From contig CAKKNE010000001.1 of assembly GCA_918797485.1 (NCBI GenBank), positions 2,790,001-2,854,000 of the forward strand: a DNA stretch of 64,000 nt. Direction: 5' to 3'. The translations under genes were made by a program, and so were the position numbers. The stretch is from Pelagomonas calceolata. Its lineage: Eukaryota. Shown here piece by piece: positions 1 to 64,000 of the stretch (positions within the stretch are counted from its first letter, which is position 1; every line of letters begins with the position of its first letter). The notes beneath the pieces are model-generated. The model had not been told where the DNA came from. It saw only the letters and a list, made by a program, of their open reading frames with translations, and searched no databases.

Positions 1-135
1 TGATGGGCGAAGTTCACGCGGGCTCCAAGCACATCCCACGGAGTCGTATCATAATATGGTGGCCCTACTGCGGTAATTCGGTATGGAATTAATACCAGGA
101 TTATATGATTATGATTAACGTGACCTGCCAGAGTC

Positions 136-197
136 GGTCCAGAGAATGCTCAGTGACATACTGCGTGGTCCAGAGAATGCTCAGTGACATACTGCGT
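136..197. repeat. 31-bp tandem duplication (x2)
   Basis: ggtccagagaatgctcagtgacatactgcgt at 136-166 and 167-197. Confidence 0.9.
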
Positions 198-328
198 GTT
201 CACCTCGCTCTCGGTGGGCTCGTGGCCCACCACGAACGGCTCGCCGGCGGGTCCGACTCGGAGTCCCCCTAATTTCAAGTGAGCCTGAGCCTCTGAGATC
301 ATTCGAGTTCCCTGCCACTTGGTGGCGG

Positions 329-1590
329 CGATTTTCTGGCTACGGGGTCCCAAAGGGTCCCTTTCTATGGCGCCGGGACCGGGGGGAAGGGGCCACCTTG
401 AAAAATAACTATAGTCAATTCGGGTTTTGGGGTTACGGCCTCGGCCTAGCTAGCTTTGGTTCCTGCGGTTGCGTAGGTCAGTAGGATAGGATAGCCAGGA
501 TCTGGCCTGGGGAGGGTTTTCGGGGGAGTCCCCCGCGAGCGTGTACGTGAGCTTGCTGCCGGTCGTAGAAGCGTGCGTCGTCGTCGCCGTGCCCGGGCCG
601 CCGACGAGCCGGAGGCCGTCGATCTTGATCCGGGCGTACTCGCGCGCCGTCTAAGGGGCTTTGCCATCAGATTCTGGTGCTAACGTGCGGGTATTTCAGG
701 CGCCTCTAGAGATCTCTAGAGGGCCAGCTCAATAAGCGTCTCTCTCTCCCTCTCTCTCTCCCTCCCTCTCTCCCTCTCCCTCTCCCTCTCTCTCTCTCTC
801 CCTCTCTCTCTCTCGCCTCTGGGCGGAACTTCTGAAAAAGAAAACTCACTTTTATGTACGGGGCTGTGGTGCCTCCCCTTTAATAGCCCGAACCCCGCAA
901 CTTACTACGAATGGGCCTCAGGGGGTGCCTCACATTCTGGCAGAGTGTGGGGCCCTGAAAATGCGAGGGGCCGGAAGGGCCCCCGCGCGAACCGTTGCGG
1001 CGAACGTCTCGCCAGTGGCGTTTCGCGCCGCGCTAGGCGACTGTTTGGGCAGTTCTCACTAAGAGCTGCCGTGTTTGCGCATCCTACCGACGCCGCGGGT
1101 GCCATGGTGGGCTTCGACGGGGAAATCACCAGCATAGAAGCAAGCGAGTTTTCACCACCTGAAAACCCGCGAGTTAAGCTAAATACCCGCACCCCATCTC
1201 GGGGGGGCTCGTGGCAAGCTAGTATCGCCGTGTGCTTAGGATGCCCCTGGGACCAAACGAGCAAGTTGCTGGTTCGGGCTATCAATTGAAAATCTCACCA
1301 ATTTGGCGTCAGGCCCCTTTTCTATGCTGGTAATTTGGTCTCCCAGGGGCCCTCGGGTACCTATGGCGTGGGGCGGATGCGCAAGCGCGGCCGGGTACCC
1401 GATAGGCTGCCAGATAGGTAGCCTGGCGCGGCACGAAACGCCGCTGCGCTGGCGCCACGTCCGTAAGCCACCAAAATTTCGAGACCAAATCGTTCCGCTT
1501 GCCCGTTTCAGTCACGTCCTGGAGAGGTAAGCAGGCCCCTTAGGCTCGAATTACCCGCGGCCAAGACGTCTAGTTATAGGATACGGCAGT
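329..1590 (+). repeat. Modular dispersed intergenic repeat, copy 1 (modules A, B, C)
   Basis: 329-398 resembles 54302-54390, 63110-63198 and 7039-7100; ctaacgtgcgggtatttcagg at ~680 recurs at ~55279; 1322-1588 aligns to 55332-55615. Confidence 0.75.
739..813. repeat. (CT)n/CCCT microsatellite
   Basis: Pure pyrimidine ctctctccctct tract. Confidence 0.95.
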
Positions 1591-1977
1591 CACCACGGGT
1601 GCCGCAGGATTATGCCAATGTTCTTGTAGCAACTAGGACGGTTGCGGCTGCGACTGAAAAGGGGCAGGACTAAGAGTTCCTGCAAAAAGGGCAAGATTAT
1701 AGACAAGATTATAGATCCTTCACTTCGCCAGGCTGATTCACCTACTGATCATCTGGGCCTTCTAGCGGAGTATGCGATCAGCTCCTGGTTAAGTCTTTTG
1801 GGGGTATAATCATGCAAACTTATCTGTGGCATGCCAGTTGGACCATCATTCTAATACTATCATGTCCAAATCAATTACTCGTAGGCGATCATGTACAGGT
1901 CTTTCTACATCGGGCAGCTAGTTCAATCAATCAGATTTAACGTACTCTACGAGTGTGTTTGCGTCACCATGTCGGCT

Positions 1978-4275
1978 TCACTTGTGTGTGGCTGTGTCTT
2001 TAAGCCCAGTGCCTGAATTGGTAATATGAAGGTGAGGATCACGCAGAGTGTCTGAAGTGCGTGCAAACACAAAAGTTCGTGGCTGTAGAGCAACCTGCTG
2101 GCAATTTTGCCGCTTTCGCGAGTCGTCCATCCTGCGGCGCCATTTTTTGGCATGTGCTACTGTGCTTGCAACTCTTTGAGCATAGTCCTGAGTGGCTTTC
2201 AGATCCGTATGATCACCTGTCACCAATGAGCACGGCGCAGAGACTTGCTGCCGGGAAGAAAACCCCCTTGTCAGTCTATCAGCAGCAAGAAGTTGCTTCT
2301 CTCCTGGCATTGGGAGTGGCTTTCGTGGAATAGGGGATTTCTCTACGCCATTGCAACGAGGAGGTTCTCCCCAAGGGACTTTCTGCTCTATTGCGTCTTT
2401 CAAATCTCGATGCAATGGAGGTAGGGCCGCTGGGGAATCCAGTGTTGATCTACGAGTCTGGCGAAGTGGGCACGACATGCGCCTCATCCTCTTTTCATCC
2501 TGCTCGAAAACGAATTTCTTCAAAGCTCGGTAGTTGGGGGTGTGATCGCTGTGCATCCTTGCTGCCAGCGGCACAGGATAAATTCGTTCAAAGTCAACAA
2601 GCAGTCTGTCTTCGAGTTCGACACCACTATCGGTCTCGGAGCAACTGGCAACAGGCAATTTATCTTCATTTAATAGCTCAAACGGCTGTTTATTAGTCCC
2701 CGTGAGATTCGGGCTAGTGTGCTCCTCGCTTCCTACATAATGCTGCCGAAACTCCTGGAGATTGGTTGGCAGTTGTCTCGTTTTTTTCTCTAGATATTTT
2801 TGTTCGATGAGATGAAGTAGCTTGACCTCCCTTCCTGTATATTTGCGAAGGAGGGCATTTATTTTGCCCAGTTTCTCTGGGGCGTGGCGTTCTAGTATAA
2901 CCTCTATACGACACGCAACTTTAGATGCTTGAGTTTCTTGTGCCAAGATCAAATTGTTTGTAGCAAACTGGTTGCTGTACAACCGTGCCTCAGCTTTGGA
3001 GCGCTCTTCTCTCTCATAAGTATAGCGGTCACTGGCTTTTGCTCGGACAATCGACATGGTTTGCTCAATGACTCGTGCTTTGATGTCTGAATCAAGCGGT
3101 GAGTCAGTAGCAAACGATGGAAGGTGATTAACTTCAACGAGCCATGGTTTAAGGGCTTGATCAATGATAACATCAACACCCAAAACCTCAAAACACTGTG
3201 ATCCTTCAATAGTTTGTGGATGGTGATCTAGCTGATTCTCACAGCTAGTTGAATTGTAAGTTTGCTTTGGCTCACTTCTGATACCTTTATTAAAAGTTGA
3301 TTCATATTCTCGTACCAGGGTCGGTAAGATTGATAATATCACTTTGACGACCATTGCCCCCATGCGACTCCACAGGGCATCCGATCTTCTCTGCCCCTTC
3401 TCATTGGCAAGGAAATCCATAAACCATCGCAATGAACGCTTTGATCCAATATCGCAAGCCCCTAAGGTTTCGTTACCTTGGAAGTTCTCGCTATGTCTAT
3501 TGATTGCATAATTAGTAAGGTGCATGCAGCGCATAGCAACATTACCAGGATTTGGTTTTAAATATTTCTGTGTGCATAGCCTGACGAGTCCATCCCTGAA
3601 AAGATAGACGCGAAGCGGTTTGCAGCTAGTTACAAGCACGTATAAACGCAAGTCAAATTTAAATCCGTCAATTAAGAATGGCTTTCGTATGTAGTGTTGA
3701 GCCACAACCTGCTCTAATGGCGATATACTTTCAAAGTTCTGTGTTAAGAATATACCACGACCCTGGCATCCAGAGTCTGGCTTGATGATATAAAATTGCG
3801 ATGATCGTCCATTCGAATCAAATTGTGCTCGGAAATCGGCCAGTTCGAGAGGAAGAACCCAAGTTCGAGGGTAGAAATTGTACTCCTTTTGAAATCCACG
3901 CCGCATTTTTTCGAGATTTTGAGCCAGTCTGTTTTTGCGTGCAATATTGCTCATCCCCGGGAAGTGGTTTATTCGCTGCCATGGTCGCAGTTTGCTCATT
4001 CTCTCGGCGATATTTGATATGTCAATCCAGTACACGTTACAAATCTCACTTTCCGAATTTTCAGGTGTCACGCTTTTCTTCTGGTCTTTCTCACGCCCAC
4101 TTACAATGCGCCATCCAAGATGTTGCGCGGTTTCAATTATACACTCATACCTGAAAAGATATTAGAAATACCATGATGACATGACATGCATGACACTGTG
4201 CCAGCGCTTGCAATCAGTTGCACAGAACAGGATTTCATCACGCCTTCCACGTCGGCGCCTTCTTCGATGACGCAT
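1978..4275 (-). CDS. Tubulin polyglutamylase, TTLL6/TTLL13-like (2 exons; predicted GC-AG intron 4151-4207)
   Basis: TTL motifs INHFPGM, IIKPDSGCQGRGI, KFDLRLYVLVTS, MHLTNYAIN, FEVLGVDVIID..PWLVEVNHLPSF; upstream exon MRHRRRRRRGRRDEILFCATDCK splices in frame to YECIIETAQHLGW. Confidence 0.9.
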
Positions 4276-5133
4276 TTCGAGCAAGGCCGTTAGTGCGCTG
4301 ATGTAAAGCTAGTACGTTTTTTTTAATATCGCTCTTACTAGTGGCTGCATACGAAGAGACGCATCGTCACGGCTCAGGAGGACGCCAACTAGTGTTTCAG
4401 CGGAATCGACAGTGGAATCGACAGTGGCAAAGTGTTGTGGCTGCCTTGTCTAAGTCGCTTAAGCGCTTGCGGCAGCGGAATAACTTGAAGGCCGGTTTGA
4501 GCACTTATATGGGTGACTCAGGCTCGATTTTAGCGTCTCCGGGCTGCCCCCTCGGTCCTCAACAGCCCCCGAACCGCCGACCACATGCACGCCGCGACCG
4601 TCACCCACGGCAGCTACGTCGGCAGCTCCCACGGCGCGATTCCCGTCGGGGCTGTGTCTGTTCTATGCGTTTGGACTATGCGTTTGGATTTTCCGCTGTG
4701 GTGTGAGTGGAGCAATCTTGGTCTGCCCCCCCTGTAATTTCCCCTGTAGTAGTCAAGGATTGTAATCCAGTGGGCACGGTCAACCGCTTGAGCGGTGCCT
4801 CAGATATCTATGTAGTCGAGTCGTAGTCGGTGTGGTTCGAGGCCGGAAATCGACGTATCTCTCCGGGCTACATTCACCCCCAGAGTTCCTGCGCCAAATT
4901 ATCCATGGGGCTCGATATATCCATGGGGACCGAACCAGTGCGCACAATGGTTGAGCAGTCCCCTGTAGGCTGCAGTTCATGAACAGCGAGAACTCGCCGA
5001 TCGGTCACTCACCCGTCCTGTTACCAGGAGACTGACGAAGGGCATTACATGGATGTTGCTTTAACGTAACTCTTCTGATATCCTAAGGCCTGATACTTGC
5101 TCAGGATAGCCTAAGTAGCACCTGGGTCTAAAT

Positions 5134-6537
5134 CTACTCATTCGGACCAGTCTGGCTGCCCTGAAAGGTATAGCTGCGGCGGCGTATCTGGTGGAAAGCC
5201 TCGCTGGCTTGACTAAGTGTACTTGCAATGGAATTCCTAGCACCACTTAGACAAACTGACATTCTTTGCTTTACAGTCATTGTTGGGAATGCGTGATGAA
5301 TGTCACCAGCCGAGAGGTGGAGATTATCAGGGCCATTGGCTGTTGAATGTAGTTCAGTGCTTTTTAGCCAGGGATCAGACTGCAAGTCTTGGACAGTGAG
5401 TCGCGTGTCAATATTAGTTGCCAAAAGGCCAAAGATGACCCGCCTGCTGTGATTACTTAGGGTGTTCGGAATTACAGGAGACGCTTGGGCAATGAAATCA
5501 AACATTTCGACAGGTGATTCGGCATAAAAGGGCAACTTCCCAGTCACGAATATAAAATAGCACACGCCTGCTGCCCACATATCACAGGAATATGCATTGA
5601 ACTTTTTGTCACCCTAAATTAAAAAAATTGAGTGTGTTGCTTTTAATACTCAGAGACGCAGTTGACTGGCCTGGATCATCTCCGGGGCCCAGAAGCAGTA
5701 AGTGCCCTGGGTATCTCGAATCTGCGCCCGGCTGTGAGACCTCTCAAGGGATCGTACAGATAGGGTTCTATTCCAAATAAAATTATCAAGGATTGAGAAA
5801 GAAAAAAGGACGCGGCCGACAGTCTACTTGTCATTTGCGTGGTCCTCCTCAAAGTAATGAGCCACACCAAAATCTGCAATTTTACAGCGACCAAGTTTAC
5901 CGAGAAGGACGTTGTCCGGCTTAAGGTCGCGGTGGGCAATATGGTGAAGGTGAAGATATCCAAGCCCAGAAGCAATATCCAGCAAATACTGGCCCGCAAG
6001 TCTTTCTTCACAGAGACCGCCCGTCACTGTAGATGTGAACTTGTTCGTTTCACGATCGTATTTCATGACTGGCCCGAGCTCCACAAACTCCATTAAGAGG
6101 AATAGCTGGTTGTCTTTCTTGTCATCAATTACCTACAATTTGGAGAACTACTCATGGCGAACACTAGGATGCTCACCTCGAGGAGACGGACGAGGTTTGG
6201 GTGAACCAATTTCTTCATGATCCCAATTTCCTTATCAACCTGATTTTCCCGGGCGATGTTGGCTATGATCGAGCCTTAGGTGAGGACGCGCCTTATCCAG
6301 CTCGCTATGGATCTTAAAACCTTCTACTGTGCGCGAAATTGTTCTTTTTCGTCTTAATAATGATTTGTCAAATACTTTCGCGGCGCAGTAGGTTTCGTCA
6401 ACGTCTGACTTTGCTAAAAATACCTCGGCGAAGGAACCCTGCCCAAGTCTCGTCAGCAGTGTGTACTGTTTAATTCGGCGAACAGTTCCGCTTTCGCTGC
6501 TTCTTATTGGTCGCGCCTCTTTTTCTTTTGTCATCAT
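5134..6537 (-). CDS. CaMKK-like Ser/Thr protein kinase (multi-exon)
   Basis: YTLLTRLGQGSFAEV, HRDLKPDNVLL, KIADFG, FWAPEM, DMWAAGV across ORFs joined by short introns (e.g. 6240-6291, 5614-5670); N-lobe insert LLRRKRT..SELDKVDKEIGIMKKLVHPNLV is typical of CaMKK/GRIK. Confidence 0.85.
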
Positions 6538-7893
6538 TCACCAAGTTCGGTCGATCGAGGAATATGCCCCCACCCCATAACTAGTCCCGCCCCGTGATAC
6601 CAGTAGATGTGTAAGCTGGTACAAGCTACCACGGTACCGTGGTACCAACTTGAAGTTAAGAATAAATGTAATACTTTAGTATCATGCCGATTTTTCGAGG
6701 GCCTGCGAGAGAGTAGTCACCCCAGGGCTCGGTAATCCCGGGTAATTCTTTCGAATAAGATTTGGACGCATCCTCCACTGGCACTGGCCGGGCATCATCA
6801 TCATGATGATGAATCCTAATTAAGATGAATTACCCTGCCACAATGTCGGATACCGTGACTAGTCACGGCCACGGTACGCACGCCGTGACAAGCGCAATAG
6901 TCGACATTGTGGCAGGTTGTGGCGCAATGAGCGTACCGTGACGCCACTCAACGTAAACGTAGCGTGTTCCCTAATTCGAAGATTGGGTTCCCGAGGACTC
7001 TCCCCAGGCTGAGTCAACTTCGGTCGTATGGCCCCACTGGGGTCCTTTGCGCGCCCCGAGACCGGGCTGGTGGGGAGGGGCCACTTTCGCAGCGAGGCGC
7101 GCTCACGGGTACTTCACGAGCCTCTGGGCTGAAATTTCAAAACTCGCTCCCAGGGGCCTCAGGCACCAGTGGCGTGAGGCAGGTGCGTAAGTGCGGCCAG
7201 ATACTCGATGGGCTGTCAGAAATGCCATTGGTGCGCATTCGCGGGCACGGGCCACTTATTCATCAGAATTAGACCCAAACCGTCGCCCCTAAACTAGCTT
7301 CACGTCCAGGGGAGTGTGTAGATCCGCGACCTGAAGTTGACTCCATGGAAGTCACTTCGTTGTAGAGCCACGGTCCGAGTCCGAGTCACGATGGGCCCGG
7401 GGGAGGAAGCCAAGTACTGCGTGAGTTTGAAAAGGTGGGGGCTTTTCGCACGAAGCCTCCGAGAGGGGTCGTTTAGTACATTTGGCGCGCCGGCTGTGCG
7501 GCTGCATGGAGCCAGAGTCTGGCAGAGAAGGCTGCGGGTATTATAACCCCCCTCCAGGGCCTGGTCTGTGGCTATCATGACTAATCGAAGACTACTTAGT
7601 TCTATATACTAGTTACTCCCACCCCCCTCACCGGCAGGCTGTGCGAATACTAGTTGAAGTCCATGTGACCACCCACCCTGTCTGCAAGTCTCCAGGATGC
7701 AACACGCGACTGTGTGCTTGGGCGCAAGATGATTCAGCAATGGAAACTATGGGGCGTATTCAATGAATTCCTAGGCTTCGAACCTGATAGGCAATTAATG
7801 TGCCGCGCAAGACACCGAAAAATTCTGAATTCGGAGCAGGGAATTGCGCATGCCATAAGTTCCAAGAGTATACTACCGCTCGAATGCTAATGA

Positions 7894-10800
7894 TCACCAG
7901 TCATCGTCATCATCATCATTGCCAAAATCATTTTGCAGAATAGCATTCGCTTCATCATCAACGCTGCATTTTAAGGGGGGCGTAGCATGAACGTCATGGT
8001 CGATAGTTTTAGTATCCGTAGCTTCACAAGATAAGACTTGATTTACACTGGAATCTGTATCGTGTTTCTGGGTAGAGCCAAACTTAGCTCGAATGGGAGA
8101 CTTTTCTCCGAGTGAATTGTCGGTGTGCGTTTGTTTCATGAGGCTAACTAGGTCGAGGTCAAGGTCATCCTTCGCCGTTAGATATTCTGTGGCAGGGACG
8201 ACTTTGTTTCGGTTGCATTTGAAAACTTCCTCGACCTTTAATGCCCAATCAAGATCAGGAAACAAATTAGGGTATTCCACGGGATCGGCAAGAGCAGCTG
8301 CAGCTCTGTCCGAAACTTGCCGGAGATCTTCACGCCACAACCTCACCGCCCGTGAAATCTGAGATGGCAGGTATGTTCGCGACAGTAACGCAGCTTCTGG
8401 GATTCTATTTGTATCAAGCAGTAGTTCGAAGCATTTTTCAACGTCTCCTAAGATAAAGAATGAAATAAATGCAACATTAAACTTTCCTTGCAAGACTGCG
8501 TTCGCAGCTAGAGCAGATATACCAGCACGATTTCCGGCTGCAGTATGGAGCAAAAGCAACCCTGCGAGGTCTTTGGCATTGCTGGCACAGCGCTCAGCAA
8601 GATCCAAGTCACAATTTGCAAGTGCAAGATCACCAAGGCGTTTCCACTTCGTGGTTGATTCAGTCGTGTCTCTATCCTGTTCAGGCGCGGCATCAAGCAA
8701 CTTGGTTGCCTCGTCGAGCTTGCCAAGATCAAGAGCAAGGTCAAATTTGTGATCTGGATCTTTGGATACTTGAAGAGCTACATCTTTGTATCCCTGGGCC
8801 TCGAGAAACCGTGCAACAGAGGAGTGCTCGGATTCTGGAATTGCAGGAAGGATTGTATTTGCAGCTTCAAAGTCATGCCGAACAACAGCAGTTTGATACT
8901 GAAGTACAGCCAAAAGTGCTCGGTACGAGAAGACGTTCCTGGATCTATCCATGAGATAGACTCTGTCCTCTTTCGGTAGAAAGCCAAGCATGAAGAGCGG
9001 CCCTGTACTCTGCTGGTCAAGATGGCACAGTGTCATGGTGTTGCCACCAACAAAATAATTCAGCCGCCCCGCTATATTGGAGAAAATAAAGCAGTCTCCT
9101 ATCCACTGACCCTTAGTTACACAATCAGTGATCTCATGTTCTGGTTCAAACCTATATACACATACTACGCGCGCAAGTCATACAAGCATTTGCAAAATGC
9201 ACCACAGTTACTCTGATCGATCACGCCCCAGGTACTCCCAGTTCAGGTGACACAGAATCTTCAGCTATAGCAGCATCAACTTTGTCTTTGTCATATTTCA
9301 AAATGAATGCCTGTTCATCGCAAACAAGGAGCAAAAGCTCCTGAGTCTCATTCCAGTACACTACCTGTGAGTGAAGTATAATGCTTTAAGTAGAAACTTA
9401 GTATGCGGACACTGAGAGGTGCTTTAGGGGCGACATCGATTTTACACAAGAATGCACCTTCGTTCCAATCAAAAAATACTACACAGTCTGGGCCCTTCAG
9501 CGCCACACAAGCGCCACCGAAGAGACCCTCAGATGAAGAAATGGGCGCTTTTATTGTGCGGTGCTCTTTGAAGTTCTTGAAAATCTTAATTCGTGCCAAT
9601 GATTCGCGAATAGCAAAGTCACCAGTTCCTACCTGTGGGACTGGAAGTTGAATTTGTACAAGATCAGGTAGACTCAGATCTTAGAAACCGCAGACCATGC
9701 AAAGTCGAGTGCTTGACCAAATGCCTTATTGCGAAGAGCCTGGGAAGTGTATATAATGTATTCACCATCCCCACATACGACCAAAAAGCGACCATTGCAG
9801 TTGTGCTGCACAGTCTGCGGGAAAATTTCGCATGAACCCATATCCTTGATAAGTAGGTCTAGCTTTTCGCCTAAGCAGCGGTGATAGTGAATTCACCTCT
9901 GGGAGCGAATACATACCGTCGGCCAAGTCGCTGGTAACTCCTTTCAATGATGCAGATTGAATATCATTGTTATGTGCCCACACCACCTTTCCGGTATGCC
10001 TAAATCGGTAACTCTTATCTGACTACCTGCTTGCAGATGACACGAGATGTGCGTGTCCAGAGATGCAACAGGAGCATCGTGCCCGAGCTTGATGAGGATG
10101 GTACCCTCATCATAGCCGATTGCTAATCCGTTTGACTCTTTGGCTGCAGATATTGACCACGCACGTTCCAATCCGTAATTCAGCGTTGTCTCTGCTCGGT
10201 ATGTCATTGCATGCCATATTCGGACAGTCCCGTCTTCAGATGCAGAGACAAGAACAGGCAACTGTGGGTGGAAAAGAACCGAGCACACATTGTTTGAGTG
10301 CCCGTCTAGGGTTTGAATACCTGCAAGGAGGTCAAAAGGGGCGCCAATGAAACGCAATATAAATCACACGGGTTGCCACAAGCCTTAGTCTGATAGTCCC
10401 AGATTTTAACAGTTTTGTCGTCTGCCCCAGAGATCAAATATGGCTTATCCCCTGTGAAAGCGCGAGTCAATTGAAGTGAAAAACAGAGGACCTCACCACC
10501 CGGGTAGTAGTCCAGGCAGTTGACACCCCGGTCATGGCCTTCGAGCGAGAAATGGGGCTGTTGAGCGCCAAGGCCCCAAACCTGATAAGTGGTCCATTAG
10601 TAGATGCCTCTATCCTATGCGGCACCTTTATGGTCCTATCCAATGAAGCAGAAGCAAAGGTATTTGTGTCCTTAGGATTGAACTTGCACATCATTACATA
10701 ATGTGCGTGACCTTCGAAAGATGATGTGCAGTCCCAATTCTGTTCCCAGTTCCACAACTTAATGGACATGTCATCTGATGAAGATAGAATGTAGGGCAGG

Positions 10801-11305
10801 GTTGGATGAATCTCGACGAAGCGGATATAATCGGCGTGAGCCTCCATATCCTTGACTTTTTCCATTGTGTTGTAGTTATAGAGCCGTAGTCGCATGTCAT
10901 CTGCTATCAGGATTAGAGCTGACATTTAAAGGACACTTACCGGATGCGCAAATAAATTGGGAGCGACGCGCAATGAATTTGCAGGAGCGTACGGGCAGTT
11001 CGCATACCTCCCATGATTTGAGGAGCGAACTTGTCTCTGTATCCCACAGGAAAATGTTGCCGGAGTACCTAAAATCGTTAATCATTTTTCTCTGCAGGCA
11101 GTCTCAAACACAGAGAGGTGCAGCGCAGACAGGACCCAAGGTTCGGTTGGGTGCAAGTCCACGCACTTGACGCGGTCAGACCTGTGTCATTAGCATAACG
11201 AAGTCCCTGAGTACACCAACTTGCCGAGCCGAAAGTTTCTTTTTGATCTCCAGCCTGTTGTAGATACTAATACGGCGCAACTGATTACACGTACCGCAGA
11301 GGCAT
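7894..11305 (-). CDS. COPB2: Coatomer subunit beta' (multi-exon)
   Basis: Spliced N-terminus [33 protein letters not shown]40 segments [55 protein letters not shown]-terminal [16 protein letters not shown]. Confidence 0.95.
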
Positions 11306-11406
11306 CGTTGTTGCGGCTCAGCTCGACCCCTAATCCACTATGAGGTACCTAGTTATAGGCGCGTGGCTCCAAGGTTACCATGGTACCAGATAAAGTAACT
11401 AGGCCC

Positions 11407-11657
11407 TGTAGAGAGAGAACCTACTAGCCCTTCCTACCCTAGATAAGTATCTCCCACTCTCTAATATTTGAGTCTATACAGCGAGTGTCTTTGACGCTAC
11501 GGTGTAACAACAGTTCACTATAAAACACTCTCCGAGTCGTAGTCCGAGTCAGGCCCGGGTTCAAGTCACGGTTGGCCCAGCCCTCGGCTGGTTAGCTAGG
11601 GCCCTGCTACTTTACATAACGCTGCGACATACTCTTGCTAGGTTATGGGCCCACAGG
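11407..11657 (+). mobile_element. ~250-bp LTR/terminal-repeat-like element head, copy 1
   Basis: Aligns closely with 38485-38717 (gtagagagagaa(a)cctactagcccttcctaccctagata...ggttatgggcccaca); begins with TG. Confidence 0.65.
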
Positions 11658-11981
11658 GTTCTGCGATAAATAGGGCGAAATACCCCCCCCTTATCCTATA
11701 CCCTTCCTTTACACTTACATCACCCTTCAACACGCAACGCGTAATAAACACAGTTAAAACCAAAACTACTTAGTGTATTTAAGGTAGCTCCGCGGCAGAC
11801 TATCTCAGCCGCCGTACTCCCAAAGGTGCGTACTCCTTTGGCCTTGCATATTCGCAGGTTATGGGCCCACGGTCCTAAGAGATACTCCGCCGTATTACCT
11901 TTTGAAATCCTACACATTCGCGAGTGTCCACACTACACTCGTTGGGACCAAAGCCCAGCCGTTTGTTAGCATTTTAATAAA

Positions 11982-12329
11982 ATGAGCAGCCCCCAAGCAA
12001 GCACGCTTAGCGACGGAGGCGAACCGAGAGAAGACCCCTTAGAACAGGGGACTCCATATGACGAAAGGACGCACGTCAGAAAATTATTAGAATCATGTTC
12101 TAATAGAAAGGAGGAAACGTTCAACTTCGAAGACTACGTCACTCAAAAAGGACGCGGCCTAGAAGATTTACACCCGAAAAGACGACAAAAATGTTACGTC
12201 AATAGGGAAGACGTCCTATCAGACTTTGTAAGCAAATCAAAGTACCGTGGCAGAAAGACGGCCACACATAACCTGACCGTCTTTGAAAGCATGGTGAGAG
12301 GTCATCACGCACTATACTACCCTGTCTAA
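11982..12329 (+). CDS. Unknown ORF, probably element-encoded
   Basis: 115 aa intronless A-rich ORF downstream of the repeat head; its stop overlaps the next ATG (TAATG). Confidence 0.35.
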   Translation: MSSPQASTLSDGGEPREDPLEQGTPYDERTHVRKLLESCSNRKEETFNFEDYVTQKGRGLEDLHPKRRQKCYVNREDVLSDFVSKSKYRGRKTATHNLTVFESMVRGHHALYYPV

Positions 12330-12919
12330 TGCAGCTACATACCGCTAACGCAGAAATTCAGTTTAGCAGTGACGGAAAATTTGCAAATTCTGTCAGGTCC
12401 AGATCCCGTGCAACTAAATATAAGGATGCAGCAAACCTGCAAGAGTACTTTAATAGTGGCGCGACAGTATCTGATTACAGAAACGATGTTTCACGAGGTG
12501 TGTTTCACTTTCGTGACACCCAGTTATGGGATTTGCAAGCTAATAGTGCGGCCAATTGGTCCACACTCGGCTCCGGGGGAGAGGAGGTGACGCGCGATTA
12601 CTTCCGAAATTTTATGCTAAGTTTCACCAATAGAAGCCAGCGATGGACCAAGTCTGATCACCGCAAGATCAGACGTCAGTATGAAGCTGATAGACGAGAT
12701 GCAAAACTACTGCACCTGACTCACAAGCAGTACTTCGCAATTAAGTATGCGAGGGTCCTTACCTTCACACCGTGGCTCATAATCCCAAGTCCGTCTAGCA
12801 GAGTAACGGGGAAAAAAGCAAACTTCCCCGCTGGCATGTTCTTTTTTGGCTCTCAATTCTTATGTTACATCTCCTGTCTTTGCTGGAGGTACAAATTTTC
12901 GCATTCTTGCTCAAGCTGA
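12329..12919 (+). CDS. Unknown ORF, probably element-encoded
   Basis: 196 aa intronless ORF containing RATKYKDAANLQEYFNSGATVSDYRNDVSRG; 3' end overlaps the opposite-strand ORF. Confidence 0.35.
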   Translation: MQLHTANAEIQFSSDGKFANSVRSRSRATKYKDAANLQEYFNSGATVSDYRNDVSRGVFHFRDTQLWDLQANSAANWSTLGSGGEEVTRDYFRNFMLSFTNRSQRWTKSDHRKIRRQYEADRRDAKLLHLTHKQYFAIKYARVLTFTPWLIIPSPSSRVTGKKANFPAGMFFFGSQFLCYISCLCWRYKFSHSCSS

Positions 12920-13476
12920 TTATTCCGCTCCATGGCCTGTCTAAGCCTCAGATGAAGGCGACAATTCTCGATTTTGAGTTCGTTCTGTGCCACCTCGCAT
13001 GCAGCAAGGGCTTTCTCGAGGGCTTCGACGTCAGGGTTTGGCAACATCAATACTCCCTGCTGTGCACCGTGCTCTAAGAGTTTAAATTCAAGACCAATGG
13101 CAGGATCCAAGAACGAATTACGCAGATAAGCATGATGCATTTTATGTGAGCGCAAGGAATCATTGACGTACGTTCGTATATTCATCAATTGTTTCTCTTT
13201 ATTCAGAAGACGCTGTACAAACGATGATTCGCGTCTGATTGCTGTACGCGCAAGAGAGTGAATTCCTTCGCCGGTATTTTCGCGGCTAAATTCTGATTGG
13301 CGTGTCGGTGTCTCCGCTTCCCGCGCGGCCAGCCGCGCCTGCTCAAGGGCGTCTCGGATATGCGGGGGCACGCCCAAACCCACGCCTCGAGACCCATCAG
13401 AGAATGAGCGCTCGCACATGGTTGTGGCTATCCTAGCAAGATGGAGTACTGTACAAACGCCGGCCCGTCGTAGCAT
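12865..13476 (-). CDS. Hypothetical coiled-coil protein
   Basis: 203 aa ORF with heptad-like C-terminus (LEKALAACEVAQNELKIENCRLHLRLRQAMERNNQLEQECENL). Confidence 0.5.
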   Translation of the reverse strand: MLRRAGVCTVLHLARIATTMCERSFSDGSRGVGLGVPPHIRDALEQARLAAREAETPTRQSEFSRENTGEGIHSLARTAIRRESSFVQRLLNKEKQLMNIRTYVNDSLRSHKMHHAYLRNSFLDPAIGLEFKLLEHGAQQGVLMLPNPDVEALEKALAACEVAQNELKIENCRLHLRLRQAMERNNQLEQECENLYLQQRQEM

Positions 13477-14322
13477 GATCCGTACAGTAACTAGACCGTG
13501 GCTTCAGGCTACAAGCGGACATAACTATGCACGAGACACATGGCGTCGATTTTTTTTAACCACCGCGGCAGCACCGTGACCGTGACGTCCGTTCGCTCAC
13601 TCAGGCTCAGGCTGGCCCTGGCATGCTAAGCTGCGGCGTGAACGGTCAACTTCAATTTGTTGGGCGGCTGGTTGAAGGAGCTATCCACGTCCTCATCTTC
13701 CACATCATCCTCTTCGTTGTCCACGCTTCAAGTCATAGTAACAACTCGCAGCCGCCTCCGCGGCACCCGCACCCGGTCCTTGGCCCCTGTCAGAATGCGG
13801 TCGCGTGTCATCATCAACTTGAAGAGGCGAAACACGCGGCAGCTGGCGACACTTCAAACTCAGGCTCACTATTTGATGAGCACAGTGGGCAATACTAGTA
13901 GTAAAGTCGAGCCCCGCCTGATGGATGCCAGTGCGGAGTTTCCAAGAGGTCCAGTCCCCAGCCCCTACCTAGAAAGACTATGCCCTAGCGTCGTTGGGGT
14001 CCTGATCAGCCTCTAAAAAGACTGCCCCAGTATCCGACTATCGTGACGGAGAGTTACCGTCATGGTCTCGGTGACCGGTCACGCTATTGGTACCCGGACA
14101 GGCGTCAACCGTGACTCGAATAGACTCGGAACCGTGACAACAGTCCAAAACTCAAATATTAGCGAGTGGGAGATGCAACGCAGGGATAGGATAGGCCACA
14201 GCCGCCTGACTCCGAGTCGGAGGGTCACGGTCACTGGCACGGTTCTCTCTCTACCTCGACGACACCTAGGCCCGGATAGGCTAGAGTCACGGTTCGAAAT
14301 TGGTTCAAATTTTCTCTCCTCC

Positions 14323-14481
14323 ATGTACCTACCAGTACGGTACCTACCGTAGGTACCTACGGTACCATGGTGCCGGTACAAGCTGGTACCGCAGGTACCG
14401 TAGGTACCTGCGGTACCGTAGGTACTAGGTACGGTACAAGCTGGTACAAGCTGGTACCTACGTAGGTACCACTACCGTAAG
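14323..14481. repeat. GTAC/GGTACC palindromic low-complexity array
   Basis: More than a dozen GTAC cores with nested inverted repeats, ~320 bp upstream of the giant + strand gene. Confidence 0.8.
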
Positions 14482-14797
14482 TATCATCACGACTACTGCG
14501 GCAGCCCGAGCTATATCGAGTTGCCACAATCTCTTATCGTATGCTGCGCCTCTGACACCAGAGCGATCACTTTTGATTATGGGGGATGCCTAATTTACTA
14601 TCATCGCAATCGACGGCGGGATCTCGAGCTACGTTTACCGAAAACGAAGCGTCGTAATTTAGCGGTCCCGTACTACTCGATTTTTTTAAAATTATTGAGT
14701 TAATGCGCAGACGAGCGCGACGAGATCCACACAGGCTGAAAATTCCCTAAGACGTGGTGTACAAGTCGGGTAGTTACGCAACGGAGAGCAGGGCGTG

Positions 14798-17700
14798 ATG
14801 GAGGCAGTGGTATATAAACTCCAAATACTGTACGCCACAAATATTCAGGGAGCCGATGCTAACATGTTCTCGGCATCTCCTCGCACCTCTGACGCCTATG
14901 TGGTTGTCAGCTACCTCGGGGAAGAACTTGCCCGCTCTGCCGTGACTCTGAAATCGACCGCGCCGCTATTCCGAGCTCAAATGGCATCTCCAACCAGTCC
15001 ATTGTTTAGTGTTGACATCCCCCACGCTATCGTATTTGCCAGTGACTCCCAAAACCCTGAGATAATTATTGAGCTGCATGATCGCGTACCAAGGGGGAAG
15101 GACATTATTCTCGGCGTTGCATCACTCAGTCCAGCCGACCTTCGCCTTGCGGTTGGTCGTCGGATCGTCAAAGCACTCCAAAGCAAAGAATCGAGGAACA
15201 ACAACAGAAGTAGCCTGGTCGGTGGTGAGGTGCACGTGGCCGGTCACCTAGTCCCTGGAGAGCCGCACTTCGTCGTGCAGGTACTTGAAGCACAGGGACT
15301 CTCCGCTTTTCATCGACCCACAAATCTCGCATCGTTTACAAGACTGATTCCAGGCTCTGGTGAGGTTAGTCCGTTCGTCATTTGCTATTGGGAGGGAACA
15401 GAGGTGGGTCGCACTGACATCAAGCACAAGACTCGGCATCCAAGGTGGAACCCGCTCGGAAATACTTTTCAAATATTTGTGAACCCCGGCAAGTTGCCCG
15501 TAAGCTGCAGTGATAGCTCGCACCCTGAGCTCTGCTTTGAGGTATACGATACGGTCAGCTCTAGTGCTTTTGCTCGGAGAGGGTCTCTCCTTGGAACAGC
15601 GGCGTTAAGTGGCTCGGGGGAATTGCCACCCGTTTCATCACAAGTCGATCCAGATTGCCTCTCCTTAAAGCTTCGCACTCAGGGTGTCAACGGTAGAGAA
15701 GTGGCATCAGAATCAAGTGAAGGCGTGCTCAAAGTCCGTTTGGTGCTCAATGACGTCGTTCCTTCTATGCGGGACTGGATCCGCATTGGCAATCAGCCAA
15801 AACGTACACCGCCAAACACCCTGGACTTGTATGTTCTCGGTGCATCGAATCTTGCGTGCCGTGTTGGCTTTCTGAGGGTGTGGCTTAATGGCAAGCTCGT
15901 TCCGGAGGCTCCAACTACAATCAATGCGCCTGACAGCCACACGAAGTGGAGGGACAAAGATGGTTCTAGAACCATCAAGGGGCGGTTTATATTGAATGTC
16001 GGAACAATGTACAAAATCAAAGATCATGTGCTAATCGAGTTGTGGCAGACACGAAGCGAGAGGGAGAGTCAGTACGTGCTCCTAGGCCAATGTCGAATCA
16101 AGGACGGCATGCTCCGCAGCCCGCCCCCTCACCGAATCGACATGCCACTCAGAGCAAGTGCGACACAATCTGAGGAGGTTTCATCACGAATTCAGGGAAG
16201 CTTGTGTCTTTACCTTTCACCTCGTGTCTGCGACTCGCGGACGTTTGACTTAGCAACTGACGAAGCAGGACTGTGGATTAAATGCCTCGCACGGCGCCAG
16301 ATCAACTCCTCAAACTGGCCGTGGTACACCCTGCACCCAGAAGACGGGACTACTCCGCATAAAAGGATGTCCTTGCAGCTAATCTCAGCTCGCGGCATTT
16401 CGGAAGCGATTTATGGCGCTACAATTGAGGTCCTTTACAATCGGCGTCATGTGTGTTTTGCCGAAGCGAAGGGTGTAAGTACCACGCCGGGCAGTAAGGA
16501 CCACAACTACAACTCCGCGGTCTTCAACTCGATTATTGAGTTCTCAGCATATGACATATCTGCTGCAGGACACCAGTCAGTCTGGCCTGAACTGCGTTTG
16601 ATGCTGTGGAAAGTAACAAAGAAAAACGGGACTCGATATGGGTTTTTGGGAGAAAGCCTGGTAGCTGGAACAACATCTGCAATCAAGCGTCCGCCTAGGT
16701 ATACCCGCCGTGTGGGACTCAAACTAGTGCTGCCCTTAATCGCAAGACGTGATGTTCCTGAGGATGTTGACTCTCGCATCTCAGGAACTCTGATGCTTGG
16801 CATTTGTACTGCCGCAGAGCCAGACTTTTCTCACGCCGCAGCGTGGTGGGGCGCGAATTCATTCCCGTGCAAGATGCTGTTGATCCAGGTTTCTGGTTCG
16901 CGCGGTGGAAAAGATACATGCGATGCGCGTGCCGTGATAAGCTGGAACGGAGGCTACGTCGGAACCACAGAATCAAATCCGGCAGATCGGAATCGCTGCC
17001 GTTACTGGTCTAACTCAGACTTCTTGATTCCAGTACATCTTATTCCCGGCTCCGGCATGCTTCGCATCACGGTCCGGGGAATGAATCATATGCGGCGCTT
17101 CGAGCACCTATATTTGGGGCACGCTTGCATTCTTGTGTCGGCCACGAATCAGATGTTCCCGTTCCGCCGGACGTTAATACTCCAGCCAAAGGAAAGTGAT
17201 TCAACTTCTCGCATCCGCCCCACTCCCTCGCCATTGTCTGAAGATGACAGAGTTCGTGGGCCTGGAGTCATAGCGGTCGCGCCGACAAAGGTAGTCGTCG
17301 GCTTCACTGATGTTCACGGCGCACTGTCTGCCAAAACGCATCACCGCTCGGAAAATGCAGATGTTCTGGGTGAAGTCATTGTCCGATTGCATCAGCAAAG
17401 GCCAGGGTGTCCAATAAATACAGCATCGCTCCCCGCGAGAGGGAGAAATTCGCGCATACGACTCAGAATAACTCTCCTTGGAATCTCCGGTGCCATAACT
17501 AGACGACCTACGGCGACGTCACACTCAGTCTCCCAACCATGTCCTGTAGCTCCATGCGAGGACTTGTCAATAGAGGACGTGCTGATTGTCGTGTGCTACA
17601 AACAGCAGGGAGACGCAAAACCGACTAAAATGTCCATTTTGGCTCCTATGCCGAGTAAGTGTAGGAGGGACTTTTTTGCTAGCGCGGAGGAAGTTTTAGT

Positions 17701-20700
17701 ATGGCTGCCACTGAACTGGGACGCCGACCTGGCATGCGGTTGCAGTGCAGCATTCTGGATTGAGCTTCGGTCTGCGAAACAATTGCTCGGGATTGCATTT
17801 ACGGGAGTGAGCGCCCTGGCGAAGATCCCAAGGCGTGTCAGCGAAACCGATATCTCCTATCTCGAGTTGCGAAATAGGTTCAATGTGCGTTGTGATTCGG
17901 TAGCCGACTCGACATTCTCTCAGCGGCTTTTGCGACCAAGCAATGCAAAGCACAAGTGCGATTTCTTGGTGAGCTTTCCCGCATTTGCGGTGATGCGCGC
18001 TCGGATCCACCATCGGATACTGCTAGAGGAGGTGCAGCTCACTAAGCGGCGTGGGAAGCAAATGACTGGCCGGCGTGCAAAGTCAGGTCCGCTGCTTCCA
18101 TTGCTCTCAGCACTTGCCGGTGATGACATTATCTCCAGACTTAGGCTTGTTATGATATGTCCAATCTTTTTTGGTAGCAATATCCCCGAGAGACTTCCAG
18201 AGATAGGCGTCTATTGGTGTGGCGAGCGGGTTGGCTTCTGCCAGTACCATCCAGGGAAGCCTGACCGAACTGCTTTCTTGCTCCCATTCGGCCGCGGTGT
18301 CGTCAGTGCTCAGAGAAACAAAGACTTCCTAGAGCTGAGAGTAAGGAGCAAGCCCTCTACCAACACTTCCCTAAGAGCGGCACGCGTCACGCACGTGGAC
18401 TCAATATTACTCTCTTGGGATGAATTCCAACGACTGCCTTCGGCGCAGACGGACTATTACATAGACCCCTCCCACATACGGTCTCCATACAACATGAGCA
18501 GACTCGTCGCAACGCCACCAATTGAATTCGAGCTTTCTCGGGCCGGTAAAGCTGGTAAAGTAATGGCTGCCATATCAGATGGGCATGGAACTGTCTTCTT
18601 GCGCGCGGGGACCGGCTCGATCACTCTTCATCTTGTGGTGGAGGAGTCCCGTGCTTCAGCACCCCATGCAGTTTCGATCCAGCTGGAGGGTCTAGCATCT
18701 CTGCAAGACCCTCGATTTCAAGGGAATAATATGCGCGAACCAGCTTCATTCGCAACTACCGAAGGCAGTTTAGTCGGTGACACACGGTGGCCTGGGTCGA
18801 TTCAACGCTGGCCCTTTGCCTCTGTGTTTGGTCCAGGACCTCGGGGGGGCTCCGTGCGCAATCAAGCAGAGTGCAACAGTCCGCAATGGCATGGTTCTAG
18901 TCCGTGGAATAATATCGGTGTTGACTTGAAGAGTGCCTTTCATCTCCCAACACCGAGAGTCGTATGGCCTAGTTCTTCCACGCATCCCCCCTGTTCTATC
19001 GATCTCCTTGTTGTTCACTTTGGAAAGTACTCAGATAATGAATGGACAGAGGCCAGGCGCATCCAAGCCCAGGCCCGACAGGTTCTTGCGTGCAGGCGCA
19101 TTGCGCGTGAGCGCGCGAGAATAGTGGCATGTCAACCAGATGGTTCGGCTCTGGCTGCTGTTACATTGATCCAAAAAACATGGAAATCACACGGTCGGCT
19201 GCAGTTAAGGAAAGGCGCATCTGCAGTGACCAGTCTAATGCTTTTGAAGCTAGGGCCCAATAAGCGATCACCAGACGTGAGCTCATCAACTCACTGTGAT
19301 CGCGACGAATGCGACGCGGTGATCTGCGTTCTTGGTAGCGATGATCTTGTTTATTCACATTCGACGACGACTAAATATGATCCGTTTGTGTTGATAACGT
19401 TCAATGGAGTCAAAATTGGCCGGACATCCACCAAGTATAGGAGCACGCGACCACTCTGGCACGAAAAGTGCTTTTTGCACTTAAAAAGTACCATTTTCCC
19501 TGAGAGAGGCCAAGACCAGGGGACAATTGATACCCTCGCAGAGAAGCTCCCGGTTTTTGTCGTCATGGTGCTGCAACCGGAAGATCGAGTACGAGTGCTC
19601 TACGCGGCACTCGCCACGACCTGCGACTTCCAGAGGGTCAAAACTCGGGCCCACGCCGCGAGGGAAGTGTTTCTCGTCGCGCGCCACGGTGATCGACTAA
19701 TATGCACGGAAAACGTAGATTTCACGCAGTGTGATCGACGGCGATGCACGTACGCAGGTTTGCTAGCTGATCGAATCGGATTTCCTGCAACAGGGATTAT
19801 TGGCGGGGACGAGAAGACTAGAATCGAAGCACTCGTAGGTCGAGTGCTAGAATTGGAAATTTGGGCCAGAACAATCGAGTCTAATGCGCTTTGCATCGGC
19901 CGCGGGACAGTTGCCAATTTAACAAGAACTTCCATGCAACCCTGCATCCGTCTCATGGACTACTCGGGTGAGGAGACGCTGGCAGACATGCATTATTCTT
20001 TCGGTTTTGTGCGTCTTCAGGTTACGTTTTCTTGTAGTACAACACATTCCCCGGCCCAGCACACGACCAGTATGAGGTCCACATTGCGGCCTAGATCTCA
20101 ATTCCCGCGGCCTCGACCTTCTTTCTATCTTCAAGCATCCAAATTTACGTTAGAAATTGCCCACGGGTCACCGTGCCATCTGAGGTCGCTGCGCACCCTA
20201 GACCCGTATATAAAATTCACACTGGGTTTTTACACTCAACGCTCGTCAGTTCTGAGCGCTGTTGGCCCCATTGGCCCCTTGATGACCTGGCCGCCAGGAG
20301 AAGTTGTAACACTAGCTGGTTGGCATACTGCCCCATACTCTACCTTCAAAATTGAACTATTTCACGACCGCAGTCCTTGTTCAGATGATACTTTTGGTTC
20401 AAAGTCGATAGACCTTTCTTGCTGCACAAATCAATGGCACCCTCAGAAAGTGGCGATTTCTGCAAATGCCACACTCTCTTTTTCACTGACGCGAATGGAA
20501 ACGGGTGCTCCGGTACCACAAAAGTGCCAGGCAGTACCACAGCAGTCTTGCAGTTCCACCAGTCAAGGTCGCCTTACATTAGTCCCTGAGATTTGTAGCA
20601 CTTACAGAGGACATGACCTTAAATTTTACAAATTGACCGCCACACTCTCGCCGGGAACAGAGTACTGGGGAGCAAAGTGCAAGGACGCACGGGAATTCTT

Positions 20701-23700
20701 TGTTCTTGCACGCATGTGTGGACGATGTGCGAAGACGACCACTAAACATGGCTGTGATTGGCGAGAGGAGGTTCTCTCGCTACCAGCTGAATCTATTCCT
20801 GATGTTATTCATAGGTCCTCAAGCCACGAGGTGACATTTCAGCTGTGGAATAATAACTTCCTCGTTGGTGAAGCTCGTAAACACATTGGCAAATGTCTGA
20901 CACAGGTTGGAACTCAGTGCGCGTTTGAGCTCCGTCTATCGCGTCCGCATTCGATCAAGACAAGGGGAAGTTTGCATCTCTGTGTGGTAGCAAACCCCGC
21001 ATACGATTATTTCACGGACGAGATTGCCGGGCTCGCCCCCGGGAACGAGTTGTTAGTGGCTATAATCCAGGCACGTAACCTTCCTGTTACAGAACGCAAA
21101 TCTGACCCCCTAGTGACTGTAAGTTGCAACGGGGAGTACACGTCTTCGTCATTGAGGCCTATTTCACCCTTCCCAGTTTGGAATGAGGTCCTAACAATGC
21201 GTGCATTCGCAGATTTCGATGGTGCTAATGCGCTTGAGTTGATGGCAGATATATTCGACGGAGATGTCTCCTCTGACGATGTACTTTTGGGAAGCGGTAG
21301 GATGTCAATTTCGATGTTAGCCGACGGTGTGACGAAACGCACGTGGCATGATTTGGTTGTAAAGCCCAGTCAAAATGGTATGCCTCCTTGTTCTGACTTG
21401 AGAAAAGGTCGATCTGAGCTCCTCCCTAGAGCCAACCATCCCGAAGGCCCTACACTTTCATCCACTCGTGGGGAGCTGGAACTTGCTCTTCAATGGCGGC
21501 ACTACACTGAGTCATAGTTTTTTTAGACATCCTTCCCTCTACTTCAAGCTCTGCCCACGAAATTTTGGTATCTTTGCGCCACTTAGGTATAACATAAATA
21601 ATGATTACTTTGAGACATTTCAAGAGCCCCCCATCCACTGCGCACGGCCCCCAAACGAACTACTCATCAAACTAATTAGAGCAAGGGGCCTGCGGGCGCT
21701 CGAACACGGACTCTTTGGTCAAGTAACTGCGGATCCATTTGTCAGAATGCATTTAAGCGGTGAAATACACGAGTCGAGAGTTTCCCACCGAACGTCATGT
21801 CCGATATGGAATGAAAGGTACAGGATGCGCACCCCTGACTCTGTAGAATCTTCACTGAAAGTCATAGTTTTCGACTGGAATCTTGGAAGTCTTCCGAATG
21901 TACTAGGCATGACGGACATAGCTTTGAGCTTACTAATGAATCGCAGGACCCTTCGGCGATGGTTTCCACTCAATGTTGGCGGCGATAAGTGCTTCACGGG
22001 TCACTGCGGGGAAGTTGAGCTTGCCTTGCGTTGGATACATAATCCTGAGTTTTCTCCCCACGACGACGACGACGATTATTTCGATTTGGTGCCCAATTGC
22101 CTCAAATTCGCAATAGTTCGGGCGCAAGGGTTCTGCGGGGAGTGCAACTCACTCACAACAGCATCGCTTCATGCTTCGCATGAATTTGGCGCTCCAGCGT
22201 CTAATTTGAGTGCAACTCATAGGACAGCCCATTCGACCACACGTATCGAAAATACCCGAAACCCTATTTGGAACGAACACTTTCAATTTCCGTACTACAC
22301 ACCAGAAGGGCCAGAGCACAGAAGCGCCGGCTGTGGTTCCGTACTTGCTATCGAGCTTCTTGACCATACGCATATTGGTACCTTGGGCTCGTTGGGTGTA
22401 GCTGCAATAGACATAAGTTGTCGCCCTCGTCGCTCCTGGGTACACGCTGGGTCTGACCACAAGCTGGAGCTCGATTTGCTGTGGACTTATGATCCCCTCC
22501 TGGAGCCCGAGGTCGTCTTGCGCGTGCCGTGGCTGAGCCTTTCTCAATTCGCCTTGTCGTTGTGCAAAAATGACTATACTGTGTATTTACGACTGGATGT
22601 TGGCGGATGTGTCGCACGGACATTTGCGACTAGATTTTCTGGCAAGAGTGCGGACGTAGTGTGGCCTGACGACCTCGTACTGACCTCTACAATGCGCTCG
22701 CTGATTGAGAAGCGCATAGAAGTGTGTTGCTTCTTGCGGGTCGCACACCCAGGCGGTGTCAACGACACGTTGATTGGCCGCGTGGAGTTATGGTGGCCCC
22801 ACAGCTATTTATATGATACAGTAACAAGACAGCGACGACCTTGCTTCCCTCGGGAATTTTTCGTTCAAACGAACATGCGGAGTGGAAGCACAAATTGTGT
22901 GGCATCGAGGCTTGCGCTCCTACTGACAGTGAGTAACTGGTCGCCGGACCTCAAAAACTCTGTCTCCCGAAATGACGAATTGTGTTTTGACATTTTTGAT
23001 GACAATGCGGGAGAACACCTTGGAAGATGCGCTTTGTGTAGCACAATGTTGAAGGAAATAAAAGCCAGATCCTGGTTAGATAATGGTCCATTGTGTTCTG
23101 TTAATGGACAGCCCAGTAGTTTCAAATTGGCCCCATGGTCCACTCGGCATGCTGCGGTGGCGGCATCCAACGCTAGTAGTCAAATTGTTCTTGCCCTCAG
23201 CACTCGTCTGAACTACTTCAGCGTCTCTCGGTCAGGGCGGATAAGCCAAAATCCAACTGTGACCAGCGGCAAGTTGAGTATCATGCAACCGAGTATTCAA
23301 ATTGCAAAAGATACCATCTGTGCTGTGCTACATGCAGCTTGGAGGTTCATACTAGCTGGTAGACATACTATTCTGCACGTGATAGACGGAGTCGGCCTTG
23401 GTGCATCTCCTGATTCTCCCAATACCACGCATGGTCCTGAAAGCTGCCCCATTTCTTCAGCTGCCTACTGCATGGTACGCTACGACAGCGTTGAGCTTGG
23501 ATGCACCAGTGTTTGTGCGCTTGAAACCGATACTTGTTGGAATGCACTGATCCCAGTACCTCCTGCCCGTCTCATTGTAGTGGAGGTTTACGATTGCTTT
23601 CCAGCTCGCCTACCCGAAGAAGGCACTTCGCTTCGTGGGAAAGTAACGCTGTCGCCGGCACAGCTCCTAGAGCTTCGCCAGATCACGCGACGCCAGTCTG

Positions 23701-24826
23701 GACAACAGCGACGTGCTTATTTGCACCAACAAATTTATACGGATGTGAAAGTTGATTATAGCATGTCACATCACAAAGCAGATCGCGAGGACAAGGAAGA
23801 CAACAAAATCACCGGCCAAATGATCCCAAGAGTCCTGTTGTCGATGACAGACATGGCAGCCACTGAACTCCCAGCTTTGACAACCTCGTCGAGTTTGCTT
23901 GGCCGTGCGTTGCGCACAACGCAACTGTCATACGTCGTACTCCGACTACTAGACAGAAAGGCTCGGTCATCAACGACAAGAGTCGCGGGGAAGCGCGCTC
24001 TGTGGAAGAACGACAGCGCATCGATCGTTGTAGATGAGTCAATGTTGAGCGAGGAACCACTACATGTGCAGATCTGGAGCGAAAGAACAGCACTTCCAGA
24101 TAATCTACTGGGTGAGTCGCAGTGCATAAATCAATTTTCACTACGTGGGGGACACCCGACTCGCTGGTTGATTTGCACACAGGTGAATCGCGTACCCGGC
24201 TCGATGCTGTCATCAGTGCCAAAGGCAAACCAACCCCAACCACATTCGAGATGGGGCGACCCGGTCATCGTCACCAGGGGATACTATCATGCTCACTCAG
24301 CTTTGAACGACAACAAAAGTCAGTTGAACAACACGGATCTAATGCGTCGAGGAACCTGGCAGTTGTCATTGGCCTTGCAGCAACTATAAATCATCATGCT
24401 GAGGCGGCTTCAGAAGCTACTTCCCGTGTGATAAAACGCATTTCTCGGCGAAAACCGGACGGCTGTGCTGGCCATATAGGAGACTTGGCTCGCTTTGCGT
24501 TGGACGAGGAGATATGCAACAACAAAGGACGGAGAAGTAAAATTTTTGTTTCCGCACAGGCAGCTTTTCTCGCCCTCGCCAACCAAAGGCAGGCAATCGT
24601 TGAGAGGAAAGGGGACCCTAGTATAGTCAACAGCTTCGGCGAAGAACTTGCTGATGAAACCTATCACGCCCCACATGGTGGCAAGGCAGCATCAGAAATT
24701 GAGAACCACATAACGCTCTCCTCCAGCGATGCTGGCGTTCATAGTGGCGTTGATTCAGTGACAGGAATGCCTTGGAGAGCGAACAACTCGGGGTTTCGTT
24801 GTTTCTTTCTAGGGTTTCCTGCTTGA
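14798..24826 (+). CDS. Giant multi-C2-domain protein with IQ-like motifs (~3,300 aa; predicted introns ~21499-21586 and 24112-24182)
   Basis: Repeated C2 signatures (SDAYVVV, SPFVICYW..PRWN, YDPFVLITFNG..PLWHE, NELLVAIIQARNL..SDPLVTV..PVWNE, NELLIKLIRARGL..ADPFVRM..PIWNE); IQ-like RRIQAQAR and LIQKTWKSH; three ORFs joined in frame by splicing. Confidence 0.75.
24120..24182. mobile_element. Introner element (63 bp, shrunken); intron 24112-24182 on +
   Basis: TIRs cagtgcataaatcaa / ttgatttgcacacag; TSD gtgagtcg/gtgaatcg (7/8); splicing gives DNLLGESRTRLDAV and joins ORF 21468-24389 to ORF 24122-24826. Confidence 0.85.
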
Positions 24827-25209
24827 GAATTTCTAAAACACCCCGTGGGACGTTTTTCTCTTGACAGCGATCCCCCAAATGTTATAATAAGGGCCAACGG
24901 GGCCGCATCCTAGCCTAGCCCTCTTGTGCCATACCTAAGTATTGTCCTTTTTTATGAGCCCCGCAAGTAGCCCCGCCGAGCGACGAGCGTTGCATCACTT
25001 GTTGCATCCGCCATCTGGACCCCCCCGGGCCCGGGCAGACGGGAATTCCGACGGGAGTGACACATGTGACGAACCGGCGAGCCCGGCCTTCCGGCGACTC
25101 GGAGAGCTCTTCCCCCTGACGGGTCCCGCTGGCACAGGAATACCTTTTTGCCAATGTTGGCGAGATGCGGGTTGCTGTGCCCCCGACGCGCACTTGTGAA
25201 TGTCACGAT

Positions 25210-28200
25210 TTAACTTAGGTGGACACTAAGGTCCGATGCCGTCACTTTCTTTTTTTTGGGGGCTGGAGATATAAGATACATCATGAGTGCAAGAGAAGAG
25301 GTCACTTCTCTGCGTCGATTGAATCTCTCTGAAGCAGGTCTGACTGGCCTGTGTGGCGTGAGTTGATATCTTGTAGCTCGCTTAGCTCGCTTATCAGTAT
25401 CTGTGAAGCACTGGCGCAAAAGATCCTGGCCTTCGAGGAGGGCCTGGCCGTGGCATGTTGTCGTCCAAACTTCCAGTCGAAGGCCAACATCGTCGGTATT
25501 TTCTGGAAGAGGCAAAAGAAAACTTTCAGCATTCCAATGCGGTTGATTATGCTTGTCTAGTCGCCCCGGAGCAGTGCGACTCACTTCCTTCTCGCACCAA
25601 AACAAACGCACGTGGGGGGCAACCCCGCCAAGTTGAAACTCAGCTCCGTCAATAATAGTCAAGTAAATTGAAGGCTCCACGACTGGAAGATTTGGCGTTC
25701 CAAATGCCTCTGACAAAGGGTCTCCTTCGGGGGTGTCATCATGCCCATCATGCACATCATGCCCATCTGCGTGGAAATCTTCTTCTTCAGCACAGTCAAA
25801 AGTCACCTTTACCTCTTCTTGTCGCAGGTTTGTCGCGTTCTCGAATGCGGCCAACATGGCGCCAGGTGATGCTGGAAAATGCTGGGCATCATTGTATTCT
25901 ATTTTTACTAGCCGCCAGCCTCTCCTTGGACGCCCTGTGCCGTTGACCACTTCCTTGACAAATATATCACCACCGATGTCATTGCCTGTGTAGAAATTAA
26001 AATTTCATGGCGCCTTGCTGTCGCGTCAATCTGCACGCCATCGACGCGACGCCTGCTCCATAGCGTGGCGGTGTGGGTATTACACCACTCGATTCAGTCA
26101 GCGGGGCCGCGTTGTCGCCGAGAAAAATGACTTTGTGAAGAGTAGTGCACCCGACGCACTGGTTGATTTACGCACAGGCCATACAACTCGAACCTTCCTT
26201 TGTGGGTCGTGGCAGGAAAGTCCAATCGATTCCCGGATTCCTCGGATCGATGAAAAGCGATATAAGATCGTCTACCGCGACGTTGAATACTAGTTCTGTG
26301 TGACGTGCAGCTGCGGCTTGATTAAACGGGTCGTGAGGATCTCGGGCCCGTCGCCTTAAGTCGGCAAGTAGTGCTACCGGCGAGGCGCCCCCGGTCACAG
26401 TAAGCCCGTTCACACTCAACAAAATCCAACCTGGTCTAACTCGAGCTTTGGTCGCTGGTGAGTTTGGGTCGAGACGCAAAATCGAATAATCTTTAAATAT
26501 TGCCCCAAGGGGACAACGAGCATCAAAGAAAATTACCCGTTTGTGAACGTGACGTGGTAACATAAAATCAAAATTTACAACGTAGGTAGAAGTCGAGCGA
26601 AGACTATCTAAAATATCGGAGAAATCTTCCTCGTCGTGAACGGGCCTTGAGGCAACTCGGGTGAGAATCATACCCCCTCTGATACACTTGATACGAGCCG
26701 AATTTGGCATTACCACCTTCACCTCAAGGCCACCTTTCGAGTGCCCACGCCCCCCTGTCGCAGCTGTCCAACTTATCCCTAGCGGCTTCCGAAGATCAAG
26801 GCTTATTGTTTTCTCCCGGGCCGCAGCTGTGACCTGCGAGACTTCTTCGCAACGCTTGGTGGCGACCAGATAACGTTTCAGGTTACGCAGTGCGTGAAAA
26901 TGGTGCCTCCATTCTATCCTTGCCGTAAAGGTCAGGATCATTTCTTCCATGGGAGCATTCAGCGCCGTCGAAAGCTGCTCCCGGCAGCCCAACTCCCGGC
27001 CATTCAGAGAAACAGCGCGCCATCCGAGACACACACCAAGGCGCGCAGCTTGCATGCCCTTACGTAAGCCCAAGACTGTCAAGTTGTGTCCAGCTCTTAA
27101 GGCAAGTGCCCGAGCGTTTGATTTACAGTTGGCCGAAAGTTTTGTGAGCTCCTCATCGACCACACCGATTCGAGCTAATAGTGGTTCTAATGAGCTGAAT
27201 GTGCTGCGATAGTGATTCATGGCCTCACTCACGTCGTCAGTCTCGCCATATTGTCCCCCGGCATCCCTTCTGCTGCCGCATCGCTGATCACTAGCATTCG
27301 CGAATCGAAGTGACATTTCATGACTGACCCGGGCGTGAGGTGTGGACGTCACCCTGGCTGAGAAACCACTACGGCTGGCCACAAGTGCGGCCAGCTCATC
27401 CCTCTCAACGTCGCCCCAGATTATGCCAAGGTTTTCTGTTGGGTCGATGCGAATGTCCATCCTGACGTGAGCTAGTTCCCTGTGCTTGATTGCCAGGGAT
27501 GAAGAAGGCAGCGCTCTACGGCTTGTTTCGCGACCAGCGTGCTGTTGTGCAACTGCACTTCCTGCGGTAATTTCTGATCTGGGTGCCGCGCATTTGGTTC
27601 CGTGGCCAGCACGCTGTTCAACTGTTTCCGTCGTAATTTCTGATCTGACTCCGTCGTAGAACATGCCAAGTTCAATGGAATGTTGCAGGCGACTCATCGC
27701 GCGCATCGCTTCACGACGACAGACAGCCTGCGTGGCAGAGAGCGCCCTCCGCTCTATAGAATCGGCTGCTCTTTCAAATGCACTTGTGGCATCTTGACTC
27801 GCACGTTTTGCATATTCCGCAGATTGACGCAAGGCGTGCAGGGCGCTAAGGTGCTTAAGTTCACGAGTAGTTCTGATCTCATCATCATATTTAGCTTTGT
27901 TTAGGCAACGGCGGACCTGTATGCTGAATGTCAAGTGCCCACGAAGGCCACCAGTCGGGTGTGTGAGCATCTGCACAAGTTGGTGCGGTTCTTTGTCACC
28001 AACCCAATGTGTTTGCAGCGGGATGAAACATTCACCGTACTTTGAATTGTCCCCCGTTTCTCCCTTGGATTTCACTTCGATCTGTAGCTCCTCGACTGAT
28101 GTGAAACAACTAGGTTCTGCCATGAGTTCCAGGAAAGCCTCCCCTCGGGCCCCTTCCCTCCCTAGAGAGGCCTCCTGTGGGAAATCAACCAGTGAGTCAG

Positions 28201-31200
28201 GCTATCCTGAGAATTATTGCGAGGGACCTCCGTGAACCTCCACGCCATCCGAGCAGACACAGTGGCGGGATACCATCGCGCGAGGTGCTTAAATTTGGTT
28301 TTCACACAGGACGCAACGATATAAACCCCCTCGATTCGCGGATATACCGTCCAGTTACTAATTTGAACTGTGTATGACAGTTCTTTGGCTGCACTACTCG
28401 CGGACTCATCACGTGTGAACTCCAGCTCAGTAGGGAACTCAGGGCTCTTTGGCCCGAGTTGCCTCCAAGTCAGAATGAGGGTCCCAGAGAGCAACTGGTG
28501 CTCATACTCCCCGCCGTGATCTAGCAGCTCGGTCGGCATCAATGCAATACGTCCTAGGCAGCATGCTCTTGCAGCCGATGTAGTAGCACACCACACCTCG
28601 ACGGACAGCCCGTATGGTGGCCCCGACGCAACAGAGGGTATCTGGACGCACGCAGCAGATCCACCACGACTCCACGTTGGGCTGAGAGTAGACCATTGTG
28701 CAGGAGTTCGATGGACTTCACTATCATTGCAACGCACGACAACGAAAGGATGGCCAATCCCGACGCTATTTGGATCGAGACTGGTGGCACGTAGAATGCA
28801 TAGATTTGAGCAAACAAGGGTCTTGTCAGCGATTGGTGCACGCTTTATCATTGCTGTGTGTACCCCGAGGCGTGCAGAACCGTCCAACAGTATGGATTCT
28901 GAGCTGAGTATAGCGGCACTCATGTCGCCAATGTGTAGCTTATACAGGGGCTCAGGAATGAAGGTGAGTTGAGACCTTACCCATCTCAACTCAACTTCCA
29001 ACTCTCCGCTTACCACTGGATATGATTCCGAGGCCTGATATAACTTTCGCCAGGATCGAAAAGGCCGTCGATGACCCAGTTCAGTCAAGAGGTCTACCTG
29101 CGTTCAAATCGAATTTCAGGCGCCCCATTTTACCATCACGCGACATGTCTCTGTAACTGCGTCTCCAGACCGGAGGCCTCCAACCAAAGAGCCTGGGTCT
29201 AGAAAGATCGATCCGGACCGAGTGGTTGGGTAACCCTCCGACGTGACCGGGCCTGGTACCAGTGGCCCGACTGGAGACCCCACTGGTTTAGTAACCCAAC
29301 TCACTGGTTGATTTCCACACATATGTCCACTCTAGAAGAGCCAATTAACTGACAGTTTGCCCTATCTCCTCCTCCTGTAGGTCGTGAGCTTGTGCCTGCG
29401 CGCGGAACCCCCGTTCGCATCGTCCACCGTCGCCGCATCGCTCTTCTCCAGCTCCCGTTGCTGCTGCGGCGCGGCGGCGCGACGGCGTCCGCCGGATCGT
29501 CCGGGTGAGCAGGCCTCCGCCCAGGCCGGGGGACTCGAACGGGCTCGCGACCTCCGCCAGGGGTGTCGCCTAGGCACCGTCCTCGCGTCGCGCATCCGCC
29601 CACGCCGATGGGCTCAACAGGCTCGACGGGCTCTCGCGCCGCGCGTCCCCGGCCGAGGGGCTGGGTAGCACAGCAGTAGTCACGACGTCGTCGTCGCGTA
29701 TCGTTGACGACGACGGCGCGCCGCCGGCCAAGATCAGACTCCTCTGCCGCCCCCCACGCCATCCCGTGGCCCGCCAGTCCAAGTTAAAGTTCGACAGGAC
29801 GCCGAGTCAGCGCTGCATCTGGGACAGTGGATGACATCTAGAGTCAGTTGCCTGTCGTGTGCGTTTGTAATCGCTTCGTTTATGTTTCCTATGCTCACAG
29901 GCAGCACAAAGGTCTCGTGCCAAGACGGCGACCTGTGTGGAAATCAAGCAGTGCGTCGGGTGTAACCCACACCGCCACGCCATCGAGCAGGCGTCGCGTC
30001 GATGGCGTCAAGGTTATGATTCAGCCTTTTGCGAGAAACCCGCGAAATTTGATTTCTACACAGACGGCAACTGCGCTCGGGGTAGGACGGTCGATGCCAT
30101 TCGCCGACCACGCCATTTGATTAGGACGTAGGGTTTGCAGGCGCGCTGATCGCTAGACCCTTTTGGCAACGAGTTCCGAGGTCTTAACGCACGGGCTTGG
30201 GCAATAGCAACGTAAAGCATGTTTGGGGCACCAGCGCTCTCGCCGTCCTCCAGATCGAAGAATCCATGCACCGGGTTGCAACCCCACTCCAACACCACCT
30301 CTACTTCCCCGGAAATATCAGTAGCATTGACAGGAACACGGCCTCCATCCGCCTGTGTGGAAATCAGTCAGTGAGTTGGGTTACGCCATCGAGCAGATGC
30401 AGTTCTGGGGACAACGCCGTGGGGCGCCTGAAGTTTGATTTCCACACAGGCATCCACCCCGCGCCCGAGACGCGCACGGTCTGGTCGCCGGGTAAGGCTC
30501 AGCCATTGCTGAAGTGGCTGGACATTTCTGGATGATCGTCTGGCAGCCAGAGATTGAAGTTTGAGTTCGGCGCCATAGTCGAGCTTTGGCGCCACTGCAA
30601 CCTCTAACCCCCCCGAGGAGATGTCGCATGCATGAAAAGGAACTGCGCAGGCTTCGTTCCAAACAGGGCACGAGGTTCTAAACCGCTCGGTGAACCAAAC
30701 TTTGGTACCAAAGCGCAGTCTAACGAACGGATCGTCTGGTATTATCGTGGTATCAGGTAGATGTCCAGGTTGGTCTAACCCGCGAGCTCTTACTAGCGTG
30801 ATTCGAAGCTCGTTTGGTGTGGCATCGGAGCCTGACTCTGAAAGAGATAATCGTGAAAGAATGGGATTGTGTGTCCACCGCGCCGTTAGCTCGACCTCGC
30901 CGCACAAGCTAGTTCTCCCGTAGCTGCACGCGTTGCTTGGCCCTGTTGTGCTCGACAAGGGAAACCAGCTGTGTAGTCTCGACTTGCTTTGAAGTGACGA
31001 CACCGGGACTACTATGTGGCCCAAGACATCATTATTTGACAAAGCATCCCAATCCTCTATGGTGATATGTAGCATTGCACTTTGCCCATTTTGGTATACT
31101 TCGCCGTGCTGAATTTCAAAAGAGAAAGCTGCGTTCCAAATGGGGTTCAAGCACCTTCTCACCACAGTGGTCTCTGTAACATCCATAACGCCTCCACCAG

Positions 31201-34200
31201 CAGAAAGAATCGTGACCCTCGCTACTGGGTCGCTTGTTGAAGCCTCTAGCACGCCCCGATCCGCGGCTGGCAGTCCTCGAGCTCGAAGCAGCGCAACATG
31301 TAGCTCATTAGGTGCAGCGTCGTCGTGCGCGCACCTGCTTTCAGATCTAGCTCAGAACAAACAAGTAATGGCATTGGACACCGTCCTGCACGGTAGATCA
31401 AAGAATGCAAGCGTGGGGTTGTGAGTCCACCTCGCCGCCACTTGCAGGGTACCATACGGTCCGGGATTCGCTGGTTCCGCTGTCAAGACCTGCGCGCGCG
31501 GGAGTCAGTGGGAGTCATTGCGCACACATTCGCACCTTGCATGCACGAGACCCGGAGCCAAGGTTCCCCCCAAGCTGTAGCCAAAATCTATAGGCCAGCC
31601 CCACACCAAAACCAGGAAGTGCATTCTCACTTAGCTCGATAAAACTGCGCCCCATCACTCGCTCGCTTGAGATTTTGTGGCTGCCCTGAACAACTAGTTC
31701 CAAGCCAAGTGGCTTGAAATCAACGTCCGATGCGGGGAGAATAAATTGCTCACCCAGCTCCTGCTCCAATTCCGCAACATCAATAGACTTGTAGCTATAT
31801 TCTTGCTCACCTACTCCATTCATTGAACGAATGCCCACCTTTGCATTTTTTGCGACCATATGCGCAGACACAATGCCCGGGCGTGCCATGGACCTCGACA
31901 GTGGTGCCGCCCCCAAGAGCGATCGAATTTGCAGACCGGATACTTTATCATCGTGAGGATGCGATCGCCCCAGGACGCGAAGGCCTCGCGTCCTGAGCAA
32001 GATGAGGCGAAGCTCGTTTCGATCGCGAGGGTCTTTTTTATCGCAGCGGTTGTCGTCAAAAGCGCCAACTAAAAATTGAGCACCATCCATGGTACTCGGC
32101 GTAATGCTGTCCGTTGCATCCTGTTCGAGGGGTGAAGAACATAGCTCGTCGTCATTTAGGTGATTCATCGATGCAAATGTAATGTGCCCGATACGAAACG
32201 CCGACGACGACACGCTATTATTTTGGAAACATCTGATCTCTGTGATTGCAGAGTCATCCTCTGCAATAATTTCAAGCTCGAAAGAAATAACTCCACATGG
32301 TGCACCTAGAGCTTGTCGAAGCTGCACGCATACTGGTTCAGAAGGCGACGTCCTCACAATAGCTCGATGGCTGCAATGTAGCATGCAGCGTGCTGGCGTA
32401 AGGTGAAGCTTGGCATGCCCCACCAGGCTGTCCGGTGATCCATTGGCGCGACTCCAGATCTGCATTTGAAGAAACTTCCCCATGAGCACGTCAAAGCTTG
32501 TGTGAAAGACCAGCGCCTCGTTTGGCCAGTCACAGGTAGCACAAGAAACTGACTTGATGGAAGTTCGACGAAAAATGCGACCCACTTGCGTCGTACAGTA
32601 GAGCCTGGTTGGCGGACTCGATGCTCTGCGGAAGCGAAGGGCCCGCAAGCACAATTCAGCTCCCTGCAATTGAATTTGTGGTACTTTGAAAAGATTTGAG
32701 GGACCCGAGGAATCCCGTGCTACTGAAATACCCGCCTTTGTCACCTCGTGGGTCAATTCAGTGCACGTGAGCGTGAGCGAGATGAGACCTTCACCATCAC
32801 TCTCCTGCACCCCGCGACGCAGAAGCGGTAAGGTGAAGCAAATTGGCGCCTCCAGAGAAGTTAAGCATTTAACCGCAGTACTAGCAACAGCAACAAGCAC
32901 CTCGGAAACTGCGTCGGAGTGCCACAGCTCAACGTAGAGGAGGCAATGTTCGAGGACACCCGCAGTTGCGGGCAAGTAAGCATCTGCAGATAAGTGCGTG
33001 TCCGTCGTTCGAGTCTTGCGAAGAGTGGACCCCCCCAGCTTAAAGCAGAGATACGAAACCGCGGCGCCATGATTTCTTTTGTTGAGCTGTTTGCCTGGCC
33101 ACCATGCAATCTGCACATTGTGCACACCTACTGAGAAATATCGATTTCTCTCCAGCCAAGCTGTGAAGCTAATTTTCTTTACCACATTTTTTTTATTTTG
33201 TTCGATCCCAACAGAAGGAAATCTACATTCTGGTCTGCCGGCGTGCATGGCGTTGACAACTTTATCAAGTATACATGAAGCCTTGCCGACTGTAGTATCT
33301 GGTCGCTGCATATTTTTGTTACAGACTTCTATTTGGAGAGATGTGTCCAGCAACTCCACATCAGAGATATTTACTGTTACCGCGGCTTTCCGCAGTGCAC
33401 TGCTCTCACCTGCGTTTTGCCATTCTGCGTCAAGAGCTAAGGCAGTATCGGCAAAATTATTCGTGCCGTTTGAATCTAGGACATGGGAAGGCCAGGCGTG
33501 TGCTACACGACGAGCATGTTGAGCTTCATGACTGCTGTGCACATCGTCGACGATACCAATATTTTTTGGGGTCAGTATTGAAGTATCACCCGGAGACTTA
33601 CTGTAGCTGTTTACAGGGAAGGAACGTCCAGAGGCGCACGTGACACGATGTCCTAGACCAACTGCAAAGCTAACAAATGCCCTGGTGGGACGACCGTCTT
33701 TCTCAAGAGAAAGGGTCACGTCACATTCTGAGAGAGGACGCCCCCTCGGATGTTTTCGCCGTTCCATCAGAAGACCCCGCAGTGAATAGTCTGCAGAGCC
33801 AACTTTCTTGGGAACTTGAATTCCATGTGACACGGAAATTCGAAGAACAGCATCCTCAAGGATGCCAGATAAAGTCGAAGGAATGGATAGGGTGAGAGGT
33901 TTGTGATGCGGCCAGTTCACGGTTCCCTCCATATCGCCATATGTCAGAGATTGAAAACGTGTTTGCCTCAAGAGAGTCTTAGCCTGCATAGCCTCCAAGC
34001 ACACATTTAAAGTGCGATGTGATCTGTGCGGTCGATTCTGGTGTGACCCTGCGGCCGCCTGTGCGGACATCGACGAGTGAACTTGGGTCGAACCCAAGAG
34101 ATCTTACAGCCACCACGCCACTGAACCGGCACACGGTGTGCAGCATCGGGTTGATGGTGCGGGGACTGTTGAAGCTTTCTGACGCGGATGGCACCGTCTC

Positions 34201-37200
34201 GGCCTCGTGCTTCTCGGCTGCGCGCCGCTCGGCCGCCGCAATTCCACTTAATTTTAGTGAGGAAACATTCAACTCAATAGTCTCCTCTGCCACTCTGCTC
34301 AAGCGAAACTTTACGAAGGCATTGTTTAAAGTGTCTTCGCGTCGCCGGCGCAGGGGGAGCGTACAATAGGATGCAAGTGAAGAGTTTGCCATCGGGCTCT
34401 CCAGGATTGCTTGTCCAAGAAATAAGTCGAGGTGCGCCTGAGACTCATGCATGTCACCTTTGGCAGAGTAGATATCAAGAGTAACACCAATTTTGTGTTT
34501 AGTGGGCACATAGCGATCGAGAGCCCGCCTGTTGGCTGGGGTAAGGCGAAAAATGTACGGCTGCCCACCGAAGCAGAGTTGCCCCCCCTGTGGAGGTAGC
34601 CCGCATCGATTGATTAGGTGGGCATTTTGTAGCGAGCTGCAGAATAGTGGATTTAGGGAAGGCCGCACTATTTCCTCCTGGCCAACTTTGCGGCCGTGCC
34701 ATCGCACAACGGCGTATGGCCGAATTAGACTTTTGAATGGACGGGACTTCACCTACGAAAAACAAGTCCATAGGTCGAGAAGACGGTACGATGTGAACCC
34801 ACCAAGTCACTTTTGCAGCCAGTCATGTCCAAGTCCAATATGGAAAGTTGCAGTCTCGTGACGTCTGTGCACTCAGGCGACCCCGCGCTGTAGTGAACAT
34901 CAAACACTTCAACAAACATAACGACACGACCTGGAACGAGGCGGGCCACCCGGTCTAACCTGGAACTCGCCGAAAGTGGTTTGGGGGGCTCAACAAAGTT
35001 CAGCTCGACGCGACCGGTATTATTAGTGAGCTCATGGCTATTTACAGAGCAGACGCCAAAACAAGTCTTTCTAGCGGTATCTATGCTCGAGCTCGAGAAA
35101 GACGTACCCAAAATTTCGAGCTTGAGGACTGGAGCGACGAGCCCGTGGGCAGGCAAGTTCAATCGCACAGTGGGACTTGAAGCACAAATACATGCTTCAC
35201 AAGCAGGTTCGGACGCGGCGAACCAAGTGGTGGCTACCCTCTCCCCCCATGTGACCCGACACTCGAGTGAAGCGACGTCTACTTCTGGGAGTAAGCCTGT
35301 AAGCCGTTCCAGGGATATTTCAATTCGCGGTTGTGGTACACTACAAAGGGCAGCTGTAATCATGGTACCCACATACGACTTGACTACCTGCAGCCTTTGT
35401 CGCCAGTGTGGCGTCTCAAGGCGGCGTGCAGTCAATTGCATGCGAAGGTAGCCCAGCGACGAAGCGGAAGTTCGCGAATTTTCGGTGCACACACTGGACT
35501 TCACAAAGACCGATACATTCCTCCTAGCTTGGATACAATCCAGGAAGCGTTCATTTAGAATAGCAACGCCACAGGGCCGCCCCCCCACGCTGCGGGAAAG
35601 TTCGATTTGCAAAAGAAACTTGTTCTGGTCGTAGCAATCGCCACCACCACCGCTAATGGAGGAAGCACTATCGCCGGTTAGGATGAAGTGTCCGACGGCA
35701 CAGGGGAGACCTTTGTTTCGCATCATGACAGAACGAGAATGACGGTCACGCATGGGGACCTGCAAGTACCCGGCGACACAGCCGTTCCACGTGAGGCGAG
35801 TCCATGCTCCTCTTTGTCGGCAAGAAGTTGTCCACGCTCCAAGGCCTTTGCTTTGGGCCTGGTACCGAGAAACGGTACATCCAATGTGAACAGAAGCCCT
35901 AGGAGTGATGTGAATCAAATCCTCCAGGAGATCAAGAAGTACATTTGATGCGATATTTTGAGCTTCTGCCCTCCTCAGCGTATGGATTGACAGAAGCACG
36001 GTGATGCTTGCGTGACGGTACCCACCTTGGTGTCCTGCCGTCACAGTGAAAGTTGCACGTGCGCCAAGGGAGCTAAGGAACGCATCAGGTGAGATTGTTG
36101 TTGCGTGGCTCAGCCAACGACGCTTGCACAACGTTCTTTTATGAAGAATGAATCGGAGAAGCGATTTCTTTGCACGGGGACCAAAGTATTTGGGTTTACG
36201 AGAGGTATCACAAGTCAAGATGACGAAATGATGCCACTCAGGTGAGTCCAAACCCACGCGCATCAGATAGGGCGATCCGGATGGCTGTCGGGTGTTTCCG
36301 CACCAATGCACAGTCACAGAAGAGCAAGACTCCACAGGCATGGGACTAGAAGCTGAAGATACAGTCACAAGCTGAAGCAAAAATTGACCTGGATACTGAA
36401 CCTCGCAACCAGCCGAAAGAAACTTCCCGCTTGCCGAAGCTGATGCTGACCATCGTGGTTGAATTAAGGCCGTGTTGGTTACTATCTGTGTCGCCAGTAG
36501 CTGAGCTGAACTGAGGCCCGCACGCTGTAGAAAACGATGATGAGGGAGCGTGCCTCGCAGTATGGCAGGCGTGCTCAAGACCACCAAATCGGAGGCTGCG
36601 ACCCTCGACAATGTCTCGGTGGAGGGCTTAGCCCGTCGTCCCAGATGAGTGGCCGTCCGCAGGACTTCCATATTCCGATTGACACTCGTGAACGGAAGAA
36701 GTATTCTCACACGATTTAGCAACAACGTCAAGAGCTGCCTATTCGTTGCGCGCCACGCGTGGCACTCCTCCAGAAAGCGGCGGACCCACCGCTGGATTCT
36801 TTCAGCCGCGGCGTGCTGTGCTCTCGTACCTTTGATCCGCAAACGGACCAAATAACAACGCACTTCCGCCTGGATTTTCTTCGCGGCTGCTCGTCGTCCT
36901 ACAAAACCTGTGTTGAAATCAATCAGTGGTCCGCCGACGCCGAGGACGGGAGAATCGTACTCGTCACCCTCCAGGCCATCGAGCAGACGCACTTCCAGAC
37001 AAGTCGCGTCAATGACGTGAGGACTGACGTGTCAATTGTCCACGCGTCTGCTGCCTTTGCGCGGGCCTAGTCGAACTCAGATTTGACTTCCGCACAGCAC
37101 CAAGCGTTGGATCGTCCTACAAGAGTTGATGATTGAAGATTGATGATATCGTGCAGCTTGCAGGTGCCTCCGTCTTTCTGACTTTCCCCTTCTAGCTTTG

Positions 37201-38384
37201 CACCTCGAAACCCACCCCCGGCCCAGACGTGTAATCTGTCCGGCGACGGCATCATGTAGTAAGCGAAATGCTACTTCATTGCCCAAGGCATGCGGCTCCC
37301 CAGCAAGCCTCCAGCATTCTCGACCAACGAGGAAGACCGGTACACGAGATAAAAGATCATCACAAAGACACACAAACCATGATCCTGGCTTTGTTTGTAA
37401 CAATCTGTTCGCTGCTCTACAGAGCCAGACAAGCGTATCCATGCATGCGCGTATCGCACGACGCGACGCGTTGCCGCGGAAGACACTTTGAGCTCTTGTG
37501 GCAAATAAAGTCGCACGTGTGAAGGTCACGTCCCTAATGGCTTGCCACCGCTTTGTAGCTCGCCACGAGAGCCAGAAAGCTTGAATGACTGTCGCAGCTG
37601 TTACATCAGCCTCAAACTGTGCGAGAGTTTGAATTCTGCGACCATCTCGGTGTAGATTGTTGAGGCAGCGCACGTGTAACGCGCAAAGCCCACACAGGCG
37701 TTTTTGCGAACGATGGTCAATATGTGTAGCAGTCCGGTGACACGTGCAACAACACGTGCTGACTACAGTTCTGAATGCTCGAAGTCGCCACCATCTTTGA
37801 ACAGACGCCACTCGGGGGTCTAATCTGCGCTTAAGGTCTAATGGAATCATTGTACCTAGGAATCGCCCGCACGTCCGTAAAGACTCTCGTTGGTGTGACA
37901 TTGCCTTAGTCATGGCTGTCACGCAGTTTGTGCAGAGCAACTGCTGGAGATCAAAAACAAACACCGATGCCCGGCATGTGGCACATCGTGCACAAGTATC
38001 CCTGACTGTTTTCAGTGCATCGATGTCTGCACCATGGCACGATGCTTGCCAACTCACAACCAATCGTTGTATTCGTCCCGCGGCCCGCTGAAAATTTACG
38101 AATTCGCGTTTGGAGGAGATCATTTGACGAGCAAATACCCCGCGCTGAATTCTTTGTATAGCTACCGCGCTTTGACTTTCATAGTGCAATCGCACTATGC
38201 GTTTTGGTCGTCTGCCACTAAAATGTGGTTGAACGAGCTGTCCGGTTGACGTTGATCCCTCATCATCCACATCCGCCGGGCAGTGGCAGTTCGTCGTAGG
38301 TGGCCGTAGTATCGCGGCACGCAGCATGTGTTGCAGTCTTAGGGCAGCAGCGTTTCGCCGTAGCTCCATCACGGCCATCCACAC
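25210..38384 (-). CDS. Giant IQ / Cys-His zinc-finger-like / multi-C2 / PDZ-like protein (~3,800 aa, >=11 introns)
   Basis: ORFs 37077-38384, 34749-36992, 33979-34752, 31515-34097, 30368-31252, 30056-30298, 28162-29088, 26168-28123 and 25210-25950 chain in frame after removing introners and short introns (34753-34802, 31490-31535, 31335-31391); the intron at ~29375-29790 has unresolved borders. IQ motifs (IQRIQRGVFAR, IQAFWLSWRA, AQSVFRGNASR), C2 motifs (SDPVARV..NPIWN, NELRITLVRARGL), PDZ-like repeats (LGISW..LEVKVV, LGAIF..PGWILLSVNG). Confidence 0.75.
25986..26177. mobile_element. Introner element (192 bp); intron ~25986-26184 on -
   Basis: TIRs ctgtgtagaaattaa / ttgatttacgcacag; decayed TSD gtcattgc/gccatac(a); splicing gives GSSCNDIGGDIFVKEVVNGT in frame. 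Confidence 0.85.
28175..28309. mobile_element. Introner element (135 bp); intron 28175-28317 on -
   Basis: TIRs ctgtgggaaatcaa / ttggttttcacacag; TSD gaggcctc/gacgcaac (5/8); splicing gives GVYIEASLGREG..LELMAEPSC in frame. Confidence 0.85.
29098..29322. mobile_element. Introner element (225 bp); intron 29098-29330 on -
   Basis: TIRs ctgcgttcaaatcga / ttgatttccacacat; TSD aggtctac/atgtccac (6/8); splicing gives IGSSRVDLLTELGHRR in frame. Confidence 0.85.
29933..30063. mobile_element. Introner element (131 bp); intron 29933-30071 on -
   Basis: TIRs ctgtgtggaaatcaa / ttgatttctacacag; TSD acggcgac/acggcaac (7/8); splicing restores C2 motif PRAQSPSWHETFVLPV. Confidence 0.92.
30353..30449. mobile_element. 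Introner element (97 bp); intron 30353-30457 on -
   Basis: TIRs ctgtgtggaaatca / tgatttccacacag (perfect 14 bp); TSD ccatccgc/gcatccac (6/8); splicing gives GADGGRVPVNATDISGEVEVVLEWGCNP. Confidence 0.92.
34059..34231. mobile_element. Degenerate introner element; predicted GC-AG intron 34059-34239 on -
   Basis: Acceptor-side end ctgtgcggacatcgacgagtga resembles ctgtgtggaaatcaaccagtga; TSD gcggccgc/gccgccgc (7/8); donor-side TIR not recognisable; removing 181 bp joins the two ORFs in frame (LKLSGI|AAAGSHQ). Confidence 0.6.
36908..37097. mobile_element. Introner element (190 bp); GC-AG intron 36908-37105 on -
   Basis: TIRs ctgtgttgaaatcaa / ttgacttccgcacag; TSD tacaaaac/caccaagc (5/8); internal gccatcgagcag motif; splicing gives IQRFVGRRAAAKKIQAEVR. 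Confidence 0.85.
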
Positions 38385-38484
38385 GCTGGGCGCGATTAAA
38401 GTACAATATCACAACCAGGACCAGCAGGCATAACCACAAGCCATGCCAGCTTGTAATTATAAGGCCTGCATACCGCCTACCGTA

Positions 38485-38717
38485 GTAGAGAGAGAAACCT
38501 ACTAGCCCTTCCTACCCTAGATATGTATCTCCCACTCTCTAAATTTGAGTCTATACAGCGAGTGTCTATTGCACTACGTTGTAACAACAATTTACTATAA
38601 AACACTCTCGTAGTTAGGTTGGCCCAGCCTTTGGCTGGTGAGCTAGGACCCTGCTACCTCAGGCTTACATAATGCTGCAACATAGTACTCTTGCTAGGCC
38701 CGGGTTATGGGCCCACA
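38485..38717 (+). mobile_element. LTR/terminal-repeat-like element head, copy 2
   Basis: Direct-orientation match to 11408-11657. Confidence 0.65.
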
Positions 38718-38831
38718 AGGTCTCGCCTATTGACGTAGAGTGTTTTACAGTGAATGCCTAGAAAAGAAAAAGACAAATCACCTAAATAGAAAAGAAAAGA
38801 CAAATCACCCAAAAAGAGAGAAGATCCAGCG

Positions 38832-39137
38832 ATGGATGAAGCTGAAATAAACCGGCGGCTTCTGCAAAACGCGCTCGATCAAGCAAACGCTAAAGCTGAA
38901 CAGAAACTCGAAGAGCGACTCAAAGCACTGGAGGCAGAGCTCACCAAGAAATACCAGGATGAAAGGATTGAATTGCAAGACGCCGCGTTTGAACAATCAA
39001 GAGGTGAGAAGCCATCAACAAAGGAGACGTACGTCTTCAAGGAAGCAATGTTTGATGCTGTCAAGGCTGCCAATCACAGTAGCTACGTTGATAAAAAAAA
39101 CCAAATACCCAAAAGGTTTTTGGAGTTACTTGCTTGA
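38832..39137 (+). CDS. Short coiled-coil ORF, probably element-derived
   Basis: 101 aa A-rich ORF right after repeat copy 2 (LLQNALDQANAKAEQKLEERLKALEAEL). Confidence 0.3.
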   Translation: MDEAEINRRLLQNALDQANAKAEQKLEERLKALEAELTKKYQDERIELQDAAFEQSRGEKPSTKETYVFKEAMFDAVKAANHSSYVDKKNQIPKRFLELLA

Positions 39138-39719
39138 ACTCGAACGGGCCATGACTTCAAGTTCATATTTGTTTGATGCCGCTATGATAGTATGATTATG
39201 AAAGGCGGTTTCTCTGGGATTGATCATCACCAATTTTAAGTCATGGTTCATCAGGCAAACTGGCTAGAAGCAGGCTCTGTGATCGCGGCGGCGGCTGCCG
39301 GATAGATAATCGCCTTGCCTGGACGCCGCGTCAACCGGCCCGGGCCTTTCGGACGCATGCGTGGTCACCCCAGATCGCCTAAGAACCTACCATGACAGTG
39401 TGATACGATCGAACTCAAATCTACCCATCCGATGGCTCGGTCGATTGATTGATATCCTACTAGTAGCCTGAGGTTGGTATCTGATGATACCAGGCCTAGT
39501 TGGTTTGCTTAAAGCTAGCCCGCCCCGTTCCGGCCCTCATACGCCGTCGCCCCGAGTGGTCAGAGGGGCGGAATCCCAAGGCCGCGACGGTGGCGCATCG
39601 GGGGCCGCCGCGGGATAGCGACTAGTTACTCAGGCTACAAGTGAACCAAAAAAATGTCTTATTTTGGCTCAGAGGTATTATTGTACTAAGTACAAGGAGC
39701 GGATTCGAGACCGGGCCGC

Positions 39720-40181
39720 GGCTAAATTCTAGCAAACTCCCCTGTGATATGTGCGCGGGTGCGATGCAGCTGACATCGTGCCAACGCAGACTCCATTGGG
39801 TATCTCGCTGATTGTGCGAGACATCAAAAGATACGACGCAGGAACTTAAGAAAACGATCACGGTACTCATTTGGTGATACACAGGAACTCCTTGTAGTGT
39901 TTAAGTCCCCTCGTGAGGATATTGAGGTCAGTCTCTAGGTGCTTTCGAACATTGTACTTCTGTAAAATGTCAATAATACCCAGGTAGTAGAGTTCACGTT
40001 GTCCACGGCCTGAGTCGGATATGCCCTCGATGGCAACATCGTAAGCAGCCGGAAGCAGAAATTCGTCTGTGACGGCGTTATTGGTGGTCCTCGCATTTCG
40101 CACATTGGCATGATTCAGCACCATCACCAAGTCCGAATGGAGATGCCTTGAGCGACTGAATGGCCGTGACAGCTGGAGCAA
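39720..40181 (-). pseudogene. Phosphatidylinositol phosphate kinase (PIP5K) C-terminal fragment
   Basis: LYYLGIIDILQKYNVRKHLE and downstream DVSCIAPAH match the PIP5K C-terminal motifs; no N-terminal kinase lobe fits before the KCS stop at 40242. Confidence 0.6.
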
Positions 40182-40241
40182 TTTTCACGTTTACCTCTGC
40201 GGGTGTACTGAGGGAGCTTGGGTGCCTTGAATGTGACTAAG

Positions 40242-41909
40242 TCATTCCTGGAGGCACAGCCACACCGCGCTATTGCATTTGAAACCACTTCCAAATGCAA
40301 CTTGAAGAACACGGTGGCCCTTTTTCGGCTTTTGAAATTTGCGCACATATTCCATCTCATACCAAATGGAAGAAGAGGAAGTATTCCCGTAGTTAAAAAG
40401 TGCATACTTGCTTGGCTCTGCGTGTTCTGGCTGCAATTTAAGGTTTTTAGCAACGCCATCAACCACAGCACGACCACCTGCGTGAATACACCAGTAATCA
40501 ATGCCGCGTTTAAAGTCTGGAACATATGTAGGAATCTTGACAGGAACCCAGTTCGACAGAAGTTTCTGCAAGCGTGATGTTGCTGTTTGATTGCGATTAT
40601 TCAAGAGCTTCCAAAGATACTTGCAGATTTTCTTTTTGGCAAGGCTGTAAGCGACTCGTATCTGCTCTGAGAGCGGGAGGACGTAGGGGCCGAGGACAGT
40701 GAAATTTTTTTCCATTGTATGGCCTGCTATATTTACAATATTTCGATCCAGCCTGACACCATGTTCACCATTGGCATCTTGGCATTCGTAGACGGCAGCA
40801 TACGCCTCGTCCCCGGTACCCTGGGTACGGACAACACGAAGCAGCTTGAATTTGGCTCTCTGGCCATCACGCCATTTGTTGGACAGCATAATGGCAGCAC
40901 CACCACAGCGAAAAAGAGTATTCTGGAGCAACATGCTTCTGTCATTTCCATGATAAAGATTCTGCGTCAAGTTCTCCGTCGAAACAACAAGCGCAACCTT
41001 ACTCGGATGAGAGCGCAGGATGTTTTGCGCAAGTTCGATTCCAACAAGACTCGCAGAGCAACCCATACCACTTATGTTATAAGCCATGACATTTCCACGC
41101 ATGTTGAAACGATTCATGACCATGGCGCAAAGAGAAGGAGTGGGCGAGAAGAGACTACAGTTGATAATCAGAATATCTACCTCTGGCGCTAGTATGCCGG
41201 TACGCTTGAGGCAGTTATGGACTACGTTGCAGATTACTGTCTCTGATTCCTTACGTGCTGCCTCAACGGACTGGTCTGCGATTTTGGATTCGTCTCTGAG
41301 GCATTGTGTTATGCCTGGGGGCCAAGCAGTCCGCTGTCCGGTCCCAGACTTATCAAGAATTCTCTTCAGAAACATGATGCTCTCCTCAGTGAAGCACCTC
41401 TGACGCTGCATACAAGTCATCAGTTGGTCATGAGTCAATTGCCAGCTCTCGGGGGGCTCAAATGTCACAAAATCTACCAGGTACACAGGATGGTGGTGTC
41501 TGGCAAGATACCACACAAGGCATAACCCCAAGAGCGTCGAACGCCAAGACATATCCAGCAGCGCTGGAGGAAGACCCTGCAGAACCTTCAAAGTGATCTC
41601 AATGGGTATGCTTGGACCAATGGTTATGACGTCAAATGTAATCTGTGCTGTTAGGTAGCAAAGCATAGTAACCAACACATGCCTACAAGTACCTTGTGCT
41701 CGGAAGAATAATTATTGAATAACTCTGTACTACGGGTAGAAAGTCATGGCTACATGCCACCAATTGACCATCCCAATTAAGCGCGATCGTTGCACAGTAT
41801 ATTCAGCATGATCCCCAGTATCCGTAGATGCGAGGGAACCGTCCGAATCCACACGATTAAGCCTCCCATCGTCGCCCATATTCCGAATCGAAGAGGCTGA
41901 AACAACCAT
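40242..41909 (-). CDS. KCS: 3-ketoacyl-CoA synthase (FAE1/KCS family); short 5' exon plus main exon
   Basis: VYLVDF, DILIINCSLFSPTPSL, YNISGMGCSA, LLQNTLFRCGGAA, YVPDFK..CIHAGGRAV, YGNTSSSSIWYE, AFGSGFKCNSAVW. Confidence 0.93.
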
Positions 41910-42778
41910 ACGTCAATACCACGATACCGTGGCATACAAGCTCGTAGATTTCTTACGGTATTATGGTATTATGTAGCAAGCAAATGTCGCTGTGTTGAAT
42001 AATGTAAAAAGAGTCCTCGGCCACCTCGAGAAAGACAGCCCCCCGTTCCCGACACGAGTGTTGAGGTAAAGTTGCCCAGTGGTCTCAGGCTAGAGGCAAA
42101 GCAAGCCGGCGGCGCCGTCACTGGCACGGTTCAACAGTGACTCGCCGGCGGACTTCACTGGCCGCAATAGAAGAACAGCCGAGTGTACTAGTAGTCACTA
42201 TGACCCTCAGGCTGGCCCGAGGAAGATACACCATAGGCTAGGGTAGGGCAGGCTAGCGGGTTTTCCTCTCCGAGTCTCTGCTACCCCCGGGCCTGGAGTC
42301 CGAGTCGGACGGAACGTCCACCAGGACTATTCTGCCCTACACACATCCACTCCAAGTCAAAACTGCGAAGCCCCAAATGACATGTGATAGGGCACATGGG
42401 CACTCAGGTTTAGTCCAGAAGTGCCAGTCACGGTGGATGTCCGAGACCACCTCCAATCGACCGTGAACCCAACTTGAACCGACTACTACACTATGCACCC
42501 CTCTGCTGACTACAAGAGCTCCGGATGGCCTGAGGTTGTGGTCGAAACCCGGGGTCCGACTTCTTCCCGGCTACTTCAGCCAGCCTCGGGCTGAGGGAGG
42601 AGTACTATACGCCGGCGCGGTCTTGGGGCGGCGGTCTTCCCATGCTGTCCACCGGCTGCGTTCGAGGTACTCCGGCCAGGCATATCTGATGCACCACCTG
42701 CTGTCCGAGTCTAAGCCCGCACGCTATAATCTTTAGATACTTTCTTCAGCCGGATACTCACTACTACGGTATGGGACT

Positions 42779-45223
42779 ATGGAGAATGAGTTGCGTGCGC
42801 GCATTAATACTGAACTGCAGTTCGCCGCTTATAAAAAGGAATGCAGCGAGATGAAGCTATTACTGGAAACCTACAACCAAAACATTATGGCTGTACAGGC
42901 TAAAATCGAGGCACAGACAGTGGAATTGGCTGCATTACGAGATAGAGCAGGAACCATCACGCGATCCCGAATAGACACGAAAAACCATAAAGAAAGCATG
43001 ACAACAGCAGTTGAATCAGGAATGCAAAAAATAGGTGTTCTTCAGGCAAGGGAGAAGCACAATCGATCTCGAATAAATGAGCTCCTCGCAACAACAGAAA
43101 ATCTAAAATTGAAGGTTGAACAAGGCCCCGGCTGGTCAGACGAACAAGAGGCTCACAGACAGCGTATCATGGAGCAGATAGAGACTTTAACAGTTAGTAT
43201 TGAGTCCAAAAAAGTATTGTCGTTGGCCTTGCAATCAGACACCAAGAGATTGCATCAAGTTGTTGATCGAGAAGAGCTAGCTCTAGAACAAGAGCGCGCT
43301 CACATCAATGAAATCTATGCGCAGGTCGAGGTCAGACGTGGAGAAGCTAGGCAAGAACAGCGTAAAAAATTGGCGCTTGATGAACGGCTTCAGCAGGTCC
43401 AAGTAGAAGTAGGACATCACTCAGCAGTGTCGAGAGAGCTAGCAAACGGTGAAAATGTGGAAGAAACGGAGATCGCAGACACAGAGGCTCATTTGTTCAA
43501 GTCCAAGCAAGAGATGGAGCTGAATCTTAAGGAATATGAGAAGCTGTTTAAACTAACACAGCAACTGACAGAACAACTGGAGTCCTTGATGTACGCAAAT
43601 GAGACAACAGAGAATGATAATGAGTTGCTGCGCCACCATGTTACTGAAATGGAACAACGTGTAACTTCTCTAGCTGCCAAAGTGAAGCAGACAACAAAAG
43701 CCAAGGAGTCAATGCTTAAGAAGCTCTCTGCGGTAGAACAATTGCATGAGCGTGGAGCAACAGAGCGCGAAGGACTACGTGCAAGTATCATGCGACTAGA
43801 AACCTGTGAAATTCGACTGGCCCGGCGTGAAGGAGAAACCTACAAAAAGCAGCTCGAAGATCTTGGTCGAGAACATGAGATACTTAGCCGAAATTTTGGT
43901 ACATCGGAGACAACATCACAACTCATATTTGACCTGATGAAAGTCAACCAGAACGCAAAAAAGAATCTTCAGAATGAGATACAAAGTTACACTAGAAACA
44001 TAAAGTTACAGCGGGCACAGATAGAGGACCTCGTGCAAGAAAATGAGCGTCATGAACGAGAGACAAAGGGAGCTTCTCGCAAGTACTATGTTGCACTTGA
44101 ACAGCTCAAACTGCAAGAGGTGCAAATCTCCGAAATACACCACAAGATAATCGATGATGGATCTCGGTTGAAGCAGCAAAAAAATTTATATGATACAGCA
44201 CAGTGTGATAAAAACCTGAATTCCAAAAGCCTTGTCAAGTCGCAAGAATTGATAGCAGACCTGCAACGTCAATTTAAAATCATGAGCCACCAAATTGAGC
44301 AATTAAAACAGGAAATCACTACAAAGGACCGCAATCTTGTGAAGGAACATTTCAATCACCACAATGTTGTGAAGGAGTGCGAGTTCTTGGGGAATGAGCT
44401 CACGAAAATAAGGAAACAAATTGTGTCAAGCGAACAGATATTATTGAACCAACGCACCGAAATACAAAAACTTACCCAAATCACGCAGGAGGCTGACGAG
44501 GAGCGCCAGCGCCAGCGCAAAGAATATGATGCTCTTGTTGGCGAACATGAGATACTCAGTTCTCAACTAACTCAGCGCAACCACGAACTTGGCTTGGTCT
44601 ATGCAAAAATAAAGGCGCACTGGTCCATTCTGCAGCGTGGCGAGTCCTACTATGCTGAAAAGGCAACCGAGCTTCGACTTTTAACTAAGCATGTCCAGGA
44701 CAGACAACGCAAGCGCCATGATTCTGCAGTTCAAATGATCTCAATTAAAGATCTTCAACAGACACACCTCAATCTCGAAAGGAAGTTACTACACGAGCGC
44801 CATAAGAATAAGGCTCTTCGAGACAAACTGGAGCGCCCAATCAATGTGCATCGCTGGAGAATCCTGGAGTCTTCAGATCCTCAACGCTTTGAGATGTTAA
44901 AAGCAATTCACAATCTTCAGAAACAAATTGTTCTGAAAACAGCGGAGATATTGGAGAAAGATTCATTGATTCAAAATAAGGAACGCGCGTACATCAAGCT
45001 TAAAAAGCTCCTTAGCCGGCAGCATGGTCACCAAGCCATGGACCGACTAGTCGCCTACAAAAATAACCTCAGGGAGAAAAGAGATCAAATGAAGGCAATG
45101 ATGGTGGAGCTTAAAATGTATCAGCAACAAGTTGCTACGTTTCGCAGTGAAATTGATAGCATTTCTTGCATTCTGGATACTGCCAAAGCAGAGTGGATAC
45201 GAGGGCGCCTAGCAGACCGGTGA
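42779..45223 (+). CDS. CFAP58: Cilia/flagella-associated coiled-coil protein, CFAP58-like
   Basis: 814 aa coiled coil with FKIMSHQIEQLKQEI..LVKEHF and LERPINVHRWRILESSDP, characteristic of CFAP58/CCDC147. Confidence 0.8.
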   Translation: MENELRARINTELQFAAYKKECSEMKLLLETYNQNIMAVQAKIEAQTVELAALRDRAGTITRSRIDTKNHKESMTTAVESGMQKIGVLQAREKHNRSRINELLATTENLKLKVEQGPGWSDEQEAHRQRIMEQIETLTVSIESKKVLSLALQSDTKRLHQVVDREELALEQERAHINEIYAQVEVRRGEARQEQRKKLALDERLQQVQVEVGHHSAVSRELANGENVEETEIADTEAHLFKSKQEMELNLKEYEKLFKLTQQLTEQLESLMYANETTENDNELLRHHVTEMEQRVTSLAAKVKQTTKAKESMLKKLSAVEQLHERGATEREGLRASIMRLETCEIRLARREGETYKKQLEDLGREHEILSRNFGTSETTSQLIFDLMKVNQNAKKNLQNEIQSYTRNIKLQRAQIEDLVQENERHERETKGASRKYYVALEQLKLQEVQISEIHHKIIDDGSRLKQQKNLYDTAQCDKNLNSKSLVKSQELIADLQRQFKIMSHQIEQLKQEITTKDRNLVKEHFNHHNVVKECEFLGNELTKIRKQIVSSEQILLNQRTEIQKLTQITQEADEERQRQRKEYDALVGEHEILSSQLTQRNHELGLVYAKIKAHWSILQRGESYYAEKATELRLLTKHVQDRQRKRHDSAVQMISIKDLQQTHLNLERKLLHERHKNKALRDKLERPINVHRWRILESSDPQRFEMLKAIHNLQKQIVLKTAEILEKDSLIQNKERAYIKLKKLLSRQHGHQAMDRLVAYKNNLREKRDQMKAMMVELKMYQQQVATFRSEIDSISCILDTAKAEWIRGRLADR

Positions 45224-45829
45224 CTATGGCTTGGAGCAAATGGGACCGCGACTAGAGACCACGATCAGACTGAAACTTCTAAGATCACCACCGTGAGTCT
45301 TACTGGCACGCCTCCATATTTTAGCTTAGCCCCCCCCCCGCCCGTCGGGCATTTCTTTCGAATTAGAAATTGACCCATCCTCCATGAGTTGTAATCAAGA
45401 TGAACTACCCTGCGAAGTACGTGGCAACCTCCAAAATTATCGGCCCGGGGGCCTGGGGTCAAGCGCAATGAGCGTACAGCCACGTGTCGGCCGAATCATG
45501 GCGGGAGGTTTTTGCTGAGGCGCAGGTTCCGAGTCGGTATGATGAAATAATGGGCTGTGCAAAGTTTCAAGTTGGTGCCAGTGTAGTGCGGGCATCCTCG
45601 CGCGGGGAAATCAATTGCGCGGGTAACCAGCCCCCCCCCCAAAAAAAAAACCAAAATCGCCTCTGTAGACGTATAGGTTGAACCATAATTACGAAAGAAA
45701 CTTCACCCACCGTGGATATCTATATCACCCACCGTGGGGATTCCCTCCACCGAGCGCCCGAACGTCGCGCATTGGTCGGGGGGACTCGTAGGGCCCTCTT
45801 AAGGGTCGGCTGAGGTCAGGGTGGTGTAT

Positions 45830-46270
45830 GGGGATCGGGACTAGGGCGCAGCGGCGCGCTGAAAACGGCAAAAACCCGTGAATCTCGATTAAACGCGATT
45901 TTGTTTTGGCCTCGTGCGCAGCCTAAACGCACCCATAGGCAGCCCCAAGCTATTTCTGACCGCTCAAGGGGTCGGCCGAGGCGGTGCGCCAAGAAAAAGC
46001 GCGGCAGCACAACATTTCGCGATGCGCCAAATCGCTCTCCTACCACATGATGTGCGATACGCGATGTGGGCACGCCACTGCACAAAAAGCGGTGCGGACA
46101 GTACGGTGGGTATGCCCCGAGCCCCGCGGATAACTTCAAGCGCTCGAAAAGCTGGAAATCATTGCACCGCGGCGGCCGCGTCGAGGTCGACGCGGGACGA
46201 ATAGAGAGCTTCGAGGGCGCTCCTGCGAGAAACCACGGGCCCGGGGACCGGCGCGGGGTTATAGTCGATG
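45830..46270 (-). repeat. ~440-bp dispersed repeat (module D), inverted relative to 63477-63920
   Basis: Reverse complement aligns along its length with 63477-63920; the ORF track shows near-identical spurious translations. Confidence 0.9.
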
Positions 46271-47159
46271 CGGGCGACGACGATGCGGACGACGACGACG
46301 ACGATTTGGAACTTTGAGACTCCGCCGTCCGGCCAGCGGCCTGCCCGCGGCCGGCGCACCCCAAACCCCCCTACCGTTTGCAGCCCCTGTTTTGCGTGAA
46401 TATTAGTCATTACCTTAAGTATGTTCGTAGCAAGTTTCGGGGTTCAAGCTATTCAGGGAGAAAAGCTACGGTAATTCCTCACTTTGGGTGCAGGCCCCTT
46501 TATAGGACTCAAATGGGCCCCACGATGGACTCCTCCGTCACATGTGTGGCGTGTCTGCCGTCGACACCAGCAGGGGCAACCCTCCTCCGATGGGGGGTGA
46601 GATCATTTTTTAATACCGCTCTCCCAGCGCAACCGGCTTTCGAGGCTGGGGGGCTTCGCGGATCCTACAAGCTCGTAAGGTCGCAATATAATTGAATTAC
46701 GGCTCATTTGGCATCTAAACGGTTAGCGGACGGTTTTTCCCGTGAGCGCCCGTTTTTGCAAAATGGGCCGTAATTCATTTCTCTCTCATGCTGTCGCCGA
46801 CGGTCGAACTGTGCGGCTTGAGGCCGCTGGGGGATAGATACATACTCCAATGTTTGGTCCTAGCACGTCCTAGCTAATGGGCTCAGGATCCAATCCAGAG
46901 TCTGCGTATAACGGTTATAGTAAAGCTAGTCGTGGAGTGACATGAGCCTGAGGAGTAAACTATCTTTTTGATCACGTAAAAAGCTTGTGCAAATTGTTTC
47001 ATTGTCGGTGCACGCTGCTAGTTTTGTGTAATTGATACGTTTGCTGCCCGTTAAGACTTCTTTGCCAGGTGCAGCGGGAAAAAAATGAGGGGTGCCCAAG
47101 CAGTTTCAACCCACACCCCCTCTAGAAAAACAGACTGCACTGGCAGTACATTGCAGTCG

Positions 47160-49608
47160 TCAATACAAGCGGAATGCTAGGTTGCGCAGATCTGGGCTAT
47201 TTGTTACAATGTGATCTAGAGTAGTCAGTGCTAGAACTTCTTCAAAGAGATACTCCTGGGGAAATAGCTCAAGATCATGCGCACTAAGCTTGCCACTAGA
47301 AGACTGGTGAGCCGCTTGCACCTCATCAAGCTGAATAGGGCTCATCTGCAAGGCAGAAATAGCTTGGTGGAGCCAGTGGGGAGATGAGGAGTTTGAAAAG
47401 ACCCATTTTTCGCAGCGTACAAGCGCCCGGAGGCCGGCTGTTTTCTCAAAGTGAAGTGTTCTGCCTTCAGCTTGTGCTTCCCAGCGGCCACTCGCAGTAG
47501 GTGCTACTGAAGCCAGTACCATCGCCCCGACATTCAATATTTCCAAATGCTCTGTTGTCTCGCAGAGTGTGGTGTACATCTCAATTCCGTAGCAGTCTTC
47601 AAACACAAGGTGATTAGGACTAAAGGAAAGCAAAGTGCACGCGGCCAGTGAGGTGGCCTAAGGTAAAGGCAAAATTTGTTTATTGAGACCGTCTAACATT
47701 ACGCGGACATCTTTAGGCGCACATGTACTGCTGATAGATAATGTCGTGTATGTGCAAGCGAACCACATCCAAACTCTGACACCACTCGCACGCATGCCGC
47801 GAGGGCACCAAGTTGTGCAAATTGGGCTTTGTTGGCTCTGGACTTGTATGCAATAGCAGCTGTGGCGTGCGCAGCTGCTCTGAGTACATGAACATAGCCA
47901 CATTTTTGAAGCCCTCGGACACACCAGGTCATTGCATCACCAGAGGCTAGTCCTGTTTGAGCTGCTTCATCCAAAGCCATATTTGCCAGTGCCCTATACC
48001 TGTGCGTATATTCATTGCGAAACTATAAACTTTTGTGACTTTTTGTGCACGCCGCTGGATCACGCTGCTTCAAGCAGTCTGTCCTCGTCTAGAAAGTCTG
48101 TAGCACCAATTGCAGAACAAATTGCAACGTCAGCTCGCGCCATGATACATCTCGCAACTGAGAAATGAGATCCGTATGCAACGTTCGCTATTGCCTGAGC
48201 TGCGTTTCGGACCGGCCCCCCATGACGTGCAAAGAGAATACATGAAACTATATGTTCAATACCACCCAGCTCAGCAACGAGTTGTCGATTTGGCTCCGAT
48301 GAGTTCCTAGAATACAAGGAAGGCATCATCGGAGTATTCCACTATATACTGGCTCTTACGTGAGATTTGTAAATGCAGCAAGGGCTGCCTCCTGGATAGA
48401 CTCATTTACCTGCATACCGTTAAATTCGGCACTCAAGAAATGATCTCCTGGTATCGGTGATAGCTGAGAAGCGGCCAATAATCGAACAAGGATGTTTATG
48501 CCCTTTCTGTTTGCAATTTGCTGCCTATTTTGGGGAAGCAGAGACAGGGTACTAAGTGTACGACAGGCCTGGGCGAGGACAGTTGGGTGTTGTACTATCC
48601 TCATGCAATTAATAACAACCAGAATTCCATTTGCCTGTACTATATTGCTTTTTTGTGCAAATCACTTCTCATTACACGACACGGCTTGCTGCGTCAGCAA
48701 TTTGGCTACACACAAGATCACCTCTACGAGCGAGATGTGCCAATGCCATCAGGCATGGGCCAGTCACCAACGCTGCAGCATCTAAAGTAGCCTGAGCACA
48801 AGAACATGTTTATTGTATTCCCTTCAATACCAAAAGACACCGACAATCTTGAGACACTGTTGCTAATGCTTTGGTCATTACTTTTATTTTTTGTTTGTTG
48901 CATTGCCTGATATGGCTCAGCGACTTATTTAAGGAATAATACTTGCTGTAGCTGCACCTTGTTGGCCCCATCAACCATAGAGATGAGTATGCTTACAACC
49001 CTCGAGGACATGAGCTTTTCCTGAGACACACTTGAAGATGATATAGCAACATTCAGTGCACAACGACAAAAAGCAAAATCCACCGCATCAAGCAAAAGGT
49101 CAACATCTTCTTCATGATCATTGGCGTTGGCCGTGAGTCGTGGGAGGCGACGGACATAACCCTGTAGCCATAGTGACAACAATGATTTTTCAGCACGTTC
49201 TTGCTGTGCAGCAAAATTAGCCGCTATCTCTTGTGCACCAGCCCGTGCGTCACGAGAGATGACCACTTTCCTTGTGGTTGCCTCCAGCCTGGCAACCTTT
49301 TCTCCCAGAGCATTCAGGCGTCTGTCCAATGAGTCCAGTAGATCGAGAGACATAGTTCGCAAAGCAACACTAAACTCGTGTTGTGCTGTGTCAAAGTACG
49401 CATCAGGGTCCTTTATAGTCCTCAACCTTTTACACACCACCTGTGCTGCGGTTACGCGATGTTCCAGAGAGGGAGAGGCGGCCTTATTCATCCGAGCTGT
49501 TATGTTATTACGGGCACGAAGTCTGCCAGCGCGTGAGTACCATCGTTCCCCAGCCAAGGTCAGCCCGGACACTCGGGCACCCTCGGCGCGAGGGACGTCC
49601 GACCCCAA
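47160..49608 (-). CDS. Armadillo-repeat protein (multi-exon; start codon uncertain, first in-frame ATG ~49490)
   Basis: ARM-like segments QACRTLSTLSLLPQNRQQIANRKGINILVRLL, NRQLVAELGGIEHIV..NAAQAIANVA, ANKAQFAQLGAL. Confidence 0.75.
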
Positions 49609-49779
49609 AACTTGGCAAAAGGCAAAAGATACGAGCTTTTTATTGTCTGCAATGTATATACCGCAGTATATGCATGCAGAGAGAAGGAAAATAAAATCAA
49701 GCTAATCCAAGACCCACCCACTCCCGCGTGAACAGGCGACCTCCTCGCGGCGCGGACGACTCGGACTTTGCCCGGGGCC

Positions 49780-49925
49780 TGGGCCGGGCGGCGGCCGGCC
49801 CCGGCCCCGGGCCGCCGGCGGGCCCGGGCCCGGCCCGGGCCCGGCCCCGCCGCGGCCGGCCGCGGGCCCGGCCCGGGACCCGCCCCGGGGGCCGCCGGGG
49901 CACGGGCCCGGGCCGTCACGGCCAG
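49780..49925. repeat. Nearly pure G/C palindromic tract (GGCCCGGG units)
   Basis: ~140 bp with almost no A/T between divergent genes. Confidence 0.85.
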
Positions 49926-50173
49926 GGGGATCAACTATGGCTGGGGGCACCGTGACCGGGCAATCACCCCCCCCCCCCAAGATAAAGACAAGTTGCAGCC
50001 CTTATATTGTTACCGCGACATCCTACTGCAGTATCCTAAGTCGATTATCTCCGATATTTCGTAGATATACCGCAGTATCCTTTTTTAAATCTATTTTTAC
50101 GGCCCCTTTTGTTCCTCCTCAGCTTGCGCGCGCCAACCGAGTTCAAGCTGGCTCGTTCCTATATTCCCTTGGT

Positions 50174-53100
50174 ATGGTACTTCCGATGCACATGTCAGAT
50201 CGGCCATCGGAGATAGAAATTACATACACGCTTGGCATGGCTGTCGCTAACCTATCCGAGGCAAAGCAAATGTTTCCGCAAATCGAACGAAATGGAGTTG
50301 TAATTGAATCTGTCGGGGGCGTCCCAATGGAACCAAGTATCTGGGAAGACTTGCAACATCAGCTTAACTATGCGCTGCTCCAAGTAACATACAGCCATGC
50401 ATTTAGGATTATTTGCTCATCTGAGGTGGTTTCCTACATTGTTAGTCCCAAATCATTATATTTTTTGCCAAATGGAATCACTGAGACCAGCTCATCGATG
50501 GTTCCCTCAGCAAAGGGGGTAACAAAACATTTATAAAATGGTCACCAAAAAATAGAATGTTAACTAGGCTTCTGCGATCCCCCCCTTAGCTTGTACAATG
50601 GAGCAACGGCTCGCAAAGATTCTCTCAAGTACAATGCTCGGTGCAACGCATGCGGAACTCCCGTGTTCGAGTTAGTTGTGCAGAGTTTGATTGCTCAATT
50701 TGCAACAGGTACAGATTGAAAACGAAAGCTCCTGGTATCAGGCTCGGAAGGAACTGGGTGGCGGTTTGCATCTACGGCGAGATGTAGAGGAAGTGATCGG
50801 AGAAATAAAGTGCCCCGCCTCTAATCGGTCAACCTTTCAAGGTTTCTACTATACTATGCTGTCTAATAAGGCTGGCGACCTTGTTCCTACGCGAGTTCCC
50901 GCTGGCACGGCGTCAATGCCGCTTAAAGCTTGGAGGCTTGCAGATAATGCATGCATGGCTCGTGATGCGCAGCTAACAAAGGCATCATGTGCTGGCGAGC
51001 ATTCTCAGGAGGATCTCGTTTGCACCTTTCTGCAGGCGACAGTAGTATCACCTCTCTTTGCCGGCCTGATGCAAATGGAACGATTGTACTTGGTAATAGG
51101 AGCTTTTATGGGTGCTACGAAAATGCAAGCATACAAAAACAAAGCTAAAGTCAATACCGCGCTTGCTACTTTGGGCAATTCTCGCCTTGAATTAAAATTA
51201 ATGACGCCCGTGCAGTGGCGATCGCTGGGTTCTGTGACTGGTGCAATTCAACGCTGTGGCGATTCTTTTGGACAACACAGCGCATCGCTTGCTCAAAGTG
51301 AAGCAGCAATTCGAGTAAAAGAAGCAGGGTCTTCTATTGCTTTGACAAGACTACTTAGGGAAGCTTCATCAGAAAAATACAAAAGCCATCAAAATTCGAA
51401 TTCAGTCAGAAGGATGGCCGAACAAACAAGTAATCCATTCGGGCACTTCCTCTACGCACTCCCCCCGAGACACCAAGAGTTTCTGCTTGCGAAGCAGCGG
51501 AATGCAGATAGTAATCTGGAACAAGTGCAGCGCAAAGCGATGCGAAGGCAAGCCTCTTTTGAACTCTCTCATAGCCCATCGCACAAGACAAGGGCGGAGC
51601 CTGGGAAGGTAACCTTACCCACATCTATCCTCTTAGGAACGCTGCGAGACCCAGCAAAAGAGGAACGTCGACACAATGCGTTGCTTGCGTCATGGTTCTC
51701 GGTGGATCGCAAGTGCAAAGAGCAGCTTGCGGTGCGAATTCAACACATATTTAGAAAAACCCTACTGACTAGAGCCCTCTACCAGAATAATCAGCGCAAA
51801 CTTGCTATCACATATATCCAGAGTAGAATCCGTGGGCGAATTGGGCGGGCTTACACGACGCTTTTTGCGAAAGTTGCATCACTCTCTGCAACTAGTATCG
51901 CAACACGACATCGCATGGTGATTGCAACACGTTGCAAGGTACATCGCGGCATGCTAATGCGTGATGCCGCGAGCAAAATCCAGAGTTACACACGACGATA
52001 TCATGCGTATTGTTATGTCAATTGGCTGCAGCAAAACTGGAAGAATGCCGCCAAGCTAGAGTTTGGGGCTCGTCAGATTCTGATTCTCTGCCAGTTCAAG
52101 CTGTGGCTTTTTAGGAGAATACGCGTTGAGCCCATGTCGGTTTTCCAAGAGGACCCTTTACTTTTTGCACTCGCTCCCGCTCGTATTGCTGCGAGGCTTC
52201 GCGGCAATCTCGGCCGCACGAATTTTGTAAGAAAGCTATCAGCAAACGTTGTACATAGAGTTGTCAACCCTGCGCGGAGCTTATTGCAGCGCTTTATGCG
52301 GGGTTGTATTGGTCGTTATTTAGCACTAAACACCGCGCAAAAAAACAAGAGTGCAACCAGAATTCAGCAAGTCATCCGTGGGCATACAAAAGTTGTTTGG
52401 AGAAAACGCACTTGCTATCTTACACTTAAAAGCAACAGCGTGATACAGCTCCAAAAAGTTGCGCGTGGTCATTTAGACCGCATTTTTGTGCAACTCAAGA
52501 ACAATGAAACTAACCGCATACGCCTATATATGATTCTTCTACCGCGCCTTCAGGCTTACGTGCGAGGGATCAAGGCAAGGCAAATCGCCATGCGTCTCCG
52601 AATTCTGATAGTATGCAGCAATAGAGTTCAGCGTGCTTGGTGTCAATATTCATTACGCATTGAGGCCAGGCACGCGTACAATAAAAAATTGTTAAGAATC
52701 CACACACATGCATCAACGCAAATTACAAGTCGACTCCGAGGCCTATTTGCACGGAAACGATGCTCTTCAATGCGCCACGCGACTGCTGGTCATCGTTTCA
52801 AATCCGCGCGGACAATTCTGAGATCATGGCTTAGATATCGTAGTGTGTCGCGATTTGCTGTCTTGAAAGAGGAGTGGCAAGTAGAAAACTCGACCAGGAC
52901 ATTGATGGCCTGGCATTCCCTCAGAGATGATGTCCATCAAGATATGGAAGACGTGCGAGCGGACATAAAAAGCACGCGCAGAGCGCGTAGCTGGGCGAGG
53001 AAGCGAGTGCGGGATCTGCGAAGCTTCATTGCCGAAGCAGAGCTACGATTACCGAAAGTCCAGAGCCAGATAATAGCTTTGGATACAGTAGATATCGATA

Positions 53101-53696
53101 AGGGCTGGGATGAAGCGCTCAAGAATGAGTGGGAACGCTTGACATCACAATTGGCGATGGCGGTCGAAGAAAAGCGGCTGATGAAAATCCAAGCTAGTCG
53201 TTGCGATACCCAGCTACTTGATCTTCAGCTTGAATATGAGGACATCGAATTAGACATAGATGACGTTGCCATGCGCGAACAAGAGGAGTTCGAACTTTTG
53301 CGTCGACTTGAGATCCAGCATGCAGAAGTGCGTGCTGAAAGCAGCTGGATCGCGCGTGTGCGCCACGAGCGTATGCGCTGGAGAGTGAGAAATGTGCGCA
53401 TGCATGTATTAAAGCGAGAACGCAAGACTATGGCCGATTTGTTTGTGATGGCACTGCAAAGAAGAGAGCTTGCTGTATCGTCTACGCTTTCAGCATATAA
53501 ACAGCATCGACTTTTTACGAGTGCACTACACGAAGCTTCAAGGAAGGACCGTGCTATGCGTTCCAAACTCCTCAATGACGTGACAATTGATGAGGCCAGT
53601 GCAGTGAGCAAGCTCAGAACCACCTATGATGCTGTTTTATCTGGAATTGTTCCGATTCTTGAGGGCGGTGGTCTGGAGATGCGAAGGTCTTATTGA
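50174..53696 (+). CDS. Multi-IQ-motif and coiled-coil protein (5' exons approximate)
   Basis: Many IQxxxRG motifs (IQSRIRGRIGR, LQRFMRGCIGR, IQQVIRGH, LQKVARGHLDR, LQAYVRGIKAR) followed by a coiled coil. Confidence 0.75.
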
Positions 53697-54040
53697 TGGA
53701 GATCGGGACATAATTCACGCTTTTACCTGAATACACCTCCAGGCTACGCTTTGATGTAATTCACCCATAGAATACAAATACTAGTATGAGACTCGGATGA
53801 TCTCTGTTAACCTTCCAATATACCAAGCTAAGGTTCGCAAGGCACAGAAGTTTAACGCAGCTCCTAAAGTTGGCCCGGGGTTTCCTTTGGGAGTGCAGCC
53901 GCCGAGAGCGTCCGCCAATGAAACTCCCCAAAAAACACTAACTAGACGCAGCTAGTTTGTTTGGTTGGTTACTTCAAGTTGTTGCGCGTTGTGCGGGGAT
54001 TTGGTTGCTACCACCGTTCGCTACTTAGAAAGTGCAACGC

Positions 54041-54077
54041 GGGGGGCGGGGGGGGCGGGGGGGGGGCGGGGGGGGGC
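54041..54077 (+). repeat. Poly-G tract (G7-9 runs)
   Basis: ggggggcggggggggcgggggggggggcggggggggg; could form a G-quadruplex. Confidence 0.8.
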
Positions 54078-54301
54078 GTAGTGCTTGGTGCACTGCCAGT
54101 GGCACAGGACCTTTTCCCCCTTTCAAGTCCCCTTCCCAGGGCCGGCCCCTTTCAAATTCAAGTTCCAAAGATTTCAAATAAAATACTCAGGCTTCCAAAA
54201 TATTAGCAGAGGACCCCTACCTCCGACCTATGGGGTTCGGTGTCGCCCCTTGACCAAGTGACCGCAGAAGTGATTCGAGTTCCCAGCCACTTGGCCGGGG
54301 G

Positions 54302-55615
54302 CGATTTTGGCTGCGGGGCCCCGAAGAGTCCCTTTGTACGCCCCGAGACCGGGCTGGGGGGAAGGGGTCACTTTCGCGGCGAGACGCGGTCGCGAAGTTG
54401 CCCATCTGGCAAGGGGTACTAAGTACAACGGGGGGTGTCTCGGCTGTTTTCGGCCGGTTAGAGTATCGTCCGGTCCCCAGTGAGCGAGGCAACTCCGCTT
54501 CCCGATGGCCGCTGCAGCTGAGACTCGGCGACCGTAGGCACGCCCATATGAGCTCCTCGGACGCCGAGTTTTAGCGAAAACGGCCGGCGGGAAGTGCAGC
54601 CAATCCCAAAATTCCCATGCCGTAAAATCGCGATTTACTCCCATCCGGCGGCCCGTAGGTGAATCCTCAACATTATTGGCGTTTTGCGTTGGGACCCACT
54701 CAAACGGCCGATTTAGTGAATAATGTTGAAGATTCACCGAAGGCATCGCGCACCCATTCGTTTCCAACACGGTCGCGAACGGGGGCACTACGGCTCACTT
54801 CCCGGCGGTTTTCGCTGGAACCAAAGACGAGCGCTGGTCGGTGGGGTATGAGAGGCTGCCTCGCGGCGCGACGACGCTCAACGGCTGCGTTAAGGCTGTG
54901 TGCACACCATCGCGCGTATATGGTACTTTTTATAAAGTAAAATTTTTTACTCGTTCCGGGACCGCGGGAGGGGTGGAGAGAGCACTGAAAGAGACGTGTC
55001 GCGTGGAGGCTTCGATTTTCGCGCGGCGACTAAAATTGCTAAACTTTTTGCCGTCATTCACGGCCAATTTTGCACCTGCGCGCAAAAACTTGAAGAAACT
55101 TGAAGTTGCCGAGGGCCGCTTGGGTGCTCGGACGCCCACACGCACCGCGCACTGCCGCCGGCAGCCGCATGGGCAGCCGCACGGACGCCAACGCTAAAGC
55201 GGACTAAAGTCTAACCTGCTAGCTGCCTGGGTGACCCCCCCAGTATATATTAGTACCCCCCGGGGGTTGCATCTGGGGCCTAACGTGCGGGTATTTCAGG
55301 GACCTCTGGACTGAAAAATAAAAACTCGTCTCTATGCTGGTAATTTGGTCCCCCAGGGGGGCTCCGGTACCTATGGCGTGGGTTGGATGCGTAGGCGCGG
55401 CCGGGTAACCGATGGGCTGCCACATAGGTCGCCTGACGCGGCACGAAACGCCACTGGCACTGGCGATCTCACTTGGCGCGACCTTCGTAGGCCATTAAAA
55501 TCTCCAAACCTAATCGTTTCGCTTACCCGTCTCAGTCACGTCCTAGAGGGGTAGAAGGCCCCTCTGGCTCAATTTGGCGGCACCGGCCAAGACGTCTAGT
55601 TATAGAGATACGGCA
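54302..55615 (+). repeat. Modular dispersed intergenic repeat, copy 2 (modules A, B, C)
   Basis: Matches to 329-398, ~680-700 and 1322-1588, in the same order and orientation. Confidence 0.75.
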
Positions 55616-55807
55616 AATTTGGGGTTCGGTGATCCGCCCCGTGTCCTCTCTGCGGCCCCGGCAGTGTGGGCCCGCCCATGGATGTGTCCGCCGGGCCGGA
55701 CCCCGCCGGGGGGGGGGGGTCAGTCCCAAGCTGCCGACAAGATCCAGCCCAGGGCGTGTGGCAAATTTCAAACTACCAATTGAAGCATAGCGAAGCTACA
55801 TGCCGAA

Positions 55808-57363
55808 CTAGGTTTTCTTCTTGAAGCGGGTTTGAAGATGTGGCTGGCGACCAGCATTTGAACAAGGCACGTGCATGTAACTAGCCTTTGATTGTGACGA
55901 AAAGCTAAAATGACTCGATGATTTGTTTTGATTTGAACCTTGCTGTGCCAAGATGCCAGCACCAACGTAGTTTCTACTTGCATTCCCTTGGGCATAACTG
56001 GATGCATTGTACATGTGTTTGCTCTCAAACGACCTCAGTCTTTTCTTTCTCTTAGTTCCATTTTTCTTATCCAGTGTTTGGTGTTTATAAGATTGCTGCA
56101 TTTTATTATTTCCCATGACTCCCATGATAGGTGGTAGACTTCCCGGGCCCTCCATGTCATCAATGTGCGTGTCCTTGACCGAGTATTTTGTCTGTCCACC
56201 CACCCGAGTAACAGAGCTCTGATGCATGCCCTTCATCACTTTCTTACCTACGTCCTTCGCGGGGGCGTGAGCCACGTTGCCGGTAATAGTGGGCAATCCC
56301 TTAGGCAAAGGAAGACCATCTCTCTCCAGAGTTGCTGCGCTGTGGTCAATTGCTTGCATGGAAATTTGTCTTCGAGTCTCATATTCGCGTGCTGCAATAA
56401 AATATGTGTGCCGCAATGCTTCGCGTGCAGAAATACGCTCCGAGGCGTCGTGCACGAGCATCTTCATCATAAGCTCCACGCAGTCTAAAGTGGCGTGTTT
56501 TATCAACTGTGCAATGCCAATCCCAGCTTGAGGAGGGAAGTCAAAGTTCACGTGGGCGGCACCATTTTGCTTGAACTTACTTATAAGATGTGGGTCAGGA
56601 GTTCCAAGGACTTTGTGAATACGATTAATTTGGTCGAGCTCGTTCGTTCCTGGAAACAACGGATAAAGCGAAGTAATTTCAAAAAACACACATCCGGCAC
56701 CCCACAAATCCATTTCAGGGCCATAATAGCCATCTGTGAGCAAACACTCTGGCGCACGATACCACCGGGTGGAAATATACTCAGTGTAAGGTTGCTTTGA
56801 GTATATCCCACGGCAAGATCCAAAATCAGCCAGCTTAAGTCCTTTGTTGACATCACTTTTATTTTCAATCAGGATATTTTCTGGTTTAATATCGCGATGA
56901 AAAATTCCTTTGCGATGCATATGATCCAAGGCCATTAAAAGCTGATGCATGTAAGATTGGATCAGCTGCGCGTTCAAATAGTGACGCCGACCGCGAATTA
57001 GTTCATACAAGTTGGCGTCCATAAGCTCAAACACAAGTGCCAAACGCCCTGTTGGTTGATCGTAGAGGACTTCTTCTAGTGTTATAATGTGCCCATGTGG
57101 AGATAACCTGCGCAACGCTTGGATCTCTCGAAGATTGTTTACCTGATGGGCGCTCATATAATTATTTTAGATACGGACGAACTAACTTGATCGATCGAAT
57201 CAAAGTGATTTTTCATGCATTTGATTGCGTGATACTTCCCATCTTTCACATTTTGAGCTTTCAAAACCTCACTAAAAGTACCCTCGCCTTTCTTCGCAAC
57301 AAGTCTGTACCTAGAAGGAAAAGAAGGTCATTCCCTTTTCGTGTCCCTAACTCACTTTCGCAT
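55808..57363 (-). CDS. MOK: MOK/RAGE-1 (LF4-like) MAPK-related kinase (3 exons)
   Basis: MRKYRLVAKKGEGTFSEVLKAQ..AIKCMKNHFDSIDQVNNLREIQALRRLSPH; YTEYISTRWYRAPECLLTDGYYGPEMD. Confidence 0.9.
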
Positions 57364-58082
57364 AGCGCTTACGACCGCGAAAAGGAAGATATAAGGAAGA
57401 TATACAGCTGGATCTTTAGACCAGGATGGGAATAACTAGTCCCACACCTGGTGCTACCCCCGAACACTCGGGGGCACACCAAAATCACCTTGCAAGCTTG
57501 GTGTACCCCCCATGGGCCGTGATAGTATGTTCAAGTTCGGCGGCGACTCGGACCGTCGGACCGTGACTCCGGCAAGTCAAGTTCAGGGTCCGAGTCCGGT
57601 CACTCGGGCCGCCCGTGACGGTCGCGGTCACGGTGTCACGGACTTGACGACGGGCATGACATTGGCCATCCAACTAAGTCAGGCACTGGCAGTTCTTACT
57701 ATTAGTACTAATCGCGGGGTTCCGGCCCTCTAAAGCTGTCGGCTCGACTGACAGACCCTCCCACTGATCATGGTGGTTATTGGAAATTTTGCTTACCTTT
57801 TCTTGTGGGAGATGCGCATGCACGGCGCTTCCACGTCTCCACGTGAAATTGAAATTTTCTTGTCGCTATTTCATCACTATTTCGACGCTCCGGTTGGGTA
57901 TTGACCGAGCAGGGAGAAGGCTCTTAGGAGCTTCTGCCTTTTATAGGTCTTCCGAGTCCTTGACTTGCCAGTGAACTTTTGTTGTTATTAATAATCATCC
58001 TGATTATCATTCAAGAGTCAAGTTGGAGTGGGAGTTGTTCGAAGCATCTGATGACTAGTGCCTGTGCTTCCTGCTGCGTGTT

Positions 58083-59197
58083 TCAATCGACAAAGTACGA
58101 AAGGAGGTCGCGAACCGAGATAATTCCAACCGGCCTCCTGTCAACATCAAGGCAGATGAGACGCCGAAACTTGACATCCGCGAAGAATTCAAAGACAAAC
58201 TGGAGCGTAGCACACTGTGAACAAGTATGTAATGGTTCATCAGAGCGACGCTGCGCGATAACATCTTCAATCGAGGACCCAAGGTTGACGACGACAGAGT
58301 CAGCATCAGTTGCAGTTGCAAGAAAGGTAATGTCAGAATGATTATACAGGGAAACTATGCGACCCGACTTGTCAACGACCGGCACTGAGCTTAAATTACG
58401 TCTGCAAAGAAGTTTCAACACATCTTCAAGTGAAGTCGTGGTGTTGACAGTCATAACCTCATCGAAAGTGCCAATACCTAACTCCTGGATGGGCTGGTCA
58501 AAGAGGCGTCGTTCTTCCCGAAACGTTGCAACAAAGTATTCGAGTATATCAACATGGGTTACCACAGCAAGTATCCCACAGTCCTCCGACGTGACAATGG
58601 GCAAGTATCGTCGTTTATTGGTTCTCATTGCGCCACATGCATCATACAAAGAACCTGAGGCGCGTCATGATATTCGGATAAAGAGGTGCAGCACACACCG
58701 TTTGCGTCGACAGCAATGAGGCCCCCATAGTCAACTGCGTGGTCGTGTGAAGGTGGTTGAAGTGGACTGGGCTGCGCAAACATCTCTGTTGCATGTTTAA
58801 AAAGTGTTCCAGCGACAGGATCGCTCAGCACCTGTGCTATTGAACGAGATGCGAGCACTTCAATGGCTGCGCCAGTGCGTCCATGTTGATCATGGTAGTG
58901 CAGCAAAATATCCACGAAATCTGTAATCGTCATGAGACCCACAAACTCCCGGCGTGAACTGTCCCAGAGTGGGGCCGCAGACGACTCATGTTCCAGTAAA
59001 GCATAGAAAGCCAGCTGGATTGGAATATTGGTCTCGAAGACTACAACCTACACCCGCAGGGGAAATCAGAAATGCATAACCAGCACGTCAAAGACCTTGC
59101 CAGAAATACGCACAAGCTCAAACGCAATTTGGGAATGGAGAAATGTCGTAATGGCACTACGCCCAGCTGCCTTCAAGACTTCGCGCTCATTTATCAT
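58083..59197 (-). CDS. AMPK/SNF1 gamma subunit (CBS domains, multi-exon)
   Basis: SGK|VVVFETNIPIQLAFYALLEH..AAPLWDS..FVGLMTITDFVDIL; LSSVPVVD; PVGIISVRDLLSYF. Confidence 0.85.
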
Positions 59198-59341
59198 TCG
59201 ACACCAAAGTAGGCCGCGAAACTGACGGGCTTATGTTGGGAGGTGACAGATCCTCGCCGGCTTGCCCCCCGGGCAAGAGTATCGTACATCTACCAAGGGC
59301 TCGCTCTGACTTACTCGCTCTGAAATACCACGCCACGGAGA

Positions 59342-62300
59342 ATGCCCCCGACGGGAACGCATGCGTCTAAGGATGCTAAGGATTCTTTGAGCCTTGATCC
59401 CACTACCAGCAAAGTCAGTGGCGAAACTAGCCACTCAGTTGCGGCCGATACGACGCCACACCATCCCCTGCCCACAGCCAGATTGCCTAGAGCAAACCAG
59501 CGGGAAAATGTCGCTATTTCGCCCAACGACATCTCTCAGTACATACTTTTCTCAGGCACCCCGTACGTTGCAACCAGATGCAGCAGAGTTTGTTCCGGGC
59601 GGCATACCTGCTGCGTTACATCAGCAGCAATACCCATATCCACAGATATCATACCAATATGGAGCAATTCCCACTAATTTCATGGTATGTTATCTGGGCT
59701 TTGTCTGCCGACAACCGCATTCTCAGGCTCCGTGGGCACACAGAGGTACAGCGCAGTATTTGCCTCCGCAACATCCCAATAGCTTTCCGCATGCCCACAT
59801 GCGAGATAGCAGAGTCATTGGTTTAGAAATTGTCGAATTGTAACTTTATGATGTCCACAGGATGCCTTCGCAGATTGACTTTCATACCGAGGTGGCTACT
59901 GCCCAATCTTCCCCAGTTCTTGATGGTGACAAGGTTCGTCTAGGGTAATATGTAAAGGGTCGAAGAAGATTGGCTCATCTGTGTAGGAGCAGTCCCACAC
60001 TGAGATCCACAGTCACCCCGTTGTTGCTCCACCTATCGTCCCAGATGGCTGCTTGCGTCCTATAACTACGACTGAATCGCAAGTAGCCGCCCCTCGAACA
60101 TCGGCATCTGCAGCAGATATAGTGCATGCACCACGACAGACAATGCCCGCAACTAAATCTGGGAAGTCAGCAGGTGAGCCCCTTCACCACCCACCAACCT
60201 GAACTAATTAAACACACATTTAGAAAAAAACATCAATGCATCATCCCATAGTCCTCTTCCTGAGCCAATTGAAAAGAAGGATAGGAAGTCTGTTGCCTCT
60301 CTGATCACAGTCGTGAGACCAAGTTCAGTCGACCACTGTCAGGATCAAAATTTGCTTCGAACTTCACGCGAAGTGGTGAATGAGGCGACAGCACCCGCAA
60401 AGATACGAGATTCCTGGGAAGACGTTAGCACAGTGGCAGCGCCACCTTTAGGGAAGGATATATTGCAGAAGCAACCCATTAACGGCATTTTATCAATGAC
60501 CCCGCGCACATATACGAAGTCAGAACTGTTTGAGCTTCGTCTTCAGCGCAGCACATCACCTCCACCCGATTTACCAAGCTTCTTAGTAGGGGTATCAACA
60601 GCAGGAGATTTTCGTGGAGTTCGGCGCCTTGGGCCTGGAGGTACCACGCGGGGTGGCGGTGCTGGCGCGGGAGGTGGCGGATCAGGTGGGACTGGCCCTC
60701 GCTATACTGGGTCAATGGAAGATCCAAGACGTGATCAGACGTTTCGCCGCGGGATAGAAAGCACAAGAGGGGGGCGCCATCGCAAGACTGAGCATACTGC
60801 AGCAGCACACAAATGGGATCGCGGTCACCGAGTTAAGCAAAAGGATTGCTCTCAAGACCACTGGGGCCCTGAAGCGGTTGAGCCGCTTAAAACAACATTC
60901 CATCGCTGGGATCGCAAGCACAAACACGCAAATGAACTGGAGGGGTCACTAAATACAGTGACCGCAATCCTGAACAAAATGACCCCGCAATCTTTCGAAA
61001 AGCTCTCAGGACAGCTTTGCAAACTGGAAATGACATCATCTGAAATGCTTCGACGAGTGATTGGTGTCATCTTTGACAAGGCAGTTGATGAGCCGCACTT
61101 TGCTGTTGTATATGCGGCCCTCTGTGCACGCCTTGCCGAGGAAACACGTGTCTGGCCTTTTATTCGCTCTGTGAAAGATGAATCTACTGGACTTTGGTCG
61201 TGGATTGCCGATCTTGATGTCGACACGTCAAAGTTACGACCACTACCCAAGCTTTCATCTGTGGACCTACTCCTAAGTTCCCCAGATAATGACTTTGAGG
61301 AAATTGGAATCGGTCAGCTACAGCTTCATCCATCAGATTGCTTTCTTAAGAACAATACTCTAGTGTGCTGTTACTTTGCCGAGCAGCGACCTGGAGTTGT
61401 CTGGTTTCTGTGTTTAGCGTGTGAGGGCTTCAAAATTGAACACTGTGCTGTTAGGTTTTTGCTGTGGTACAAGACGCTGAAGCCAGACTATTTGATAATG
61501 GCAAAAGCAAGCTATTTGGCACGTTTGCAACTAAGGCAGATGCCCAACAAGATGCAATGAAAAAAGCGTCCTTCAAACGCTTGCTTCTCAATCAATGCCA
61601 AGAAGAGTTTGAGCGAAACGTTCGAAGTTCTGGCGGTTCAGCAGCCCTTGAAGCAGCAGCACGTGAGGCAAGAGATAATGCGAAGCAAGCCGCCATAGAC
61701 GCCACAAGGGCTGCTGCAGAGCAAGGGGTGCCACCCAAGGAACTTCCAGATGAACTTGAATTGGAAATCTGGATCACAAAGCTGAAGCGACGCATGCTGG
61801 GCAATGTCAAGTTTATTGGAGAGCTCTTTAAACAGCAACTTCTAAAAGAAAAGATAATGCATGAATGTATTAAGCTACTTCTTGGGTCACTCGATGATCC
61901 TAACGCGGTTCCAGACGACGAGTCCATAGAAGCTGCAGCAAAGCTTTTCCTCACAATTGGCAAGCAGCTTGAGTCACCAGCCGCATCTAAGGCCAAGCTC
62001 GATGCGCACTACCCTGAGCCCACTATCTCTAACAATGCCTTAGCTACGACACTACACTTTCTAGGTACTGCAAGCGGCTCTCTGTTCTTTCAAGAGATAA
62101 AACGAGGCTTGCTGCACGCACACGCTTTATGCTACGAGACCTCTTGGAGTGCCGTCGCAATGGCTGGAGAGAACGGCGAGCTAAAGATGGTCCGCACAAA
62201 TTGGGAACAAAAGCATCCACAACACAAGGAAAAGGCGAAAATCAGTCTCGTCGTGATGAGGAACGAAATCTTGCCCGTGAGCGCCAGCGCCAAGCTATCT

Positions 62301-63066
62301 CACAGCAGCAGCAGCAGCAACGGCGTCGGCTCCTGAGTGCTAAGGACGTAAGCAGCAAGTCCCAGGATGCGCGCCAATCGCGTCATAGCCAGGCATCGAC
62401 TGTGCGGATTCTGTCGAGGGACCAGGAGACAACGAGCAGTGCACACAAATCAGCGAGTGACACATATGACACCCCTTTGGCACGGCCGGCAGCCAAGGAC
62501 ACTGCTAAGCTGTGGACAGATGATCGCGCGCAAAATCGCGCGAGATCTTCGCTCGACGAGTTTGCACAGCTCCAGGATCAAGAGGAACTAATTGCATCTC
62601 TAGACGAAGTTCCCAACACGAATCGGGTGTATAAACATGTTTTCGAGCTGATAGTTGGCCGCATTGTCGAGGGCAAGGATGCTGAACGGAATTCATCTCT
62701 GGCAGCAATTCACGCTCTCGCATTAAAATCAAAGTTAAAGGCAGAAGATGTTACCGATGCGCTTGGCAATACCATTGAGTTTTTATCTGATATTTGCATC
62801 GACTCACCGATGGCTGTAGAACATGTGAGTTAGTTACTTCTGATATCTTATGAGCTATTCTACTCTGTCAGGTTGCAAAGCTCGTTTCAGTGTGTCTGGA
62901 GCTTAAAATAATAGACATTGCCTGGTTAACTGCCAACTCGCGGCTCAGAGGTGATGACCCTAAAAGTGATGGTGCCTTTGAGCGAAACGCCCTGTTTGAG
63001 CTCCTCACATCAACCTTCGCCAATTACCCTGAAGCATCTGAGCTCAAAAGCCAGCTCAAGTATTAG
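59342..63066 (+). CDS. eIF4G: Translation initiation factor eIF4G (multi-exon)
   Basis: YxxxxL-phi motif YTKSELF; MIF4G (ILNKMTPQSFEKL..IFDKAVDEPHF..FKRLLLNQCQEEFE..RRMLGNVKFIGELFK); MA3-like C-terminus (DICIDSPMA). Confidence 0.9.
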
Positions 63067-63109
63067 CTTAGCTGTTTATTTGTATTTGTTTAACATCGCG
63101 GCCGAGGGA

Positions 63110-63920
63110 GATTTTGGCTGCGGGGTCCCACAGTGTCCCTTTGTTCGCCCCAAGACCGGGATGGGGGGAAAGGGTCACTCTCGCGGCGAGACGCGGTGCC
63201 AATCGGGGCCTAACGTCCGGTATTTAGCTTAACTTGCGGGTATTTGGCGTGGGGCACATGAAGGGCCGGGAACCCGCCCCTAAAATCGGCTCTGGCGCAG
63301 CCGCATTCCGATGGATACGGACGCAGTTCGAGAGCAAGAGGGATCAGACCCTTATGGATCCCTCCGCAGAGTCTGGAGAAGCGTGCGTTGCTGGAACGGT
63401 TACAGGGCAACTCGCACCTGAAACCCCCTTCGATGAGGCTTATTGCCACCGTGCGGGCCACCGCAGTGTCGGAAATCATCGACTATAACCCCGCGCCGGT
63501 CCCCGGGCCCGTGGTTTCTCGCAGGAGCGCCCTCGAAGCTCTCAGTTCGTCCCGCGTCGACCTCGACGCGGCCGCCGCGGTGCGATTATTGCCAGCGTTT
63601 TGAGCGGGCGAAGTCGTCCGCGGGGCTCGGGGCATACCCACCGTACTGTCCGCACGGTTTTTTGTGCAGGGGCGTGCCCACATCGCGTATCGCACATCAT
63701 GTGGTGGGAGAGCGATTTGGCGCACCGCGAAATGTTGTGCTGCCGCGCTTTTTCTTGGCGCACCACATCGGCCGACCCCTTGGGCGGTCAGTAATAGCTT
63801 GGGGCTGCCTACGGGCGCATTTTGGCTGCACACACGAGGCCAAAAAAGTTTCGCGTTTAATCGAGTTTCACGGGTTTTTGCCGTTTTTGGCGCGCCGCTG
63901 CGCCCTAGTCCCGATCCCCG
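63110..63920 (+). repeat. Modular dispersed repeat, copy 3 (modules A, B, D)
   Basis: 63110-63198 matches 54302-54390; 63209-63248 resembles module B; 63477-63920 is the inverse of 45830-46270. Confidence 0.8.
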
Positions 63921-64000
63921 TAGACCCCATCGCCCCTATGGATCCGTGAAGGACCCCCCATCCGCGGGAAGGCTCTGAAAAAACCCGGGCTCCCGGCCCC

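Follow-up and report, generated by a model that had tools for sequence, protein, structure and literature searches.

The window, the whole stretch of 64 kb that was analysed, contains genes in the order TTL, kinase, COPB2, WTAP-like, C2, C2-IQ-PDZ, FAE1, CFAP58, IQ, kinase, CBS and MIF4G. This order equals that of annotation rows Pca_1p15250-15400 on chromosome 1 of Pelagomonas calceolata, in which the slots for the WTAP-like and CFAP58 genes hold unnamed genes only. The best named relatives are pelagophytes, and the host is thus that species or a very close sister species. Two giant neighbouring genes, here called A and B, both encode C2-domain proteins. Nine of their introns contain elements of one family with terminal inverted repeats (TIRs) and target-site duplications (TSDs) (Table 1).

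Table 1. Host genes and introns in window coordinates. Fractions of eight give matching TSD positions; E-values are from the profile search.
Feature	Position	Strand	Length and splice sites	Element and TSD	RNA and other evidence
Host gene A, multi-C2-domain protein	14798..24826	+	3,241 aa from first ATG, three introns removed		
Host gene B; IQ-like, several C2, PDZ-like domains	25210..38378	-	3,814 aa, eleven introns		
Introner intron 1	24112..24182	+	71 nt, GT-AG	TSD copy 24112-24119, 63-bp element 24120-24182, exonic TSD 24183-24190 (7/8)	RNA joint X17, X19, X20
Introner intron, ninth copy	24416..24559	+	144 nt, GC-AG	24424-24559; 5/8	RNA joint in 4/4 runs; E 0.0012
Introner intron	25986..26184	-	199 nt, GT-AG	25986-26177, 192 bp, near full length; one base likely gone from intronic TSD copy	RNA joint X17, X19, X20; E 1e-41
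Introner intron	28175..28317	-	143 nt, GT-AG	28175-28309; 5/8	RNA joint X17, X19, X20; E 2e-22
Introner intron	29098..29330	-	233 nt, GT-AG	29098-29322, interior includes unrelated stretch; 6/8	RNA joint X17, X19, X20; profile match at both ends
Introner intron	29933..30071	-	139 nt, GT-AG	29933-30063; 7/8	RNA joint X17, X19, X20; profile search; orthologues colinear at junction
Introner intron	30353..30457	-	105 nt, GT-AG	30353-30449; 6/8	RNA joint X17, X19, X20; E 3e-13
Introner intron, border corrected	34059..34194	-	136 nt, GT-AG	34059-34186, decayed; 4/8	RNA joint 34057 to 34194 (X17, X19, X20); E 3e-4
Introner intron	36908..37105	-	198 nt, GC-AG	36908-37097; 5/8	RNA joint X17, X19, X20; E 7e-11
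Possible old introner remnant	21499..21586	+	88 nt, GC-AG	TSD-like 5/8; faint TIR trace p 0.036	RNA joint
Possible old introner remnant	31335..31391	-	57 nt, GT-AG	5/8; TIR traces p 0.0025 and 0.027	RNA joint
Possible old remnant	31490..31535	-	46 nt, GT-AG	3/8; TIR trace p 0.018	RNA joint
Intron without significant TIR	29396..29813	-	418 nt, GC-AG, 72% GC		RNA joint
Intron without TIR trace	34753..34802	-	50 nt, GT-AG	TSD-like match 5/8	RNA joint

Splicing of the elements was analysed with RNA contigs of four metatranscriptomes from four studies (X15, X17, X19 and X20), aligned to positions 21000-39500. A preliminary description of this DNA had predicted eight introner introns. Seven of these were skipped precisely as predicted in contigs of X17, X19 and X20. 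The eighth, given as 34059-34239 with a GC donor, was wrong at one border: the same runs place the donor at a GT at 34194, 45 nt short of the GC. The 7/8 TSD proposed at 34232-34239 reflects chance similarity within an exon rich in GC, where the 45 nt code for 15 more residues; the RNA-defined duplication lies elsewhere. The family as described lacked a ninth copy, at 24416, which was found by its RNA joint and by the profile search. All nine copies have RNA joints in three of the four runs, and at least five further introns are skipped among the joints listed (last five rows of Table 1). X15 contains mainly unspliced contigs, the joint at 24416 being its only one among those listed, and X17 and X19 contain minor contigs within the 29098 element. 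Such unspliced contigs may represent library DNA, pre-mRNA or other copies. Summed depth in X15 reaches 5,162 at 29638-30254 but only some 13 in the flanking sequence, which points, in qualitative terms, to many further copies.

Removal of the elements had been expected to join neighbouring open reading frames. Frames of 3,241 (gene A) and 3,814 residues (gene B) are indeed obtained when all introns are removed; removing the eight alone does not yield the full proteins, because the ninth copy and the five further introns remain. If any single intron of the 11 in gene B is retained, the longest frame that stays open shrinks to 2,169-3,571 residues. Upstream of 21000, outside the RNA-mapped span, gene A is one open frame. 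In the RNA contigs (mapped from 21000 on) it forms a single 10-kb transcript, while the published table has two C2 genes there, and introner introns thus matter for gene prediction. Of three peptide motifs reported as restored by splicing, only LLGESR spans a junction; the other two follow closely after one. At the 29098 and 29933 junctions, orthologues align with no gap; the remaining junctions that orthologues cover are in loops whose variability precludes proof of an exact, scar-free fit.

The RNA joints could also originate from wild alleles that never carried an element, as an empty site is indistinguishable from a spliced product. The runs are environmental, and SNPs separate them from the window. 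However, the same contigs also skip the introns of 46, 50 and 57 nt, and unspliced contigs of X15, which share many of the SNP alleles, cross the copies at 28175, 34059 and 36908 and nearly the whole 29098 element. Further, the share of sequence words found was 0.91-0.92 in DNA metagenomes but 0.73-0.88 in the RNA runs. Empty alleles are thus a very improbable explanation, and we interpret the joints as products of splicing.

The ends of the elements read CTGTG...CACAG, so that either end of an element can act as AG acceptor. The window contains 17 TIR matches against 3.1 expected, a number not reached in any of 100 shuffled sequences. In seven of the eight elements originally named, paired TIRs are present with 10-14 of 16 bases complementary; the copy at 34059 has the left TIR only at the place claimed. 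One introner intron has a strong hairpin fold (z -4.7), as expected from paired TIRs. The internal motif ascribed to five copies has a close match in four and is degenerate in others. A profile built from metagenome copies alone, without any window copy, matched nine places, all at 24.1-37.1 kb; the best E-values span 1e-41 to 1e-3. In the rest of the window its score was at most 3.7 bits, inside the range of five shuffles (2.2-4.1). The window copies are decayed (63-225 bp), and none of the nine has a perfect TSD. A duplication length of 8 bp is nevertheless evident: flank identity of the eight named elements peaks at 8 bp in six cases and is at or near its top there in the other two. With RNA-defined borders for all nine elements, 49 of 72 TSD positions match (p 2e-14), and 36 of 54 when the two donor positions are left out (p 1e-10). 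The 8-bp duplications of the preliminary description were upheld, except that the one at 34059 is a 4/8 match.

Further copies, the existence of which had been anticipated, were sought in one eighth of a metagenome collection using a 24-base end pattern. The 121 loci (123 matches) correspond to an estimated 1,000 or so stretches with the family end in the whole collection. A partner end and full flanks were available for 105 matches, the other 18 being unpaired or incomplete, and removal of four duplicates left 101 distinct sites. These copies may derive from several pelagophyte species, and young copies are favoured because an exact 24-base match was used for selection. The genes beside them are diverse. 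At least two subfamilies exist, with mean identities of 90% and 86%. Full-length copies measure about 203 bp (195-204 bp at 22 of the 101 sites). Flank identity at the 101 sites is 0.82 at 8 bp, compared with 0.19-0.33 at 2-7 and 9-12 bp; the TSD is perfect at 39 sites and matches on average in 6.5 of eight positions, against 2.8 after permutation. Locus L021 has a second repeat in common with the window.

The metagenome copies also reveal a constant splice register. GT or GC is found at a usable edge of 79 of the 80 sites with a TSD of at least 6/8, where 32% would be expected; the orientation that gives this edge is one way at 25 of the 79 sites, the other way at 35 and both at 19. The donors comprise 48 GT and 17 GC. 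At all 34 sites where flanks are long and periodicity is clear, codon phase is kept upon removal of the element plus one duplication. Of 39 sites, 32 are open on the predicted sense strand and nine on the opposite strand; neither strand is open at seven. In all 11 unambiguous cases, an end lacking AG is on the donor side (p 0.0017). A change from GC in the exon to GT in the intron was seen five times, the reverse once. None of 75 junction probes detected an empty site among the metagenome loci, a weak test; two weak matches of 73-78% identity look paralogous.

The constant register bears on the possibility that ordinary MITEs inserted into pre-existing introns. The same genes do hold five other introns. 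In the introner introns, however, the TIRs directly abut the acceptor and are separated from the donor by exactly 8 nt (by 7 nt in one copy), the second copy of the duplication starts the exon, and the register recurs at 79 of 80 sites outside the window. Insertion into older introns is largely refuted by these observations, and we regard it as extremely improbable. The identification of the elements as introners, based on splicing of the element with one duplication, agrees with the RNA and with the register across the metagenome copies.

We consider it very likely that nine elements with TIRs and 8-bp TSDs interrupt the two giant genes and are spliced out with one duplication, having been inserted, probably in a cut-and-paste manner, by a transposase encoded elsewhere that is probably of the hAT type; the host is likely to be P. 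calceolata and the family likely its listed 202-203-bp family. The upstream duplication begins with the GT or GC that serves as donor, and the acceptor is the terminal CAG of the element, as in the preliminary description; RNA joints and metagenome copies agree on this. One copy of the duplication is left after splicing, and the reading frame is therefore restored regardless of element length. Insertion would occur by a staggered cut of 8 nt made by a transposase acting in trans, and insertions in coding sequence would survive selection only if the target, read on the sense strand, begins with GT or GC. Later, the acceptor end would stay under selection, and decay and shrinkage would affect the repeat on the donor side, the duplication copy within the intron and the interior of the element.

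As to the mobilising enzyme, hAT is the likeliest class, judged from the 8-bp duplication in the sequence and from the published label of the main P. calceolata family, with which the hAT-like assignment of the preliminary description agrees. A transposase had been described as absent from the window, and Pfam analysis detected none in the 47 window ORFs or in 110 of the 138 long ORFs of metagenome loci. Viral contigs contained neither a match to the element nor a transposase. Unpaired ends with more than 300 bases of room, considered as autonomous copies, were mostly ordinary short copies with one end decayed. Duplications of about 8 bp are also made by transposons of the P, Merlin or Mutator types. 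It is thus conceivable, if rather unlikely, that these introners were moved by an enzyme of another superfamily with such duplications, or spread by an RNA route. An autonomous partner is missing among the window ORFs, locus ORFs and viral contigs examined. For the published hAT label, the basis seems to be that a non-autonomous element matched RepBase; the same table gives related families of 203 bp as unknown or Crypton (PMC12130899). hAT transposons are nevertheless described as combining short TIRs with a strict duplication of 8 bp, and both orientations together with a site-specific duplication fit DNA transposition, not reverse splicing. The elements resemble non-autonomous hAT MITEs in these two features; they differ in that the sequences searched yielded no hAT transposase with such ends. 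A hAT-type enzyme acting from elsewhere remains our preferred source.

The copies in the two genes are unusually dense. Nine copies in 13 kb amount to one per 1.4 kb as compared with one per 34 kb calculated from the published count. Within the window the span has a probability of 2e-5, and no copy is detectable in the other 51 of 64 kb. Among the five other introns, a TIR trace starts exactly 8 nt after the donor (position 9) in three (p 0.036, 0.0025 and 0.018); the values for the remaining two are 0.55 and 0.74, and the five combined give 0.0015 in a test that was chosen after inspection by eye. In comparison with the downstream exon, 13 of 30 non-donor positions of these five introns match (p 0.02). 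Of all introns in the two genes, 13 of 14 are followed by an exon starting with GT or GC, and one of 14 is preceded by an exon ending with AG. Element length falls with TSD identity (rho 0.36). The 418-nt intron was rejected as a family member (no profile match, no significant TIR), and the FAE1 intron at 41683-41733 (51 nt, probable, from protein alignment only) was rejected as a remnant, its TSD-like identity being just 2/8. The other intron-bearing genes of the window showed no trace of the element.

The window has a GC content of 51%, while the flanks of the other copies average 65%. Putative centromeric troughs of P. calceolata have 52% GC, and low-GC regions are described as having 2.2 introns per gene against 0.4, with lengths of 119 against 214 bp (Guerin et al., 2022; PMC9481584). 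The window would accordingly lie in a low-GC, putatively centromeric trough. The three short introns with faint TIR traces suggest an ageing series, in a sample of two genes. A tentative extension of this is that the low-GC, putatively centromeric region is a graveyard of introners, where old insertions accumulate and, through internal deletions, go from 203 bp to introns of 46-88 nt that look ordinary. Flank GC was not linked to length or decay (rho 0.02 and 0.13) among 99 metagenome copies, only four of which are low in GC. If true, the proposal would explain the excess of short introns in low-GC regions of P. calceolata, and a single gene would show every stage between transposon and plain intron. 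An aged cluster would let one trace the loss of the signature and hence the number of ordinary introns with a hidden transposon origin.

Introner elements of Aureococcus anophagefferens were reportedly described by Huff et al. in 2016. They are alike in that one splice site is carried and the other recruited from the TSD, in either orientation. Aureococcus is a related pelagophyte, and its fam1 is listed as co-opting the 5' and carrying the 3' site (PMC12130899); it is a different species, the window CFAP58 being 58% identical to the Aureococcus cluster. The same mechanism is given for other algae by Gozashti et al. (2022) and in a review (PMC11282704). Classes 6, 8 and 10 of the Polarella glacialis ILE (bioRxiv 2020.10.14.339549) are similar in that an 8-nt TSD provides the donor in both orientations, and unlike in their dinoflagellate host and in the additional use of GA donors.

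The closest match is within P. calceolata itself, for which 956 putative introners with GT or GC donors, AG acceptors and conserved TIRs are reported, and intron lengths peak at about 210 bp (Guerin et al., 2022; PMC9481584); 203 + 8 = 211 bp results for the elements described here. Among the 11 P. calceolata families listed by Gozashti et al. (2025; PMC12130899), fam2 (supplement file 8) has 340 copies of 202 bp with a TIR of 13, is labelled hAT and co-opts the 5' and carries the 3' site. Together, fam2, fam3 and fam39 resemble the elements in length (202-203 bp), TIR (13-14), predominance of GT over GC donors and the same use of splice sites; the published donors are 281 GT and 42 GC (PMC12130899). 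For fam2 the table has no entry on TSD length, a value established as 8 bp for the elements here, and the window copies differ from the published families by their decay. The parts of the published introner supplements that were searched did not contain the TIR string, and the elements are likely to be the listed 202-203-bp family, matched by description rather than by consensus sequence. An 8-bp duplication or an ageing cluster was not found in literature listings on P. calceolata introners, which by themselves cannot prove absence from print; the crowding of nine copies, their decay and the nearby short introns with repeat traces could be modestly new. The system is real but essentially known, introners of such anatomy having already been reported for the likely host. 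It is modest as a discovery, given that the mechanism has been published and the family probably has too, and it represents a textbook example, well supported, of introns gained through transposition in an alga that ranks among the most abundant of the ocean.

A second repeat lies directly upstream of gene B, the large IQ-like/C2/PDZ-like gene. It contains a 19-bp inverted repeat, and a clear TSD was not found around it. The metagenome locus L021, one of those with an introner match, matches it with 90% identity across 157 bp. The summed depth over this second repeat in the metatranscriptome run X15 was ~977. It probably represents another MITE-like family. Elsewhere in the window, a nested inverted repeat is possibly another MITE, and there are four palindromic or inverted-repeat patches, among them an array rich in GGTACC and a hairpin tract of pure G/C.

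Positions of the features discussed
Feature	Position	Details
Nested inverted repeat	1013-1446	434 bp span; arms 40, 36 and 17 bp; 3-bp flanking match
Palindromic/inverted-repeat patches	14320-14440, 46690-46780, 49770-49915, 54568-54821	
Gene A	14798-24826 (+)	3,241 aa
Gene A intron	21499-21586	GC-AG
Gene B intron	29396-29813	GC-AG, 418 nt
Gene B junctions	31489-31450, 29395-29365	7-12 additional residues
Introner copy in gene B	29098-29322	interior about 29160-29290
Second repeat	38440-38800	inverted repeat, 38590-38755

Longer members of the introner family occur at the metagenome loci L077 (a 445-bp copy), L118 and L074 (324 bp). Additional internal sequence is common to L077 and L118, and these two may stand nearer to the autonomous parent element. 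The interior of the gene B copy listed had no match among the other family copies compared.

The 418-nt intron of gene B has 72% GC in a region of 51% GC and a single short match to the internal motif of the introner family; it is possibly captured foreign sequence. Compared with several orthologues, the gene B protein carries its additional residues directly at the two junctions, either as variable loops or as exonised remains of old insertions.

RNA contigs of ~10 kb link the gene A ORFs across the GC-AG intron into a single gene. In the published table, two consecutive C2 genes stand at this position, and the published annotation may be split here.
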